Shown: positions 1 to 64,000, numbered from the stretch's first letter. The stretch: 64,000 nucleotides of DNA from an uncultured Bacteriovoracaceae bacterium (GCA_964563795.1 CAZLYB010000004.1:57026-121025); one strand, 5' to 3'. The notes: generated from the sequence alone by a model not told the origin. A program made the numbers and translations.

Positions 1-1
1 C

Positions 2-421
2 GCCGAAAGCGGGAGTTTTTACCAAAGCGGTTTCGGAATCCGCTATGGGTTGAGCCTCCTGAAGCGGGTGATTTTTCGGGGAGCGAACGTGCAGGACTCC
101 CTCACTCCCGAAGTGGGGCTCTTCACTTACAAGCTGATCGATTTTCAGGGAGACAATAATTCCTATTCGGTGACGCCGCTTTCATTGATCGGCCGATACA
201 ATCTGCAGTTCGGGGAAAGCTTTGGCGCGTTCCTTTACGCCGGCATCGTTAAAAACTTCGTATCCTCGAGCGGCCAGAGCAATCCTGATATCACCGCCGA
301 TTTGGGAAGAGTGATGCCCGCGTTTGGGGTGGGCATTCTCGCTCAGCTCGGCCCTCATTGGGATCTCAGGCTCGAGGGTGGAAGTGATATGTTCGGACTC
401 GGCCTTGTGCTAAGGTTTTAG
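2..421 (+). CDS. Outer-membrane beta-barrel protein, C-terminal fragment (gene starts upstream of the window)
   Basis: The ORF is open from the window edge in frame 2. It is rich in Gly, Ser and aromatic residues with alternating hydrophobicity and ends in ...LVLRF with a terminal Phe, which is typical of OMP C-termini. Confidence 0.45.
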   Translation, partial: AESGSFYQSGFGIRYGLSLLKRVIFRGANVQDSLTPEVGLFTYKLIDFQGDNNSYSVTPLSLIGRYNLQFGESFGAFLYAGIVKNFVSSSGQSNPDITADLGRVMPAFGVGILAQLGPHWDLRLEGGSDMFGLGLVLRF

Positions 422-426
422 GCCGT

Positions 427-591
427 ATGCCTCTTCTCCTTTTGGCTCTCGGGATCATCCTCGGTTCTTTCGCATGCGGCGTGAAGGGGCCACCGCTCCC
501 CCCCCTTGCCGATACCCCAGAAAAATCAGATCGCCTGGACGACGCGAAGAAGCCCGCTCCCTCACCGACGCCATCCCCATCCCATCCATGA
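427..591 (+). CDS. lptM: Small lipoprotein (54 aa), LptM/YifL-like (LPAM_2 type), not present in the ORF track
   Basis: Hand translation gives MPLLLLALGIILGSFACGVKGPPLPPLADTPEKSDRLDDAKKPAPSPTPSPSHP. It has a lipoprotein signal with a lipobox-like SFAC, followed by a CG-x-KGP-(L)-PP motif as in E. coli LptM (CGLKGPLYFPP) and a Pro/Ala-rich tail. Its stop overlaps the lysA ATG by 4 nt (ATGA). It lies immediately upstream of lysA, a common location for this family. Confidence 0.55.
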   Translation: MPLLLLALGIILGSFACGVKGPPLPPLADTPEKSDRLDDAKKPAPSPTPSPSHP

Positions 592-1853
592 AAAATACTG
601 ACATCGCCATCGAAGGGGTTTCGCTGCGGGAGCTCGCTGAGACCCATGGAACTCCTTTATATGTGTATTCCGCAGGCGAACTCCTCAAACCCCTGCGGAG
701 CCTGCAAACGCTCCTCCATGACCTCCCTCATTTGGTCTGCTTCGCGGTCAAAGCCTGCTCCAATCTTTCGATCCTCAAACTCCTGACGGAAGCCGGCGCG
801 GGATTGGATCTCGTCTCGGGAGGGGAGCTTTTTCGGGCGGGGTGCATCGGCGCGCCCGGGGAGCGCCTGGTTTTTTCGGGGGTGGGCAAAACGGCGCATG
901 AAATGAGGAGCGCGCTCGCTTATGACGGCGACGGAATTTATTCCTTTCACGTGGAATCACTCGAGGAGCTCCAGCTCCTCAATCAAGTCGCCCGGGACTT
1001 GGGGCGAGTGGCCCCCATCGCCTTTCGGTTCAACCCCGACATTCGCGCCAAAACTCACGCTTACATTTCAACGGGCCTGCGAAAAGATAAATTCGGGTTG
1101 ACCGAAGCGATGCTGAAGCAGGCCTTTCGGGAACTCCCCCGGTTGAGCCATGTGAAGTTTCACGGAATCAGCATTCACATCGGAAGCCAGCTGCTCTCGC
1201 TCGATCCTCTCGAAAGTGCGCTCAAGCGGCTTAAAAAAGTCATCATGGAGATTCCCCCGCCCCTGAAAAAAAATCTCGAGTTCGTCGATCTGGGAGGAGG
1301 AATCGGCGTTCCTTATCAAAGCACCCAAAAACCCATCGACCTCAAACGTTATGTGGACCTCATCATGAAGCATTTCGGGCCTAAGAGCGGGCTTCCCGCA
1401 TTAAAAATCCTTCTTGAACCGGGTCGACTCATCGCCGCGCGCGCAGGAACGCTCGTGAGCCGAGTTCTTTACCGCAAGAGCAATCCCCAAGCCGGAAAAG
1501 AATTCCTGATCATCGACGCGGCCATGAATGATTTGATCCGTCCCGCCCTTTACCAAGGGCACCATGAAATCATCCCGGTCAAAAAAAACCTGTCCCGAAA
1601 AATCGCCATGGACGTGGTGGGACCGGTTTGTGAGAGCGGTGACTTCCTCGCACAAAACCGCAAGCTGCCCTCTTCGCTTCAGCAAGGGGATCTCATCGCG
1701 ATCCTCAACGCCGGGGCTTACGGGTTCTCGATGGCGAGCCACTACAACAGCCGACCCAAAGCCTCCGAGGTGCTCGTTCAAAACGGGCAGGCACGGTTGA
1801 TCCGCCGCCGCGAAACTTACGATGACCTCATTCAGGGCGAGCTGCTGGAATAA
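588..1853 (+). CDS. lysA: Diaminopimelate decarboxylase
   Basis: PLP-fold decarboxylase motifs are present: FAVKAC, HIGSQ, DLGGGIGVPY and GPVCESGDF. The start was refined to MKNTDIAIEG, an internal Met of the longer ORF that begins at 474. Confidence 0.9.
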   Translation: MKNTDIAIEGVSLRELAETHGTPLYVYSAGELLKPLRSLQTLLHDLPHLVCFAVKACSNLSILKLLTEAGAGLDLVSGGELFRAGCIGAPGERLVFSGVGKTAHEMRSALAYDGDGIYSFHVESLEELQLLNQVARDLGRVAPIAFRFNPDIRAKTHAYISTGLRKDKFGLTEAMLKQAFRELPRLSHVKFHGISIHIGSQLLSLDPLESALKRLKKVIMEIPPPLKKNLEFVDLGGGIGVPYQSTQKPIDLKRYVDLIMKHFGPKSGLPALKILLEPGRLIAARAGTLVSRVLYRKSNPQAGKEFLIIDAAMNDLIRPALYQGHHEIIPVKKNLSRKIAMDVVGPVCESGDFLAQNRKLPSSLQQGDLIAILNAGAYGFSMASHYNSRPKASEVLVQNGQARLIRRRETYDDLIQGELLE

Positions 1854-1924
1854 CAAGTCAAGCTGAAGTTCCCGCAGCTTTCCTGTTGCGCAAAAACGCG
1901 TCTCGTCGGTATGATCTGGGAATC

Positions 1925-2698
1925 ATGAACATTTACGTCTGCATCAAGCAGGTTCCGGACACCGAAACCAAGATCAAGCTCACTTCCGACTCACAGGGCA
2001 TCGATACCGCCGGGATCAAATGGATCCTCTCGCCATACGATGAATTCGCGGTCGAAGAAGCGCTGCGACTCAAGGAAAAAAACGCGGGCAGCACTGTCAC
2101 TGCGGTCTCAGCGGGCCCCGCGCGCGTCGTCGAGGCGCTGCGCACCGCGCTCGCCATGGGCGCGGATCACGCCATCCATGTCGAGCTCCCCGAGAACGCG
2201 GATAATAATCTCTCCGCCAAGGCTTTGGCGGGCGCCCTCAAAAAAGAAGCGAAAGTCGATCTCGTTTATTGTGGAAAAGAAGCGATCGACGATGGTTCGG
2301 CTCAAGTGAGCCAACTCGTTTCAGAGTACATGGGCATTCCTTGCGCGACGGTCGTGCTGCAAATCGAGTACGGAGCGAGTTCCATCAAGTGCAAGCGCGA
2401 AGTCGAGGGGGGCGCTTTTGAGATGATCGAAATCAGCCTGCCCGCGGTCGTCGCCGCGCAAAAAGGCCTGAACGAACCCCGCTACGCGAGCCTTCCCAAC
2501 ATCATGAAGGCCAAGAAGAAGGAAGTGAAGATCCTCAAGCTCGCGGACGTGGGCGCAAGCGAAGCGGATCAAAAGATCAAGTACAAGAACTTCCAACTCC
2601 CGCCGCCCAAGCAAGCGGGCAAGAAACTTTCAGGAGATCCCGCCGCCCAGGCCAAAGAATTGGCGCGCCTCCTCCACGAAGAAGCAAAGGTGGTCTGA
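1925..2698 (+). CDS. etfB: Electron transfer flavoprotein beta subunit
   Basis: The N-terminus MNIYVCIKQVPDTE matches the EtfB signature and the length is about 257 aa. The start was refined to the internal Met. Confidence 0.9.
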   Translation: MNIYVCIKQVPDTETKIKLTSDSQGIDTAGIKWILSPYDEFAVEEALRLKEKNAGSTVTAVSAGPARVVEALRTALAMGADHAIHVELPENADNNLSAKALAGALKKEAKVDLVYCGKEAIDDGSAQVSQLVSEYMGIPCATVVLQIEYGASSIKCKREVEGGAFEMIEISLPAVVAAQKGLNEPRYASLPNIMKAKKKEVKILKLADVGASEADQKIKYKNFQLPPPKQAGKKLSGDPAAQAKELARLLHEEAKVV

Positions 2699-2701
2699 TC
2701 C

Positions 2702-3670
2702 ATGGCTAAAGTGCTCGTCGTCGCTGAACACCGAAACGGTAAACTGAAAAAAACCACCTTTGAGCTCCTAAGCGCCTCGGCCGCCGCGGGCAATGAGACC
2801 CACGCCGTGCTGCTGGGGGAAGGAGTGGAAGCGCTCGCGGGCGAACTCGGACCCTACGGAGCCTCCAAAGTCCATCTAGCACAGAACGCCACTTTCAAGT
2901 TTTACACGGGCGAGGCTTATGGCGCCGCGATCCTCGATTTGATCAACTCCCTCAAGCCCGAGATCGTGCTCGCCTCGCACACGCCGACCGGCCGCGATCT
3001 GATGCCTCGGCTCGCTGCGAAGCTCAACGTCGGGCTCGCGAGCGACTGCACCCAGCTTCAGTTTCAAGGCTCGAAGATCCAAGTCAGGCGCCCCGTCTAC
3101 GCGGGCAAAGCGACGGTTGAAGTGGAATTCCTCGGCTCTGGTCCGCAGCTCGCCACGGTGCGGCCCAACGCGCTTGGAAATCCCAAGTCAGACGCCTCGA
3201 AAAAAGCGGAGATCGCCCCACTCGGAGCGAATCCTTCGGCGCTGAAAACCAAAGTTTTGGAAGTTGTCCAAGGCTCAAGTGCCCGGCCCGACGTCACCGA
3301 GGCCTCGGTCGTTATCTCAGGCGGCCGCTCGCTCAAGAACGCGGAGAACTTCAAAATTTTGGAGGAACTCGCCGATGTGCTCGGCGCCGCGGTTGGCGCC
3401 TCTCGAGCCGCTGTGGACGCAGGCTTTCGCCCGCACCGGGACCAAGTGGGGCAGACGGGAAAAGTCGTCTCGCCCTCGCTTTACATCGCCTGCGGGATCA
3501 GCGGCGCCATTCAGCACTTGGCCGGCATGCGAACTTCCAAGGTCATCGTGGCCATCAATACCGATCCTGAGGCCCCCATCTTCCAGGTCGCGGATTACGG
3601 GATCGTGGCGGATTTGTTCACGATGGTTCCCCTGCTGAAGGAAGAGTTCAAAAAAATCAAAGAAAGTTGA
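2702..3670 (+). CDS. etfA: Electron transfer flavoprotein alpha subunit
   Basis: The N-terminus [15 protein letters not shown] and a C-terminal FAD-binding region (SGGRS...[15 protein letters not shown]) identify it. It starts 4 nt after etfB. Confidence 0.9.
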
Positions 3671-3682
3671 GATGAGTCGCCG

Positions 3683-5716
3683 ATGACTTGGCAAACCTGG
3701 GCGTTCTTGGCGGTCGCATCCCTCGCGTTCGGTTACTCCAGCTATCGGCTGTCCTTGCTGCTGAAGCTCATGCGGGCGCAAAAGGGGCGCGCGCCGAAGT
3801 ACGGCGACCTCCTCAAGCGCATCGAAACGACGCTGGTGAACGTTCTGGGGCAAAAGGCCGTTCTCAAAAAGCCGGTCGCGGGCATCATGCATGCGACGAT
3901 TTTTTGGGGATTCCTCATCATCTCGGTAGGAACGCTCGAGCAGTTCGTGAGCACGATTTACGCTCCCGCGAACTTTGAGTTCATCGGCCATGGGCCTTAC
4001 CGGGCGCTCGTCGCGATCCAGGATTTTCTCACGCTCGCCGTGCTGCTCGCCGTGGCCTACGCTTTTTACAGGCGCTTAGTGGTGCGCCCCAAGGGGCTCG
4101 GCCATTCGAGCGATGCGATCATCGTGCTGACCCTCACGGGTTCGCTCATGGTTTCCATCCTGCTCATGAATGGCTTCGGAATTTTGGGCCATTCGCCTTG
4201 GTACGCGGGCGCCATGCCGGTTTCAAACGCATTGGCCGGATTGCTCGCTGGATTGGGCTTCAGCGCCGAAACCTCCACGGGGCTTCATACGCTCTTCAAA
4301 TGGGTACATATGCTGATCGTGCTGGGTTTCTCGGTCTATATCCCGAGCTCCAAGCACCTTCACATCTTAGCGGCGGGTCCCAATACCTTTTTAAAACCTC
4401 TCCATCGCGAAAAAGCGATGAGCGTCATTCCTTTTGAGGACGAATCCGTTCAGCAATACGGCGCGGCCAAAGTCACGGACCTGAGCTGGAAGGACACGCT
4501 CGATTACTACGCCTGCACCGAATGCGGGCGCTGCCAGGACCTCTGTCCCGCCTACAACACCGAGAAGCCGCTCTCGCCCAAGAAGCTCATCCTCGATCTC
4601 AAAGAAAACCTCTACCGCAACAAAGCCGCGGCCCTCGCGGGAAAATACGACGAAGTCTCGCACATCATCGATCAGAACGTCACCGAGGACGTGATCTGGG
4701 CATGCACGAGCTGCCGCGCCTGCGAAGTCGCCTGCCCCGTGTTCATCCAGCACACCGATAAGATTTACGACGCCCGCCGTAACTTGGTGCTCATGGAATC
4801 CAAGTTTCCCTCGGAAGTTCAGACCGTCTTCAAGAACATGGAAACCAACGCCACTCCTTGGGCATTCAGCGCCTCGGATCGCGCGGGTTGGGCTGAGGGG
4901 CTGAGCATCCAAACGATGGCGCAAGCCGCTGCGGCAGCGGGTGAATCCAAAGGCGGCGCCGGGGCCACTGGCGCTCCGATCGACGTGCTGCTCTGGGTGG
5001 GCTGCGCGGGCTCCTACGACGACCGCAATAAGAAGGTGCTGCGCGCGTTCGCAAGCACGCTCAACCGAGCGGGCATCAGTTTCGCGATTTTGGGCTCCGA
5101 GGAGCAGTGCACCGGCGATCCCGCGCGGCGCATCGGCAATGAGTACCTCTACCAAACGCTCGCCAAGGCGAACATCGAGACGCTCAACCGCTACGGCGTG
5201 AAACGCGTCGTCACCGCCTGCCCCCACTGCTTCAACACGATCAAGAATGAGTACAAGGATTTTGGGGGGCAGTATGAAGTGTTCCACCACTCCCAGTTCC
5301 TCGCTCAGCTCATTAAGGAAGGCCGCCTGAAACCCGCCGCGGCGACGATGAAGGATTCCGTGACTTTCCATGACAGTTGCTACTTGGGGCGATGGAACAA
5401 CATTTACGACGAACCCCGCGCGTTGATCGCATCCTCCTCAGCTCAGGCCCCCATCGAGATGAAGAGCCATCATGACCAAAGCTTCTGCTGCGGAGCGGGA
5501 GGCGGGAGGATGTGGATGGAGGAGAAAATCGGCAAGCGCGTCAACATCGCACGCACCGAGCAGGCTCTGGCGACTGGCGCCAAGGTGATCGCCTCTTCCT
5601 GCCCGTTCTGCATGACGATGCTCAACGACGGCTTAAAAGCGAAGGATCAGCAGGATCACGTGCGAGTCATGGACATCGCGGAGCTCGTCGATCAAGCGAC
5701 GGCGGGCGGCCCTTAG
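3683..5716 (+). CDS. Etf-associated membrane-bound Fe-S oxidoreductase (heterodisulfide-reductase-like, two CCG domains)
   Basis: The N-terminal region has about 5 TM helices. Two ferredoxin motifs follow (CTECGRCQDLCP and CTSCRACEVACP), then two cysteine-rich CCG-type motifs (CPHCFN, CPFCM). Its position directly after etfBA fits the EtfAB:quinone oxidoreductase family of anaerobes and deltaproteobacteria. Confidence 0.8.
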   Translation: MTWQTWAFLAVASLAFGYSSYRLSLLLKLMRAQKGRAPKYGDLLKRIETTLVNVLGQKAVLKKPVAGIMHATIFWGFLIISVGTLEQFVSTIYAPANFEFIGHGPYRALVAIQDFLTLAVLLAVAYAFYRRLVVRPKGLGHSSDAIIVLTLTGSLMVSILLMNGFGILGHSPWYAGAMPVSNALAGLLAGLGFSAETSTGLHTLFKWVHMLIVLGFSVYIPSSKHLHILAAGPNTFLKPLHREKAMSVIPFEDESVQQYGAAKVTDLSWKDTLDYYACTECGRCQDLCPAYNTEKPLSPKKLILDLKENLYRNKAAALAGKYDEVSHIIDQNVTEDVIWACTSCRACEVACPVFIQHTDKIYDARRNLVLMESKFPSEVQTVFKNMETNATPWAFSASDRAGWAEGLSIQTMAQAAAAAGESKGGAGATGAPIDVLLWVGCAGSYDDRNKKVLRAFASTLNRAGISFAILGSEEQCTGDPARRIGNEYLYQTLAKANIETLNRYGVKRVVTACPHCFNTIKNEYKDFGGQYEVFHHSQFLAQLIKEGRLKPAAATMKDSVTFHDSCYLGRWNNIYDEPRALIASSSAQAPIEMKSHHDQSFCCGAGGGRMWMEEKIGKRVNIARTEQALATGAKVIASSCPFCMTMLNDGLKAKDQQDHVRVMDIAELVDQATAGGP

Positions 5717-6309
5717 CTGGACAGCGAGCGGCACTCGCTGATCAGCGGCAGAAGCCCAGTTTTTTCCGCAGCGGACAAAGCGGCCGCTAGGATGGATTCC
5801 GTGTCTCTCTCTTTCTGGGAGTGAAGTTGGGCCTCAAGCTCAGGCCAATGATCACGAAACGCCATCTCGAATTTCTGGGAAATTTCACCGCTTTTGAATG
5901 CTTTAAACAGCGCGCAGGACTGACCTCGATCGAGGTCTCCCCCACTTCCGAATTTCAGCGTGAGATCAATTTTATCCTGAAAGAACCATGCCGTACCCGC
6001 GGTTATTTTAATCTGAAGGAGAACAGGATCGAAATCGAATTGCAGCCCTCCCTGATCAGCGATCTGGCAGAGGGATTTCTTCAATTGGCCCCTACTAAAA
6101 CCTCGAAGCGGGGTGTAGGCGTCTGATCCGAATTCGCCAGGCTCTTGAAATCCCACCGCCGCTGCGTCGGTAGATTTGAGAAGCAAAAACTGCCCAATGA
6201 TCCCTTGATACGCCCCTTTTTGATAAGCATGGATTCGACAAACCGGCGTCTGATCAGCCCGCGACTGATGATGCATTAAAACGGCGGCCACTAAAACTAG
6301 CCATTTCAT
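5713..6309 (-). CDS. Secreted hypothetical protein (paralog of 6574..7158)
   Basis: The signal peptide is MKWLVLVAAVLMHHQSRA. It shares an N-terminal motif VCRI-x-Y-Q-x-G-(x)-GY/I-x-GQF with the ORF at 6574..7158. Confidence 0.5.
   Translation of the reverse strand: MKWLVLVAAVLMHHQSRADQTPVCRIHAYQKGAYQGIIGQFLLLKSTDAAAVGFQEPGEFGSDAYTPLRGFSRGQLKKSLCQIADQGGLQFDFDPVLLQIKITAGTAWFFQDKIDLTLKFGSGGDLDRGQSCALFKAFKSGEISQKFEMAFRDHWPELEAQLHSQKERDTESILAAALSAAEKTGLLPLISECRSLSS
5722..5740 (+). terminator. Terminator-like hairpin 6 nt after the Fe-S oxidoreductase stop (CAGCGAG-cggca-CTCGCTG); it lies inside the 3' end of the convergent minus-strand gene
   Basis: A perfect 7-bp inverted repeat is seen directly in the sequence. 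No immediate U-tract follows (a T-run begins about 17 nt later). Confidence 0.3.
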
Positions 6310-6323
6310 AAAACCCGATCCGC

Positions 6324-6512
6324 TTATTTTTTGAAGTCCGGCGGCAAGAAATCTTTATGAGCCGCGATGAAACGTTTGAGCGCGGTGTTCGCGAGCTCGG
6401 ATTTGCTGAGCTTGGCGTGTTTTTCCATTTGAGCCAAGATATCGATCACCGTGGATTCAATTTCGATTTCAAGTTTGGAGGTTTTGGCCTTGATTTTATA
6501 GTCGTCTCTCAT
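6324..6512 (-). CDS. Ribbon-helix-helix (CopG/Arc/MetJ-like) small DNA-binding protein
   Basis: The 62-aa protein has a beta-strand with alternating hydrophobics (KLEIEIES), then helix A (VIDILAQMEKHAKL) and helix B (SKSELANTALKRFIAAH). The S-[KR]-SEL-x-x-x-AL-[KR] pattern is typical of RHH antitoxins and regulators. Confidence 0.45.
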   Translation of the reverse strand: MRDDYKIKAKTSKLEIEIESTVIDILAQMEKHAKLSKSELANTALKRFIAAHKDFLPPDFKK

Positions 6513-6573
6513 GAGGGGTTTATACCAGCAAAATCAATGAATGGGGAGTTGGATCTATCGCTCCTAAAGCTGA

Positions 6574-7158
6574 TCACTGCCCACTTTTTTGCTTCAGTAG
6601 CACCGTATTGACCATCCAAGCCAGGGCGTTGGCGTTTAAAAGCGAGCCGACTTGGTTTTGATACGCGCGGATGCTGGAATCGAATTGATCTTGGGAAATA
6701 TTCAGAGTGATCGTCGTCGACTCCTGAAAAATCTTCCTGCACAGGCCGTTTGAAGCCTCCGCTGAGAGCGAGATAGAGTCAGAGGGGATTACATATCCTT
6801 CCTTCGCGATATGACTCACTTTAAACGAAAAAAAAGTCGGCCGGGAACCCTTGGAATTGCTCACATACTCGATGAGGGAAGACGCTCTTCCGCTGCTCTT
6901 CACAGCTCCTGGTGCGCTCTCATAGAGCTTTCTAAGAGCGTCCGCGTTATCTTTGAGACCATGATGTTGACCCGTTTTGAATTCGTCCCGGTTTTGATAT
7001 CGAATGACCCCATGGTCATTAAAAAACTGCCCCACATAACCCGTCGCTGAGCCCTGTTGATACGTGATTCGGCAAACTTCCGTCTCGGCGGAAGCCGCCT
7101 CAAAACCGGAGAGCAAACCCAAAACTAAAACCATCGCTGAAACGCTGTTGCGAAACAT
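6574..7158 (-). CDS. Secreted hypothetical protein (paralog of 5713..6309)
   Basis: It has a signal peptide (MFRNSVSAMVLVLGLLSGFEAASA) and the shared motif EVCRITYQQGSATGYVGQFF. Confidence 0.5.
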   Translation of the reverse strand: MFRNSVSAMVLVLGLLSGFEAASAETEVCRITYQQGSATGYVGQFFNDHGVIRYQNRDEFKTGQHHGLKDNADALRKLYESAPGAVKSSGRASSLIEYVSNSKGSRPTFFSFKVSHIAKEGYVIPSDSISLSAEASNGLCRKIFQESTTITLNISQDQFDSSIRAYQNQVGSLLNANALAWMVNTVLLKQKSGQ

Positions 7159-7218
7159 CTTTACTTCCTCCGCTTAAAAAATGCTGCTTTTCGCGTATCT
7201 CTTGACCCCGAGGCTTTG

Positions 7219-7773
7219 TCAATAGGCCGATCTCCACAACCGCGCCGCCTTGGAAAGACTTAGGAGCGCCGATAAAAGCTGCGAGGGCCGACTTTGCCAG
7301 GCTTCAATGAATTTTCGAGAGGTCCCCATGGAGGGGTCCCACTGAACTTGGAGCGGGAGGGACTCTCGATTCATCAAGCGCTTGCATTCTGGATTTTGGA
7401 AATAAAGTCGCCAATGGAAATCCTGGAAAATATCGAAAAAATGATTTTGAAATTCGGGAGATCCTGGCGTTTCAAAAACGTAAAAATCAAGTTCTTGATG
7501 CGTGGAATAATAAAAGCCCAGCGATTTTGAGAAATCACGCCCCCCTGCCAATGACCCGAGAAATGCGCGGAATCGCTCTTCACCGCGATCTGGCTTGATT
7601 TCGCGAGCGCCGCTCCGTGTCCGCGCCCTGACTTCGTTCTCGCCCTCGAAGAGAACCTCCCCGATGCCCCAATCCACACTGCCTCTCCGGGCGCGAACGG
7701 CGCAGCCCAGCTCAAGAGCATGGACAGGCACCTCCATGGCTAAGATTAAAAATAAAAAAATGAAAGCCTTCAT
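7219..7773 (-). CDS. Secreted hypothetical protein
   Basis: The start was refined to MKAFIFLFLILAMEVPVHA, a classic signal peptide; the longer ORF extends to 7803. No recognisable domain was found. Confidence 0.45.
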   Translation of the reverse strand: MKAFIFLFLILAMEVPVHALELGCAVRARRGSVDWGIGEVLFEGENEVRARTRSGAREIKPDRGEERFRAFLGSLAGGRDFSKSLGFYYSTHQELDFYVFETPGSPEFQNHFFDIFQDFHWRLYFQNPECKRLMNRESLPLQVQWDPSMGTSRKFIEAWQSRPSQLLSALLSLSKAARLWRSAY

Positions 7774-7830
7774 GCTGCATCCCCCCGGGATATTGGCTCT
7801 CAAGAACTCGGCTTGCGCAAGTTTTTTGTG

Positions 7831-8730
7831 TTAGCCCCTGGACCGCCCCCGAATGAGGTCCTTCACCACGCCGTACATCGCCTGAGGCAAGCCTTCGAGC
7901 TCGGCGATTTCCTTGATCGCTCCGTGCCCTCGGCTCGCGAGCTCCCGGCAGAGCGACAGGCTCGCGCGATCGCGGCCCATCTTCATCACCACGAGGTGAT
8001 CGAAGCGCGGGGCGAGGTAAGCGGGATCTCGGCCCGCCGTGTATTTTCCGTCGGTGAGCAGGAGCGTCGACGTGCCCGCTCGCTCGATCAATCGGAGCGC
8101 GGCCTGAAGCCCTTCCTCCAAATGAGTGTACCCTTGGGCAGGAACATCGAGGAACCGCTCCACGAGCTGCTCGATCGTGATCGTCTCGCGGGGTGATTTG
8201 AGCACGCGGGCTTCATTCTCGAAAGCGACGATGCCGACCGGGCTCTCTGGAAACTGCAGCAGCACCACCGCGAGCGCGACCGCCGTCAGCGCGAGCTTCT
8301 CGCCCGTCATCGAAAGGCTCGTGTCCACGCTGAGCACGATCGGGGTTTGCGGCCTCGTCCTGAAACTCACCCAAAGCTCAGGCGCGGCTCCCTTGCCTTG
8401 ACTCAATGCACGGACCCAGAGCGGCGACTCTTCGAGCGTTGCGTCCCAATCCTCTTCTATGTGCGTCGCGCTCTCGGGAACTTCCTCAAACGGAGCAGTG
8501 CCCTCGCGGCTCACATGCACCACCGAACCCAGCACTTCACGCGCCCGCTCCAGCACCGCTTGCGCCGAGACTTCCCGGATGCGCCTCAAGAGCGGGCTCC
8601 ATGCGTAACGCGCCTTCAACTCATGATAACGGATCGCAATGTCCCAGGAACTCGCGCCCCAGAGCTCCTGCTCCGCGAGCGAAGCGGCTTGATCCGCCTC
8701 AGAAATGAGGCTCAATCCTTTTTCATCCAA
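7831..8730 (-). CDS. von Willebrand factor A (VWA) domain protein, CoxE/ViaA-like partner of a MoxR ATPase
   Basis: A MIDAS motif DTSLSMTG (DxSxS) is followed by a hydrophobic beta-strand (LAVVLLQF) and later TD/G motifs. It lies 77 nt downstream of the MoxR-type AAA+ gene. Confidence 0.75.
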   Translation of the reverse strand: MDEKGLSLISEADQAASLAEQELWGASSWDIAIRYHELKARYAWSPLLRRIREVSAQAVLERAREVLGSVVHVSREGTAPFEEVPESATHIEEDWDATLEESPLWVRALSQGKGAAPELWVSFRTRPQTPIVLSVDTSLSMTGEKLALTAVALAVVLLQFPESPVGIVAFENEARVLKSPRETITIEQLVERFLDVPAQGYTHLEEGLQAALRLIERAGTSTLLLTDGKYTAGRDPAYLAPRFDHLVVMKMGRDRASLSLCRELASRGHGAIKEIAELEGLPQAMYGVVKDLIRGRSRG

Positions 8731-8807
8731 AAGCGAATCCAGACTCGAAGGCAGCGTTTCCGGGGCGATGAAAGAGGGCGGGCTCAGGGTGAGTTTTTCA
8801 CGCGCCG

Positions 8808-9707
8808 TCAGATTTTTTTTTTTGAAGCGGCGGGATCCCCCTGAAGCGCCGCCAATGCCAATTCGCGCAGCAAAGCCTTCCGCTCAGCCTCGAGCCCCAG
8901 ATCAGATTCCGAGTCCCGCTCGAATTCAATGCGCGTGGGAAGCGCCATGAAAACCGCCTGCGTGAACGCTTCTTCGAGGGGCTGTCCCCGCGAAAGCAGC
9001 GACTTCGCGATTTCAGCGATGCTGAGCGCTGCCCGGATCGAGGCGCCCCGCTTGATTCGCGGGTGATCGCGCGTCAAGCGCGCCAGATCCACCGAAGCGT
9101 CGATCAATCTCTCTGTCTCCGAGGAGAATCCCGCCGATTTTTTTGATTTTGCGGGAGCCTGAATCTGAGAGGAAACGATCGCCCGTTCCTCCTCGCGCGA
9201 TTGATAATCCAGCAGGATGAGCTCAAAGCGATCCAAAATCGCCTCGCTCAAATGGGAGGTCGCGACGAATTCCTTGGGGTTTTGCGTCGCTATCACGAGG
9301 AAACTCGGCTTCGCGCGGACTGTTCCCAAACGGGGAATCGCGATCACCCGCTCATCGATCGCCGGCAACAAGACGTTCTGAACGCCTTCCGGCAGCCGAT
9401 TCAGCTCGTTGATGAAGAGCACTCCGCCCTGCTTCATCGCCGCCGTCAGCGGCCCATCCACGAAGGAACGGACGCCGTAACCCCGTTTTAAAACCGCCGG
9501 GGGATCGAACCATCCGCTCAGCTTCTGCTCGCTGTAGCGGCTATCCCCATCCACCCGAAACACGGGGCGCTTCAACTCCTCTACGATCGAGAGAGCGAGC
9601 CTCGTCTTTCCGACCCCCACGGGACCCTCGAGCAATACGTTACGCTGAGCGCTCAAGCACGCCCGGACCCACTCCGATTCCCGCTGCCTGCCGATCAATG
9701 CGCTCAT
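8808..9707 (-). CDS. MoxR/CbbQ/NorQ-family AAA+ ATPase (AAA_5)
   Basis: Walker A is LLEGPVGVGKT and Walker B is VLFINELNR. The sensor and lid regions (ATQNP...LDRF) match the MoxR family. Its ATG overlaps the kamE stop (ATGA). Confidence 0.8.
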   Translation of the reverse strand: MSALIGRQRESEWVRACLSAQRNVLLEGPVGVGKTRLALSIVEELKRPVFRVDGDSRYSEQKLSGWFDPPAVLKRGYGVRSFVDGPLTAAMKQGGVLFINELNRLPEGVQNVLLPAIDERVIAIPRLGTVRAKPSFLVIATQNPKEFVATSHLSEAILDRFELILLDYQSREEERAIVSSQIQAPAKSKKSAGFSSETERLIDASVDLARLTRDHPRIKRGASIRAALSIAEIAKSLLSRGQPLEEAFTQAVFMALPTRIEFERDSESDLGLEAERKALLRELALAALQGDPAASKKKI

Positions 9708-10501
9708 GACTTCCCTCGCTTGGTTTTTTTCGCGGGTTTCCGCTTTTTCTTGAGGACTTCCTCGACAATGGCGCTCGCCACTTCAGAGGGCTTGGTCCCC
9801 ACGCCGAATCCCGCGTCATAGCCGCACTCAAGCGCGAGCGCATGCGTCACCCGCGGCCCTCCCGCGATGCAGATCAACTGATCCCGCATCCCGAGCTTCT
9901 CGGCGCGCTGGATGAGGTCTTTTAAATCACGAACGTGTATCCCATGCTGGGTGACGACCTTCGAGATCAAAATCGCGTCCGCCTTCAATTCTTTCGCGCG
10001 CTTCAAGAGCTCCTCGTTCAGGACCTGCGCCCCTAAGTTGCGCGCGTCGAACCCTTCATAGCGCTCCAATCCGTAATCTCCGGCGAAACCCTTCATATTG
10101 ATGATGGCGTCGATCCCCACGGTGTGGGCGTCGTAGCCGGTGCAAGCGCCCAGGACGACGAGCTTGCGGCCAATCTTCTCCCGGATCAAGGCGTCAATCT
10201 CTTCGCGCGAGCGCTTGGGCGCTTCGACTTCGATGGTCTTGATCCGCGTGAAATCCACGCTGTGCTTGAAGTTGGCGTAGATGACGAAAAAAGCGAACCC
10301 CTCGGCCGCCTTCTCCATGGTCGCCACTTTGATTTGGTCGTAGCCCATCTTGGAAACCAGCTGCATTGCCGCTTCCCGCGCGCGAGCGCTGGGCTCGACC
10401 GGCAATGTAAACGCCAGCTGGACAGTCCCGTCGTTCATGATGTCGCCGTAGGGCTTGAGCTTCTTGAGGTCGGCCTTTTGGGTTTTTGATGGCGCGCTCA
10501 T
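9704..10501 (-). CDS. kamE: Lysine 5,6-aminomutase beta subunit (B12-binding)
   Basis: The start was refined to MSAPSKTQKADLKKLKPYGDIMNDGTVQLAFTLP, which is the KamE N-terminal signature. The B12-binding Rossmann region is VVLGACTGYDAHTVGIDAI. The longer ORF in the track has a non-homologous, Arg/Gly-rich N-terminal extension. Its ATG overlaps the kamD stop (ATGA). Confidence 0.85.
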   Translation of the reverse strand: MSAPSKTQKADLKKLKPYGDIMNDGTVQLAFTLPVEPSARAREAAMQLVSKMGYDQIKVATMEKAAEGFAFFVIYANFKHSVDFTRIKTIEVEAPKRSREEIDALIREKIGRKLVVLGACTGYDAHTVGIDAIINMKGFAGDYGLERYEGFDARNLGAQVLNEELLKRAKELKADAILISKVVTQHGIHVRDLKDLIQRAEKLGMRDQLICIAGGPRVTHALALECGYDAGFGVGTKPSEVASAIVEEVLKKKRKPAKKTKRGKS

Positions 10502-12066
10502 AAGAGATCGAAAAACGGGTTGAGATAATCCTGGGCTTTGGGAATCACGCCTTCCAACCCTTTCCCCCCCGTCTCGGCGCGGCTCACTTCCGCGAAGGCT
10601 TTCTCCTCGATCGCCTTGAAGATCCCCTTGGATCGAACCATCTTCAGATGCTCGTGTGTATCCTTGAGCACTTTCTCGGCCCAACCGGAGATGATTCCCC
10701 CGCGCTTGAATTCCACGTCCGACCCCAAGTCCTTCGCGCCCTCGAAGATGAGCTTCGCGTTCTGAATGCTCATCCAACGGTCCTGCAACAGCGGGGTGTG
10801 CATCGCTTCAGTAGGCATCCCCAGCAATTGTATGGTCTGACCGGTGAAAACGCCAACCAGGTTGAACATCGCGTCCATGAGATGGCTATAGAAGATATCG
10901 CCCCTTTTATGGCGGGTGGGCGGCATGAACTTGATGGGGGACTGCGGAAAAATATCGCGCGTCATCTGAGCGCGCGCGATCTCGAGCAGGAACACGTTCG
11001 GGTGCGTGGGATCCATCTCCTGGGCATGCCCCAAACCCATGAGCTCCTCGGTCATCCGCGCGTTCAGAGCCAGTCGCTCGTTGATGAATTGCGAGGCCAG
11101 GACTTGATGGCCGTTCTCCACGGCGTCAGCGGTCGTGAGGTAATTGTCCTCCCCCGTGTGGATGACGATCCGGGAGAGCGCGATGATCCTCCTTGAAAAA
11201 TGCTGATCAACCCAGGTGCGGCGCATATTGATGTCGCGGAACAAAATCCCGTACATCGAATCGTTCAGGAGGAAGTCCAGCCGTTCCATCGCCCCCAAAG
11301 CCGCGATCTCCGGCATGCAGAGCCCAGAGCAATAATTCGTCAGGCGAATGTAGCGACCGAGGCGCCTGGATTCCTCGTCCAAGGCCTCGCGCATAATTTT
11401 GAAGTTTTCCTGGGTGGCGTAAGTTCCCCCAAAGCCTTCCGTCGTCGCGCCGTGCGGGACGAAATCCAGAAGGGATTGCGCAGTGCTTCGAATCACCGCG
11501 ATCGCATCCGCGCCCGCTTGAGCGGCCGCTTTCGCCTGCGTCACATCCTCGAAAATATTGCCGGTGGCGACGATCACGTAAAGGACTGGTCCACCCTTGC
11601 CGGTCGGATCGAAACGATCGCCCAGTTCTTTTCTGAGGGAATCCCTTTTTTCGCGCGCGTGCACCAGGCTTTTAACCGCTCTCTCGCAGAGCTCGTGGGC
11701 TTTCGCCTGAATCACGCCTTTTTCTTGAAGAGGCGCTGCCATCAAGTTAATCTTCCCCAAGGCCGCCGCGTCGGCCAGCTCCTGCGCCGTCATGCGATGA
11801 TGGATCATCGCGCTCACGAAAGGCCTGAGCACCCCGTGATTCAGCTCCCCTGCCTGCCTCAGCTTTTCAACGATCAAGTTCGCTTGGGGGAAGTGCTGCC
11901 CCCCCTTTTCGCGAACCGCGCCGCTCACTCCCAAAAGCCGCAAGGTCGCGCGCTCGATCGCGACGGTCGTGTTGGATTCGATGAGGGCCGAAATGGGGCG
12001 CGTCACTTCCTTCGCCAACGCCCTGCATTCTTGAACTAGAACCGCGTCCAATGCCAAATGCGCCAA
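10498..12066 (-). CDS. kamD: Lysine 5,6-aminomutase alpha subunit
   Basis: The 522-aa length and TIM-barrel subunit fit. The N-terminus (TTVAIERATLRLLGVSGAV) and overall similarity match KamD/OraE-type PLP/B12 aminomutase large subunits. It is adjacent to kamE. Confidence 0.85.
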   Translation of the reverse strand: MAHLALDAVLVQECRALAKEVTRPISALIESNTTVAIERATLRLLGVSGAVREKGGQHFPQANLIVEKLRQAGELNHGVLRPFVSAMIHHRMTAQELADAAALGKINLMAAPLQEKGVIQAKAHELCERAVKSLVHAREKRDSLRKELGDRFDPTGKGGPVLYVIVATGNIFEDVTQAKAAAQAGADAIAVIRSTAQSLLDFVPHGATTEGFGGTYATQENFKIMREALDEESRRLGRYIRLTNYCSGLCMPEIAALGAMERLDFLLNDSMYGILFRDINMRRTWVDQHFSRRIIALSRIVIHTGEDNYLTTADAVENGHQVLASQFINERLALNARMTEELMGLGHAQEMDPTHPNVFLLEIARAQMTRDIFPQSPIKFMPPTRHKRGDIFYSHLMDAMFNLVGVFTGQTIQLLGMPTEAMHTPLLQDRWMSIQNAKLIFEGAKDLGSDVEFKRGGIISGWAEKVLKDTHEHLKMVRSKGIFKAIEEKAFAEVSRAETGGKGLEGVIPKAQDYLNPFFDLL

Positions 12067-12081
12067 GTCGTCCCTCGCTGT

Positions 12082-13128
12082 TCAGGAGTAGTGCTTGAGA
12101 AAAAGCTGCCGAAGCTCGTCGCTCTCGCGGAGCAGGTTCAGCGCGAGCTCCGCGTGCCCGTCAGCGTAGCCGTTTCCGATCCTGAGATCAATGTCGCAGC
12201 CCACCCCCTCCGCGCCCAGGGCAGCTCGAGTGAATTGGGTCGCCATGCTGAAAAAATAGACGATTCCCCGGCTGCGGCACGCCAGGATCGAAGCCATCTC
12301 AGTCCCGGGGAGATTGGTCACATTGATGACCAGATTCCCCATGTAGCCGCGGGTGGTGTTCCAAACGCGATCCATCACCTCCATGGCGTTTCTCGCGTCA
12401 GCTTGGATCACTTCATCCACGAAGGAGAGGTTGGAAAGCCGATCCAGCGCCTCGCGCGAAAAATCGATGGCGATGGTGCGAACCCCGGATTTTTTCTTCG
12501 CTTCGTAAAGGCAGAGGACCCCCGATTTCCCGCCTCCGCCGATGACGATCACGGTCTGACCTTCCTGGGTCAGGCGCTGCGTTTGCGCGGGAGCTCCCGC
12601 CACGTCCAGGACCGCCAGCGATACGCGTTCGGGAAGATCATCCGGAAGGCGGGCGAAGACTCCCGAGGCGAAAAGGACGGCATGGCCTTCGATGTCCACG
12701 CGCTCCGTTGAAAGATGGATTTTTTTGATCTTCTTGATTTTCAGCGGCGTCAGCGAAAGCGAGACCATCGTCGCGATTCGATCGCCGATCCGAACCGGTT
12801 TTTGATCGAAGGGAAATGACGGTCCCAACTCGGCGACGGTCCCGATCAGCATGCCCCCGGAACCCGTGACCGGGTTATGCATCTTGCCCTGCTCATTCAC
12901 GAGCTGCTCGATATGAGCCGCGATCCGAACCGGATCATCCTGGCAGTGCTCCCGGATCTGCCGAAAACTCGCCGAATCGATGTTGAGGCTTTCAACGTCG
13001 ATGAGCATTTCATCCTGAGCCAGGGTGAGCGAGGAGTCCAATGCGGCCGCTTGCTGGGGAAGCACGCCTTTCGGCTTCAAGACTCTCTGCAACCCAAAAG
13101 GATCCGCCGCGCGATAAGTGCTAACCAT
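12082..13128 (-). CDS. kdd: Putative L-erythro-3,5-diaminohexanoate dehydrogenase (Kdd-like NAD(P) dehydrogenase)
   Basis: The Rossmann motif is VIVIGGGGKSGVLCLYEA. About 348 aa after refining the start to MVSTYRA. Its position directly upstream of kamDE matches lysine-fermentation operons. Family assignment rests on context and length. Confidence 0.55.
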   Translation of the reverse strand: MVSTYRAADPFGLQRVLKPKGVLPQQAAALDSSLTLAQDEMLIDVESLNIDSASFRQIREHCQDDPVRIAAHIEQLVNEQGKMHNPVTGSGGMLIGTVAELGPSFPFDQKPVRIGDRIATMVSLSLTPLKIKKIKKIHLSTERVDIEGHAVLFASGVFARLPDDLPERVSLAVLDVAGAPAQTQRLTQEGQTVIVIGGGGKSGVLCLYEAKKKSGVRTIAIDFSREALDRLSNLSFVDEVIQADARNAMEVMDRVWNTTRGYMGNLVINVTNLPGTEMASILACRSRGIVYFFSMATQFTRAALGAEGVGCDIDLRIGNGYADGHAELALNLLRESDELRQLFLKHYS

Positions 13129-14218
13129 TCCGTTTTTTCCGAGCTTTTTCGACCCTCTCTTCAGCCATGTGGTCCGCGACCTCAGAAGAGGGTTTTTGAG
13201 CGCGCTCGGAACGCTCCAGGATTTCCGTAATCGTCTTTTCGATTTTAGAAACATGCTCGTAAGCTTGCGTTTTTTGATACGATTTCGCCCCGCTCGCGGG
13301 ATGCTCGTAATAAATATTGATCAGGCCCCCGGCGTTGAGCACGTAATCCGGGGCGTAGCAGATGCCACGCTTCAGGAGTTCATAACCATCTTCTGGCGTC
13401 GCGAGCTGATTGTTCGCCCCTCCGGCGATCACCTTGGCGCGAATGCGGGGCAGAGTCTTGGAATTGATGCTCGCTCCCAGCGCGCAGGGCGAAAAAACGT
13501 CGCAAGAAACGTCATAAATCGCCTCGGGCTTCACCACTTCGATCGAAGGGTATTTTTCCTTGGCCCGCTTCACCATTTCAGCGTCAATGTCACAAGCGGT
13601 GATCACCGCTCCCTCGCGGGCCAAATGCTCCAATAAATAATAGGCGACGCTCCCCAAACCTTGAACGGCGACCCGAACCCCTGAGAGGGTGCGCTTCCCG
13701 TTCACCTTTTGCGCGCAAGCGAGCAGACCGTGATACACGCCGTAAGCGGTCGCGGGCGAGGGATCTCCGCTCGACTCGCTCAGGCCCTCAATCCCGAGGA
13801 CGTGAGTCGTCGCTTTCTTCACTTCCTTCAAATCCTCGGAGCCGATCCCCACGTCTTTCGCCGTGATATAGGTGCCTCCCAACGTTTCAACGAACCGGCC
13901 AAAGCGCTGGAGCATGGCGGGATTCTTTTTCGTCTTGGGATCGCCGATCAGAACGGACTTTCCCCCGCCCCAATTCAGTCCCGCGAGCGCGGCTTTGTAA
14001 GTCATTCCCTTAGAGAGGCGCAGCACATCCGTCAAAGCATCGCCCTCTGACGCGTAGTCATACATGCGGCAACCGCCCGTCGCGGCTCCCAATGCGGTCG
14101 AATGTACCGCGATGATCGCTTTCAGCCCGGTCGAACGATCCTGGCAATAAACGACTTGCTCAAAATCTTCGTTTTTGAGGCGCTCGAAAAGAGGCGCCAT
14201 AGAAGGTGCTGGATTCAT
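13121..14218 (-). CDS. Glu/Leu/Phe/Val dehydrogenase family protein (leucine/phenylalanine dehydrogenase-like)
   Basis: The catalytic motif LNWGGGKSVLIGDP is present, with a C-terminal NAD Rossmann (VAVQGLGSVAYYL). The length is 365 aa. It overlaps the kdd start by 8 nt. Confidence 0.8.
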   Translation of the reverse strand: MNPAPSMAPLFERLKNEDFEQVVYCQDRSTGLKAIIAVHSTALGAATGGCRMYDYASEGDALTDVLRLSKGMTYKAALAGLNWGGGKSVLIGDPKTKKNPAMLQRFGRFVETLGGTYITAKDVGIGSEDLKEVKKATTHVLGIEGLSESSGDPSPATAYGVYHGLLACAQKVNGKRTLSGVRVAVQGLGSVAYYLLEHLAREGAVITACDIDAEMVKRAKEKYPSIEVVKPEAIYDVSCDVFSPCALGASINSKTLPRIRAKVIAGGANNQLATPEDGYELLKRGICYAPDYVLNAGGLINIYYEHPASGAKSYQKTQAYEHVSKIEKTITEILERSERAQKPSSEVADHMAEERVEKARKKRNG

Positions 14219-14300
14219 GAGACTTTACCTTGGGTTACCATGTTTAAAATCCATAGCAGCGCCATGGCCTAGAATCAAGGCTTACCGGCATTTCCACCGG

Positions 14301-14330
14301 TTCGACACGAGGCGAAAACCGGCTTATAAT
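14301..14330 (+). promoter_or_regulatory. Sigma70-type promoter for the lipoprotein gene at 14358 (TTCGAC-18 nt-TATAAT)
   Basis: The sequence ttcgacacgaggcgaaaaccggctTATAAT sits about 28 nt upstream of the ATG, in the divergent intergenic region 14219..14357. Confidence 0.4.
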
Positions 14331-14357
14331 GATAGGCGGGGGTTCGTCGTTTTATCC

Positions 14358-15602
14358 ATGATTGATCAGCGTCGCCGTTTTTCATCCCGGGTCATCTCGT
14401 TGACCTTGGGAGCCGCTCTTTTAGTCGCCTCGAGCTGCGGAAACAACGCTCTCAGGCTCATCCACGCCTTCACGCCCTGCATCTCGGGAGTACCGGTCAC
14501 TCTACGCATTCAAAACACCTCCTTCACGCAGAGTTCGAGCGTAAATGACCCGGTCTTAAGTTCGCTGACGCTCTCTGACGCCCTTCAAACCCGCTTTTAC
14601 ATCGGGGCCTTTGACGCGTGCGACCGACTCGTGACCACGAGCGCGTTGACGGATCTCACTCAATGGCAACTGAGTTCACCCGATTATGGCTATCTCAGCT
14701 CCTCAAGCGGAAGCGATACTCAGCTCAACCTCACTCTTTTCGCCACGCTCACCGGCGCGCCCGTCAGATTGAGCGCTGCATTGGGATCGCTCGCCGCTCA
14801 AACCGATCTCACCGTCTCTTGGACCCCAGCCTCCACTTCGGGCCTGCTCCGCTGGTACAAAGCGGATTCGCTGATGCCGCTCTCGGATGACGTGATCGTA
14901 GGCGAAAGCGGCTCGACCCCGGTGAAGGATTTGAGCCGAAATGCAGCTGCATACGATGCAACCGCGAGCACGAACCGGGAGCCGCTGTTTTACGCTTCGA
15001 CCTCGTTCTCGAGCCGGCCGCTCCTTCGTTTTTGCGGGGGGCTGACCACGTGCTCACCCACTTCCTTGAATGAGCACCTTCGCATCGGCTCGACCTATGC
15101 GGATTTCGCAGCGACGGATTTCACCCTTTTCATCGTCGCTGCGCGCGCGAACGCGAGCAGCAATTACTACGTCAGCAATCAAATCGCGGCGAACAACACT
15201 GGAATCTTCCTGGGCTATACTTCGAACACGAATCTGAGATTCTCGCTTGCTGGGCCGGGCGGAACCCCTTCCCTGAACTTGGCTCGACCCGCTTACTCAG
15301 GCAGCCCGGCTCTGGAAATCCTGACTGCGCGCCTGGATACGAACGCCCTCTCACCGCAGCCGGGGATGCAGATATACCTGGATGGCGGGCTTGCGATCGA
15401 TGACTCCTCGGTGAGCGTGACTCAAGCCTCCGCGGTCACCCTTCCCTATTTGGGGACTTCAAGGAACGAGAATAACTCCTCCTCCTTTTACGTCGGGGAA
15501 TTTCTCTTCTACACCCGTGCGCTAGACTCCGCGGAACTCTGCGCGATCCATAGCTATCTCAACGTGAAGTTCAATCTCGAGCTCACCCTCACGGGCTGCT
15601 AA
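14358..15602 (+). CDS. Lipoprotein, Ser/Thr-rich, possible ConA-like/LamG-type jelly-roll domain
   Basis: The start was refined to MIDQRRRFSSRVISLTLGAALLVASSCG, a lipobox (VASSC). The C-terminal ...SSFYVGEFLFYTRALDSAELCAIHSYL resembles the terminal strands of LamG-like domains. The track ORF starts at a TTG at 14175. Confidence 0.5.
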   Translation: MIDQRRRFSSRVISLTLGAALLVASSCGNNALRLIHAFTPCISGVPVTLRIQNTSFTQSSSVNDPVLSSLTLSDALQTRFYIGAFDACDRLVTTSALTDLTQWQLSSPDYGYLSSSSGSDTQLNLTLFATLTGAPVRLSAALGSLAAQTDLTVSWTPASTSGLLRWYKADSLMPLSDDVIVGESGSTPVKDLSRNAAAYDATASTNREPLFYASTSFSSRPLLRFCGGLTTCSPTSLNEHLRIGSTYADFAATDFTLFIVAARANASSNYYVSNQIAANNTGIFLGYTSNTNLRFSLAGPGGTPSLNLARPAYSGSPALEILTARLDTNALSPQPGMQIYLDGGLAIDDSSVSVTQASAVTLPYLGTSRNENNSSSFYVGEFLFYTRALDSAELCAIHSYLNVKFNLELTLTGC

Positions 15603-15821
15603 GCCCCAAAAACGTCTAATCTTTGGCCACCCGTCATCGACCACCGGCCCGAGCCTCCCCCTGAGGATCAGCTCTAATATTATTAAATATTCGTTATTTT
15701 TATCTATTTTTAGATGAACGGGATGGCCCGGCCCTTGCTTTAATCCAACCCCAGAATGACACCACCCCTGCGCGGGTGCCTGTTGATGTGGAACGAGCTG
15801 AGTGAAGCGAGGAATAAAGTC

Positions 15822-17528
15822 ATGGCGAACGTTAAACGCGGTTTTTACTTTTTCATGGGCATGGCATTGGTCATGAGCCTGATTCCCTGGATGGCCTTGG
15901 CGGATGGCGGGATTCCGCTGAAACCCGAGGAACTCAAATACGCGATCTCCGACTTGCAGTTCGTCACGGATGCCGCCCAAAAAAACCAGGTGCGGCTCGA
16001 CGGCCTCATCTTCAGCGAATGCGGCGCTGCCGCGAAGAGCCTCGACGTCCGATGGACTCGCATCGATAAATCCACCCTCTCACCCATCGTCTTGGACCCC
16101 CAGAAAACATTCTGGGCCTGCCAAAAAAAATTCAGAGAGAAAAAAGAATCCTGTGAAAATCAAAATTGCGTCGCGCTCTCGAGCCTGGGCGCCAGCCAAT
16201 TCGAGCACTCGATGCTCGGCACCGAGGAACGGTCGCTGCAAGTCACCCTCGCCTCGAGCAACCCGAATCTCTTGAATTCGGGCTATCAAAAAAGTTCCGC
16301 AATCCGGCCCGTGACGATCGAATGGAAACCGGAAAAAGACGGCAAAGAAAAAGATCCGCGCGACGAAAGAGTGGCGAAAATCAAGGAAAAGGCGGCGAAG
16401 GCTCCCTTTACCGCCGCGGGCTTCAGAGCAGTGCAGGACGCGGGCGAAGAACTGGTCAAGATGAAAGTCATCAATTCTCAAGCCGCCCGCTACGCTTCCC
16501 ATCGCTTTCTCATCTTGGCTTTGAAATCCATTGAGGAAGGCAAATGCCAGAAGAACGATTTCCCCAGAGTGTTGGATCTATTGAAAGCGGCCAAGGATTT
16601 CTATCGGCCTTCTTCGATCAGCAGAAAGCGCACGTCCTCGGAAGATGAGGAGCGCCTGGGCCCCACCGAATCCGAGCTCACGGCGCTCGGCGAAAGCTAC
16701 ATCGAGGCGTGCACCATCGGAGAAAACGCGACGAGCAGAGGCTTGGAGCAAGCCTCCAAGCATTATCAAAGCCTGCTCGCGGTCTGTTCCACCCGCTGCG
16801 AGGACCGCGAAGAGCTAAAAGCTCTGGTGGGCACTTCGCGGTTTCAATCCCGACTCGTAAAATTGGATGAAATCATCGCGTCCGGGCAGCCCGCGAGCGG
16901 GTTGGTTTACATGAACACGAGCCGCAACCTTTACCGGGAGCTCTCCAATTCTTTCAGGCCATGCAGCAACCCCACCGCAGCTTCGTGGGGAAACGGCACT
17001 TGCAATCGGCTCGCGGAAAGCATGAATCAACTTTCCTTGGTTGAAGAGAAGCACCGTGAATATTCGCGCAAACTCGCCCAAGAAAAGCAAATCGCCGCTC
17101 AGCAAGCGCGATTGGACCGGCAGCAAGGGTCTCTCTCGAGCCGTCGCCAGGCAGGACTCCTTTTGCCGGGCGCAAGCTCAGGGCTGAACTCTTACCGATC
17201 CGCATCGGGAATGCGGGACCAGCGGCTCGCCCAGATGCAGCTGAGCGGACGCGCCGACTCGCTCGCGCCCCTTTCGACGCGCAACATGCGACTTGATCCC
17301 GCCGCGTCGGATCCTTACCGAATCCTGGTGCCGGGGATCGACAGCGAATACAGCCTTTCGCTCAATCGATTCAGCGGCCACAACCACTTGCCGGGAATCA
17401 CGGAGCGCTTTCAAGCGATGGACCGCAGCGCTTGGACCGCGAACGCTGTCTCCTCAGAGAAAGAGGACGAGGATTTGAGCACTCTGTTCGATGCTCCGAA
17501 CGGCGCGGGAAAGATCTTCTCGAACTGA
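15822..17528 (+). CDS. Secreted hypothetical protein (about 568 aa), Ser/Gln-rich C-terminal half
   Basis: The start was refined to MANVKRGFYFFMGMALVMSLIPWMALADG (signal peptide), preceded by a GAGGA ribosome-binding site. It contains several Cys pairs. No known domain was found. Confidence 0.5.
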   Translation: MANVKRGFYFFMGMALVMSLIPWMALADGGIPLKPEELKYAISDLQFVTDAAQKNQVRLDGLIFSECGAAAKSLDVRWTRIDKSTLSPIVLDPQKTFWACQKKFREKKESCENQNCVALSSLGASQFEHSMLGTEERSLQVTLASSNPNLLNSGYQKSSAIRPVTIEWKPEKDGKEKDPRDERVAKIKEKAAKAPFTAAGFRAVQDAGEELVKMKVINSQAARYASHRFLILALKSIEEGKCQKNDFPRVLDLLKAAKDFYRPSSISRKRTSSEDEERLGPTESELTALGESYIEACTIGENATSRGLEQASKHYQSLLAVCSTRCEDREELKALVGTSRFQSRLVKLDEIIASGQPASGLVYMNTSRNLYRELSNSFRPCSNPTAASWGNGTCNRLAESMNQLSLVEEKHREYSRKLAQEKQIAAQQARLDRQQGSLSSRRQAGLLLPGASSGLNSYRSASGMRDQRLAQMQLSGRADSLAPLSTRNMRLDPAASDPYRILVPGIDSEYSLSLNRFSGHNHLPGITERFQAMDRSAWTANAVSSEKEDEDLSTLFDAPNGAGKIFSN

Positions 17529-17529
17529 G

Positions 17530-19893
17530 TCAGCGGCGTTTTCGCCTGCCGGGGCTCGAGGCCCTTCTCTCGTCTGATTTGAAGTACTGCTCAATTTCCG
17601 AAGCGACGCCAGGCAATGTTTGAGCGAGAACCGGAAGCGGCGACACATTGGGGAACCCCTGTCGGAACTCCAGCCCAGGATCTCCATGGGTTTGAGGCCC
17701 GTAAAAGGTGCCTCCCATGTAAAAAAGAATCTGGGTGTGGATCGGCGTTCGAATGGCGATCGCCTGAAATCCAGAATTAAACCAGCCTTTAGCGTAATCA
17801 AATGGGAGCGCCGAATGGCCGGCGTTGAACACCTGGTCATACCAACCTGCCACATGAGTATGCCCGTTCGCCTCCGCACCAACGGCCGCGCGCCGATTCA
17901 AGGGAGAAACCGGCTTCCCGAAAACTCCGCCCATATGGCCATGCGAGATATTCAAGTTCGAAACGGAAAAGCGGTCATTCGGGCCGAGAATCTTGAAGTG
18001 CTCATTGTAGCTGACGCCGATGTCTTTTCTTAAGTACTCCTCAAAGGGATTCTTCCCTTCATTGGCGTAATTTTTCATGCGCGTGAGCGCGGCGGCGTTC
18101 CAATGGTTTTCAAGGTATTTTCCCGTCCTCAAAAGCCGCATCACGCGATCGTACCCATGATTGGAATACATATCGACGATGTAAGGTACGTAGCCCCGAG
18201 TCCTCTGCATCTGGTAGAGCAGGTCCTTCTGCATCGTCAGCCCGTACTTCATTTGCAAGTCGTAATCCCGTTCCAAGGGCTGCCGGATCAGGCTCGCGTT
18301 CGCCGAGAAATCGCCTTCGATGTGCCTCCCAAAAAATGAGAGGTCGAAATGATCATTGAAAACGAAGCTGAGAATGTCGACCGGCTTCCCATCAGTCCGC
18401 TTGAGCGCGGTCTCGGGATGGATGAACTGACGGTAAAAATTCTCGTAAAACGCGGGATCGTAGTTCGGCGAATGGGAGTCCCCGAAAACGACCGCCAGGA
18501 TGGGCAGATCCCTGACCTTCCCGTCAATTCCATAATGCTTATTGAGGTCCGAGAATCCGGGAGGGTATTCAATCGGCTCGCCCTTTTCGTTAGTGATCGT
18601 GAAGGATTCCTCGTTGAACGGCATTTCCCGCGGGCGATAGCGGGTTTCGAGCTTGTAGCGGAGATCCTCGGGAAGTCCCGCTATCTTCTCGAGCCTCATG
18701 GCGGCGATGCGCTGCATCTCATTCTGCAGCGCGCTGATCCTCGCTCCGATCGCGCGGCTCGCGAAATTCATGCCCAACGCGTTGATCGCGCCCGTGGTGA
18801 TGATCCCCGAGGGATACTTCGTGCTCGACGCCACGGGCACGAACAGGGAATGAGGGTGGACCAGCACCGAGAGGCCGCCCGGATCCGTGACTTTCACGAC
18901 TCCCGTTTGAGGCACGAGCGCGCGGTTGGGCAAAGGGATGCGATTGACCGAAAGCGACTGCCCGAACCCTCCCTGGAGAAAAAGAGTCTGGGGGCAAACG
19001 AAGCGATGCTGATCCGGGGCGCTGAAAACGTCCGGTAGGCCGCTTGACAGCCCATAAGCGGGAAAAGTAACCAAGGGCATCGCGCTCCCCTCGGCGCGGG
19101 ATGTAAAGTTCTGAAAAGTCATCATCGCATCGATGATCCCGGTTTGAACGGGGATTCCAGAGATGTAACCCGCCACCACCAGGGACTGACTCTTGCTCAC
19201 ATCGGCGATGAGCTGAGCGGCGATCTCATCATTGAAAGCCATGGTGTCCGGATACTGATTGAGGATGGAAGCGAGATCCTTCCACATCCCCGCATTCCCC
19301 TTGAATCCTTCATAGTAATCGCGAAAAAGGCCAAATCTTTTGCTGAAAATACGGATGAACCCGTCACGCTCATTTTTTTGGGTGCTGATCCCCAGGAACT
19401 CGGCGAACTCATTCAGCGTGGGGGGGTAACGGTTTTTGATCTTGGCCCATTCCCCCAGTTTTTTATAAAAAGCCCCGAGAATCGACTCGATCTGCTCAGC
19501 GCTGAAAATGGAATCCTGGATGGCCGCGATCCTCTCGGCGCTGTACTGCGCGGCTGCATTGACGTCCGGAGCGCCTTTTTTCCCGTAGATGGCGGGAATC
19601 TCGGCCCAAACCTCGCCCCAGCTCCCGAAAATCTGCTTGAGAGCGACCGGGGTGATGCCCAGCTCACGCTGCTCTTTTTCAGTGGGGAGCCTGAAATTCT
19701 CGAGGATGAATTTCAAGAAAGCCTGGACTTCTTTTTCCGTAGGCTTTTGAATCGCCTCCGTGGCTGCGGAGGCTTGGATGAAGGAGCCGCTCGCTGCAGC
19801 CGCGATGAGCTGCTCCTTGCAAGTTTTCTTTGCGGTCCCCGCATCGGCGAAGCTGGCAAAAAGCAGCGTGAGCAGCAGGAATGAACGCATCAT
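17530..19893 (-). CDS. Secreted protein with C-terminal calcineurin-like metallophosphoesterase domain
   Basis: The signal peptide is MMRSFLLLTLLFASFADA. Phosphoesterase motifs are VVFGDSHSP (GDxH), GHMGGVFGKP and NGHTHVAGW (GHxH). Its ATG overlaps the upstream gene stop (ATGA). Confidence 0.6.
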   Translation of the reverse strand: MMRSFLLLTLLFASFADAGTAKKTCKEQLIAAAASGSFIQASAATEAIQKPTEKEVQAFLKFILENFRLPTEKEQRELGITPVALKQIFGSWGEVWAEIPAIYGKKGAPDVNAAAQYSAERIAAIQDSIFSAEQIESILGAFYKKLGEWAKIKNRYPPTLNEFAEFLGISTQKNERDGFIRIFSKRFGLFRDYYEGFKGNAGMWKDLASILNQYPDTMAFNDEIAAQLIADVSKSQSLVVAGYISGIPVQTGIIDAMMTFQNFTSRAEGSAMPLVTFPAYGLSSGLPDVFSAPDQHRFVCPQTLFLQGGFGQSLSVNRIPLPNRALVPQTGVVKVTDPGGLSVLVHPHSLFVPVASSTKYPSGIITTGAINALGMNFASRAIGARISALQNEMQRIAAMRLEKIAGLPEDLRYKLETRYRPREMPFNEESFTITNEKGEPIEYPPGFSDLNKHYGIDGKVRDLPILAVVFGDSHSPNYDPAFYENFYRQFIHPETALKRTDGKPVDILSFVFNDHFDLSFFGRHIEGDFSANASLIRQPLERDYDLQMKYGLTMQKDLLYQMQRTRGYVPYIVDMYSNHGYDRVMRLLRTGKYLENHWNAAALTRMKNYANEGKNPFEEYLRKDIGVSYNEHFKILGPNDRFSVSNLNISHGHMGGVFGKPVSPLNRRAAVGAEANGHTHVAGWYDQVFNAGHSALPFDYAKGWFNSGFQAIAIRTPIHTQILFYMGGTFYGPQTHGDPGLEFRQGFPNVSPLPVLAQTLPGVASEIEQYFKSDERRASSPGRRKRR

Positions 19894-21299
19894 CGCCCTT
19901 CTCCCATTTGAGGAGGAATCAAGAGCTTCCGGCAATCCATTTTTCCGCCGAGCGCCTTCTTCGCCGTTTGTTCCGAGACTCCGAAGGCGAGCGAGACCGC
20001 CTGCGTGACGGTGTCCACCCCGTTGTACATTTTCACCGCCTCGCCGCCTCGCTGCATGCGGTAGTTCGAATCAAAAACCATGACTTGCGCGAGATCGACC
20101 GGATTTCCCGCCAAGGCGCTGGGATTGTGCTGCTGCAGACTGGGCACTGGCGCATAGAGCCAGGGAGGCGCGGTATTCAGCAAAATCAAGCGAAGCGGCG
20201 GCTGAGCGCGATTCATGTGCCGATCGAAATCCAGGACGGCGCGCGTGCTCCTCTCAAAAAGGGCGCGCACCTTGAGCAGGATCGAGATGTCATCATCGGC
20301 GTAGACGAGGACGTTCGGTCTCGGGTTCTCGGGCAGCTCCCGATCCATCCGGCGAAGCAGGACTTCCTGGATGAGGTGATTTAAGATCTTCACTTTGAGG
20401 TCGGCCAGGCTGATGTTCGGCTCATTGAATTGACTCACCGAAGTGGCGTCGCTCACCATGAGACGCGGATTGCTCAGCGCGTAGACCCGATCGATCAAGG
20501 ATCCAGCGGCGAGATCCCCGGAATTGATCAAGAGCTCTTTCGCCGCGGCCCATTCCACATCCGAATGCCCCCGATAAGTGAGAATGGACGAAGCCACCGG
20601 GAGCTCGGGCCTCGAGCTCAGCCGAAAGAGGGGGAAAAGCGGGCCGAACCTCCTGGTCTCAGCCATCCTCCCCACCGCTTCGATCAATGGCATATTCCCG
20701 GACGAGGGCGTCCTGAAGGCGCGATATGTTTGAATCGGATCAATATAATAAAATCTCGGGTTCAATTCTTGCCCGTTTGAAAGGCGAATGGGCTTGTCGT
20801 AGTAGGAGTTGCCCGGATTGGCGACCGACATCGCCCCGTCGTCATAGCGGCCCACCAGGTACTTCACCGGAAATTGATCGTAGGGCTGGATGTCGCTCCG
20901 CACGCCCTGCTCCCAATCCCGCATGGGCACATCGATGAACTCAGGGATGTCCCCCGCTGAAGCCAAGTCAAACAGTGGGCTTCCGTGCGTTTGCCATCGA
21001 AAAACCCTGAATACCGACGTTTCGTCGACCGCGAGATTGTAGTCGAAGTCATAAACGAAGAGACGGAGGGGCCCGAGATACGGCTCTTCTTCAGCCGCGA
21101 GCGGGCTGGACTTCTTTTTCGAATTTTTCGAGATCGTATTTTTTTTGGAAGATTTTTTCGCGACTGCTTTTTTCTTGGTCTCCGCGCGCGCGACGGACGG
21201 CGTTCCCATCTCCTCTAAAGAGAAGATGAACGCAAAAGCGCACACGAGCCCCCATTTGGCGAAAGTCCCCACCCCACCCATAGCGCTAGAGGCTAGCAC
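19890..21299 (-). CDS. Secreted hypothetical protein (469 aa in the track; start is GTG, an internal ATG lies 18 nt downstream)
   Basis: The N-terminus is hydrophobic (GTFAKWGLVCAFAFIFSL), followed by a Lys-rich linker. No known domain was found. Confidence 0.5.
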   Translation of the reverse strand: MLASSAMGGVGTFAKWGLVCAFAFIFSLEEMGTPSVARAETKKKAVAKKSSKKNTISKNSKKKSSPLAAEEEPYLGPLRLFVYDFDYNLAVDETSVFRVFRWQTHGSPLFDLASAGDIPEFIDVPMRDWEQGVRSDIQPYDQFPVKYLVGRYDDGAMSVANPGNSYYDKPIRLSNGQELNPRFYYIDPIQTYRAFRTPSSGNMPLIEAVGRMAETRRFGPLFPLFRLSSRPELPVASSILTYRGHSDVEWAAAKELLINSGDLAAGSLIDRVYALSNPRLMVSDATSVSQFNEPNISLADLKVKILNHLIQEVLLRRMDRELPENPRPNVLVYADDDISILLKVRALFERSTRAVLDFDRHMNRAQPPLRLILLNTAPPWLYAPVPSLQQHNPSALAGNPVDLAQVMVFDSNYRMQRGGEAVKMYNGVDTVTQAVSLAFGVSEQTAKKALGGKMDCRKLLIPPQMGEGR

Positions 21300-21440
21300 C
21301 AGGATTTTTGAAAAAGCAAAATTTAATTTGTTAAGGCCCGGGTTTTCGCCTGAAACGTCCCGAAAGCCGCATGGTAGGCGTCGACTCAGCGCGAGAAACC
21401 CGCTGCTAAAAGCGGCTGAATCAACTCAGGAATTATAATT

Positions 21441-21488
21441 AAATAATATTAGAATAAAATCTCGGCCGCTTGACCTGCAAGCCGAGAT
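21441..21488 (-). terminator. Rho-independent terminator candidate for the upstream minus-strand operon (560-aa gene)
   Basis: On the minus strand, the imperfect hairpin ATCTCGGCttgcaggtcaagcgGCCGAGAT is followed directly by TTTTATTCTAAT. It lies in the 330-bp AT-rich intergenic region 21300..21629. Confidence 0.4.
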
Positions 21489-21629
21489 GGGATATCGATA
21501 CATCCATTCGACGGGGGTTCTCAAAAGATTTCCCACTTTTTCTCCGGCTGCAGCACGACCTGCCCTGGCGGTTCGCGTTGCAGCAGAAGAAGCGGTGGGC
21601 GGTCAAAATTCCTCCGCTTGGAATTGAAA

Positions 21630-23312
21630 TCATGGCGCAATCCGCTCGCGATTGAGCCTTTTTAGCTCGATCTCCCGATCCCTTTTCTCGGCCAGTTTCT
21701 TCAGATCAGCCAAATCCTCAGCCGTGTAGTATTTCACGTCGGACAGCTTGATTAAAACCTTCTCAAGAAGAAGTTCCAGCTCATCCAGCCGCTTGGCGAT
21801 CCCGCTGACGTTCAGCCACCACTCATCCAAGGACTCATGATCCTGAATGGTCCCTTTCGTCCGTAAGGGCGCTTCTTTTCGCACTCTCTCCCTCATCCGC
21901 TCATAAGCTTCCTCGATCTCCCGATTTTCCTGAAGATACCGCCTCTTTTTGTCGAGGCGCTTGATTTCAAACGCCGAAGACTGCGAAGTGCTGGATTTTA
22001 TCTTGTTTTCTTTGTAATTCGCCTTGTTGTCCGCGTAAGCGAATTGACTGTAAAGACTCATGGGTGCGAGCTGGATTCGCAGAAAATCTCGGTGCTCGAG
22101 GAGATTCTCGACGTGGAGCTTCATCGCTTCGACTTCGCTTGCGGCCAGGAAAGGGATGTTCCGCGTTTTCTCATTCGGGAACGCGCGGGTAGCTTCCGCC
22201 TCCAGGGCCATGAGATCCAGGTCCAAATTTTGAAGCATGATGAGCAATCCCACCTCCAATGAATCGGAGGGATGAAAGTAATCCCGCGTGGGTTGCTGAT
22301 TTTTATCGTAAAGATAACCCATCAGGCCCGCTGTGGGAGCTGAGGCGATCGTGTAAGCTCCTGCGCGAGCGAGCCGCCTCAGCCATACCACTTTGAACGA
22401 TTTTTTCTCATCGGGATTATCGTACTGAATTTTTTTGTAATAATCAGAGACCTGGTCATAATAAGTTTTAAGGCGGGTCGGCTCCCGCACCGCGACGCTC
22501 AGCTCATCCGCTTTTTTGGAAAGCGGATTTCTGAGCCGATTCAAAACATCAACGAGTTCCTCCCCTTTTTTCCCGGCATTTTTAATGCGGTTCAATCCCC
22601 GGTTTTTCCAATCCACGGCTTTCTGGAACAGGCCCGCCCTTCCCGCGGATCGCCATGACCAGATCATGGTGATCCCCAGCATGGTCGCCGCGGTGGTCGC
22701 GAGCCAGCCGCTATGGCGGTCATAGCGCTTGAACAACTGCTCCATGCTCAATTCGGATTTGAGCAGGAGATCCGCGTAAGCCACTTGCTGGATGGGATTC
22801 CAGGAGTGGATCATCCGCGAAGTGAGGAGCGCGGTGATTTCATTCTGCGTCTCGGGGTACCCTTGGCACGCGGAAGGCACGAATTTCACGAAATAAGGCC
22901 AGATCTTCCTCCAGAGGCTTCCCCATGCCGTGGGCGCGGAGGGGCGGGACGACAGGATCAAGCTCTCGATCGGGAGCCGGATCAAATCATAATTGATCTG
23001 AAGATTGAAAAGCTCATCGAAGGCCTTCGAACCTTGGGCGGAAAAATCAAGGAGCCTGCTCAAATCCTCCTGCTTGCGCTTCTGAAACGGACCGGCGACG
23101 CGGGGATCGTCCAAAAACTCGCTCAGCCTTTTTCTTCGCTCCTCCTGGATCGCTCCGATGTTTTTATCCAATTCCTGGAGGTTGACCGCGCTGAGCTGCT
23201 CCTCGGCCTGGATCAGCTTCGACTCCACGTCACCGGGCGAGCAGAACTGCTCAGCGGCCGCCGGCCTTAGAGCAATGAGTGGAATGAGGAGGAGAGCGGA
23301 GAAAGTTCTCAT
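21630..23312 (-). CDS. Secreted hypothetical protein with coiled-coil segments (560 aa)
   Basis: The signal peptide is MRTFSALLLIPLIALRPAAA. Several Lys/Glu-rich heptad-like stretches are present. No known domain was found. Confidence 0.5.
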   Translation of the reverse strand: MRTFSALLLIPLIALRPAAAEQFCSPGDVESKLIQAEEQLSAVNLQELDKNIGAIQEERRKRLSEFLDDPRVAGPFQKRKQEDLSRLLDFSAQGSKAFDELFNLQINYDLIRLPIESLILSSRPSAPTAWGSLWRKIWPYFVKFVPSACQGYPETQNEITALLTSRMIHSWNPIQQVAYADLLLKSELSMEQLFKRYDRHSGWLATTAATMLGITMIWSWRSAGRAGLFQKAVDWKNRGLNRIKNAGKKGEELVDVLNRLRNPLSKKADELSVAVREPTRLKTYYDQVSDYYKKIQYDNPDEKKSFKVVWLRRLARAGAYTIASAPTAGLMGYLYDKNQQPTRDYFHPSDSLEVGLLIMLQNLDLDLMALEAEATRAFPNEKTRNIPFLAASEVEAMKLHVENLLEHRDFLRIQLAPMSLYSQFAYADNKANYKENKIKSSTSQSSAFEIKRLDKKRRYLQENREIEEAYERMRERVRKEAPLRTKGTIQDHESLDEWWLNVSGIAKRLDELELLLEKVLIKLSDVKYYTAEDLADLKKLAEKRDREIELKRLNRERIAP

Positions 23313-23315
23313 AAA

Positions 23316-24899
23316 CTAATTCAACGAATCTGACACGAAGTCACTGAAGTTTTTGAGATTTGAATAAAGCGTAGGCGTCATGACATCCGCCAATCTCTCA
23401 TTGCTTTTGGAATAAATCATAGCGAGCACTTGCAGATAAATTCGGTCCATCCAGGGATGCACACGCCCCTGCTTGAGATCCTCGAGGAAAGGGGTCTGCA
23501 CTGATTCACTCCATTTTTTCAGCGCGCCCCGCATCCGAGCTGGCCAGGCCGCTCGCGCTTCGCGAAGGAGGTTCGCATTCACGCTCGCCTCGCGCAACGG
23601 GGCGATCATCCGATCCACGTAAGATCTCATGCTCCCCTGAGGCAGCGTCGATACCGCAAAACTCATCGCCGTGAGCCAGTTGCGGTCCGAAAACTTCCTC
23701 TTATTTTGATCCTGCTTCTGCAAAAATAAAATCGCTTCGAGTTGCCTATAAAGAGGGTCAACTCCATAACCCCGAGAGCGAATGACATTCATCAAATCTT
23801 GGCTCAAACCTGAGAGCTGATCCGGGGTTCTCTTATTGTAATCCCTCCAGAGCTTGAAGATCTTCCAGTCTCTTTCGACCGTCAGTAAATCGGCAGCTGA
23901 AATGATGTCCCCAGCCGAAGAGATCAAATCCCCGCTGCTCGCAAGCGGATTCTCCCTGAGGCTCAAAAACTTCCATACGGAATTTTTGAAGTTATTCTCG
24001 AGCTTGGTCCTGGCTTCGTAGGCTTTATAGGTGGGATAGGATTCAAGTAGGAAAGGGGCGACAAAAGTCACAAAATCCAAAGTTTTAGTGACAGGCGCGG
24101 GAATGGGCCGAACCGCGTAATTAATCACCCGAATGGTTCTCGCGGCCGCGCCTAAAACCGAAATGACCGCCAATGAAGCTCCAGCGTAATAAATCTCTCC
24201 CCAAGCCTTCTCGATATTGTACTCCATTGATTTTCTGATGGCCGAAGGGAGCGAAACATTCAGATACCGGCTGGGGGGGAGCGGCAATTGAATGTTGCTT
24301 GAGCTCAAAAAATATCCCGGGGCAACCGCCTGCACACCTTTTAACCCGGCCGCTGAAAGCATCCGCGCATTTCTCACGGCGAAGGAGAGCGTTCTGTATT
24401 CGCTGATTTTATTTTTAAAGTTCAAAAAGCCGCTGATGGCTTCCCCTTTGGAAATGACGGCGGAACCCGCCAAGATCAGGAACGCCCCAATGTTATCTAT
24501 GTCCTGCGCTTCCCCGGCCCGGTAAAAATGATTTTCTTCAATCGAGGGCAAAAATGAGAGCGAGTACATCTGCTCCGCTTGGCTCAAAAGCTCCGTGATC
24601 GCGAACGGATGCCGGGGATATCTGTCCGCGATCAGCCGGCTGCGGGCGTCATACTGGCTTTTCTCGCTATCATCGAACAGTTTTAGGGTGAGATAGGCCA
24701 CGCAATCCCGGTATTTTTGGCGGAGCGGGGAATCCGGGTCAAGCTCGCACTCGCTGGCCGTGGCGAGCTCGATCATTTTATCCACCGAATCGCTGAAGCC
24801 CAACGGTCGATTGGAGCACGACACTTGAGCGTACCCGCTCGCGGGAACAAAAATGCCTGCGACCAAAAAAACCTGCGCCAAGAAAAAAGTTTTTCTCAC
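23316..24899 (-). CDS. Hypothetical exported protein (about 527 aa from a GTG start)
   Basis: The start was refined to GTG giving MRKTFFLAQVFLVAGIFVPASGYAQ (signal peptide). This GTG overlaps the stop of the 1478-aa gene (GTGA). The track ORF extends 98 codons further upstream in another reading of the same frame. Confidence 0.45.
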   Translation of the reverse strand: MRKTFFLAQVFLVAGIFVPASGYAQVSCSNRPLGFSDSVDKMIELATASECELDPDSPLRQKYRDCVAYLTLKLFDDSEKSQYDARSRLIADRYPRHPFAITELLSQAEQMYSLSFLPSIEENHFYRAGEAQDIDNIGAFLILAGSAVISKGEAISGFLNFKNKISEYRTLSFAVRNARMLSAAGLKGVQAVAPGYFLSSSNIQLPLPPSRYLNVSLPSAIRKSMEYNIEKAWGEIYYAGASLAVISVLGAAARTIRVINYAVRPIPAPVTKTLDFVTFVAPFLLESYPTYKAYEARTKLENNFKNSVWKFLSLRENPLASSGDLISSAGDIISAADLLTVERDWKIFKLWRDYNKRTPDQLSGLSQDLMNVIRSRGYGVDPLYRQLEAILFLQKQDQNKRKFSDRNWLTAMSFAVSTLPQGSMRSYVDRMIAPLREASVNANLLREARAAWPARMRGALKKWSESVQTPFLEDLKQGRVHPWMDRIYLQVLAMIYSKSNERLADVMTPTLYSNLKNFSDFVSDSLN

Positions 24900-27800
24900 G
24901 GTACACCGCCGAGCAGGTGGGTGATCCCCTTCATTTCCAGGAACCCGAAGCTTCCCGCGTCTTTTTGCAAATAGAAGCTGTTGTAAATTTCCCGGAGCTC
25001 GGGATGATTCAAGAAATCCTTCAACGCGATCGAAAACCGCCTGAATTCCTCCTGATTGACCTTCGGCCATTGCTCGTTCGACAGGAAAAAACGGTCGACC
25101 AGTCGGCCGACGTTCTTGGGCAGTGCTTGAGTGGGGCCGAACGCGGAGCTCTGCGGGTTCAATGGACTGCTCCCCCGGGATTCCACCCACCTTAATACCT
25201 CATAAAAATCCCAGTCCCACTCTCTCTCCGCGAATACTCTGCGGGCGGCCTCAAATTCATTGGAGTCCACCTCTGCTTGCTTCATGAGATCAAGCCGCTG
25301 CCCGGCATTCTGACCTCCGAGGTTGATGATTTTCGCTTCGAGCAGCTTGGAGGGAACCTTGCCCTGCTCGGGGTTCGCCGGATCCCAGTTCTTGCCGAAG
25401 CGGATCACCCCGTTCTGACCGTAGTACGCCTCATTGAACGCTCTTCGGACGAAGATCGGATCCAGCGTTTTCACGTTGCCACGGGCCAGCCGAAAGCTCT
25501 CGCGCCAGCTGAAGCCGCCCGACGAAGCGCTCGCCTCGAAATTCTTCCAGCTGCTCACGACTTCGGCCATGGCCTCCGAATCCCCCTTGAGCCGGTAATA
25601 GAGCCGCATCAATCCCAACCCGTTCGCCTCGTTCGCTTTTTCCGAAAGGCGCAGGGAGAGGTTCGTGAAGGCGCGCCTGCCCCTCAAATAATCCTGCATC
25701 GCCTCCGCTGACGAGTCGATGAGCGTGCGCCGATACTTGATGCTGATCGCTTCCAACAGGCTTTTTGAGGAAAGGTCAAACGTGGCCTGCTCTCCGTACA
25801 ACGCGACAAGCTCGGGATGGAGCTCCTTCAGCATCAGTTGAAAACTTTTCTCTTCCGCGTCGATCTCGCTCAAGACCCTCGCCGCGGCCCTCCTGAACTT
25901 GGCGATGTTCGCCGCGGCCCTCTCCACCTCGTCGGCAAGCCCGATGATTTCATCATCCAAAACCGTGATGTTTTGGATCGCGGGCAGATCCGCATCGATA
26001 CCCCACTCATCATTCAACTTCCTGGCGATGATCGCCAAACGCTTGAGGACCGTGGTTCGCAGAGCGATCCAATACCCCTGGTTCGCCACTCCGCCCTCGA
26101 GGCTGATCGCCGCCTCGATTTCATCTTTGGTCACCCCCGCCAACCGCATATCTTTGAAAAAACTGTTGAATTTGTACTCCTTCACAGCCAGGCTGATCCC
26201 TTGCGCGAAGATGCCGAGCCCCAAGATCAGCGCCAGCCCCCCCACCGCCAGGGCCTGTTCATTCACTTTTTCGCGGAGGTCTTTTTTCGAGGCCTCATAT
26301 TCGGCCAGGTTGAAGAAGCTCGCCTCCGAGCTGCTGAAATAAAAGCTGTTGATGTTTTGGTAGTTCACGCTCGAGCCCCGAATGAGCGTATCGCCGTAGT
26401 AAACACCGGTCCCCAGGGCGAAAAGAGCGAGCAAGTTCCAAGGCGCGATCACGTCATCGAGATGCGGCCCCAAGATCGGGCCGAATCGATTCGTGAAAAA
26501 AACGGCGCCCGGCTGCAAGAATCGTTGGATCAACGGCCGCTCCGACTCGAGAAAAAATTTCAGGCCCACGATCCTCGCGAGCACTTTTCCCACAATCACG
26601 CCCCCCGCGTAATAGCCGATGTACTTCCCGATCTCCTTGGCCTCCCTCGACCAGAGCGGGCCGTAGAATTTGTCGGGAGCCCGATCCAAGATCGCCCGCC
26701 TCTGCACCTCGGAGAGCGCTGGAAACTGGGACTGAAATCTCTTTTGGAACTGCGAAGAATGCTCGACCAGCGTGAGCATCCGATCGATTTTTTCGGTGAG
26801 TTGTTCCAGCTTTTCGTAATCCCCGTCGCCCAAAAGCGCGAGTTTTTCGGCGGATTGAAAGGCGAAGTTTTTGATCCCCGATTCGGCGCGCGTGATCCAG
26901 TAATCGGCCTGAACAAGATTTTCCGCGTCCGTTGGCCGATCCTCGCCCGCCTGAATATCGAGGTTCGCCAGAATTTCATAGAGCCTCTTCTGCTCCTGCT
27001 CACTGGGACGCTTGGCGAATTCAAAGCGCTTATCCGCCCCGATCCGCTCCCCGATGCTATAAGCGAAATCCTTGAAGGCGCCTGAGACCGTGAATGGATC
27101 GCCGTCCGTCAAGCTCCATTGATTGAAATTCAAGATATTGGAATCGATCAGGCTGCTTTGCAGCATGGCTCGGTAAACCGCGATCTGAGCGGGATTCAGC
27201 GGCAAATCCGCGAGCTTCACCGTGGCGCCCGACTTTTTATGGCCTTGTTGGAGAAATCCGAGCCAGCAGCCCTGCTTCAAGAAAAGCCTCAGCGAATCGC
27301 GGAGAATCACTTTTTTCCTCACGTCCAATTCTTCTTCGGCTTTGTTCCTGTTTTGAGTCCCCGGGATCACGGGCCATCCGATGTACCGCTCGAACGCGGA
27401 TGAATTCACTTCGCAATCTTTTTCGGCCAGCTCGGCGAGCACGACCGGCTGAAACCCGATCGGGTTGTTCAAGACGATTTTCCCGATCATCGAAAGATAA
27501 AGCTGCTGCGCTTGCCGATAGCTCGGAGCGTTTCGGATCAAATCCCACCAGGGTCTCGTCAGGCCTTCCGAGACTGAGCTTCCGGACAGCAAGCCCAAGG
27601 ATTGAATCAAAATCGGGAGATCCACCTCATGCAGATAAGCGGGCTCCTGCGTCGCGCGAAAAATCGCCTTGGAGCGAGAAACCAAGTCCTGGACGTACGG
27701 AGCGCGGATCTTCTCCTCGTAGACTTTCTCTTCGATCGATTTCGCCGTCTGGATCAAATCCGCGATTTCGGGGGCGGTAACGAGCTGCTTTTTGAGCTCT

Positions 27801-29332
27801 TGCCTCCGCTCGGAGAGCAATCTTCTGATCTCCCGGTGCTGGCGCGCTTTCTCGGTCTTGATCTTTGGAGCGTCTTTTTTCTCCGCGACGGGAAGCAGCG
27901 TGTTCAAGATGGGCTCGCTCGCCTGCGAGAGGGCGAGCGAAATCATGTCCGCAAAAACCGCGCGGAGCTCCGTCTCAGTGTAAGCCGAGAAAGGGGCGGC
28001 CCACGTCTCAAGCTGCTCGAGGAGCTTGCCTTGAAAGAGCATGTGCTCGGTGATCACCCAGTCGTCGATGAGAACGGCGACTTCTTTGGCGTTGAGCTCG
28101 GCTGCCTGGGGCAGGAGCACCCGCACCACCGACTCAGCGAGCTCAGGAGTCACATACTCAAAACTCAACGACTGTCGGCGGCGGATTTGCTGGTTCAAGG
28201 CCTCCGCCTGCTCATCGCTCAGGGAGAAAACCCCCGTTTTTGAATCGGCGCCGCCTAACTTCGAATCTTTAGCCAGGGGAAGAGTGAACGCGTACCGCTT
28301 CGCGGCCTCCTGCAGCGAGAGCCTGAGCCGGACTTCCACCCGATCCTTGTCGTTCTCCCAAAACCGCGCGGACTGATCCGCCAGGGCCGGGATATCCTTG
28401 AAGAGCTTCGCGTTGAACTTGGGGGGAGCCTGCACCGGATCGCGCGTGGTGACGTTGAGGACGCCCAGGGATTCGATCAAAAAGGCAGACAAGCCGTAGC
28501 GCGCGGCGCTGAACCATGAGGCTTCGCTCGCATCGCGATCCCTCGCGCGCGCCTCGATCTCCTCGAGCAACTTGCTCGAGAGCTGGAGGCTGATCTCACT
28601 GCGACTGTTGGGGTCCGCCAAAAGCGAGCCGTAGGATTTTTTGGAGAGGATGACGAACGATTGATTCTTCTGAAGCAGCGCCTTGAGCGAGCTCGCCGAG
28701 AGGAATCCCTCGAACTCGTTGTACCCATTCAGGCTATAAAAAGTCCGGACGGGAATTTTGAGCTCGAACTGGTCTTCTGCCTCTTGAGCCCTGAGCGGAG
28801 CGACCCAGGAACCCTGGATCCGCGCGTGCGCGGCTCGAAGCTGGGCGATCTTCATGAGGCGGGAGAAGTAGTCCATCATGAGAAAAAGGCGATTGTCGGT
28901 CTTGAAACCCTTTGAGGAAGGAATGAACGCGTGCTGCCGGAAGTTCTCCTCCAGCGTCGATTTCCAGCTGAGGAGATCGCTTTGGACCTTGAGCAAGTCT
29001 CCGCTGAATTGAATGACGTCGAATGGCCCGGAGGTGACGCTGTTCTTGTTGTTGAAGACGCGGTCGAGCCGCCGGAGCTCACTGCCGAGCCGGATGGAGG
29101 TCTCGGTCAGCCTCACGACTTCGACTTTGCCGCTGGAGGCGGTTGGAGGCTTGGCTTTTTTCAGGGTCTTGGGGGGCGCTTGGTCGATAGCGGCTTCAAA
29201 GGCCTCGACCCGCTCCATCTCTTCGTCCGCGCGCGCGGGCTTGGGAAAAAGAGCCGCCACCCCTGATATCTGGATGATCAGGGGGAAGGAGAGGATGATC
29301 CTGGCGCGTGAACCCCGGTGAAAAAGGCGCAT
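24896..29332 (-). CDS. Giant (1478 aa) exported or membrane-anchored hypothetical protein
   Basis: It has an N-terminal signal peptide (SFPLIIQISGVAALFPKPARA), a predicted helix-rich body, and a mid-protein hydrophobic cluster (GYYAGGVIVGKVLARIVG, LLALFALGTGVYYG, ALAVGGLALILGLGIFAQGISLAV) that implies 3 TM helices. No recognisable catalytic motif was found. Confidence 0.55.
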   Translation of the reverse strand: MRLFHRGSRARIILSFPLIIQISGVAALFPKPARADEEMERVEAFEAAIDQAPPKTLKKAKPPTASSGKVEVVRLTETSIRLGSELRRLDRVFNNKNSVTSGPFDVIQFSGDLLKVQSDLLSWKSTLEENFRQHAFIPSSKGFKTDNRLFLMMDYFSRLMKIAQLRAAHARIQGSWVAPLRAQEAEDQFELKIPVRTFYSLNGYNEFEGFLSASSLKALLQKNQSFVILSKKSYGSLLADPNSRSEISLQLSSKLLEEIEARARDRDASEASWFSAARYGLSAFLIESLGVLNVTTRDPVQAPPKFNAKLFKDIPALADQSARFWENDKDRVEVRLRLSLQEAAKRYAFTLPLAKDSKLGGADSKTGVFSLSDEQAEALNQQIRRRQSLSFEYVTPELAESVVRVLLPQAAELNAKEVAVLIDDWVITEHMLFQGKLLEQLETWAAPFSAYTETELRAVFADMISLALSQASEPILNTLLPVAEKKDAPKIKTEKARQHREIRRLLSERRQELKKQLVTAPEIADLIQTAKSIEEKVYEEKIRAPYVQDLVSRSKAIFRATQEPAYLHEVDLPILIQSLGLLSGSSVSEGLTRPWWDLIRNAPSYRQAQQLYLSMIGKIVLNNPIGFQPVVLAELAEKDCEVNSSAFERYIGWPVIPGTQNRNKAEEELDVRKKVILRDSLRLFLKQGCWLGFLQQGHKKSGATVKLADLPLNPAQIAVYRAMLQSSLIDSNILNFNQWSLTDGDPFTVSGAFKDFAYSIGERIGADKRFEFAKRPSEQEQKRLYEILANLDIQAGEDRPTDAENLVQADYWITRAESGIKNFAFQSAEKLALLGDGDYEKLEQLTEKIDRMLTLVEHSSQFQKRFQSQFPALSEVQRRAILDRAPDKFYGPLWSREAKEIGKYIGYYAGGVIVGKVLARIVGLKFFLESERPLIQRFLQPGAVFFTNRFGPILGPHLDDVIAPWNLLALFALGTGVYYGDTLIRGSSVNYQNINSFYFSSSEASFFNLAEYEASKKDLREKVNEQALAVGGLALILGLGIFAQGISLAVKEYKFNSFFKDMRLAGVTKDEIEAAISLEGGVANQGYWIALRTTVLKRLAIIARKLNDEWGIDADLPAIQNITVLDDEIIGLADEVERAAANIAKFRRAAARVLSEIDAEEKSFQLMLKELHPELVALYGEQATFDLSSKSLLEAISIKYRRTLIDSSAEAMQDYLRGRRAFTNLSLRLSEKANEANGLGLMRLYYRLKGDSEAMAEVVSSWKNFEASASSGGFSWRESFRLARGNVKTLDPIFVRRAFNEAYYGQNGVIRFGKNWDPANPEQGKVPSKLLEAKIINLGGQNAGQRLDLMKQAEVDSNEFEAARRVFAEREWDWDFYEVLRWVESRGSSPLNPQSSAFGPTQALPKNVGRLVDRFFLSNEQWPKVNQEEFRRFSIALKDFLNHPELREIYNSFYLQKDAGSFGFLEMKGITHLLGGVP

Positions 29333-29417
29333 AACCGCGGCACTTTACACCACTTGGCGCAGTTTTATTACATTAAAATAATTTATAAAAATCAGGACCT
29401 TAGGGACTCGGCATTAT

Positions 29418-30602
29418 TTATATAAGCTCAGAGCATTTGCCTGCTGCATCCATCACTGCTTTACGACTCTCTGCGCTCGCTCGAATCGTCTGTCGGATGG
29501 TCCGCGCAAAAAAGCGGCACTCTTCACTCGCCAATATCTCCACTCTGCCAATGGCATCGGCTAATGAAGTATTGAGCGCTTTCGCCAGTGCAGCGACCAC
29601 AATACCAGCTCGGATCACCTCAGCGCCGTTATAGGAACGAATCCCCTCACCGATACGTTGCGCTAAGGTCTGATCGCTCACTTTGAAAAGAGGCGCTCCC
29701 AATGCGTTATGAATTTTCACCCCATTTGCAAGCGCCCAAAGATAAACATAAGCGGGGTTTTCGCCAACAGGGACCTGCCGCGCAGTCGCTGGAGCCGTTG
29801 CATTGGGATTTGCTGTTAACGTGCAAGCAGTGCTGGCTCCTGATCCCACGATGAACGCATAGGCTTGAGGTTCTTTTATCGCTTGCTGAGTCACTGCATC
29901 ATCAGGGAGCTTATGATAACTGACGTCACGTTTAACGAGAGAGGCCATCTGATCTAAAGTGAAAGACATCAAACTTTTAGCTTCCGGAGACAGCTCTTCC
30001 TTGAGTCCCGCAATTTTATCAGATTCCACCACCGGAACCGACTTGACGACTGGACCCCCTGCTACCGTGGTCCCTGAAAATCTACGGGTGCCTGCCCCCG
30101 TTGATACCGTGGCTTTCGAAGGAGCTGTGCCTAACGCCGCTTCCCCGGACACGCGCAAGGCAGTAACGCGATCCGAACTAAAGGCAGAATAGAGTTCGTT
30201 TACTGCGCTTAAAACCTGCAGAAGCTGTTTCTCAGCTTGCTGCGGATTGGTGATGATTCCTTGAACGACGAGTTGGCTCATATCCTTGCCCTCGCTCAGG
30301 ACCAAAGGACCCGTCGCCGATAAAAGCGCGAGAAGGCGGCTCTCAATCAGCCCCTTGGAAGATCCGGCGATGCTCAATATCCCTTGAGCCTTAGTGGTCT
30401 GGCTAGCAAGCACAGCGGCTTCCTCAGTCGTTAACCCCTTTAGCGCCGCAAGAATTTTTTCCGCTACTTTCTCAACCGATTGCGCCGCTCTGAGCACTTC
30501 CGTCGGTCCCGCCTGAACGTAAGCAGAATTCAGAAAAAAAGCAGTCACCAGGAGCGACCCTGAAATTTTTAAACCATTCCTAACACTCATAAAAAAACCC
30601 AT
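29418..30602 (-). CDS. Secreted hypothetical protein, Ala/Ser/Thr/Gly-rich
   Basis: The start was refined to MGFFMSVRNGLKISGSLLVTAFFLNSAYVQA (signal peptide). Its GC content is intermediate (about 50 %) compared with the 60 % neighbours. Confidence 0.45.
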   Translation of the reverse strand: MGFFMSVRNGLKISGSLLVTAFFLNSAYVQAGPTEVLRAAQSVEKVAEKILAALKGLTTEEAAVLASQTTKAQGILSIAGSSKGLIESRLLALLSATGPLVLSEGKDMSQLVVQGIITNPQQAEKQLLQVLSAVNELYSAFSSDRVTALRVSGEAALGTAPSKATVSTGAGTRRFSGTTVAGGPVVKSVPVVESDKIAGLKEELSPEAKSLMSFTLDQMASLVKRDVSYHKLPDDAVTQQAIKEPQAYAFIVGSGASTACTLTANPNATAPATARQVPVGENPAYVYLWALANGVKIHNALGAPLFKVSDQTLAQRIGEGIRSYNGAEVIRAGIVVAALAKALNTSLADAIGRVEILASEECRFFARTIRQTIRASAESRKAVMDAAGKCSELI

Positions 30603-30704
30603 CTTCGAATTGATTCCTTGAATATGCACTTGATCCCCCCTTGCACACGAACTTCAAGATTAAATTCACATAACTCAGAACAAGCGGAGATGCAAGCCGG
30701 CCGC

Positions 30705-31526
30705 TCAGGGAGCGGCAATCCAGGCGAGCTGCCCAATCACCCAAGCATTGCGCTTCTGGTCCTTGAAGAGGAATCCCAGGGAGCTGGAGGGGTGAGCCTC
30801 GGGCGAAAGTCCTTGAATTTTAGCCACTAACTCCCTCCCTCGATTTTCTTGAAGGGTGGGCCATCCCTGAATTTTCACCGCATCCATGCGTTTGATGGCT
30901 ATGCGGACGCAGTCGCTGAGGCTAATGCCCGCAAGCGCTTCCAAATCCAAGTCATCCGCCACTACCGGCTCATACTCTCCGGGCAGACTCGGGCTGATCT
31001 GGCAGTCGCTCCAGCGGTGCTCTTTGAACTTTGCCCATGAAAACAAAGGGATCCCCCAAGCCTCCCAAGGCGTGTAAGCCCAGGGAACGGGAGCGTCAAA
31101 AGCCTCTCGTTCTGAAAGCCGGTATTCAATGGGAATGATCTGTCCCGTCAAGGAGTAAGGGTTGAACGCCTCGGTAGGGAAGGTACGGGTCGAACCCCCG
31201 TAGCCGAAAGTCACTCGACTGATGAAGGCTTCATTGTCCGTCCACAGCGTTTTTTTATCCGAGAGCTTTGACTTGGAGCGGAGCAAACCCACCGCTTGGT
31301 CGACGCATTTCTCAGGGATGCGATGGGCTTCGATGTCTTGGACTTTATGGTGATAAGGCCCGTAAACCAGCCACTTTTGATCGCCATCGTAATGCCCGGT
31401 GAGCGAGCAGCGGAACGGGAAATCGGCTGATTCGAGGGCGTGCGAAACTGGCCCCCCGCTTAATAGGAGCTGAAAAATAAAAACCAATTTGGTCCATGGA
31501 CTTAGACGGATCATCAAGAAAGTCAC
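30705..31526 (-). CDS. Secreted hypothetical protein (273 aa)
   Basis: The N-terminus is a signal peptide (MTFLMIRLSPWTKLVFIFQLLLSGGPVSHA). It is Trp/Tyr-rich. No known domain was found. Confidence 0.45.
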   Translation of the reverse strand: MTFLMIRLSPWTKLVFIFQLLLSGGPVSHALESADFPFRCSLTGHYDGDQKWLVYGPYHHKVQDIEAHRIPEKCVDQAVGLLRSKSKLSDKKTLWTDNEAFISRVTFGYGGSTRTFPTEAFNPYSLTGQIIPIEYRLSEREAFDAPVPWAYTPWEAWGIPLFSWAKFKEHRWSDCQISPSLPGEYEPVVADDLDLEALAGISLSDCVRIAIKRMDAVKIQGWPTLQENRGRELVAKIQGLSPEAHPSSSLGFLFKDQKRNAWVIGQLAWIAAP

Positions 31527-31581
31527 ATACCATAATTTACACTATATTTATATATTAAATAAATTCGGATTATTTTTTTAT

Positions 31582-34191
31582 TTAATTGCTGCTTTTAGCG
31601 CTGTCGATAAGACACTTGATTTTAGCAGAAAGGCTTTTTTCTTTACCTTTATTATCCTTAAAGTGAAGGGCTAATCTAAAACCTGCTTCATCCTCTATTG
31701 CGTCATTGGCGTCACGATAGCTATTTTCGCCTTTATTAAAAAACTTTTTAGCTATTTCGTTTAGAAATTCCTCCCTGTTCTCAATTGAAACTGAAACTCC
31801 ATGGGCTTTTTCTTGAGTTTTAAGGTATGAATCCAATTTGAACTCAAGCACTTTCTTAAACTCCTCTAAGGTTTGAGGGGGGTGAACAACGCCAATCTTC
31901 AGCATTCTATCCAATAGAGGCGCTTTAATTCCCATCCCCTCTCTACCTGGAACACGAGTCATCGCGCTCTTAAGTTCATTTAACTTAATGCCAGTCGGAT
32001 GTTTTACAATGTAGTCCTCGCCTGCATTCGTGGTGAATAAAAAAGAGGCATTCGAGCACATTACCTCAACGGTCGTTTTTCTATTGCTAGTACTTGAGCC
32101 ATCAATGGACTCTGTCATTTGTATGGTTTTGTTTGCTGTTGCCGAAAGAAGCAAATCATGAATCGCAGTAGAGGCTTTATCTATTTCGTCAAACAAGATC
32201 ACAGTATGGGGGTCCTCAGTAAGAATACTGCCCAATCTATTTAAAAAATTCTCAGTATCGCCAGAAGTATAGTCACCCATACGAATCTCAACAAATTTTT
32301 CGCCAAGTGCTCTTGCATACGCTCGAGCCAAAACAGTTTTTCCTAAACCTGGGGGCCCCGCAAGCAACAGAAGAATCCTAGGTTTTGATCGATCATGCGT
32401 TCCGAATAAAACTCGAGTTGTCTCCCTCAGCAGGCCCTCCTTCAAATCTTGCAATCCCAAAACAGTTTCATTCATGGAGGGGATTAACTGATCAAGCTTA
32501 TTGATTCGGGCTTCTGAATCGAACGCAGAGCGATCGATTTTATAAAGGCGTGACGCAGGCCCATCAACGTATTTTTCAGTGAGCGTGCCGATCTCTTTTC
32601 CTTCAAATGCCGCGGTTGCATAGACCATCTCGGTCAATCGTCGCGCTTTTACCAAAGGTGTACCTCTTGCATCATAATCAGCGGATATCGCCAAAATCCT
32701 TACATAAACTTCTTCATTGAGAAGTGGGTAACCATGTTTTTTTGACCAACTTTTTAATGCCTCAACCAATTGATTATTTGGAATAGGTGAAATTTTTATT
32801 TCTGTCATCGCCCCACCGACTGAAAAGCCACTAAAAAGAGACTTTAAATCTTCGGGGGTCGTCGAACCAATCGCTCGTATCGAGCCACTCCTCATCCAAG
32901 GTGCTGCTAAATCAAAAAAACCTGTTGAATCGCCCTGGTGCGCTCCCGTAAATCGAATTAAACTCTGATTATCCATAATTAAGATAACATTAGGATCACT
33001 ACTTGCTAACTCGAACAAGGCGGCAGAACGGCTTGTAAAAGCTCCTGAAAAACGAGAGCCCGCCCCCAAAGCAGCATCAGTGACGTGAATAAAGCGTGTA
33101 GTGGATGGAATTTCTGGATACTTTCCAGCCTTAACACTGGCTACAAAAGTATTGAGATACTCCGTCCTTCCAGATCCTGACTCTCCGACTAAAACTGAGC
33201 TTTTCATTTGCCCTCTTAAAAGATTTATCCGCATACTATCAATGATCTTTGCATCTAATGGCTCTTCAAAAGCCCCCCCATTCCGTTTAATGACCTCCTC
33301 ATAATCAACAAAATGTTCATTAACAATGTCTTCTGCCGGACGCCTTCTCACGCCATCCTCATCAACAATCAGCTTCTTGCCTTTAGCGGGTTGATTGGCT
33401 TTCGAAAGCTCGTCAAATTTAGCAAGCGGCACTGGATGTGAGTCGCCTACAATAACTTTTTTTTCGTTCGATTCACCTTCGGCCCTGATGGAAATCCCTT
33501 CATCAAATTTTGGGGGCAATTTTTGATTCGGAACTAAAACAAACTCCCCATTCTCCCGAATCAAAAATAAATCGCCTACTGTCGGTGGGGCGAGATCACT
33601 CTCAGGCGGATAAGGCAGGAAAAGGCCCCGATATGATTGTCCTTCGATTGTGAGTTCAGGGGAAACTCTCCAGTTCAAGATTTCACTTTTAAGCCCACCA
33701 TTATTTCTTGTATGCTGATGATATTGGCGTTGTTGATTTAGTGGAATTTTTAATTCCGTACGAATTCCACTTTGAGAAATGAGCACAAGGTCAGCACCGA
33801 TGTTTACGACGGTGTATCTCCCTCCTTTTAATTCGTGCTCGACTCGAGCGTGAAAAATTTCACCATTGTTGTGCACATTATTAACCCAAGATGAACCGAC
33901 GTTCGTCGCATAGAACCTTCTTGGAAAAGAAGGATCCAAAATCTCAAATGGCGATGTATTAATCGCATTCACCTTTTCTAAGATAACTCCCTTTTCAACA
34001 TCAAAAATCAACCTATTCCCATTTTCAAAGACATACAAAAATTTAGGCGGATCAGAAAAAGCGATTGAAGGAGAAAAAACAAAGATGCTCAAAAATAAAT
34101 AATTTGTCCGTTTACGCAAAAATAGAATGATGCGCGGTGCAATAGAAAGGGACCAAAACCTCATGCGGACTTTTCGGACATTTAAGCGCAA
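31582..34191 (-). CDS. ClpA/ClpB-family double-AAA+ protein with a unique N-terminal domain of about 310 aa, a hydrophobic anchor and a degenerate D1 domain
   Basis: D1-like Walker A is VGESGSGRT (Lys replaced by Arg) and Walker B is ILIMDN (Glu replaced by Asn). The D1/small-domain junction RAIGSTTPEDL resembles ClpB R-x-IGATT. D2 is canonical (LAGPPGLGKT, VILFDEIDKA, LFTTNAG). The N-terminus has a hydrophobic stretch (YLFLSIFVFSPSIAFS). The gene sits in a DNA block of about 38-40 % GC. Confidence 0.7.
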   Translation of the reverse strand: MRLNVRKVRMRFWSLSIAPRIILFLRKRTNYLFLSIFVFSPSIAFSDPPKFLYVFENGNRLIFDVEKGVILEKVNAINTSPFEILDPSFPRRFYATNVGSSWVNNVHNNGEIFHARVEHELKGGRYTVVNIGADLVLISQSGIRTELKIPLNQQRQYHQHTRNNGGLKSEILNWRVSPELTIEGQSYRGLFLPYPPESDLAPPTVGDLFLIRENGEFVLVPNQKLPPKFDEGISIRAEGESNEKKVIVGDSHPVPLAKFDELSKANQPAKGKKLIVDEDGVRRRPAEDIVNEHFVDYEEVIKRNGGAFEEPLDAKIIDSMRINLLRGQMKSSVLVGESGSGRTEYLNTFVASVKAGKYPEIPSTTRFIHVTDAALGAGSRFSGAFTSRSAALFELASSDPNVILIMDNQSLIRFTGAHQGDSTGFFDLAAPWMRSGSIRAIGSTTPEDLKSLFSGFSVGGAMTEIKISPIPNNQLVEALKSWSKKHGYPLLNEEVYVRILAISADYDARGTPLVKARRLTEMVYATAAFEGKEIGTLTEKYVDGPASRLYKIDRSAFDSEARINKLDQLIPSMNETVLGLQDLKEGLLRETTRVLFGTHDRSKPRILLLLAGPPGLGKTVLARAYARALGEKFVEIRMGDYTSGDTENFLNRLGSILTEDPHTVILFDEIDKASTAIHDLLLSATANKTIQMTESIDGSSTSNRKTTVEVMCSNASFLFTTNAGEDYIVKHPTGIKLNELKSAMTRVPGREGMGIKAPLLDRMLKIGVVHPPQTLEEFKKVLEFKLDSYLKTQEKAHGVSVSIENREEFLNEIAKKFFNKGENSYRDANDAIEDEAGFRLALHFKDNKGKEKSLSAKIKCLIDSAKSSN

Positions 34192-34401
34192 AGGTCAAGT
34201 TCCGTAGTGTAAAAAAGATGCGGCGCGATGAAGCCATTTCACGCCTGATTCCATCCGTTTGCGTCATCCGGATTTTTAATTCGGTGAGTCAGCAGACGCG
34301 CCGGATTGCCGTCAAAAAAATGTTGACGCCACCTCGATTCGAGTCTACTTGGTGACTAGTAGCGGTACCTTTTTAGCATTAGATTTAAGGGGGTTGTCGT
34401 A

Positions 34402-34611
34402 ATGGCTACCGGTTTAGTGAAATGGTTTAATGACAGCAAGGGCTATGGCTTTATCCGCACCGAAGATACGGAGCGGGATATCTTCGTCCACTACAGCGCG
34501 ATCCAGGGCGACGGGTTCAAGACTCTCGTCGAAGGACAGCGCGTCGAGTTCGAGCTTGTGGATGGCCCGAAGGGCCCTCAAGCCTCGAACGTTTTCAAAA
34601 CGCCGCAATAA
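34402..34611 (+). CDS. cspA: Cold-shock protein (CspA family)
   Basis: The motifs [12 protein letters not shown] and VHYSAI are RNP1/RNP2. The length is 69 aa. An AAGGGGG ribosome-binding site is present. Confidence 0.9.
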
Positions 34612-34616
34612 GCCCG

Positions 34617-34633
34617 TCGTCGATTTTTAATCG
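34617..34633. terminator. Bidirectional hairpin between convergent cspA and astD (GTCGATT-ttt-AATCGAC)
   Basis: A perfect 7-bp inverted repeat lies in the 24-nt gap between the two stop codons. It is AT-rich and is flanked by T and A residues. Confidence 0.4.
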
Positions 34634-34635
34634 AC

Positions 34636-36159
34636 TTACATCACGCCAGGCGCAAGCTTTTCGGGGAGTTTGGTTTCAGAAGTCTCGAGCGAGCTCACCG
34701 GCGTGGTGCAGTAAAGCGGAGCGCTGAGCGCGGTCGGAAAATGATTGCCGCTCTTCTTCACCCCTCCGAACGGCAGCCGGGACGAAGCGCCGACGGTGCC
34801 TTTGTTCCAATTCACCGCGCCCATCTCGAGCTCATCGATGCATTTGAGATAGGTCTGCCGCGAACGGCTGAAGACGCTCGCCACCAGCCCGTACTGGGTC
34901 GCGTTGATCTGAGCGATCGCCTCATCCAGATCTGCCACTGGCAAAATCACGAGGTTGGGCGCGAAAAGCTCGGTCTGCTGGTAGACGCTCTTGAGCGTCT
35001 GCTCCAATGACGGCGACTTCACCCGGCAGAGCGTGGGTGAGACATAGAAGCCTTGCACCCCTAGCTCCAAAGCCTTGCCCCGCATGATGATCTCGCATCC
35101 CTCGCGCGTCGCGATCCCCAAAAACTTCATGTAACGATCCACGGAACTCTGATCGATGAGCGGCCCCATGAAAGGATCTTCGAGCGGATGCCCGATCTTG
35201 AACGCCTTGGCGCGCTCGTGCAGACGGCGAGTGAACTCATCGCAGAGGCCGGGGTGAATGACGACGCGGCTCGCGCCGCTGCAGCGCTGGCCCGCCGTCG
35301 CGAAGGCCGAAAAAAGGGTTTCGTAAACCGCGACCTCGAGGTCCGCATCCTCCCAAACGAGGATCGAGTTCTTCCCGCCCATCTCGAGCGCTAGGAGCTT
35401 CCAGTGCTGTTGGAGCGTATCCTGCTTGATCCGCAGCCCCACTTCGTAGGAACCGGTGAACAGGATTCCATCGACTTCGTCATGCACGCAGAGGCGTCGG
35501 CCCACTTCCTTCTCGCCCTGAATCAGGCTGAAGACGCCCGCTGGCAATCCGGCTTCCTCAAAACATTCCGCGATCAGCTGACCCACGAGCGGGGCTTTCT
35601 CGGAGGGCTTGAAGATCACCGTATTCCCGGTCAAAAGCGCGGGAATGAAATGCCCATTTGGAAGATGGCCCGGAAAATTGAAAGGCCCGATCACCGCCAT
35701 CACCCCCAGCGGCCGGTAACGACAGGCGCCGCGCGTGCGCTCCTGAATCTCGGGAATCTCGAAGTCCAAGACAAGCTTCAGGCTTTCGTTGATCGTGATG
35801 TCGACCTTGTTGATCATCGCGTCGACTTCGGTGCGGCTCTCCCAGAGAGGCTTTCCGACTTCGCGCGCGATGATCTCGGCGATCTCGTCCTTGCGGCGAA
35901 TCAGCGCCTGCTGGTAACTTTTGATCAGCGCCTGGCGCTCGGTGAGCCCCGTTTTTTTCCACGAGCGGAACGCCTTGCGCGCAGAGAGCACCGCCTCGTC
36001 GACCGATGCGTAGGAATAATCGAAGCGCCCCAGCTCATCCTGAAAGTTGGCGGGGCTTCGACTCACCCACTGGCCCTGGGGATCGGATGCCCTCGAGAAT
36101 TTTCCTTCGATGAAATTTCCACGAACCGGGAACTGGAAGCGGCCAACGGCGGTTTTCAT
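34636..36159 (-). CDS. astD: Aldehyde dehydrogenase, succinylglutamate-semialdehyde dehydrogenase-like
   Basis: ALDH-family motifs are present (GKNSILV around the catalytic Cys region, FTGSYEVG, ELGGK-like ALEMGGKN). The length is 507 aa. It is adjacent to astA. Confidence 0.75.
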   Translation of the reverse strand: MKTAVGRFQFPVRGNFIEGKFSRASDPQGQWVSRSPANFQDELGRFDYSYASVDEAVLSARKAFRSWKKTGLTERQALIKSYQQALIRRKDEIAEIIAREVGKPLWESRTEVDAMINKVDITINESLKLVLDFEIPEIQERTRGACRYRPLGVMAVIGPFNFPGHLPNGHFIPALLTGNTVIFKPSEKAPLVGQLIAECFEEAGLPAGVFSLIQGEKEVGRRLCVHDEVDGILFTGSYEVGLRIKQDTLQQHWKLLALEMGGKNSILVWEDADLEVAVYETLFSAFATAGQRCSGASRVVIHPGLCDEFTRRLHERAKAFKIGHPLEDPFMGPLIDQSSVDRYMKFLGIATREGCEIIMRGKALELGVQGFYVSPTLCRVKSPSLEQTLKSVYQQTELFAPNLVILPVADLDEAIAQINATQYGLVASVFSRSRQTYLKCIDELEMGAVNWNKGTVGASSRLPFGGVKKSGNHFPTALSAPLYCTTPVSSLETSETKLPEKLAPGVM

Positions 36160-36171
36160 GGGTTGATTTTA

Positions 36172-37218
36172 TCAGTAATAAGGCATGAAGGCCACTGCAT
36201 CTCCCGCTTTGAGCGAAAGAGCTTCGGAAGCCTCGGGAAGAGAAGGCGACTGAAGCGAGAGCTCCGAGCCGCTGACTTTGACGGCCGCGTGAATCGCGCG
36301 GAACTGCCCCGGCTGCTGAGCGGAACTCGCGAGAAGTCCTATCATCTCGGGCGACTGAGACTGCGATGGCGCGCTCGAAAGCGCGTATCTCGCCATCCGG
36401 AGGATGGGCTGCAGCCGGCTCACTTCGCCCATGAAGTGGGGCCCTCCGTCGAAGGGGTCGACCTGCTTCTGATATTCAAACCCGATTTTCTTCAGCATGT
36501 GCAGGACGGGTTCGGTTTCCTTCCCCACCTTGCCGATCGAATTTCTCGCCTCCGCCGAGAGGAAGGTTGTGTAAATTTTTTCAATCGGAAACAAGGATAG
36601 AATGAATTCCTTGTCCTTCTGGCTGAGCTGGTCGGCCTCCCAGTAATCCATGTTGGTGAAGCGCCGCCCGATCGCCTCCCAGAGCGGCGCTTGGCCGCGT
36701 TTGTTGATCGGCGGCAGGAGCTCTGCCAGGATGCGGTCCTTGAACTTCTCCCGATTCAGGGCGAGGAACAAAAAGCGCACGAACGCGATTTGCCGGCCGA
36801 CGCGCTGATCGGAGTTGCGCCACTGCGGATCGATCACGAGCCCGCCGATTTCGGAGGGACCGTTGGAGTCCGTCTTGAGCGTGAGCGTCCCGTGGATGAA
36901 CCCGGTCTGGATCGTCTTCGAGAATTTTTCCTCGCTCCCAACTTGGAGGTAGAAATGCGGAGACTCCTCCGTCCCATGCTGGGAGGCGATCATCGAAGTC
37001 CCCAGGATCTGGCGGGTCGCCAGGTCCTCGGCGATGAAAATGTATTTCCCCTCCGAGAAATCCTCGTTCTCGCCGCGAAACGAGATCGAAGCTCTGTGGA
37101 TCCGCTCCTTGAGCAGATCCCGGTCGTTCGGGAGATTGATGAAGCCCGGGATCTGAGCGAACCGTTCGAGGGCATCCAGATCGCGGTCTTGAATCTCGCG
37201 CAGGAGGATCATAGGCAC
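36172..37218 (-). CDS. astA: Arginine/ornithine N-succinyltransferase (AstA/AruF family)
   Basis: The 348-aa length and overall similarity to the AstA family (N-terminal MILLREIQDRDLDALERFA) support the call. It overlaps the upstream M20 gene by 10 nt. Confidence 0.75.
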   Translation of the reverse strand: MPMILLREIQDRDLDALERFAQIPGFINLPNDRDLLKERIHRASISFRGENEDFSEGKYIFIAEDLATRQILGTSMIASQHGTEESPHFYLQVGSEEKFSKTIQTGFIHGTLTLKTDSNGPSEIGGLVIDPQWRNSDQRVGRQIAFVRFLFLALNREKFKDRILAELLPPINKRGQAPLWEAIGRRFTNMDYWEADQLSQKDKEFILSLFPIEKIYTTFLSAEARNSIGKVGKETEPVLHMLKKIGFEYQKQVDPFDGGPHFMGEVSRLQPILRMARYALSSAPSQSQSPEMIGLLASSAQQPGQFRAIHAAVKVSGSELSLQSPSLPEASEALSLKAGDAVAFMPYY

Positions 37219-38696
37219 GCTTTTTCGATGAGTTTCTCGTAAAAAGCCGTCGCTTTTTGCAAGTGGTCAAGCCAGTTGAATTCGTTCGGACTGTGGCTGT
37301 TGCCCTGCGAAAGGCCCGGGCCGAAGACGACCGCCTCGTAGCCCGCCTGAAAATACTGGGCCGCCTCCGTGGAAGTCGCCTTCTTGGCGAGCGCGGACTC
37401 GAGGTTCGCCTCCTTCAGCGAGGCCTCGCAGAGCTTCACCAGCTCATGGTCGCGCGTCATCCCGAGGCCGGGATTCATCCGCTCGCGCGCCGCCGAAATA
37501 TTCAAGTTCGAGTATTGAGCGGCGATCGACTGGATCTCCTTCTGGATGTGGCGCTCGATCTCCTCGGGCACGAGGTCCGGGAGCAGCCTCATGTCGAAGT
37601 TGAAATCCAGCCCCCCCACGCCCTGCCGCATCCGCCCGAAGTTCAGCGTGGAATGGGGCGGGTCGTAGGTGTCGTCGCGGACTTTCTTGAAATCCAGCAT
37701 GACCGACTGAAAGAGCTGAGCGATCTGGAGCACGCTCATGAACAGGTTGTCGGGCATGAACTTCGCGCCCGCGTCGCCCACTCCGCCGAACTCCACGCGG
37801 AAGGGCGGGGACTTCCCGGCGCTCTTCGCCTGGACGCTCTCCCTGAAGAACCGCTTGAAATCCTCGAACTGGTGCGAAGTCAGGTAAAACTGCGCCATCG
37901 CGCGGTCGGGGACCTTGTTCACCGTCTCGCCACCCTCCAGGCGCGTGAAGCGCAGCTCGAAGCCCGCCTCGATCGCGCTCCTCAGGAATTCGAGGAGCGA
38001 CAAGATCGCGTTCTCCCCCAGATCCGGGTAGGAGCTGTGGGCGGACCTCCCAAACGAAAACAAATCCACGCGCCGATTGAATCCCCTGACGTCGCGCTCG
38101 ATGAGCTGATAGCCGATCGACACCTTCAAGAGGTTGAAGCACTTGTGCGCGTAGACGACCTTGAGCTCCGAGGGCTCGCCAACCACGACGTAACGCGGGT
38201 TGAGCGCCATCGATTTGATGAGGTATTTCGCACCGAACATCCCGACTTCCTCGCCGCAGGTCCCGACGAGGTAGATCGGCTGCTTGAGTTTTTTCTCGCG
38301 GAACTTCTCGATCGCGTGGAGCTTGCAGAGAAAATCCAGCTTCACGTCCGCGGTGCCCAGGCCGTAAATCTTGCCTTCTTTCGTCGTCGCAGCGAAAGGG
38401 TCGCCGCCGACTTCGGTCCAATTCTCGGTGATCCCGGGGCTGACCGTGTCCAAATGCGTGTTAAGGAGGAGGCCCTTGCGGATTTTTCGGTCGACCAGGG
38501 GATCGCCCAGGATGCCGATCACGTTGAATTGGCGCTTCGAAAAATCCTCGAGCGAGTGGGTCACTTGCTGAAGCTGGGTTTTGAGGCCCCGGTCCTTCAA
38601 AAGCCCCACGACAAAATTGGCGAGCTCCTCATTGCCGTTCGAGGTGATCGAGTTGATCCGGATCATCTTGCGGGCTTCCTCGAGGAACCGCTTCAT
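37209..38696 (-). CDS. M20-family metallohydrolase (ArgE/DapE-like desuccinylase or deacetylase)
   Basis: Metal-binding motifs are LLLNTHLDTV, the Glu motif GTCGEEVG and a Zn-binding dimerisation domain. It is 495 aa. Confidence 0.7.
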   Translation of the reverse strand: MKRFLEEARKMIRINSITSNGNEELANFVVGLLKDRGLKTQLQQVTHSLEDFSKRQFNVIGILGDPLVDRKIRKGLLLNTHLDTVSPGITENWTEVGGDPFAATTKEGKIYGLGTADVKLDFLCKLHAIEKFREKKLKQPIYLVGTCGEEVGMFGAKYLIKSMALNPRYVVVGEPSELKVVYAHKCFNLLKVSIGYQLIERDVRGFNRRVDLFSFGRSAHSSYPDLGENAILSLLEFLRSAIEAGFELRFTRLEGGETVNKVPDRAMAQFYLTSHQFEDFKRFFRESVQAKSAGKSPPFRVEFGGVGDAGAKFMPDNLFMSVLQIAQLFQSVMLDFKKVRDDTYDPPHSTLNFGRMRQGVGGLDFNFDMRLLPDLVPEEIERHIQKEIQSIAAQYSNLNISAARERMNPGLGMTRDHELVKLCEASLKEANLESALAKKATSTEAAQYFQAGYEAVVFGPGLSQGNSHSPNEFNWLDHLQKATAFYEKLIEKACL

Positions 38697-40102
38697 GAGC
38701 GAACCTCAGGGAGAGCTTGCGCGATGAGGTCGCACGCCAAATCTACGTCCGCCTCAGTCATCGCCCCGAGCGGCGGCAGCATGCGCACCAAGTAGGGGTC
38801 ATGCCCGCAGTAGAACGCGACCGCGCCGCGGTCAAAGAGGCGCAGCAGCAGCCTGCGCACTTCATCGAGGCTCCCCCCATGCGGTTGAAAAGCAATCATC
38901 CCGCCGATGGCGCGGATTTCGCCGACTCCGGAATTCTTGAGCTTCTCGAGCCCGCGGACGAAGCGCTCGGAGAGTTTTTGGATCTTCCCGGATTTCCCGA
39001 GCAATCCCTCCTCATGCAAAAGCTCGATCGAACGCCGCGCGACCCGCAAAGCCGCCGTGCTCCCGGTGAAAGTCCCCGCGACCAAACCGGGCTTGGGATT
39101 GTACTCGGGACTGAAAAGCACGGCGCAGGCCTGCAGCATTTTGCCCACGGTCACGACGTCGATGAATTCAGCTAGCTCGAAGGTTTGGAACGCGAACAAT
39201 TCCCCGGTCCGCCCGAACGTCTGGACTTCATCCGCCCAAACGGCGAGGCCCGCCTTCTTCGCCTGGTCAAAAATCGCGGTGTAAAATTCCCGGGGCGCAT
39301 GGCGGAATCCCCCCTCTCCCTGCACGAGCTCCATCATGAGAGCCGCGAATTTTCCGGGATGCGCGCTCAAATGCTGGCTCATGCGCAGCGACGCCTTTTC
39401 GATCGAAGCCGGGAGCCCAAGCTTGGGGTCGAAAAAGGGCAAGTACTCGACCTCCCCGTAAACCGGCTGCCCTTCCCGGTATTTGGGGTTGTCCGTGATT
39501 TCCTGCATGGCGGTGGAGCGGCCCGCGAAGCCCGATTCGAAGGCCAAGATCTTGGTGGCGGGGGATTTTTTCTGGCGGATGATCTTGAGCGCGATCTCGT
39601 TGGCCATCGTGCCGCTGCAAGTGATCCAGCCATTCCGAATCTTTGAGGAAGGGCCCACGCGATCCAAAAGCGCGCGCAAAAGCACCGGCGCCTCGTAGCC
39701 CGGCTCCAGGTTCCCCTGCATGAGATCCGAGCTCAACGCCTCGATCGACTCCGCGATCAGCTGCGGATGGCTATGACCGAAGAAATTGATGCCGATTCCC
39801 GTGATGAGATCCAGCTTCACGCTGCCGTCCAAAAGCTCGACGAACGGCCCGGAGCCCAAGCCGGAAGCGAGAAAAGGGAAATAAAGCTCCCTTCCCCGAT
39901 CATGATTGAACTGCTTCAGAAACTCTTGGTAGCGCGCCCTGACGTCGGCGTCCTGGGAGGAGGGCTTGACCCCCCGCAGATTCCTCGAGCTTTCGATGAT
40001 TGCGCCGAGCAATTCGCGCTTGGCGCCTTGAAAGCGCGAGGAGTTCAGAAGGCCTTGGGACTCGAGAGAAGCTGGTGGTTTTATGGAAGTCATTGTATGC
40101 AT
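38693..40102 (-). CDS. Class III PLP aminotransferase (succinylornithine/acetylornithine transaminase-like) with an N-terminal extension
   Basis: Motifs are LDGSVKLDLITGIGINFFGHSHP and the PLP region CSGTMANEIALKI. The start was tentatively set at MHTMTSIK; the track ORF begins at 40156. Confidence 0.75.
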   Translation of the reverse strand: MHTMTSIKPPASLESQGLLNSSRFQGAKRELLGAIIESSRNLRGVKPSSQDADVRARYQEFLKQFNHDRGRELYFPFLASGLGSGPFVELLDGSVKLDLITGIGINFFGHSHPQLIAESIEALSSDLMQGNLEPGYEAPVLLRALLDRVGPSSKIRNGWITCSGTMANEIALKIIRQKKSPATKILAFESGFAGRSTAMQEITDNPKYREGQPVYGEVEYLPFFDPKLGLPASIEKASLRMSQHLSAHPGKFAALMMELVQGEGGFRHAPREFYTAIFDQAKKAGLAVWADEVQTFGRTGELFAFQTFELAEFIDVVTVGKMLQACAVLFSPEYNPKPGLVAGTFTGSTAALRVARRSIELLHEEGLLGKSGKIQKLSERFVRGLEKLKNSGVGEIRAIGGMIAFQPHGGSLDEVRRLLLRLFDRGAVAFYCGHDPYLVRMLPPLGAMTEADVDLACDLIAQALPEVRS

Positions 40103-40174
40103 CTTTAATAGCCGCGAGCATGCTCGCGGCGCATTCGCTGGCGCCCAGGGGCGCAACGAGGTTATCGTTCGTTT

Positions 40175-40951
40175 ATGAGAAAAAAAAACTCACCTCTCGC
40201 AAGAAGTTTCTCAAGGAATATCACCCGCTTGCTTTTTTGGCAAACCAGGCGCGCGCGCCTTTTGAGCGTCGCTGCTCTGGCGTTCGCCCTGGGAATCGGC
40301 ATCACCAGCTGCTCCAATCCGGCGATCGATGAAACCAACCCCGAAACTCTCATGAAAGAGGCCGAGGACGACATCAAGAACGATCACTACCAGATCGCGA
40401 TCGATAAACTGCGAATCGTCAAAAATAAATTCCCTTATTCCAAGTTCGCGGCTGAAGCGCACCTCCGCATGGGCGACGTGCAGTACATGGAGGAGTCTTT
40501 CGCCGAAGCGGCGGTCACTTACGAGACCTTCCGCGACCTGCATCCCAAGCATGAGCGCATCGCTTACGCGCTCTATCGGATCGGGAAATCCTACTATAGC
40601 GAAATCCCCGGCACCATCGCGCGCGACATGTCGCCTGCCCTCAAGGCCCAGGAAGCCTACGGGGACTACCTGACGCGATTCCCGAAGGATGCGCAAGCCG
40701 AGGAAGCCCGCAAGGAGCAGGAAGAGGTTCGCGCGAAGCTCGCCGAAAAAGAGCTCTACATCGCCAACTATTACTCCAAGCGGGATTTCCACGAGTCCGC
40801 GAAACCCCGCTACCAAAAGATCCTTCAGCTTTACCCTGAGACCGTCTCCGCGAAGGAAGCGCGTGAGAAATTGGAAATGATCAGAAAACTGCCACCCAAG
40901 GAGCCGGACCCCGATGATCGACCTTTCAGAAAAGTCCCTGAATCCCTCTAA
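40175..40951 (+). CDS. bamD: Outer membrane protein assembly factor BamD (TPR lipoprotein)
   Basis: The lipobox is ALGIGITSC. TPR repeats with YxxAxxY and the conserved BamD pattern follow (FPYSKFAAEAHLRMGDVQYMEESFAEAAVTYETF). The true start may be the TTG at about 40229, preceded by AAGGAA. Confidence 0.75.
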   Translation: MRKKNSPLARSFSRNITRLLFWQTRRARLLSVAALAFALGIGITSCSNPAIDETNPETLMKEAEDDIKNDHYQIAIDKLRIVKNKFPYSKFAAEAHLRMGDVQYMEESFAEAAVTYETFRDLHPKHERIAYALYRIGKSYYSEIPGTIARDMSPALKAQEAYGDYLTRFPKDAQAEEARKEQEEVRAKLAEKELYIANYYSKRDFHESAKPRYQKILQLYPETVSAKEAREKLEMIRKLPPKEPDPDDRPFRKVPESL

Positions 40952-41654
40952 ATCCGAGGGTTCCTCCTCGCGGCTTTCGGAGCTCCTCTCGCGGCGAGAA
41001 TTTCAGCAGGCCGAGCAGCTCATCACGGCGCGACTTCGCGAAGATCCCGAGGACCCCGACACCCATTATTTTCACGGCGTGCTCCGCTACCTGCAGGGGC
41101 AGCTGGCGCCCACGGTCGAATCCCTGAAGAAGGCGCTGCTTCTGGATCCGAAGCACACCGACGCCGCCATTTGCCTCTCAGTCCTCTATAATGACATCGG
41201 AAAATACGACGAGGCCAAGCGCGTCTTCGAGCAGGCCAATCAATCCGTCACCGCGAAGGCTTCGCTCGAGAATTCAGAGATCAACCGCAAGTTCGCGGTC
41301 AAGCACTTGGAGATCGCGGATCTTTACTTCAGATACCGCCGCTTTGATGAGGCGATCGAGGAATACGGCAAAGCGATCCTGCTCGAACCCTCGAACCTCG
41401 AGATCCGCATCCGGCGAGCCAAGGCGTACGCCAAAAAGGGCTTCCTCACCCGCTCCATGCAGGAGCTTCAGCAGCTCAAGCATGAATATCCCGAGTACAT
41501 CCCGGCGCGGATCCAGCTGGGGCTGCTGCATTACAGCCAGGGCAACGTGCTCGATGCGGAGCTCGAATGGGAAGCCGTGCTCGAGATCGACGCGGATCAC
41601 CGCGAGGCGCAGGCTTATTTGAAGATGGCGCAGCAGATGCGCACGAAGGTGTGA
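40914..41654 (+). CDS. TPR-repeat protein
   Basis: It has 4-5 TPR-like helical repeats (for example ADLYFRYRRFDEAIEEYGKAILLEPSN). It overlaps the bamD 3' end by 38 nt. Confidence 0.6.
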   Translation: MIDLSEKSLNPSKSEGSSSRLSELLSRREFQQAEQLITARLREDPEDPDTHYFHGVLRYLQGQLAPTVESLKKALLLDPKHTDAAICLSVLYNDIGKYDEAKRVFEQANQSVTAKASLENSEINRKFAVKHLEIADLYFRYRRFDEAIEEYGKAILLEPSNLEIRIRRAKAYAKKGFLTRSMQELQQLKHEYPEYIPARIQLGLLHYSQGNVLDAELEWEAVLEIDADHREAQAYLKMAQQMRTKV

Positions 41655-41666
41655 GCGACGGAGCGG

Positions 41667-42350
41667 TTATTGAGAAAGCTGCCGCCCGTATTCGCCGAGC
41701 TGCGTCCACAAGCAGCTTTCCTGACCTGAGCTCACGTCTACGCTTGAATCACTATCCATGATTTCAGCTGTATTGCATTTCCCTCGCTTCAGCTGCTTCA
41801 CGACGTTGACGCTTCTCTCGAGGGATTTTGAAAAATCCGCCAGCCCGCCCCCGGCGTTTTGGGCCACTTTGCGGTAGCAATCGGATCGCATCTCAATTTG
41901 CTCCCGATCTTGCACGCGGAGTTTTCGCGTGGACGGTGTCCGCGGCATGGTGATGCAAATCGACTGGAGCAAACCCAGCTGCAGGAGCTGGTTGGACTTC
42001 AAACCCGCCGCACCGCGCTTTCGGAAGTCAGGTTCGGCATAGTTTTGAATGTATTGCGCTCCCCCCGAAATGCACGCGGAGTAAGCGCTTTTAGCTATGG
42101 ATTCATCGCCTCGCTTGCTTTCACCCGCCGAAACGAACGCTCCGCAACCGAGCGCGACGCTCTTTTCGAGGGAACGCGCGGGGTATCGATCCAGCCCTTT
42201 GGCGATGCATTGAATGGCGCTCTTGCCTTTGCAGATCTCCTGCAATTCTCTCGCTGTCAGCAACCTTGGGCCTTGCTCTCCGCATTCCAACGCAAGCGAT
42301 GGAGTTATGAATCCTGCCGCTGCAATAAACGCTAAAACTGGATTGATCAT
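41667..42350 (-). CDS. Cys-rich secreted protein (paralog of 43134..43814)
   Basis: The start was refined to MINPVLAFIAAAGFITPSLA (signal peptide). It has 10 or more Cys and shares LLQLGLLQSIC and CYRKVAQNAGGGLADFSKSLE with the paralog. Confidence 0.5.
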   Translation of the reverse strand: MINPVLAFIAAAGFITPSLALECGEQGPRLLTARELQEICKGKSAIQCIAKGLDRYPARSLEKSVALGCGAFVSAGESKRGDESIAKSAYSACISGGAQYIQNYAEPDFRKRGAAGLKSNQLLQLGLLQSICITMPRTPSTRKLRVQDREQIEMRSDCYRKVAQNAGGGLADFSKSLERSVNVVKQLKRGKCNTAEIMDSDSSVDVSSGQESCLWTQLGEYGRQLSQ

Positions 42351-42629
42351 CAGAGCTACATAGACATATTTATAAATAAGGTCAAAAAAATTATGAGATA
42401 CGTGCAGCTGGCCCGCATCCCCTCCACTCCGCCTCGGCGCCAATTCACCTTAGGCTGATTTGGGACCTCGGCTTATTTTTATATTGAGCCTGAAAAATCC
42501 TGAAATCCCTGTCGATGGATTCATACACTACTTGATCCCTCTTTTCGGCTTCCGTCACTCGAAGCAAGTACGCATGCGTTTCCCAAAGCCTGAACGCCTG
42601 TTCCTGATCCACTAAGCCTGTCAACTGAA

Positions 42630-43082
42630 TCAAGCACCCCGCTTTTGACGGCCCGAGGGATACGCAAATTGATCCAGGCGATCGATCGTGGAATCGAACC
42701 TTCCGCTGTAGGTTAGGCAAATTCGGTAAATCTCATCGACGACCGGTTGATTCGCGTGAGAGGGAGCCTCATTGAGGGCTTGCACCAAGCAGCTTGAATA
42801 AAATCGGAATCGAAGCCCGTTCCTCACATCGGAAAAGACTTTGTAGTTTTTGTAATAATAGCCGCACCCCTCGTAAACGAGGGACTCGTAAGCCCCTTCT
42901 TTGAACTGCTTGCGCAATGATGACTCGAGACAACGCAATTCCTCGAGCGAAGAGATCTCACCGGAGATCTTGCATGCGCTCAGGGCTGCATGCTGCTTCT
43001 GATAATAAGGGGCGAAAATGCCGCTCCCGAACGACGCAGCCAACGCGCCACTTGCCACCCACCCCAACACGATTGCCCACAT
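42630..43082 (-). CDS. Cys-containing secreted protein (150 aa)
   Basis: It has a signal peptide (MWAIVLGWVASGALAASFG) and 8 Cys, and sits between the two Cys-rich paralogs. A 91-aa ORF (42445..42720) overlaps its 3' end and is of uncertain reality. Confidence 0.45.
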   Translation of the reverse strand: MWAIVLGWVASGALAASFGSGIFAPYYQKQHAALSACKISGEISSLEELRCLESSLRKQFKEGAYESLVYEGCGYYYKNYKVFSDVRNGLRFRFYSSCLVQALNEAPSHANQPVVDEIYRICLTYSGRFDSTIDRLDQFAYPSGRQKRGA

Positions 43083-43133
43083 CAGTCGTCAATAGGCCTA
43101 AATCCCAAACTTGGCAAGTGGGGCCAGTTGCGC

Positions 43134-43814
43134 TTACTGTGAAACGCCAATACGCTGGGCCTGCGCTGTCTTCCAGGCTTGCAACTGATCTCGAAGGCAA
43201 TTCTCCTTTGCCAATTCGAAAAGAGCATTTACATCGCCTTGCTCATGAAGCACGTGATTCATTCTGCTTAAAATCGCCTTGAGACCGCAGGGGGCGTCTT
43301 TTTTGTCGAACCCCGAATCCATTTCAAGAGACCCGTAAAACTTGCTCAGCCTCCCGCCAGCCCCGCGCGCGATCCGGTCATAGCAACTCGCCTGAGCGGC
43401 CAATCTCAGGCTCTGGATCTGCGGATCCAATGCCTTGCGATCCGACTCATTCAGCTTTTCGGAATGAACCGGCGTGGTGCATGCGGTCTGCAGCAATCCC
43501 AATTGCCCAAGCTGATTTTTGATCTGCAAGCGCATGGGCCATCGCAGATGAAAAGGCCCCAGGTAAGTTCTAATGAAGGCCACGCCATTTTTTATGCAAT
43601 CGGAGCGCGCTCGCTGAAAAAGATCCTGAATCTTGGGATCGCTGGAATTCTTCATGGAGCGCCCCAAATAACTCTGACAGCCGAGGATCAGGTTTTTTTC
43701 TTCCGATCCGCCGGGGTACTGATGGAGCGAGGGGGGCGCGTTTTTTACGAAAGAAGCGCGGCGCTCATCAGCCCAACCACTGAGCGAAAAAAACAGCAAT
43801 AAACTCATCCACAT
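43134..43814 (-). CDS. Cys-rich secreted protein (paralog of 41667..42350)
   Basis: It has a signal peptide (MWMSLLLFFSLSGWA) and shares QLGQLGLLQTAC and SCYDRIARGAGGRLSKFYGSLE with the paralog. Confidence 0.5.
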   Translation of the reverse strand: MWMSLLLFFSLSGWADERRASFVKNAPPSLHQYPGGSEEKNLILGCQSYLGRSMKNSSDPKIQDLFQRARSDCIKNGVAFIRTYLGPFHLRWPMRLQIKNQLGQLGLLQTACTTPVHSEKLNESDRKALDPQIQSLRLAAQASCYDRIARGAGGRLSKFYGSLEMDSGFDKKDAPCGLKAILSRMNHVLHEQGDVNALFELAKENCLRDQLQAWKTAQAQRIGVSQ

Positions 43815-43886
43815 CGGATGAGCCTTAGATCAAAATCCCGCTTTTTTTGCAAGAGCAAGAGGATGAAAGTTAATCAAGCCCTGTCT

Positions 43887-44474
43887 TCAGGTTAGACCCA
43901 CCGCCGTCGGCGAGGGAGCGATGTTCCGCAGCGTGACCGCGAAAACGCCGGTCGCTTCCGACGATGCCGCGTCAGCGCCGCGGTTCGCGGCGGCGCTCTG
44001 ACCGGCCGCAGTCTGCGCCTGAATCGTCATGAGATGCGCGCGCAATTCCTTGAAGATCGGGTGCTTCACCGCGTATTCGTTCTCTTGAAGGACGACTTGC
44101 TTGGCGAGCTGGGAGCGCAGGTTGATCACGAGCGGGGCTTTGAGGTTGGCGGACATCTGGGCCACGTCGCCAGGAATGGTCAAAATCGTGAAAACCACCG
44201 AATGGTTCACTGTATCAAGCTTGAGCTCTCGGAGCTCCGAAGCTGAAAGCCGAGCCGCATAATTGGGTTTAAATACTTTGGGCTCAAGCACTGGAAACGC
44301 GATTAACGGATGATCCACCGACTGCAGCCAAAGGATCAATGTCTCATCGCCTGGATCCACCAGGCAATACCGATGCTGCTCAGGGAACCCTAGAATCCCT
44401 TGCGGCATATGAATCAATTCGTCGTCCCCGACTTTGAGCTCACCAAAACGTCCTGTTTTAATAATCACGCTCAT
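43887..44474 (-). CDS. fliW: Flagellar assembly factor FliW with a C-terminal extension of about 50 aa
   Basis: The N-terminal 140 aa match the FliW/DUF180 pattern (MPQGILGFPEQHRYCLV, PLVIN). It lies adjacent to csrA. Confidence 0.8.
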   Translation of the reverse strand: MSVIIKTGRFGELKVGDDELIHMPQGILGFPEQHRYCLVDPGDETLILWLQSVDHPLIAFPVLEPKVFKPNYAARLSASELRELKLDTVNHSVVFTILTIPGDVAQMSANLKAPLVINLRSQLAKQVVLQENEYAVKHPIFKELRAHLMTIQAQTAAGQSAAANRGADAASSEATGVFAVTLRNIAPSPTAVGLT

Positions 44475-44504
44475 CCCCTAATGGAAACTGTACTGCTAAA
44501 TGCT

Positions 44505-44729
44505 CTATCCTTTCAATGCTTTTGTCACGGAACTCATTTCCGTGGGCGCTTGGATCGCCTCCTTATTTTGTTGTTGGATAGCTTCATAAACTTCTTCGCG
44601 ATGTATTTTGGTTTCTTTAGGCGCCTGGATGCCGAGTCGAACTTGCTTACCCTTGATTTGAACCACGACAATCTTGATATGATCGTCGATCGCTATGCTT
44701 TCCCCCAATTTTCGGGTGAGTACTAACAT
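44505..44729 (-). CDS. csrA: Carbon storage regulator CsrA
   Basis: [48 protein letters not shown] is a canonical CsrA. An upstream GGAG ribosome-binding site is present. Confidence 0.9.
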
Positions 44730-44816
44730 AAGATCTCCGTTTCCATTCGGGCACGTATTCCGTTACAGGGACTCCTTTATGCTAACGCACCGCCACTTGC
44801 AACTCGAAATCCCCGG

Positions 44817-45800
44817 CTACCGCAAAAAATCAAGCAAAGTGGGCTGGATCAACTTTCGAGATGTAGCCAGCGCGCTTCTAAAAACAGTCTCTTCTTTCGC
44901 CAAATCACTCACGACCTGAACCATATCAGCATCTTCCAAAGACGAGCTCAACATCGCATTCGTGATGTTGTTTCTCTCAATCGCTTGGTTGGCGGATTGA
45001 ATTCCTTGGGCTCTTGAACCAATCTGCGCCCGAACCGCAACCAGCTTTCGATGCAAGGAATCGAACTTCTCGAGCGATTGCCTCACCCCCTCGATATCCC
45101 CGCTGAGCAGCGCGATGCGCAGGCTCTGCAGTTGATCAAAAAGGTTAACATTCGCTTCCTCATCCGCCTTCGATGCGGGGGCGCGCTCTGAAATCGTTTC
45201 GCCGTTTTCCTTTCGCTCCTGCTCTGACTGCTGGGCTCTGAAAACCTGTTCAGGCTCGGTATTGAAAACATCCATCCCCGGGATGTTGATCGTGACGAAA
45301 ACGTCTTTGCTCGTCTCCAGCATCATCTGCCCGCGATCGCCCCGGTATTGCCCATTCATGTCGACCGGGGGCTGGGTGGTTTTATATCCACCGAATAGAA
45401 AACGATTCGCCACGTTTCGATTTGAAACGGAGACGGCTTGGTTGAAAAGCTGCGTGACTTCCTCGGAGACGCCGATGCGGGTGTCCTCATTCGAGCTCGC
45501 TCCGCTCGCCTGGCCGAGGGCGATTTCCTTCGCCCGGAGGACGATTTCGGAAAGCTCGCTGACCGCCTGATCGGAATTGTTGAGGAACGCCTCGGCGATC
45601 TTTGAGTTGACCTGGTACTGGTCGTTGTTCACCTTGTCCGTCCTCAATTCGAGGACCTTCACGGATCCCACGGGATCGTCCGAGGGCGCATTGAGCTTCT
45701 TCAAGGTCGCGGATTGGCCTTGAAGAGTCTCCATTCGCTCCTTGCTGCGGCGGATGCTGTCCCGGACCACGTCGTAATTGGTATTTTCAGTGACTCTCAT
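44817..45800 (-). CDS. flgL: Flagellar hook-associated protein 3 FlgL
   Basis: It has the flagellin-like N-terminus MRVTENTNYDVV, a C-terminal coiled-coil region, and is 327 aa long. Confidence 0.85.
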   Translation of the reverse strand: MRVTENTNYDVVRDSIRRSKERMETLQGQSATLKKLNAPSDDPVGSVKVLELRTDKVNNDQYQVNSKIAEAFLNNSDQAVSELSEIVLRAKEIALGQASGASSNEDTRIGVSEEVTQLFNQAVSVSNRNVANRFLFGGYKTTQPPVDMNGQYRGDRGQMMLETSKDVFVTINIPGMDVFNTEPEQVFRAQQSEQERKENGETISERAPASKADEEANVNLFDQLQSLRIALLSGDIEGVRQSLEKFDSLHRKLVAVRAQIGSRAQGIQSANQAIERNNITNAMLSSSLEDADMVQVVSDLAKEETVFRSALATSRKLIQPTLLDFLR

Positions 45801-45812
45801 GATTCACCTCCA

Positions 45813-47234
45813 TTACCTCTTCAATTCCAGGATGGTTTTGAGCATTTCATCGGCCACTTGAATGACTTTCGCGGAAGCGTCGAAAGCGTGCTGGAACTGC
45901 ATCAAATTCGCCGTTTCCTCATCGATCGAGACTCCTGAGATCTGGTCGCGCATCTTGTTGAGCTGGGTCACGATGTCTCGCTGCTGATTGAGGCTGGATT
46001 TGGTCCGGGCCGAAGCCACGCCGATGTCGCTGACGATCGAATTGTACCAGTCATCGACCGTGACTTTTCCGCCATCCATCATGCGGATGTTCTGAATCCC
46101 CGCGATCGCAATCGCGACCCGGTTGTCGCCCGGCGAATCCGGCTCAGCGGCGGTCGCGATGTACCGCACGTTGGAGCGGACCGCTTCGGAGAGGCTGAGC
46201 GCCTCCGCGGCGCGCTCAGGGCCGGCCATGGGAGCGAAAAAATCGATGTTCGTCGCCCCATCCCGGGTAAAACCCGTGCGGTGAACCTGGTTCACAGAAG
46301 TTCCGATCGCGTAAGCCAAGTCATCGAGCCGGGTCAGGACGTTCGCGAGCGTCTTGTCGCGCACTTCGAGGAGGGCGCCGAGCTTTCCGCCCTTGAGCTG
46401 GTGCGTGACATCCGATCGAGCCGTCGCAGTCGTCTTCAAGGAGAGCGTATTCTCGCGCTTGCCCTGATCGTCGCTCTTGGTGCGCTCGACGGTGAACTTT
46501 TCGGCGATGGGGCCCGCCACGAAAGGGCCGACGCCGACGATATCCACGTGCAAGTTGCCGTTACCGTCCTGATGCGTGCTGATGTCCATGAACGACGCGA
46601 GCTTCTTGAGGGCCTGATCCCTCTTGTCCTTGAGGTCGTTTGCGGAACCGCCGGAAACCTCGGAGGAACGGATTTTCGCGTTCAGATCCTTGATCTCCTC
46701 ACCGAGCGAATTCACTTCGGTGACGTAACCCGCGAGCCGTGAATCCAAGTGATCCTGCGTCGCCATGGTCTGATTTCGCAGGCGCTTGAAGTCGTTCACC
46801 ATCGACTGCGAAGCTTCGCGCACGGACTCGCGGATCGCCTGGTTCTCGGGCTCGGAGGACAGCTTCCTGAACTCATTGAAGAACCGTGAGATCAATCGGC
46901 TCAACCCATCCCCGTTTGATTCGTTAAAAATATCTTGGGCCTGGTTGAGAGCCATGTCCTTCTCCTCGAAGTGGGAGAGCTCCTTGGCCCCGTTCCTGAC
47001 TTGGCGATCCAGGTACTCGTCATTGATGCGCTCCACGCGGGAGATTTGCGTCCCGGTGCCGATGATGTTCTTGCTGCCGGGACCCTGATCCGGAGTCGTC
47101 GTCTCGGTGAGCACGCGCTGCCTCGAGTAGCCCGGCGTGTTGGCGTTCGAGATATTGTGGCCCGTCGTCGCGATGGCGGCCTTGGAGGCCATCATCCCGG
47201 TGCGGCCGGTGTTGAAGACGCTTGGGATCCCCAT
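45813..47234 (-). CDS. flgK: Flagellar hook-associated protein 1 FlgK
   Basis: The N-terminus is MGIPSVFNTGRTGMMASKAAIATTGHNISNANTPGYSRQ; the C-terminal FlgK domain is present. Confidence 0.9.
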   Translation of the reverse strand: MGIPSVFNTGRTGMMASKAAIATTGHNISNANTPGYSRQRVLTETTTPDQGPGSKNIIGTGTQISRVERINDEYLDRQVRNGAKELSHFEEKDMALNQAQDIFNESNGDGLSRLISRFFNEFRKLSSEPENQAIRESVREASQSMVNDFKRLRNQTMATQDHLDSRLAGYVTEVNSLGEEIKDLNAKIRSSEVSGGSANDLKDKRDQALKKLASFMDISTHQDGNGNLHVDIVGVGPFVAGPIAEKFTVERTKSDDQGKRENTLSLKTTATARSDVTHQLKGGKLGALLEVRDKTLANVLTRLDDLAYAIGTSVNQVHRTGFTRDGATNIDFFAPMAGPERAAEALSLSEAVRSNVRYIATAAEPDSPGDNRVAIAIAGIQNIRMMDGGKVTVDDWYNSIVSDIGVASARTKSSLNQQRDIVTQLNKMRDQISGVSIDEETANLMQFQHAFDASAKVIQVADEMLKTILELKR

Positions 47235-47238
47235 CGCC

Positions 47239-47772
47239 CTAAGCCTCCCTCGAGACGAAACGGGGGCTGGTCGAGGAGCTCACTTTTTTTCCTTCGCTGG
47301 AGTAGTTTCGCGACGCGGGCTCGGATCCCCCGAGCAGGTTTCTCTTCATGCTCTGGATATGCTCGAGCGATTTTTCGACTAGAAGCTGATTAGAGGTGTT
47401 TTGCTGCGTGATCAGCGGAATGACCCGCATCAAGGTTTCAAACGAGGATTCAAGCGACTGCCTCACGGCTGAAATTCCTGGCATGCCCTCTTCGTTGATT
47501 TCGCGGATCGACTGGAGCAAGGAGGTCATGGAAAGGTCGGAGGGTTTTTTCCAGGAACGCGCAAGGCGCGCCATGCAGCTGACTCGCACGGCCTCGGTTC
47601 TCCGGATCCGATCGACGGTTTTCTGCTTTTGAGCGCTCGCTTCCTGTACTGAGGAAATATCGGCCTGAACCAAAGCCTCATTTTCAGAGCGAACGACGCC
47701 GAGAAGCTCGTGGTGAGCGCCCACGAGCTCGAGCAGAACGCTTGAAATTTCCTGGAGCGCAGCGTGTTCCAT
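47239..47772 (-). CDS. flgN: FlgN-like flagellar export chaperone
   Basis: The protein is small, helical and acidic, and sits between flgM and flgK, as FlgN does in other flagellar operons. Sequence similarity is weak. Confidence 0.55.
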   Translation of the reverse strand: MEHAALQEISSVLLELVGAHHELLGVVRSENEALVQADISSVQEASAQKQKTVDRIRRTEAVRVSCMARLARSWKKPSDLSMTSLLQSIREINEEGMPGISAVRQSLESSFETLMRVIPLITQQNTSNQLLVEKSLEHIQSMKRNLLGGSEPASRNYSSEGKKVSSSTSPRFVSREA

Positions 47773-47832
47773 ACGGACGTCCTGTCCTCACCGATTCACC
47801 CGGGAAAATCCTTTCCCCGAGTTCCTTTTAAC

Positions 47833-48159
47833 TCAGCCCATTCCCGACATCTTCAGATGATCATCGACGAGGCGATCCGCCACAGCGCCGTGATCCACTT
47901 GGTACTTGCCCTCGGCGATCCGTTGCTTCAACGACGCCACGCGATCTTCGCGGACATCGGGAGCTTCTTGAGCCAGGTTTTTAACTCGAGCGAAATCCCG
48001 GCTGCGGGAGGAGATCTCGGTTTTGACGTCGTCGTTCTGCGTTTGCTCCACGGCTTTCGCGCCGACGCTCGCCCTGTTTTTCTTGGGGGAATTGACTTCC
48101 GAAGTTCCGCGCGTCTGCGATTTCGAGACGGACGATGACTGAGTTGAATCCACCTTCAT
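47833..48159 (-). CDS. flgM: Anti-sigma-28 factor FlgM
   Basis: The N-terminus is Ser/Thr-rich and disordered. The C-terminal helices VASLKQRIAEGKYQVDHGAVADRLV carry the FlgM signature. Confidence 0.75.
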   Translation of the reverse strand: MKVDSTQSSSVSKSQTRGTSEVNSPKKNRASVGAKAVEQTQNDDVKTEISSRSRDFARVKNLAQEAPDVREDRVASLKQRIAEGKYQVDHGAVADRLVDDHLKMSGMG

Positions 48160-48506
48160 GGTTTTTTCTCTCCTTCAACCGGAGGCTTCAAGGCAATCCC
48201 TGTCCCAGCACTTCCAGCCTGAATTCCAGTGTAGCTCTCGCGCTGAAGATACGCAATGATTTGATCGGCTAGGCCCACCCCTCGGGAGCGAACCGCCTGC
48301 TCGGCGTACTCACTGTCAAGCATCCCCCGGTAGATTTCTGTCGCTGATGACTCCAAGTCCATGTCGTTCTTGGGGACAGTTTGCCTCATGACTTTCATCA
48401 AATAGTCCACAAACATGGTTTCCATTCCCTCTGCCGCCTTGCGCAACTGGGGATCCACCTCCCGCTGGGCGGGCGGGGAAGATAAACCCGGGGGGGCGAC
48501 TTTCAT
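48156..48506 (-). CDS. flgJ: Flagellar rod-assembly protein FlgJ, rod-binding domain only (no muramidase domain)
   Basis: The Rod_binding motif is AAEGMETMFVDYLMKVMRQT...LDSEYAEQAVRSRGVGLADQI. At 116 aa it is too short to carry a glucosaminidase domain. Confidence 0.75.
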   Translation of the reverse strand: MKVAPPGLSSPPAQREVDPQLRKAAEGMETMFVDYLMKVMRQTVPKNDMDLESSATEIYRGMLDSEYAEQAVRSRGVGLADQIIAYLQRESYTGIQAGSAGTGIALKPPVEGEKKP

Positions 48507-48787
48507 GTCGCTTCCCCCGAGTCAAACGGAGCTCGGTCCAGACCGCCTAGCCCGGCATCCTTGCCGCTCGAAGCATCTTTGAGATCGTGAATGCCTACCA
48601 TCCTAGCAGGGCATTGCGTCTGTCTTGTTTCCTGGGTGGAATGAGACCAGATGCGATCGCAGCCTTCCTGGCTTGCCAAGCTGGCCTGGCGAGCTCCGTC
48701 TTCTGGGGACTCCGGCACGTAAAGCAGAGGCCCCCAAAACCATTCTTCTTGCGTTTCACTCAAGATGAAATCTTGCCAAAGGATCAC
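48503..48787 (-). CDS. Hypothetical small protein (94 aa) wedged between flgI and flgJ
   Basis: Its GTG start overlaps the flgI stop (GTGA) and its stop overlaps the flgJ ATG (ATGA). It has a Trp-rich N-terminus (WQDFILSETQEEWFW). No homology was recognised. Confidence 0.4.
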   Translation of the reverse strand: MILWQDFILSETQEEWFWGPLLYVPESPEDGARQASLASQEGCDRIWSHSTQETRQTQCPARMVGIHDLKDASSGKDAGLGGLDRAPFDSGEAT

Positions 48788-49857
48788 AGAATCTCCAGTT
48801 CGGCCTGCAGGGCGCCGACTTGCTTCAAGGTTTGAAAAATCGCGGTCAGATCCTTGGGTTGAACTCCGAGCGCGTTCAGCGCCTTCACGAGGTCGGAGAC
48901 GTTGGAGCCTCCCTTGAAATCGGCCAGCCGCTCGGGCTTCGCCCCCTTCGCGGCGCCCTTCACCTCGATGGCGAGGTCGCCGTGGGCGATCGCGACGGGG
49001 CTCAGCTGGATATGCTCCCCCATCACGACGGTGCCCGTGCGCTCGTTCAAGACGACCTTCGCCTTGGAATCAATGTTCACCTGGACGTTCTCCAAAACCG
49101 CGAGGAGCTCCACCGAGTTGCCGTTGTAGTTGAACGGCACCACGACGTCGATCGTCGCGCTGTCGCGCGCGCTCGCGAATTTTCCGCCGAGCTCACCGTT
49201 GATGAGCGCGACCACGCGCGCTGCCGTGGTGAAATCCGGGTGATGCAGGGACAGCCTGAAGTTCTTTTTGCCCGCGAAGTTGATGTCGATGTCCTTCTCG
49301 ATAGTGGCCCCGTCCACGACCCGACCCACCGTAGGAAAGTTTTTCGAAGTCCCGTCCGCGATTCCGCCGATGCTCACGGAGCCCTGGGCCACCGCATAGA
49401 CATTTTGATCGCCCGCCCGCAACGGCGTCACCAGCAGCATCCCGCCTTCGAGGCTTGAAGCGTCCCCGATCGAGCTCACCGTCACGTCAATGGGATTCCC
49501 AACGCGCGCGAACGCGGGCAGTTTGGCCGTGACGATCACGGCGGCCGCGTTCTTGGATTTCACGGCGGCGTTGCCCTGGACATCGAGCCCCAGCTTGCCG
49601 AAGAGCCTCCCCAGGGATTGGCTCGTCACCTCGACGCTTGAATCGCCGGAGCCCCTCAGGCCCACAACGATCCCGTAGCCGATCAGGATGTTCTCGCGCA
49701 CGCCTTTGACAGTGGCGATGTCTTTAAGTCTCGCGGCGCCTTCGCTGGATCTCGGCCAGGACACGAGGATCGCCACGATCGCGAGGAAGATCGCCAGCCC
49801 GAACGCGAACGCCGGGATGCGCGAGGATTTATGACGAAGATTCGATGCGATATTCAT
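48784..49857 (-). CDS. flgI: Flagellar P-ring protein FlgI
   Basis: A signal peptide is followed by ARLKDIATVKGVRENILIGYGIVVGLRGSGD, the FlgI signature. The start was tentatively set at MNIASNL; the track ORF begins at 49893. Confidence 0.9.
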   Translation of the reverse strand: MNIASNLRHKSSRIPAFAFGLAIFLAIVAILVSWPRSSEGAARLKDIATVKGVRENILIGYGIVVGLRGSGDSSVEVTSQSLGRLFGKLGLDVQGNAAVKSKNAAAVIVTAKLPAFARVGNPIDVTVSSIGDASSLEGGMLLVTPLRAGDQNVYAVAQGSVSIGGIADGTSKNFPTVGRVVDGATIEKDIDINFAGKKNFRLSLHHPDFTTAARVVALINGELGGKFASARDSATIDVVVPFNYNGNSVELLAVLENVQVNIDSKAKVVLNERTGTVVMGEHIQLSPVAIAHGDLAIEVKGAAKGAKPERLADFKGGSNVSDLVKALNALGVQPKDLTAIFQTLKQVGALQAELEIL

Positions 49858-50761
49858 AAAGTTTCCCTGATAGGAGAGTGTCGTCATCTCCAATGTCTAT
49901 CCCTCGGGCGATGGCCTGAAATTGGATCATCCGCGCCGTCCCGTTTTTATATACAATCCGTTTAGTTCCCTTGAGCTTGTAATTCCCGTTCGGGTACCGC
50001 TCCAAGATCTCGGCCATGATTCCGTCGCCCGCCTTGAGCTCTAACGAGGGGAGGACGTCGATGTCGAGATCGGTGACTTCCGGGGCCTCCGGTTTCTTGG
50101 CTTTTTCCTTGGATCCCGCCGGGGATCTCGATGCGGCTGCCGGGTCTTCCTTAGGAGTCTTTCGCTCGCGGGCGAGCTTCAGCTCGAGCTCTTTTTCGTC
50201 CTCATTCAATGTCCGCTGGATTTCCATGCTGATGTCCTTGAGGACTGGCGCTTCCAAATTCACGGTGACGATATCGCCCACCGATCGAATCCGGTTCTTG
50301 GTGAAATAGTAATTTGTCTGCCCGTCGGACGCCCACAACGAGCCCTCATTCGGCGACTCATCCCTGAAGTCGGCCCGCGTCGCGCGCCTCTTTCTCAGAG
50401 CCATGGCCTTGGCTGCGACGGGGTTCTCCTCAGACTCCCCTTCGGAGACTCCCTGCCCACGGTAAAAATCGCGTTGATTGGACGCGGCGTCCTGACGCGA
50501 AATCCAGGAGGTCCCTGAGGCGCTGTCATTCGCGTAGCCCCGCTGGCCGTAATCCTGACTCGCGGGCGAGCGCTCCGAATGGCCCACGGAGCGATAGCGG
50601 TCATCCTCGGCCTCATCCGAGAGAAGCCCCTGTTCCGTCCACCTCCCCCCGATCGTCGGGCGGGTGGCGTCGTCATCGAAATCGCGACGCAAGTTCCCGA
50701 AGAACTTCGAGCAGCCCGTGCTCAGCACCGCGAGGATGAGCGCCGCGAAAATCGGCCTCAT
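49829..50761 (-). CDS. flgH: Flagellar L-ring lipoprotein FlgH
   Basis: The lipobox is MRPIFAALILAVLSTGCS. The conserved C-terminal region of FlgH is present (DIVTVNL...). Confidence 0.9.
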   Translation of the reverse strand: MRPIFAALILAVLSTGCSKFFGNLRRDFDDDATRPTIGGRWTEQGLLSDEAEDDRYRSVGHSERSPASQDYGQRGYANDSASGTSWISRQDAASNQRDFYRGQGVSEGESEENPVAAKAMALRKRRATRADFRDESPNEGSLWASDGQTNYYFTKNRIRSVGDIVTVNLEAPVLKDISMEIQRTLNEDEKELELKLARERKTPKEDPAAASRSPAGSKEKAKKPEAPEVTDLDIDVLPSLELKAGDGIMAEILERYPNGNYKLKGTKRIVYKNGTARMIQFQAIARGIDIGDDDTLLSGKLYEYRIESSS

Positions 50762-51465
50762 AAAAGAACCTCCACCGTCCTGGAATCCACGAGCTTCCCG
50801 ATCAATTCCCGCTTGCTCTTGGTGGTCAGCACACGCACTCTCCCCTGCAGCTCGGCCGGCTCTTGAGCGAGCCCCGAAGTCACGATCTTCAAATCCCCCG
50901 ATAAAATCTCGATGCGAACCGCTTCGCCGCTCCTCAAAGCGGGGATCCGCCTCATGGCGGTCGTTAAAAGAGGGGCGCCGTCGAGGATCGTTTGACGAGC
51001 CTCGAATCCCTCCACTGATTGGCGCTCCTTGAACAGGATGCCGCGGTATTCACGCCCCAAGCCCGATGCGATATTGAGTTCCCTGGCCTCAAACTGATCC
51101 GCGCTCAGGATTTGCCCCGGAAAAATCTTGGATTTCGCCGTGGGAATTTTGATCCACGCCTCAAAGCTCACCCAGCCTTGATGAATCACTCCCTCGCCCC
51201 CTTCCAGCGAAAATTCCGCGCGCCCGGAGGCGTCCTCCTGGATGAGCGAGGCTTTTTTCAATGAAACTGGGGCATCTTCGCCTGAAACACTCAGAGCAGG
51301 GATGAATGAGCGAAGAACGATGCGGGCGCCGGGATAGCGCTCTTGGATCGCTCTTTGAACCATCGCAGAAACCTTCCCATCGAGCGCGCTTCCCAAAGCG
51401 CTGAGCGGGATGAGCGAGAGGGAGATTAAATTCATGATAAAAAATATTTTTTTCATAATCATCAT
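50758..51465 (-). CDS. flgA: Flagellar P-ring chaperone FlgA (SAF domain)
   Basis: A signal peptide is followed by a C-terminal SAF/FlgA domain (ILSGDLKIVTSGLAQEPAELQGRVRVL). The start was set at MMIMKK, whose ATG overlaps the flgG stop (ATGA). Confidence 0.7.
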   Translation of the reverse strand: MMIMKKIFFIMNLISLSLIPLSALGSALDGKVSAMVQRAIQERYPGARIVLRSFIPALSVSGEDAPVSLKKASLIQEDASGRAEFSLEGGEGVIHQGWVSFEAWIKIPTAKSKIFPGQILSADQFEARELNIASGLGREYRGILFKERQSVEGFEARQTILDGAPLLTTAMRRIPALRSGEAVRIEILSGDLKIVTSGLAQEPAELQGRVRVLTTKSKRELIGKLVDSRTVEVLL

Positions 51466-52244
51466 TTCATCTGATTGGTGGATTCCCACATCTTGTCGGC
51501 GACGCCCATCATTCGCGTCCCCATTTCATAAGCGCGCTGAGTCGTGATCATCTCCACCATGCTGTTGGCGACGTTGACGTTGGATCCTTCGAGCGCTCCC
51601 TGCTGGATCTTCCCGGATCCCGACTCGCCAGGGGCCGTCGGGGTCGCCGCGCCGGAGGCGTCGGTCTTCTTGAGAATGTGCCCGCCGGCCGCGCTGAGGC
51701 CCGCTTCGTTGCCGATCATCACGAGCGTGATCTGACCGATCGTGTTTTGGCTCTGATCGGGCATCGTCACCTTGACTTCGCCCTCAGGCGAAATGACGAC
51801 GTTCACCGCATTGGGCGGAACCGTGATCTCTGGAATGATGCGGGCCCCGCTGGAGAGCTGCACTCTTCCTTGAGCGTCCGTGTGGAAGCTCCCATGGCGC
51901 GTGTAACCGATTTCGCCCGAGGGAAGCTGGACTTGAAAGAAGCCCCTGCCCTCGATCATGAGATCGTAAGGGTGGTACGTCGTCCTTGCGGGCCCCTGCT
52001 CGAAGACTTTGTGGGTGGCCCCCACCTTCACGCCCAGGCCGGTTTGGATTCCCACGGGGGATTTCGACGCAGCCCCCGTCGACCCTCCCGGCTCCTTGAT
52101 CGTCTGGTACATGAGATCCTGGAATTCCGTGCGGCTGCGCTTGTAGCCGTCAGTGTTGACGTTGGCCAGGTCGTTGGAGATGCGTTCGATGTTGGCTTGC
52201 TGCGCTTCAAGTCCCGTGGCCGCAGTCGTGAGGGTTTTGATCAT
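51462..52244 (-). CDS. flgG: Flagellar distal rod protein FlgG
   Basis: The N-terminus is MIKTLTTAATGLEAQQANIERISNDLANVNTDGYKRSR. The C-terminus is ...TTQRAYEMGTRMMGVADKM. Confidence 0.9.
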   Translation of the reverse strand: MIKTLTTAATGLEAQQANIERISNDLANVNTDGYKRSRTEFQDLMYQTIKEPGGSTGAASKSPVGIQTGLGVKVGATHKVFEQGPARTTYHPYDLMIEGRGFFQVQLPSGEIGYTRHGSFHTDAQGRVQLSSGARIIPEITVPPNAVNVVISPEGEVKVTMPDQSQNTIGQITLVMIGNEAGLSAAGGHILKKTDASGAATPTAPGESGSGKIQQGALEGSNVNVANSMVEMITTQRAYEMGTRMMGVADKMWESTNQMK

Positions 52245-52247
52245 AAA

Positions 52248-53102
52248 TTACAGTTTCCCGATATCGTTGGCTTCTTTGCCCATGAGCTCGCCGTGCGTTT
52301 TCATGGCTTTCAAGCTTTGTTCGAAAAGGCGGTTGGCCTGGATGAGCTTCGTCATCTCCTCGATGGGGTTGACGTTGGAACCCTCGAGCATTCCTTGGTG
52401 AACTTTAGTGGTCGCGGTGGCCGCGACGTTGGCCGCGTCCGTGTTCTCGAAAAGGCTGGTCCCGGATTTTCTCAGGCGGTTGAGATCCTTGAACTCGACA
52501 AGACTCAGACGGGACACGAGCTCATCGCCCGCGTAGATCTCGCCTTCTTCGGTGATGGAGAGCGCGCCTTCGCGGTCCTGGAGATTGATCTCGCGCGCTT
52601 TCACCGAGGCGGGCGCGCGAGCCGCTAAATCCTGCGCGGGCACCGCTTCTCCGGCGATCCCCTGGGCCTGGCCGGCGAGCACCGAGAATCCATCGCTCGT
52701 CACGAGGCGGCCGTCCTGCGCGATCTTGAGGCTCCCCATCCGCGTATATCGAATGCCCTGGGGCGTAGCGACTTCCATGAACCCTGGCCCCTCGAGCGCG
52801 AGATCCGTTTTTCCCTGCGTGACCCTGAGTCCACCCTGCTTGAACTGGGTGTACGTTCCGTCGACCACCACGTAGGCTTGGTCACGGCCATCGAGGGGGT
52901 AAAATTCCTTCTCTTTGATCGGGCCTCGGGGAATGTCGACGCTGGGTTTTTCGCGCTCAAGCGTGGCTAAGTATTCCCGGAACGCGGGCGCGTCCTTCTT
53001 GAATCCGAGCGTATCGACGTTGGCGAGGTTGTTGGCGATCGTATCGACGCTCAGTGATTGAGCCGCCGCGCCTGAAGCTGAAGTCCAAATTCCACTTGGC
53101 AC
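52248..53102 (-). CDS. flgF: Flagellar proximal rod protein FlgF
   Basis: SGIWTSASGAAAQSLSVDTIANNLANVDTLGFKKD aligns with FlgF N-termini. The start was refined to a GTG (MPSGIWTS...) preceded by a GGGGGA ribosome-binding site. The track ORF starts at a TTG at 53135. Confidence 0.8.
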   Translation of the reverse strand: MPSGIWTSASGAAAQSLSVDTIANNLANVDTLGFKKDAPAFREYLATLEREKPSVDIPRGPIKEKEFYPLDGRDQAYVVVDGTYTQFKQGGLRVTQGKTDLALEGPGFMEVATPQGIRYTRMGSLKIAQDGRLVTSDGFSVLAGQAQGIAGEAVPAQDLAARAPASVKAREINLQDREGALSITEEGEIYAGDELVSRLSLVEFKDLNRLRKSGTSLFENTDAANVAATATTKVHQGMLEGSNVNPIEEMTKLIQANRLFEQSLKAMKTHGELMGKEANDIGKL

Positions 53103-53127
53103 TATTCCCGGTCCCCCGGGGACAGAA

Positions 53128-53148
53128 GATAGCAATCGGCATGCCGCG
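53128..53148 (-). promoter_or_regulatory. Sigma54-like promoter upstream of flgF (GG-N10-GC: cGGCATgccgaTTGCT)
   Basis: The minus strand reads gcgcGGCATGCCGATTGCTatcttctgtcc. The GG and GC dinucleotides are separated by exactly 10 nt, with a TTGCT -12 element, about 30 nt upstream of the refined flgF start and its ribosome-binding site. This is inference from sequence only. Confidence 0.35.
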
Positions 53149-53335
53149 CCGTTTTCTTGAGGGAAAATAAATCCTATTTTAAATAAACATTAAATACGAG
53201 AGGTTAGTTCCCGCAAGGCGATTCCGGCATACCCGACTCCTGGCCTGGGCGTGCATTTTTTTCCCGGAGACGGGCAAATGCTGCCTAAAAAATGGCGCGC
53301 CGGCGCGGCTAGCCATCCTTAAAACTCCGTGCTAG

Positions 53336-53800
53336 GTGAGGGTCATGAACATGTCAAAATCAACGATTTTAGGGTTGGGGGTTTTCATCGCAATCGCGTT
53401 TTCATCGCAAGCTTTCGCTCAAGAATGGAAATACAAGGGGAAAGGCAGCGACTTCAAATCTTGCGCCGAGGATTTGATTCAGGTCATCTTCAAGCAGAAA
53501 TGGAATCAATTCGAGTCGAAGTCGGAACTCGTTTTTTTCGGAAACCTCGAAGAATCCAGGGCGCATCCCCCGATCATGCTTGAGTTCTCGGCTCAAGACG
53601 TTTATTGGCAAAGCAAGCTGGTTGGGGAGATTCAGGGGCGCATCTGGGTGGCTGTATCAGGATGTGAGGATCGCAAAGCCTGCATTTGCAAATTGGAGCA
53701 AGCCATGACCCCCTCCAAACAGTATCGCAATCTTTTTGAGATCTGGTCTCCGCGAAACCCGAATCAATACTTGATTCGGGTCCCCAAGGTTTCTTTATAA
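53336..53800 (+). CDS. Small secreted hypothetical protein (about 150 aa)
   Basis: It has a signal peptide (MSKSTILGLGVFIAIAFSSQAFA) and 4 Cys. No known domain was found. Confidence 0.45.
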   Translation: MRVMNMSKSTILGLGVFIAIAFSSQAFAQEWKYKGKGSDFKSCAEDLIQVIFKQKWNQFESKSELVFFGNLEESRAHPPIMLEFSAQDVYWQSKLVGEIQGRIWVAVSGCEDRKACICKLEQAMTPSKQYRNLFEIWSPRNPNQYLIRVPKVSL

Positions 53801-53817
53801 GTGAGCGTTACCCCTTG

Positions 53818-54975
53818 TCAGGGCCTACCGAGCAAGTTCCAAAGCACGAGCCAGATCGCCTGCGGGATCCAGTGACCGGTTTGAATAAAAGCGCTTTTCC
53901 AAACTAATGGATTCTTTTCCAACAGGATTTTTTGCTGGGTTAATGGAGCTTGAATCGCATTCAGAGCAAAACCACAGCTTTTCGAATCCCTCCTCGCTTC
54001 GGCATCGATTGCGAAAGGGAGTAACCGAGAAAGATATTCCCCAACAGGGTGGCCATCTTCTCGAGTTCCGTCACTGGCTTGCCACTCTCTCACGTCGTAG
54101 GTTTGATTCTGAAAATCGCGAAAAACGAGGCTTTGGTTCGCGAAAAAAATGGATTTTGGCTGTATGAAATCATAGGCAGCCGTTTTACGGTCTCTCAAGT
54201 CATTTAAAATCCAATCTTTTGTCGCTCTGGTTTCCCAAATATCTTTTAAATCGTTAGCCCAATTTAAATCTCTGCTTAGATCAGCTGCGCTCTTCGCCAA
54301 AAAAAACGTATAGAGCCAAGAATAATGGTCTCCACGGATCCTGATTTCCGATTTTTTTCCAGTTGGGTTTTCAGGAAAAGGAAGATCGCCCTCCAAAGTT
54401 TTTTTGAGCCAGGACTTCACCCAGGCGGTATCCGCCTGTTGCACTTTATCGATCTGTGAGGCAAGCAATGCAAACCATCCCATCCCTATGGGGAACATTA
54501 AATTCTTCCCTTTGCCGTAAATCCAAGGCTTGAACCACGCCATCTCACTCTTCCATCGATCATTCAGCTTATAGACTGTTCTCTGGAATTCTGATGTCGT
54601 ACCGCTAGTAACACTGATGATTGAAAGAAGCGCCCAGTACGCTGCGACTGACGAGTGCCAGTCGTAGTTCTCTGAAAAAACGGAGTTTTTGGTATCTTGG
54701 TAATAATTGCAGCTGATCACGTTGTACTGCTTACATTCAGGATCGTTCCGATGAGCAAAGGTGCAATTGCTCGGAATCGGGAATTTGCAATCATTCAAGC
54801 CTCTAAACTCCGTCACATAAGTGGTTTTCATGAGAATGGGCTTCAGCTGATTTTGAGCAAGCTCCAGAATTTTTTGCTGAATCTTTGGGCCGCATCCAGA
54901 GCTAATTGAACCCGCATCGCAGTCAAAAGCCCCGATAAAAGCCACCAGAGCCAATATCCAGATCATTTTTTTCAT
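53818..54975 (-). CDS. Secreted hypothetical protein, Cys/Trp-rich
   Basis: The start was refined to MKKMIWILALVAFIGAFDCDAGS (signal peptide). The track ORF extends to 55197 and overlaps the folD 5' end. Confidence 0.5.
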   Translation of the reverse strand: MKKMIWILALVAFIGAFDCDAGSISSGCGPKIQQKILELAQNQLKPILMKTTYVTEFRGLNDCKFPIPSNCTFAHRNDPECKQYNVISCNYYQDTKNSVFSENYDWHSSVAAYWALLSIISVTSGTTSEFQRTVYKLNDRWKSEMAWFKPWIYGKGKNLMFPIGMGWFALLASQIDKVQQADTAWVKSWLKKTLEGDLPFPENPTGKKSEIRIRGDHYSWLYTFFLAKSAADLSRDLNWANDLKDIWETRATKDWILNDLRDRKTAAYDFIQPKSIFFANQSLVFRDFQNQTYDVREWQASDGTREDGHPVGEYLSRLLPFAIDAEARRDSKSCGFALNAIQAPLTQQKILLEKNPLVWKSAFIQTGHWIPQAIWLVLWNLLGRP

Positions 54976-55056
54976 AACCACTTCTCCGGGTCGCAGGCTT
55001 AGCACGACTTGCGTTTTCTTGCACTCCCTTTGGGGCCGCGCTAGGATCGGCTCCCG

Positions 55057-55908
55057 ATGCCCACCCTCCTGGAAGCAAAAGCCGTAGCCGCCGCAATAGA
55101 AACTGAGCTCCAAAACGAAGTGGAGACTTTCAAGAAATCGCAGGGGCGAACCCCGCGGCTCGTGGTGGTACTTGTGGGCGAGAATCCCGCAAGCCAACTT
55201 TACGTGAAAAGAAAATCCGAGGCCGCAAAACGCCTGGGAATCCGGGGAGAGACGATCACTCTACCCGCAACCTCAACACCTGCCGAAGTTCGCTCGCGCA
55301 TTGCAGCCTTGAATTCAGATCCGGACGTCGACGGAATCCTCATTCAAAGGCCGCTTCCCCCTTCATTCAAAGAAGAGGAAGTCCTTTATTGGGTTCACCC
55401 TTCCAAGGATGTGGACGCGTTTCATCCCGAGAACGCGGGGCGGCTGTGGCTCGGGCTCGACTCCTTCCAGCCCTGCACGCCGGCCGGGGTCATGGAGTTG
55501 CTGAAGCATTACAAAATCCCAGTCCAGGGCAAAACCGCCTGCGTGCTCGGGCGAAGCTCCATCGTGGGCAAGCCCATGGCCGCTCTCCTGCTTCAGGCCG
55601 ACGCCACCGTCCTCCATTGCCACAGCAAAACGCCACAACTGGAATCGCTCTCCAAAAGCGCGGATCTCGTGATCGTCGCCATCGGCCAGCCCGAACACAT
55701 TGATGAACGCTTCATCAAACCGGGCGCCGTTGTCGTGGACGTGGGCATTCACCGCGCCGCTGAGGGACGCGTGGTGGGCGATGTTCGCTTTGATCGCGTG
55801 GCGCCGATCGCATCCGCGATCACGCCGGTGCCAGGCGGCGTGGGCCCGATGACGATCGGGATCCTCATGCGCAACACGGTGAGGGCAGCGAAGCTCCGCG
55901 CCCGCTGA
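55057..55908 (+). CDS. folD: Bifunctional methylenetetrahydrofolate dehydrogenase/cyclohydrolase
   Basis: FolD motifs are present: VVLVGENPASQLYVKRK, GRSSIVGKP, and the dehydrogenase region VVDVGIHR. The length is 283 aa. Confidence 0.9.
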   Translation: MPTLLEAKAVAAAIETELQNEVETFKKSQGRTPRLVVVLVGENPASQLYVKRKSEAAKRLGIRGETITLPATSTPAEVRSRIAALNSDPDVDGILIQRPLPPSFKEEEVLYWVHPSKDVDAFHPENAGRLWLGLDSFQPCTPAGVMELLKHYKIPVQGKTACVLGRSSIVGKPMAALLLQADATVLHCHSKTPQLESLSKSADLVIVAIGQPEHIDERFIKPGAVVVDVGIHRAAEGRVVGDVRFDRVAPIASAITPVPGGVGPMTIGILMRNTVRAAKLRAR

Positions 55909-55915
55909 GGCGGCG

Positions 55916-57676
55916 CTATTTACGATTCAGGGTCAGCGGCTGAGTCGTTGAAAGCTTGGGCGCGATGATCTGATTGAGCTCCAGCCCCAGCTGATTTCCC
56001 GTCCTCAGTGAGAGCCTGATATTGACGTTTACGGGGACCTGCTGTGCGACCCAAACTCCGTTTCGCTCCACGACGACGCATTTGTCGAAAACCGTGAGAA
56101 CATAGGGAAGCGCGCTCGTGATCAACTGCCCCACGACGAAGGTCTGGTCCAAACATCGGGTGACCACGTCGAATTGATTGTCAGCGATGCGAAGCACGTC
56201 CTTGCCGTCAAACGTGATTTTGGTCGGCCCGCTCAAACTGCTATAGAGAACTTCCGCATTGACCTTGAACTCTTGAGTCGAAACACGCTCAACACTCGCG
56301 GATGAAGATAAAACCTCATAACGAGTGCCGGTGGAAACCGCCTCGAGCGCGCCACCAGTCCCCGCATAAGATCCCTCAAAAGCCGGCAGCGCGTCTTGAA
56401 TGGGTTGCACCAGATCCGCCCAATCCGCCATGGGCCGCGCGAGATTGCCCTTGGGCCAGAGCCGGAGCAAGAGCGGCTGAAACTGCCCCTGAAAATTCCT
56501 GAAACTTCCTCCAACGAGAATCGTCCCTTCCAAGCCCAAACGAACATCAGTGACAAAACCTCCTGTAAATCCCTTGCCCTGATGGTTTTGGTTGAAGCGA
56601 GGATCCAAGTTCCCCGAGCTGTCCAGCTGAACCAATCCCGCAAACGTGCCTTTTCCGTAAGTGACGAAATTTCCGCCCACCAGCACGCCTCCAGCTGGCA
56701 GCGGCTCCACGGATGAAATCAAAGGCGGCGCATAAGCGAGATTTTTAGCCTCAAGCGAGATGAAGCTCTGATCTTTTTGCCCGTCCTGCTGGAAACGATA
56801 AACGAATTTGCCATCCGTCGCGAAAACCCGGGCATCGGGCTGGCCAGAGCGATAGCTCAGGCCCACCCACGTCAGCGGATCTTCCGTCGCCTGAAAGAAT
56901 CCTTGAAACTCCCCATCTCTTCCTAGTTTCAAAAGCCCTGCGTCGGGAATCAGATGAGGGAGGCGAATTTGCCCCAAGTAAGAAAACAATTTTCCTGAAA
57001 CCCAGATCGTTCCATCTGCTGCTTGAACGATTCCATGAACGTTGCCGATCAATCCCGTCAAATCTTCAGTAGGCGCTGGATTTTTGGGGTGCGCTTTGAA
57101 GCTATAATCCAAAGTCCCATCCGCGTTCAGGCGCGCGAGATTTTGCACAGAAATCCCGCTGACCCGATTGAACTCTCCAACCACGAGGACCTTGCCATCG
57201 GATTGCAGCGCAAGCGAACGAATCCGGCCACGCTCGTAATAGCGTTTGCCGCTGTAGATATGATCCGAGAAAAAACCGGTTCCGATCTCGTAATCCTCAT
57301 CGAGCTTGCCGTTCTGATCGAGCCTCACGAGGTTCGCAACGGGCTCACCCTGAAAATGATCGAAGTCCCCCGCGACTAAAATCTTGCCTGATGGAAGCGG
57401 GAGAAGATGCTGGATTTTTCCAAAGGCCAAAATCCCGGAGATCTTTTTTTGGAAGCCCGCTCCGACGTCAAATGAAAGATCCACGGATCCGTTCGTGAAC
57501 AATCGAATGAGTCCGCTTTTCACCTGGGTGCTCAAACCTGAAAAATTCCCGGCCACGTAGACGTGACCCGTGCCTGGCTCAACGGCGATTCGGTCGACAT
57601 CGCCCCAGGCCGCGCTCCCGAAGATGAAAACGGAGATCAAACCCACTTGCTTGAAACGCGAAAAAACTTTCTCCAT
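55916..57676 (-). CDS. Delta-60 repeat domain protein (secreted beta-propeller-like)
   Basis: Motifs of the form L-[RL]-L-[ND]-x-[DN]-G-x-L-D-x-x-F recur every 50-60 aa (LARLNADGTLDYSF, VQLDSSGNLDPRF, VRLDQNGKLDEDY). The start was set at MEKVFSRF... (signal peptide). Confidence 0.65.
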   Translation of the reverse strand: MEKVFSRFKQVGLISVFIFGSAAWGDVDRIAVEPGTGHVYVAGNFSGLSTQVKSGLIRLFTNGSVDLSFDVGAGFQKKISGILAFGKIQHLLPLPSGKILVAGDFDHFQGEPVANLVRLDQNGKLDEDYEIGTGFFSDHIYSGKRYYERGRIRSLALQSDGKVLVVGEFNRVSGISVQNLARLNADGTLDYSFKAHPKNPAPTEDLTGLIGNVHGIVQAADGTIWVSGKLFSYLGQIRLPHLIPDAGLLKLGRDGEFQGFFQATEDPLTWVGLSYRSGQPDARVFATDGKFVYRFQQDGQKDQSFISLEAKNLAYAPPLISSVEPLPAGGVLVGGNFVTYGKGTFAGLVQLDSSGNLDPRFNQNHQGKGFTGGFVTDVRLGLEGTILVGGSFRNFQGQFQPLLLRLWPKGNLARPMADWADLVQPIQDALPAFEGSYAGTGGALEAVSTGTRYEVLSSSASVERVSTQEFKVNAEVLYSSLSGPTKITFDGKDVLRIADNQFDVVTRCLDQTFVVGQLITSALPYVLTVFDKCVVVERNGVWVAQQVPVNVNIRLSLRTGNQLGLELNQIIAPKLSTTQPLTLNRK

Positions 57677-57677
57677 C

Positions 57678-60104
57678 TCAGCGATCCTCCCCATCCACAC
57701 TCAAATCAGACACTTTCACGCGAAAAATCCAGGGCATGTAAGGCGCCGAAAACGAGCCTCCGATCAGGATGCGATCCTGTGACTGGAGCGCAAAAGCTTG
57801 GGGAGCCCCGCTCTTCTGGCTTTGGCGCACAGGAAGCCACGGATCCCAGGGACTCGGAAGCGGCGATCCATTGGGACCGAGTGTTTTGAGCGCGATGACT
57901 TCCTTTCGGGTGGAGGAATCCGTGCCCTGCCAACTCACCAAAATTCGCCCGTCAAGCGGCAACGCCAAAGCGTCATTGAAAAGGGGATAATCGATGCTCA
58001 ATGAAGTTCCATCCGACGCGGTAAATAGCCTTGGGATAAAACCAGGATCCCATTGACCAGAAGCCATCACTCGCGCCAAAAATCCGGCTTCCCTGGGATA
58101 ATGCGACATGCGGCCCAAAACCCCGGCAAAGAGCCACGAACCATTCCCCCCGGGGAATAGTCTTTCGATGTTCGATGGTCCTGGGGGCTTCGGCGTGGAG
58201 CTCTCCCTGACGAACCCGTCTCTCTTGAGATTCACAAGGCTATTGAGACCCGTCACTCCATCGTAGCTTGAAAAAATCCCGCCGAGCATCAAACCCCGGT
58301 CCGAGAGCATCACCCCGTCATTGAAGGCGGCGCTCGTTTCGACGAACCCCAGCGCGCCCGCCCCAAAGCCAGAGTACAGCGAGCCATCGGTGTTCAAGAT
58401 CGCCACCCCAGCCCGGGTGGCTCCGTTCCATTTGCTGAATTTTCCAAGCACGATGAAGCGCTGATCGGCTGCGCGAAAAAACCCTCGGCTCACGTCGTAA
58501 TCCGGCCCCGTGCCCGTATCAAAACTTTCATCCAAACTCCCGTCGGCGTTGAGGAGCGCGATCCTGGATTTTGCGATGCCGTCATAGCGATCAAAATTTC
58601 CGGCGATCAAAAGCTTGCCGTCAGGTCGTGCTGCCAGCACCTGCGCCATTGCTTGCAGACCGCTTTGATTCGAAATCACTCTGAGCCTAAAGCCCGGGTC
58701 CACGCGCCCGCTTGGCGTGAGCACTACGATGCCACCTGGACGGCTCCAGCCCCAAAAATTCGAAAAACTCCCACTCACCGCGCTGCCCCCGTTTGAAAGC
58801 GAGGTAACGCGACTAACAGCGCTCACATCCCCTTGTTCGGTCAGCGAAGCGCTGGGTTCACCGCCAGGACTGAAATCCAGGTTCACGCGACCCAGCGCAC
58901 TGGGCTCTTGAGTGAGGCCCGCTGCAGCACCACCGCGGGAATTGTTCCAACCAAAAAGAAGCTGCCCGGAGCTCAGGCTAGCGAGCGGAATCAAGCCGGG
59001 TTGAGTCTGCTGAGCGATCCATGGGAGCGCGCTACTGGGGATCGCACCCTGATCATCCAGGGCGAGCGTCAGGGGCCGCCCATTCGCCCGGCCCTGCAAC
59101 CAAATCCCCGCGTCTTGCCCTCGTTCCAGGGCCAAGGATGCCTGTTTCATTTGATGGAGCGAAATGACGCGTGAATCGAGATTAAATCCCGTATCCATGC
59201 TCCCATCCGAATTGAGCCGTAGAAGAGGTGCTTCTGCCGAACCATTCGCCAAGCCCTGCCCAAAAACGGCGAGCTTTCCGTTTGAAAGCGCCGCCACCCC
59301 GGTGATCGAGCTGGCTTGCGTAGCGAGATATTTGAAACCCTGTCGATGGTCGACGGCCAAACCCTCTTCTTGTCCTTGGTCGCTCAGACGGGTGAGGCGG
59401 TTTCGGCTCGCGACCCAAACGCCGCCATCGGATTGGGCGGAAATCCAGAGGATCTCATTAGGGCGAGCGGGGTCCACGAAGAGGCGGGTAGGATTGGGCG
59501 TTATCTGCCCATCACTGCCGCTCACTCGGTCCACCCATTGCCGATATTCATTCGTGCGAGTCACCGGGTTATAAATCAACGCGTTTTTAGCTACCCAGAG
59601 ATCTCCATCCGGGCGAAGCTCCACGAGCCGCTCGTGCTTTACTTGAATCGGCGCCCAATTCGCATCGAGCGCGCCATCGGGATTGACCCTTAAAATCCTA
59701 GGGTCTGATGAAAAAGAAGAACCCGCGATCGCGGCAACGACCCAAAGCTTAGGGTGATTCGGATCAGAATTGCGATCGATGCCCAGGATCCTCATAACCC
59801 AGGAAATCGAGCTGAAATTGAGGAACACGCTGGAAGCCCGCTTGAACTGGAAAGACGGATCCAGCTTGCCTTGCGCGTCGAACTTCGCCAGCCCCTCTCC
59901 GCCCCTGCCGAATGAACAGTAAAAACCACCGCTGACGTAAGTAGCTGAATTCTTCTCATCAACAAAGGCGGAATAAACAGAATTAGCCGCCTGGAGCCAG
60001 CAGCGGCGTGTATCCCAGTCGGCTGCCTGAGACGGCTGTGCCCCTAGCTGCGAGAGCAAAACACAAAGAACTCCCATCCATCCTAAAAACAGCTGTTTTC
60101 TCAT
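57678..60104 (-). CDS. Delta-60 repeat domain protein (secreted, about 808 aa), tandem paralog
   Basis: Repeats include LRVNPDGALDANW, LRLNSDGSMDTGF, ALLNADGSLDESFDTGTG and AILNTDGSLYSGFGAG. The signal peptide is MRKQLFLGWMGVLCVLLSQLGAQPSQA. Confidence 0.65.
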   Translation of the reverse strand: MRKQLFLGWMGVLCVLLSQLGAQPSQAADWDTRRCWLQAANSVYSAFVDEKNSATYVSGGFYCSFGRGGEGLAKFDAQGKLDPSFQFKRASSVFLNFSSISWVMRILGIDRNSDPNHPKLWVVAAIAGSSFSSDPRILRVNPDGALDANWAPIQVKHERLVELRPDGDLWVAKNALIYNPVTRTNEYRQWVDRVSGSDGQITPNPTRLFVDPARPNEILWISAQSDGGVWVASRNRLTRLSDQGQEEGLAVDHRQGFKYLATQASSITGVAALSNGKLAVFGQGLANGSAEAPLLRLNSDGSMDTGFNLDSRVISLHQMKQASLALERGQDAGIWLQGRANGRPLTLALDDQGAIPSSALPWIAQQTQPGLIPLASLSSGQLLFGWNNSRGGAAAGLTQEPSALGRVNLDFSPGGEPSASLTEQGDVSAVSRVTSLSNGGSAVSGSFSNFWGWSRPGGIVVLTPSGRVDPGFRLRVISNQSGLQAMAQVLAARPDGKLLIAGNFDRYDGIAKSRIALLNADGSLDESFDTGTGPDYDVSRGFFRAADQRFIVLGKFSKWNGATRAGVAILNTDGSLYSGFGAGALGFVETSAAFNDGVMLSDRGLMLGGIFSSYDGVTGLNSLVNLKRDGFVRESSTPKPPGPSNIERLFPGGNGSWLFAGVLGRMSHYPREAGFLARVMASGQWDPGFIPRLFTASDGTSLSIDYPLFNDALALPLDGRILVSWQGTDSSTRKEVIALKTLGPNGSPLPSPWDPWLPVRQSQKSGAPQAFALQSQDRILIGGSFSAPYMPWIFRVKVSDLSVDGEDR

Positions 60105-60148
60105 GCCTGCCTCCTCAGGGGCCATGGAACGGCCTCACAGAAGCTTAC

Positions 60149-60200
60149 ACAAAAAAGAAAAAAAAACAAAAAAGACAATCTCCTCGAGTCTCAAGGAGAT
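60149..60200 (-). terminator. Rho-independent terminator after the 186-aa gene
   Basis: The minus strand reads ATCTCCTtgagactcgAGGAGAT (7-bp stem; the stop codon lies in the loop), followed by TGTCTTTTTTGTTTTTTTTTCTTTTTTGTG. Confidence 0.6.
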
Positions 60201-60751
60201 CGAGTATTGGCTCCGATGTCGGTGTATTTCCCATCGCTGAAAACATTCGTGACCTGCCGATAGGAAGCCGCGTTGACTTTACTGGCCTCAGACGGCCGAT
60301 CAAGGTCGATATTCAAATTCGCGATACTGAGGGAAAGTTGATCTTCCACGCACCCAGCGGAAGCGGCGGGGGACTGGGGCTTATTTTTGGCCGAGATTCG
60401 AATTTTTCCGCTATTCGCCTTGAGAAGCAGCTGAAGGAACTTTTCGCAACTGTTATCGCGGAAAGACGCACTCACTTCGTACGCTCGCTGCGCGGCGTTC
60501 GAGGATAATTTAATCTTAACTTTTTTGCCTTCACAACTCATGATCTGAAGTTTGACCCCAAATCGGCTCCAAACCAGGGTTTCGCTATTCTGCTTCAGTG
60601 TATTGTATTCTGCGCTGCCGCAATAATTCGCGTCATTCGCGTCAACGACAAAGTCCCACGAGAACGCCTTCGGCTTGGGCTCACCCCCGAACGCGACGAT
60701 CTCGATCGACATGATGATCATGATAAACAATAAATAGATAATATCTCTCAT
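60191..60751 (-). CDS. Secreted hypothetical protein (186 aa)
   Basis: The N-terminus is hydrophobic (MRDIIYLLFIMIIMSIEIVAFG). It has Cys pairs. No known domain was found. Confidence 0.45.
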   Translation of the reverse strand: MRDIIYLLFIMIIMSIEIVAFGGEPKPKAFSWDFVVDANDANYCGSAEYNTLKQNSETLVWSRFGVKLQIMSCEGKKVKIKLSSNAAQRAYEVSASFRDNSCEKFLQLLLKANSGKIRISAKNKPQSPAASAGCVEDQLSLSIANLNIDLDRPSEASKVNAASYRQVTNVFSDGKYTDIGANTRSP

Positions 60752-60897
60752 GCGGCCTTTAGATCACGGTTGCCTTTGGCTTAAAACCCTTCAATTCCAA
60801 AGCTTTTGCAAAGCTTGACCGGAACGCTCCCAACCTGGTAGGTATTGCCCCTTTACAGAAATGGCCGCAGTGGCCAGAATAAGTCAGAGTATTTTTT

Positions 60898-61722
60898 ATG
60901 AAAAATAGATTAAATTTATTTAAAAAAACATTCCTCCCTTCCGCCGCAGCAGCGACCCTGGCCGCGCTGATCCCCAGCTACGCGTTAGCCGTGGGAGATC
61001 CCGAAGTGAACCATTCGCTATCAATCGGAGGCGGAATCTCTTCCCCCTCCATCACGTCCGCTCTCGTGGAAAATCCAGCTGGGCTCGGGCACAACCGCCG
61101 TTTTAATCTGCTGGCTTCCGCGGTCTCCGATGACGACGATCACGACCACGTCGGGTTGGGCGGCCATCTCTACCTGGGCAACGGCTCCATCGGCGCGGGC
61201 TTGGGCCTCCAAAATTATTCGACCACGGGGGGCCGAACGGATCACAAGATCTTCAATTACGGGGCGGGTCTCATCGTGGATCCGTTGGACATCGCGATCG
61301 GCGCCGCAGCGGCCACCCGCCTTGGCGACAGCTCCACTGCCGCATTTTCCACCAACGTCGGGGCGCTCTTCAATCCGCGGGGAACGACCCGACTCGGATT
61401 CACCGCGTTCGATATCAATCACCAGTTCAATCAGTGGGGCGCCGGAATCGCGAGCGACATCGACCCTGCGGCCACCTTCGCTGTCGACTTCTCGACCAAT
61501 AAAGGCCGCCGCGCGAAAACCATCAAGCCGTCGCTGGGCATTCATCTCGCCGATCTTCAGCTCGTCGCGGGTTACGGCATCAAACTCGACGACGACGCCG
61601 GCAGCTGGATCCGTCGCGGCAGTTCCTTCGGCATCGGCCTCAAACTCACGCGCAACGCGCTCCTTCAGGCTTATTACAATCAGCTCTCCCTTTTTTACGC
61701 GGCGCTTAGGCTCGAACTTTAA
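60898..61722 (+). CDS. Outer-membrane beta-barrel protein (putative)
   Basis: The signal peptide is MKNRLNLFKKTFLPSAAAATLAALIPSYALA. It is rich in Gly, Ala and aromatics with alternating beta-strand patterns and a C-terminal ...YAALRLEL. Confidence 0.5.
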   Translation: MKNRLNLFKKTFLPSAAAATLAALIPSYALAVGDPEVNHSLSIGGGISSPSITSALVENPAGLGHNRRFNLLASAVSDDDDHDHVGLGGHLYLGNGSIGAGLGLQNYSTTGGRTDHKIFNYGAGLIVDPLDIAIGAAAATRLGDSSTAAFSTNVGALFNPRGTTRLGFTAFDINHQFNQWGAGIASDIDPAATFAVDFSTNKGRRAKTIKPSLGIHLADLQLVAGYGIKLDDDAGSWIRRGSSFGIGLKLTRNALLQAYYNQLSLFYAALRLEL

Positions 61723-61778
61723 TCGCATTCGTCAACGCGCGCTTGCCCGGCCGGGCAACCGATGTTACCTAAAAGTCC

Positions 61779-62915
61779 ATGTCGAAACGGACCGCGCTCT
61801 TTGAGGAACACCAACGCCTAAGCGGTCGCATCGTCGAATTCGGCGGATGGGAACTGCCCATCCAATACACCGGCGTCATGGACGAGCACCTCGCCTGCCG
61901 CGAAAAAGCGGGCCTCTTTGACGTCAGCCACATGGGCGAAATCGAAGTGCAAGGGCCGGATGCCTGCGCGTTCCTGGATTTTGCGGTGACCCAGGACCTG
62001 AGCGCCTGCGCCGTGGGCCAAGCCGTTTACACCGTGCTTTGCCACGAGAGCGGCGGCATCGTGGATGATCTCGTCATCTACCGCCGCGCCCCCGATCGTT
62101 TTCTCGCCGTCGTCAACGCGTCGAATACCGCGAAAGATTGGGATCACTTCCAAAGCGTTTCAAAAGAATTTCGCGCGCTGAATCCCCAAGCGGATTTTAA
62201 AATCGAAAACCAGAGCGCCGAGACTTCTCAAATCGCGATCCAGGGCCCGCAAGCTGAGACGATCCTCCAGCGCATCACTCAAACCCCTCTTTCATCCATT
62301 CAGACCTACCGCTTCGCTGAAGGCAGGCTTCTGGGCGAAATTTCTTCTCTCATCGCGCGAACCGGATACACCGGCGAAGATGGATTCGAGCTCTACACGC
62401 CCTGGCAAGCGGCGCCGCGCGTTTGGCGTGCGCTGCTTGAAGAAGGCGCGCCTCACGGGATCAAACCCTGCGGGCTCGGGGCGCGCGATACGCTCAGGCT
62501 TGAGATGAAATACCCGCTCTACGGGCATGAGCTCAGTGATGAGACCACGCCGCTTGAAGCAGGTCTCGGCTGGGTCGTGAAGCTCGCGAAAGCATCGCCC
62601 TTTATGGGCAAAGAAGCGCTCAGCGCGCAAAAAGCCGCGGGCGTGAAGAAAAAGCTCGTGGGCTTCAAACTCTTGGAGCGCGGAATCCCCCGCCAAGGCT
62701 ACCCCATCCTGGCGGATGGCCAAGCGATCGGAATCATCACGAGCGGAACGCATTCCCCCTCGCTGAAAGAAGCGATCGGAATCGGCTACGTCGATCTCGC
62801 CCACGCCGCTCCTGGGTGCGCGATCCAAGTGGATATTCGCGGAAGCCTCGTGCCCGCCCAAATCGTTCCCACGCCCTTTTACCGTCCCACCCCACGAAGG
62901 AGTCCCACATCATGA
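61779..62915 (+). CDS. gcvT: Glycine cleavage system aminomethyltransferase T
   Basis: The N-terminus is ...RTALFEEHQRLSGRIVEFGGWELPIQYTGVMDEHLACREKAGLFDVSHMG, followed by a folate-binding domain. The length is 378 aa. Confidence 0.9.
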   Translation: MSKRTALFEEHQRLSGRIVEFGGWELPIQYTGVMDEHLACREKAGLFDVSHMGEIEVQGPDACAFLDFAVTQDLSACAVGQAVYTVLCHESGGIVDDLVIYRRAPDRFLAVVNASNTAKDWDHFQSVSKEFRALNPQADFKIENQSAETSQIAIQGPQAETILQRITQTPLSSIQTYRFAEGRLLGEISSLIARTGYTGEDGFELYTPWQAAPRVWRALLEEGAPHGIKPCGLGARDTLRLEMKYPLYGHELSDETTPLEAGLGWVVKLAKASPFMGKEALSAQKAAGVKKKLVGFKLLERGIPRQGYPILADGQAIGIITSGTHSPSLKEAIGIGYVDLAHAAPGCAIQVDIRGSLVPAQIVPTPFYRPTPRRSPTS

Positions 62916-63295
62916 AATTCCCCGAAAACCTCAAGTACACGCGCGATCACGAATGGGCCAAGATCGAAGGCTCAACCCTCACGGTTGGCGTAACCGATCA
63001 TGCGCAGAGCTCGCTAGGCGATGTGGTGTTCGTGGAACTGCCTGCCGTCGGGCGCGAGCTCAAAAAGGGCGAGACCTTCGGCGTGATCGAGAGCATCAAG
63101 GCGGTCTCCGACCTTTACAGCCCCGTCTCAGGGAAAGTCACGGCGGTGAATTCGGATCTGATCCAGAATCCTTCGCTCATCAACACCGACCCGCACGCGG
63201 GCGCGTGGATGATCCGCCTTGAGGCGGCGAATCCCGCGGAACTCAGCGACCTGCTGAGCGCCGGGGATTACGCTAAGACCGTAGAGACGAATTAG
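62912..63295 (+). CDS. gcvH: Glycine cleavage system H protein (lipoyl carrier)
   Basis: MKFPENLKYTRDHEWAKIEG... is followed by the lipoyl-lysine motif GVIESIKAVSDLYSPVSG. Its ATG overlaps the gcvT stop (ATGA). The track ORF has a spurious 32-codon N-terminal extension. Confidence 0.9.
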   Translation: MKFPENLKYTRDHEWAKIEGSTLTVGVTDHAQSSLGDVVFVELPAVGRELKKGETFGVIESIKAVSDLYSPVSGKVTAVNSDLIQNPSLINTDPHAGAWMIRLEAANPAELSDLLSAGDYAKTVETN

Positions 63296-63993
63296 CGCCT
63301 CTGATTCGCGATGGAATCAAAAACTCCAAGCCTACCGCTGAAATTATCTTTCCCGAAGCAGATATTATTCAAGTTAATGAGCGCGATCTTGTACGTCTGA
63401 TTGCTTACCCAGTCTTCTCTCTTGTTTATTTTAGGATTAACTGACACCCAGTATCTCATTAAACGGCTGTCGCTCCCTGACGGAAATGCACGATTGTCCG
63501 AAACATAATGAAAGTTTTTGCTGACAAATCGGCAAGCATCCGTTTCAACGTCATACTGCCATTGAGTCACCGGAAGATTGAACCTTTGTGAAAGCGGGGA
63601 ACAATCGTAATTTCTATCGTAAATAAAAGTAATGAAAATACTGCTCGGAGCAGCATTGTATCGGTTTGCATCTTCATGCCAAAAGAGCTGGGCCGTTTGC
63701 AAGGTGTACGGGTCATTTTCACGGGCATGCGTCAGGATCAGTCCCTGGAGCTTCTTAAATTCCTTGGATTTTTTGTCTAGAGCGAAAGCTTCCTTGAATA
63801 CGACCTCAGGCTTGGGGCTGGGGCTAATTTTATAGTTTTGCGACGGATTGATGCGTCCAGAGGTCAAATTAATGCTTATCCCAGCATTTTTAAGCAGCGG
63901 ATGGCTGTTTAGCCATCGATAGCAAGCCTCCCCTCCACTGGCAAAAGCGGAGCTATTCCATCCCAAGCTGAACAAAAAGACACTGATTCCCAT
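63292..63993 (-). CDS. Secreted hypothetical protein (233 aa)
   Basis: It has a signal peptide (MGISVFLFSLGWNSSAFA) and is convergent with gcvH, overlapping it by 4 nt. No known domain was found. Confidence 0.45.
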   Translation of the reverse strand: MGISVFLFSLGWNSSAFASGGEACYRWLNSHPLLKNAGISINLTSGRINPSQNYKISPSPKPEVVFKEAFALDKKSKEFKKLQGLILTHARENDPYTLQTAQLFWHEDANRYNAAPSSIFITFIYDRNYDCSPLSQRFNLPVTQWQYDVETDACRFVSKNFHYVSDNRAFPSGSDSRLMRYWVSVNPKINKREDWVSNQTYKIALINLNNICFGKDNFSGRLGVFDSIANQRR

Positions 63994-64000
63994 CGCGAAT

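Follow-up and report, generated by a model that had tools for sequence, protein, structure and literature searches.

The single gene of foreign composition in the window (i.e., the whole 64-kb stretch of DNA analyzed here) probably encodes an exported remodelling ATPase that is driven by its second AAA+ ring (D2) and for which action in prey is possible. Judged from the sequence of the protein and of its relatives, we consider this the best explanation as a whole, with a probability of roughly 0.6. Among the class I (two-ring) Clp/Hsp100 AAA+ ATPases, the protein falls into a large branch that has no name and is closest to ClpA. Five features recur in this family: a Sec-type signal peptide, a beta-rich N-domain, the first AAA+ ring (D1), a D2 without pore loop but with almost invariant ATPase residues, and a C-terminal Cys motif. 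The window protein appears to carry the signal peptide (by a heuristic test), the N-domain, the intact D2 without pore loop and the C-terminal Cys. An intact D1 nucleotide site is typical for the family, although not universal, and the window protein does not have it. The positions of these features are given in Table 1.

Table 1. Features of the Clp-type gene and its borders, in window coordinates.
Feature	Coordinates	Strand	Basis or remark
AT-rich spacer (24-27% GC), gene stop codon to next gene	31527..31581	.	Low-coordinate block edge
Longest ORF, 869 aa from TTG 34191	31582..34191	-	Stop codon 31582-31584
End of D1-D2 linker, D2 AAA+ module, D2 small domain, C-terminal tail	31585..32529	-	Approximate boundaries
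Conserved C-terminal Cys, tail AKIKCLIDSAKSSN	31612..31614	-	Conserved in ≥97 of 131 members
D2 arginine finger LLDRMLK	31897..31917	-	Arg in 126/131
D2 sensor-1 FTTNAG, intact	32020..32037	-	Translation and alignment
D2 Walker B VILFDE, intact	32185..32202	-	Translation and alignment
D2 Walker A-to-B segment, 48 residues vs 61 in ordinary Clp; GAPPGYVG pore loop deleted	32203..32334	-	Alignment
D2 Walker A GPPGLGKT, intact	32335..32358	-	Translation and alignment
D1 AAA+ module, predicted catalytically degenerate	32530..33210	-	Approximate boundaries
D1 arginine-finger region FSVGGAMT, family AL(A/S)RRF	32803..32826	-	Alignment
D1 Walker B ILIMDN, Glu to Asn; next conserved His to Ser	32968..32985	-	Translation and alignment to ClpA
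D1 pore-loop region AALGAGSRFS	33046..33075	-	Aromatic Phe kept
D1 Walker A GESGSGRT, Lys to Arg	33163..33186	-	Translation and alignment to ClpA
Family-specific beta-rich N-domain, mature residues ~1-281	33211..34053	-	F-x-F-x-NG, (GETF)LIRE(D/N)G and R-x-IDL motifs
Predicted Sec signal peptide MRFWSLSIAPRIILFLRKRTNYLFLSIFVFSPSIAFS, predicted cleavage before DPPKF	34054..34164	-	Hydropathy and start-codon scan, alignment of relatives, family statistics, translation check
Upstream intergenic region, common to divergent csp gene, 44-50% GC	34192..34401	.	High-coordinate block edge

The block at 31540-34400 has a GC content of 41.9%, compared to 56.3% in the remaining window. The preliminary description (38-40% vs ca. 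60%) thus had the direction and size of the deviation right but overstated the contrast. Among all 2.6-kb windows of the 64 kb, the one starting at 31501 has the lowest GC (0.412; mean 0.557, sd 0.035, i.e., ca. 4 sd), and the GC3 of the Clp-type gene is 0.37, whereas it is 0.49-0.85 in the neighboring genes (n = 12). In three other loci the GC of the family gene matches that of its host (0.35 and 0.37, 0.52 and 0.50, 0.605 and 0.607, respectively), and the low GC of the window gene therefore indicates a foreign origin. As had been described, the block holds one ORF of 869 aa, which is intact on the minus strand; the public gene model (P0001) starts at ATG 34164 and comprises 860 aa. The block is a single intact gene of foreign composition that was horizontally acquired into a chromosomal region, with a cold-shock gene (csp) on one side and, on the other, a series of native genes for secreted proteins. 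Of the hallmarks of a classical genomic island, deviant composition is present, but there is no integrase among the neighboring ORFs, no tRNA within the 64-kb window, and the flanking direct repeats are only short chance repeats, none of them meaningful, in agreement with what had been noted for the borders. An Rfam search of the window returned no RNA elements, and exact look-ups of the window proteins gave no relatives at ≥90% identity and no named sequences.

An exhaustive HMMER search revealed ca. 145 or more clusters (at 50% identity) with the same architecture, which 148 of the 150 top representatives share (E down to 3e-49). The family members are mutually divergent (ca. 20-30% identity, n = 131). 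The nearest relatives of the window protein are only 31-32% identical, and neither a donor nor purifying selection on the window copy can be demonstrated. Named members form only two clusters, from metagenome-assembled genomes of Bacteriovoracaceae and Bdellovibrionales (Bdellovibrionota), and our literature search turned up no publication that deals with exported Clp-type ATPases, be it in Bdellovibrio or elsewhere among bacteria. Two other searches brought up ordinary Clp proteins: a contig scan with the D2 Walker B pattern was swamped by ordinary ClpA/B/C (its top match, L002, has both GYVG and Clp_N and is thus an ordinary ClpA), and a homologous-protein search with a 40-member alignment returned ordinary ClpB and ClpA.

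The N-domain, whose terminal helices lead into D1, is indeed beta-rich, but the idea that it has no relatives and marks a one-off variant does not hold, since the same domain occurs in the ca. 145 or more clusters. An HMM built from six relatives and P0001 matches P0001 residues 23-317 with an E of 5e-92, which is partly a self-match, and a jackhmmer search seeded with the P0001 N-domain recovered 92 of the 150 best representatives. Relatives of the domain were found neither in Pfam nor in the PDB, and a homologous-protein search with the N-domain alignment returned nothing. A metagenome scan with an alignment of N-domain plus D1 gave weak matches at at least 10 loci.

The tandem of D1 and D2 homologues places the window protein among the two-ring class I Clp/Hsp100 proteins, and ClpA (E. 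coli-type ClpAP unfoldase; TIGR02639; PDB 6uqe, 7uiv, and 1ksf) is its best match in both sequence and structure. The ClpA profile matches residues 324-743 (E 1e-27), ClpA sequences in the PDB match with an E of 4e-22, and Foldseek with the full model (pLDDT 84.7) lists ClpA first (E 2e-31; TM-score normalized to target length 0.67-0.70), aligning ca. 590 columns of the model to ClpA, as it does to ClpC and ClpB. The order of the rings is that of ClpA, and both proteins lack an M-domain: the D1-D2 span has ClpA length, and the model contains no long coiled coil. Profile, alignment and structure comparison thus bear out the earlier characterization as a ClpA-like two-ring protein without M-domain. 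The window protein shares with ClpA the D1 pore-loop aromatic and the D2 Walker A and B, sensor-1, arginine finger and sensor-2. However, it is not ClpA proper. It reaches 96.5 bits, compared to the curated cutoff of 993, it lacks Clp_N (no PF02861 match in the window protein or in 40 family members) and a ClpS-type adaptor platform, and its N-terminus consists of a predicted signal peptide followed by a beta-rich domain that is unrelated. It also differs from ClpA in the absence of the D2 GYVG pore loop and of the IGL/IGF loop, in its apparently dead D1, and in its conserved C-terminal Cys motif. Other candidates fit no better, i.e., ClpB/Hsp104 (65 bits vs the TIGR03346 cutoff of 1232, no M-domain), ClpV/TssH of type VI secretion (61 bits vs the TIGR03345 cutoff of 885, no T6SS genes in the window), and anti-phage defence (PADLOC gave generic AAA matches to D2 only, ≤35 bits, and none for the neighbors).

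The D1 nucleotide site of the window copy is, as read from the translation and the alignment to ClpA, destroyed. The Lys to Arg and Glu to Asn exchanges that had been pointed out are real, and the His and the arginine finger are lost as well. In the Walker A column Lys occurs in 126 of the 131 family members and Arg in the window protein only; the Walker B Glu is present in 117/131; Ser takes the place of His in the DE(A/I)H motif of the window protein; and the finger column, Arg in 120/131, holds Ala, preceded by Gly in another Arg-rich column (ALARRF to SVGGAM). These D1 losses fall on columns with ≥90% conservation across the family and are confined there to the window copy. A dead D1 is, consequently, not a defining trait of this kind of protein, most members of which keep the Walker A Lys and the Walker B Glu; some degeneration of D1 is seen in ca. 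18 of 131 members, including the window protein. The aromatic column of the D1 pore loop is Y, F, or W in 94/131.

D2 had been described as canonical, and this is true for its catalytic residues, including the sensor-2 Arg, but not for its pore loop: a deletion of 12-15 residues has removed GYVG in the window protein, and there is no IGL/IGF loop. The deletion is a family trait. The Walker A-to-B spacing in D2 is 49 residues in the family, and an aromatic-hydrophobic-Gly motif occurs in D2 of 12/131 members, compared to 114/114 ordinary Clp proteins. The catalytic residues are almost invariant across the family (Walker A K 130/131, Walker B D 125/131 and E 127/131, sensor-1 N 128/131, arginine finger 126/131). 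The ClpP-docking tripeptide of IGF type is kept in about 40% to half of the family (internal, where ClpA has its IGL loop, in 52/131; C-terminal in 14/131), while no [IVLMF]G[FY] tripeptide was found in the window protein either between sensor-1 and arginine finger or in the C-terminal tail. The C-terminal Cys, often the sole Cys of a family protein, is Cys851 in the window protein, where it lies in KIKCLIDS; the family motif is C-x-x-L-[LF]-like.

The loss of four key D1 residues at such conserved columns raises the question whether the gene is a decaying, functionless xenolog, i.e., a recent acquisition that is useless in its present genome and in which the D1 site was the first to go. The hardly ameliorated codon usage, the missing IGF motif, the failure to find a close relative anywhere, and the lack of a recognizable promoter (no minus-strand consensus was found in 34192-34401) or of a strong Shine-Dalgarno sequence would all fit such a history. 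However, an ORF of 869 codons has stayed intact in DNA of 42% GC, where chance stop codons are frequent, and the protein has retained every catalytic residue of D2 as well as its N-domain motifs, signal peptide and C-terminal Cys. Furthermore, the combination of degenerate D1 and intact D2 in ca. 18 of 131 members looks tolerated or adaptive. Decay therefore seems quite unlikely to us.

The hydrophobic N-terminal stretch reported earlier, YLFLSIFVFSPSIAFS, is present in the translation, but it is best read as a cleavable signal rather than as the membrane anchor for which it had been taken. An RKR n-region is followed by a hydrophobic core of ca. 14 residues and a cleavage-type site A-F-S/D (predicted cut between AFS and D), and no 19-residue window reaches a mean Kyte-Doolittle hydropathy of 1.6. 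The N-terminus aligns with the plain Sec signal peptides of P0150, P0126, and P0122, and in this subfamily a site P-S-(I/V)-x-(F/A)-(S/A)/D directly precedes the conserved F-x-F-x-NG motif. A signal-peptide test, a simple heuristic by sequence rules, was passed by 113/131 family members vs 4/114 ordinary Clp proteins. An alternative start at TTG 34119 would yield a textbook signal of 22 aa, M-RKRTNYLFLSIFVFSPSIAFS. A lipoprotein was considered and dropped, since inspection of the sequence showed no lipobox Cys where the signal peptide ends.

These data also bear on the possibility that the protein is a membrane-tethered ClpA/ClpB-like disaggregase, held by an uncleaved anchor and serving as a stress-island chaperone in the manner of ClpG and ClpK. 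The latter are horizontally transferred stand-alone disaggregases of stress islands; they are cytoplasmic, with M-domains like that of ClpB, and both of their rings, D1 and D2, are active and carry pore loops. The window gene resembles them in that it is a lone class I gene of Clp type and was acquired horizontally, and its hydrophobic N-terminal segment and the adjoining cold-shock gene, here and in L085, could be taken in the same sense. However, the short core and its low hydropathy, and the small-x-small site after it, which also occurs in relatives with plain signal peptides, argue against an anchor, and because of the positive charges before the core even an uncleaved anchor would leave the AAA+ rings outside the cytoplasm. 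Moreover, the protein has none of the N-terminal domains of ClpG and ClpK and no M-domain, Clp_N domain or D2 pore loop, and it scores only 51.2 and 52.1 bits with NF033607 and NF033606, respectively (cutoff 1900), so that the earlier statement that it is neither ClpG nor ClpK stands. We regard a tethered disaggregase as improbable.

The dead D1 and the absent D2 pore loop could also be explained by an exported protein that works without ATP, its AAA+ rings serving only as a periplasmic scaffold or holdase, and the periplasm is indeed generally held to be devoid of ATP. This seems very improbable, because D2 Walker A and B, sensor-1, arginine finger and sensor-2 are conserved to 80-99% in 131 divergent members, which is not to be expected without nucleotide binding and hydrolysis. 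A cytoplasmic protein translated from a start downstream of the hydrophobic segment, e.g., TTG 34011, which has an SD-like GGGA six bases upstream while the ribosome-binding sites of the upstream starts are weak, is hardly credible, since this start would remove the F-x-F-x-NG motif, which is conserved family-wide at the protein level and directly preceded by the signal peptide in relatives, and the public gene model begins at 34164.

For the exported, D2-driven ATPase that we favor, the following course of events can be envisaged. The protein would leave the cell through Sec, its signal peptide being cleaved before DPPKF, and would assemble into a hexamer in which D1 forms a non-hydrolyzing ring, structural or in contact with the substrate, and D2 is the only motor. 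A role of the D1 ring in substrate contact is suggested by the aromatic pore-loop residue that it has kept. A comparable division of labor is thought to exist in NSF (D2) and PEX1/PEX6 (D1), where the ring without hydrolysis serves assembly and the other ring is the motor. The window protein resembles them in that D1 has lost Lys, Glu and arginine finger and D2 is intact; however, these proteins are cytoplasmic and belong to another AAA+ clade, and their kinship with the window protein is limited to the AAA+ fold. A ring in which D1 is dead and D2 lacks its pore loop may fail to thread substrates altogether.

The strong constraint on D2 for ATP hydrolysis points to a site of action that contains ATP and lies outside the cytoplasm of the producer, and since the only named relatives derive from predatory Bdellovibrionota, the attacked prey cell would be the likeliest such site. 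Its task there would be to unfold or remodel proteins or to assist in their movement. This site of action is a guess; the bacterial periplasm has no known source of ATP. To our knowledge, only one class I Hsp100 acting outside the cytoplasm of its producer has been studied well. This is HSP101 (ClpB2) from the PTEX translocon of Plasmodium (PDB 6e10 and 6e11), which was among the PDB sequence matches. The likeness would be one of function, i.e., an exported Clp-type motor of an organism living inside another cell. HSP101 itself is a eukaryotic ClpB-type protein that has an M-domain and whose two rings are both active and equipped with tyrosine pore loops, and it docks on EXP2/PTEX150, whereas for the window protein neither homologous partners nor a shared N-domain were seen, so that the comparison is an analogy only.

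A more far-reaching proposal is that the family as a whole consists of Clp-type ATPases which predatory bacteria export through Sec and which act within the attacked prey, using its ATP. Members with internal or C-terminal IGF tripeptides might dock on the ClpP of the prey and cause uncontrolled proteolysis, or, by analogy with HSP101 in PTEX, the family might power protein traffic across the inner membrane of the prey. Copies with dead D1 and without IGF, such as the window protein, would then be specialized non-proteolytic variants. We consider this proposal unlikely as it stands.

The neighborhood gives no further clue to function. The gene does head a same-strand run of exported proteins, as had been noted: all seven ORFs at 17530-31526 have signal-peptide-like starts. 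However, the suggested functional link with them is not supported, since these downstream genes have native GC and none of them recurs beside family members in the eight other loci. None of the seven has a Pfam match, and the three downstream secreted proteins that were searched have no relatives in the PDB. No gene neighbor is conserved across the nine family loci (the window and eight others), and a conserved operon partner, e.g., an exported ClpP, was therefore discarded. The csp gene adjoins the family gene in two loci, the window and L085, which is probably due to chance.

Because they need ATP, Clp/Hsp100 unfoldases are regarded as machines of the cytoplasm (or of organelles). A secretion signal on nearly all of ca. 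145 or more divergent clusters of such ATP-driven machines is, therefore, unexpected. The family also provides natural experiments, for example rings whose D1 is dead, a D2 that lacks its pore loop, and IGF motifs that have been relocated to the C-terminal end. What the window itself contributes is more modest: one foreign, degenerate family member in a deeply branching genome. If export is true, it would mean either ATP-dependent protein remodelling outside the bacterial cytoplasm or predators that deliver motors into their prey, and either outcome would pose a new question for AAA+ biology and for the biology of predator and prey.

The composition profile of the window shows a sharp trough, with 41.9% GC for positions 31540-34400 versus 56.3% for the remainder; the minimum (0.412, in the 2.6-kb window starting at 31501) compares with a mean of 0.557 (sd 0.035) for all 2.6-kb windows. 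As the preliminary description proposed, the trough matches a single ORF (the Clp-like gene in the table), whose GC3 is 0.37 versus 0.49-0.85 in twelve neighbouring genes. Its observation that mobility signatures are lacking at the borders was likewise borne out: no tRNA or Rfam family was detected in the 64-kb window, no integrase among the neighbouring ORFs and no meaningful flanking repeat at the block. In three other loci carrying members of the protein family described below, the GC content of the family gene matches that of its surroundings (0.35/0.37, 0.52/0.50, and 0.605/0.607, respectively). Low GC is, therefore, not a family property and marks the gene in the window as foreign. A donor cannot be named because identity to even the closest relatives does not exceed 31-32%.

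Positions of the features of the window discussed in the text
Feature	Position	Strand	Size or composition
Clp-like gene	31582-34191	-	869 aa
Sharp low-side edge of block (spacer)	31527-31581		55 bp, 24-27% GC
Sharp high-side edge of block (region common to Clp-like and cold-shock genes)			210 bp
CspA-like cold-shock gene, divergent from Clp-like gene	34402-34611	+	69 aa
Seven consecutive ORFs	17530-31526	-	801, 469, 560, 624, 1478, 403, 273 aa
Overlap of longest-ORF models, 624-aa and 1478-aa genes	24896-25190
Three tandem ORFs	5713-7803	-	198, 194, 194 aa; lower-GC stretch, ~0.50
MoxR-type AAA ATPase (AAA_5), then VWA-domain protein	7831-9707	-
ORF with weak DUF2891 match only	53818-55197	-	GC 0.475, GC3 0.53
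ORF with reduced GC	63292-63993	-	GC 0.447, GC3 0.51
Two large adjacent proteins of DUF5122 beta-propeller repeats	55916-60125	-	594, 815 aa

The core of the encoded protein places it among the class I Clp/Hsp100 proteins, an established group. The Pfam scan returned generic AAA models only, confined to the second AAA+ module (D2), and the top NCBIfam model was ClpA (96.5 bits, residues 324-743, far under its cutoff of 993), followed by ClpB (65), ClpV (61), ClpK (52), and ClpG (51 bits). E. coli ClpA came first in the PDB sequence search (E 4e-22), in a single alignment spanning D1 and D2. ClpA was also the best Foldseek match (E 2e-31, ~590 columns, 21% identity, TM-score normalised to target length 0.67-0.70), ahead of ClpC1, ClpC, and ClpB, to a full-length AlphaFold model generated with 61 family sequences as input (pLDDT 84.7). 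Alignments and model agree with the earlier remark that the M-domain is absent. The D1 Walker A (GESGSGRT) and Walker B (ILIMDN) had been read correctly, as translation and alignment show, and the alignments reveal further losses in D1: Ser stands in place of the DE(A/I)H His, and SVGGAM in place of the arginine-finger segment ALARRF. D2, previously called canonical, is so in its ATPase motifs (Walker A GPPGLGKT, Walker B ILFDE, sensor-1 TTN, the Arg finger in LLDR, and the sensor-2 Arg) but not elsewhere: in the alignment to ClpA, a gap coincides exactly with the D2 pore loop, GAPPGYVG, and no IGL/IGF tripeptide is found at ClpA's ClpP-docking position. Judged from its sequence, the window protein combines the two rings of a ClpA-type protein with a secretion-type N-terminus; its D1 is dead, and its D2 has a conserved ATPase site, no pore loop and no ClpP-docking motif. 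The loss of four key D1 residues could point to a decaying xenolog; however, D2 has retained all of its ATPase residues, and we consider decay rather unlikely.

The N-terminal hydrophobic segment had been taken for a membrane anchor, which would make the protein a tethered cytoplasmic disaggregase. Its core (YLFLSIFVFSPSI) is, however, only ~14 residues long, with RKR on its N-terminal side and A-F-S|D after it, and no 19-residue window in the N-terminal segment reaches a mean hydropathy of 1.6. The closest subfamily shares this site, as P-S-(I/V)-x-(F/A)-(S/A)|D, a few residues ahead of a conserved F-x-F-x-NG, and an in-frame start anywhere upstream of this motif would leave the hydrophobic core wholly or partly in place. 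Because of the short core, the shared cleavage-type site and the start positions, the segment is predicted to be a cleavable Sec signal, and an anchored disaggregase seems unlikely.

The view of the protein as an orphan, with an N-domain without obvious relatives, had to be abandoned. A word-indexed search recovered only the protein itself (P0001) and one relative, P0002 (“AAA family ATPase [Bacteriovoracaceae bacterium]”, 25% identity), whose D1 is intact and whose N-terminus is a textbook signal peptide (MAKLYLFFTLTVFLSFAHA|QD). An exhaustive HMMER search was run with the profile of these two sequences against 1.84 billion representatives. All but two of the best 150 matches (E 0 to 3e-49) have the same plan (780-1400 aa or fragments thereof); the two are ordinary Clp proteins (P0249 and P0265), and their appearance places the family boundary near the end of these 150. 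The family thus comprises at least ~145 clusters at 50% identity. Its N-domain is homologous throughout: an HMM from seven subfamily members matches at least 40 representatives, and jackhmmer finds the domain in 92 of 150, sometimes in two copies. Two copies or extra N-terminal extensions (1000-1170 aa) occur variously in P0131, P0133, P0145, P0149, P0151, and P0183; in P0139 ankyrin-like repeats replace the domain. Neither Pfam nor NCBIfam has a curated model for an architecture that combines a signal peptide, the new N-domain, a D2 lacking its pore loop, and the C-terminal Cys, and our literature search found no paper on it.

Traits were counted in 131 full-length family representatives, with 114 ordinary ClpA/B/C matches as controls. 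By a simple rule, 113 family members have a signal-peptide-like N-terminus versus 4 controls; the median spacing between the D2 Walker motifs is 49 versus 61 residues, and an aromatic-hydrophobic-Gly motif lies between them in 12 members versus all 114 controls. Conserved in D2 are the Walker A Lys (130/131), Walker B Asp and Glu (125 and 127), sensor-1 Asn (128), Arg finger (126), and sensor-2 Arg (105). The D1 Walker A Lys, Walker B Glu, and Arg finger occur in 126, 117, and 120 members, respectively; D1 is degenerate in about 18, among them the window protein, the only one with Arg in its D1 Walker A. In at least 97 members, x-x-L-[LF] follows a Cys situated ~10 residues before the C-terminus; family proteins have a median of 2 Cys, and many have no Cys other than this one.

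The tripeptide [IVLMF]G[FY] (chance expectation ~7% per 45 residues) occurs at the position of the ClpA IGL loop in 52 of the 131 members and C-terminal to the conserved Cys in 14, often as R-x-IGF, with both present in one member only. This near-exclusive pattern suggests that the ClpP-docking tripeptide has moved to the tail in some members. (R/K)-x-IGF is found at the extreme C-terminus of P0122, P0125, P0127, P0137, P0163, P0168, P0215, P0222, and others, an arrangement reminiscent of the HbYX motifs at the C-termini of proteasomal ATPases. The IGF-bearing half of the family may dock a ClpP-type protease, either the predator's or the prey's. Having neither tripeptide, the window protein cannot do so by this route.

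Family genes stand alone amid housekeeping genes in the nine loci compared, the window included, and share no common neighbour. Outside the block, the window is an ordinary chromosomal region, with ast genes, kamDE, bamD, a flagellar cluster, folD, and gcvT. In L085, another of these loci, a CSD gene (12755-12949), 48% identical to the window cold-shock protein, directly adjoins the family member; this adjacency in two of nine loci is probably due to chance. The run of exported proteins reported downstream is real, all seven ORFs having signal-peptide-like N-termini, but we found no evidence of a link to the Clp-like gene: the ORFs have native GC (0.52-0.57) and do not reappear beside family members in the other loci compared. 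The Pfam scan of all seven gave no match, and neither did the PDB search, which covered three of them. Given the overlap of its model with that of the 1478-aa gene, the 624-aa gene probably has its start further downstream. Elsewhere, the three tandem ORFs have signal peptides and a common Cys-containing N-terminal motif, the first two sharing 32% identity over 66 aa (E 1e-7), and resemble a small array of secreted paralogues. The two ORFs with reduced GC may be older foreign genes. MoxR and VWA proteins form a classic gene pair; the pair here is unrelated to the Clp-like gene. CspA, FlgG, FolD, GcvT, ETF-alpha, and flagellin have no relatives of at least 90% identity among ~15 billion proteins and, by this measure, the genome is very isolated.

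We envisage that the window protein is exported via Sec, loses its signal peptide and assembles as a hexamer. D1 would form a non-hydrolysing ring that presents an aromatic pore-loop Phe and may still bind nucleotide, since the Thr of GxxGxGRT and Asp398 are kept; D2 would be the sole motor. An ATP-independent periplasmic scaffold is quite improbable, as D2 catalytic residues that are near-invariant in sequences only 20-30% identical argue for ATP hydrolysis. Translation from downstream of the hydrophobic segment is highly improbable: TTG 34011 is SD-preceded, but both it and TTG 34038, the first start without the core, would cut into the F-x-F-x-NG region. To hydrolyse ATP after export, the protein would need a site beyond the producer's cytoplasm that contains ATP. 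Since the only named members (a Bacteriovoracaceae and a Bdellovibrionales MAG) derive from the predatory Bdellovibrionota, the obvious candidate is the prey cell under attack. The closest functional precedent, by analogy and not by homology of the systems, is Plasmodium HSP101, an Hsp100 that sits outside the parasite cytoplasm, at the parasitophorous vacuole membrane, and powers effector export within PTEX (PMC7355975). The gene in the window is one foreign and degenerate member; the interest lies at the level of the family, which would represent exported ATP-dependent Clp motors.
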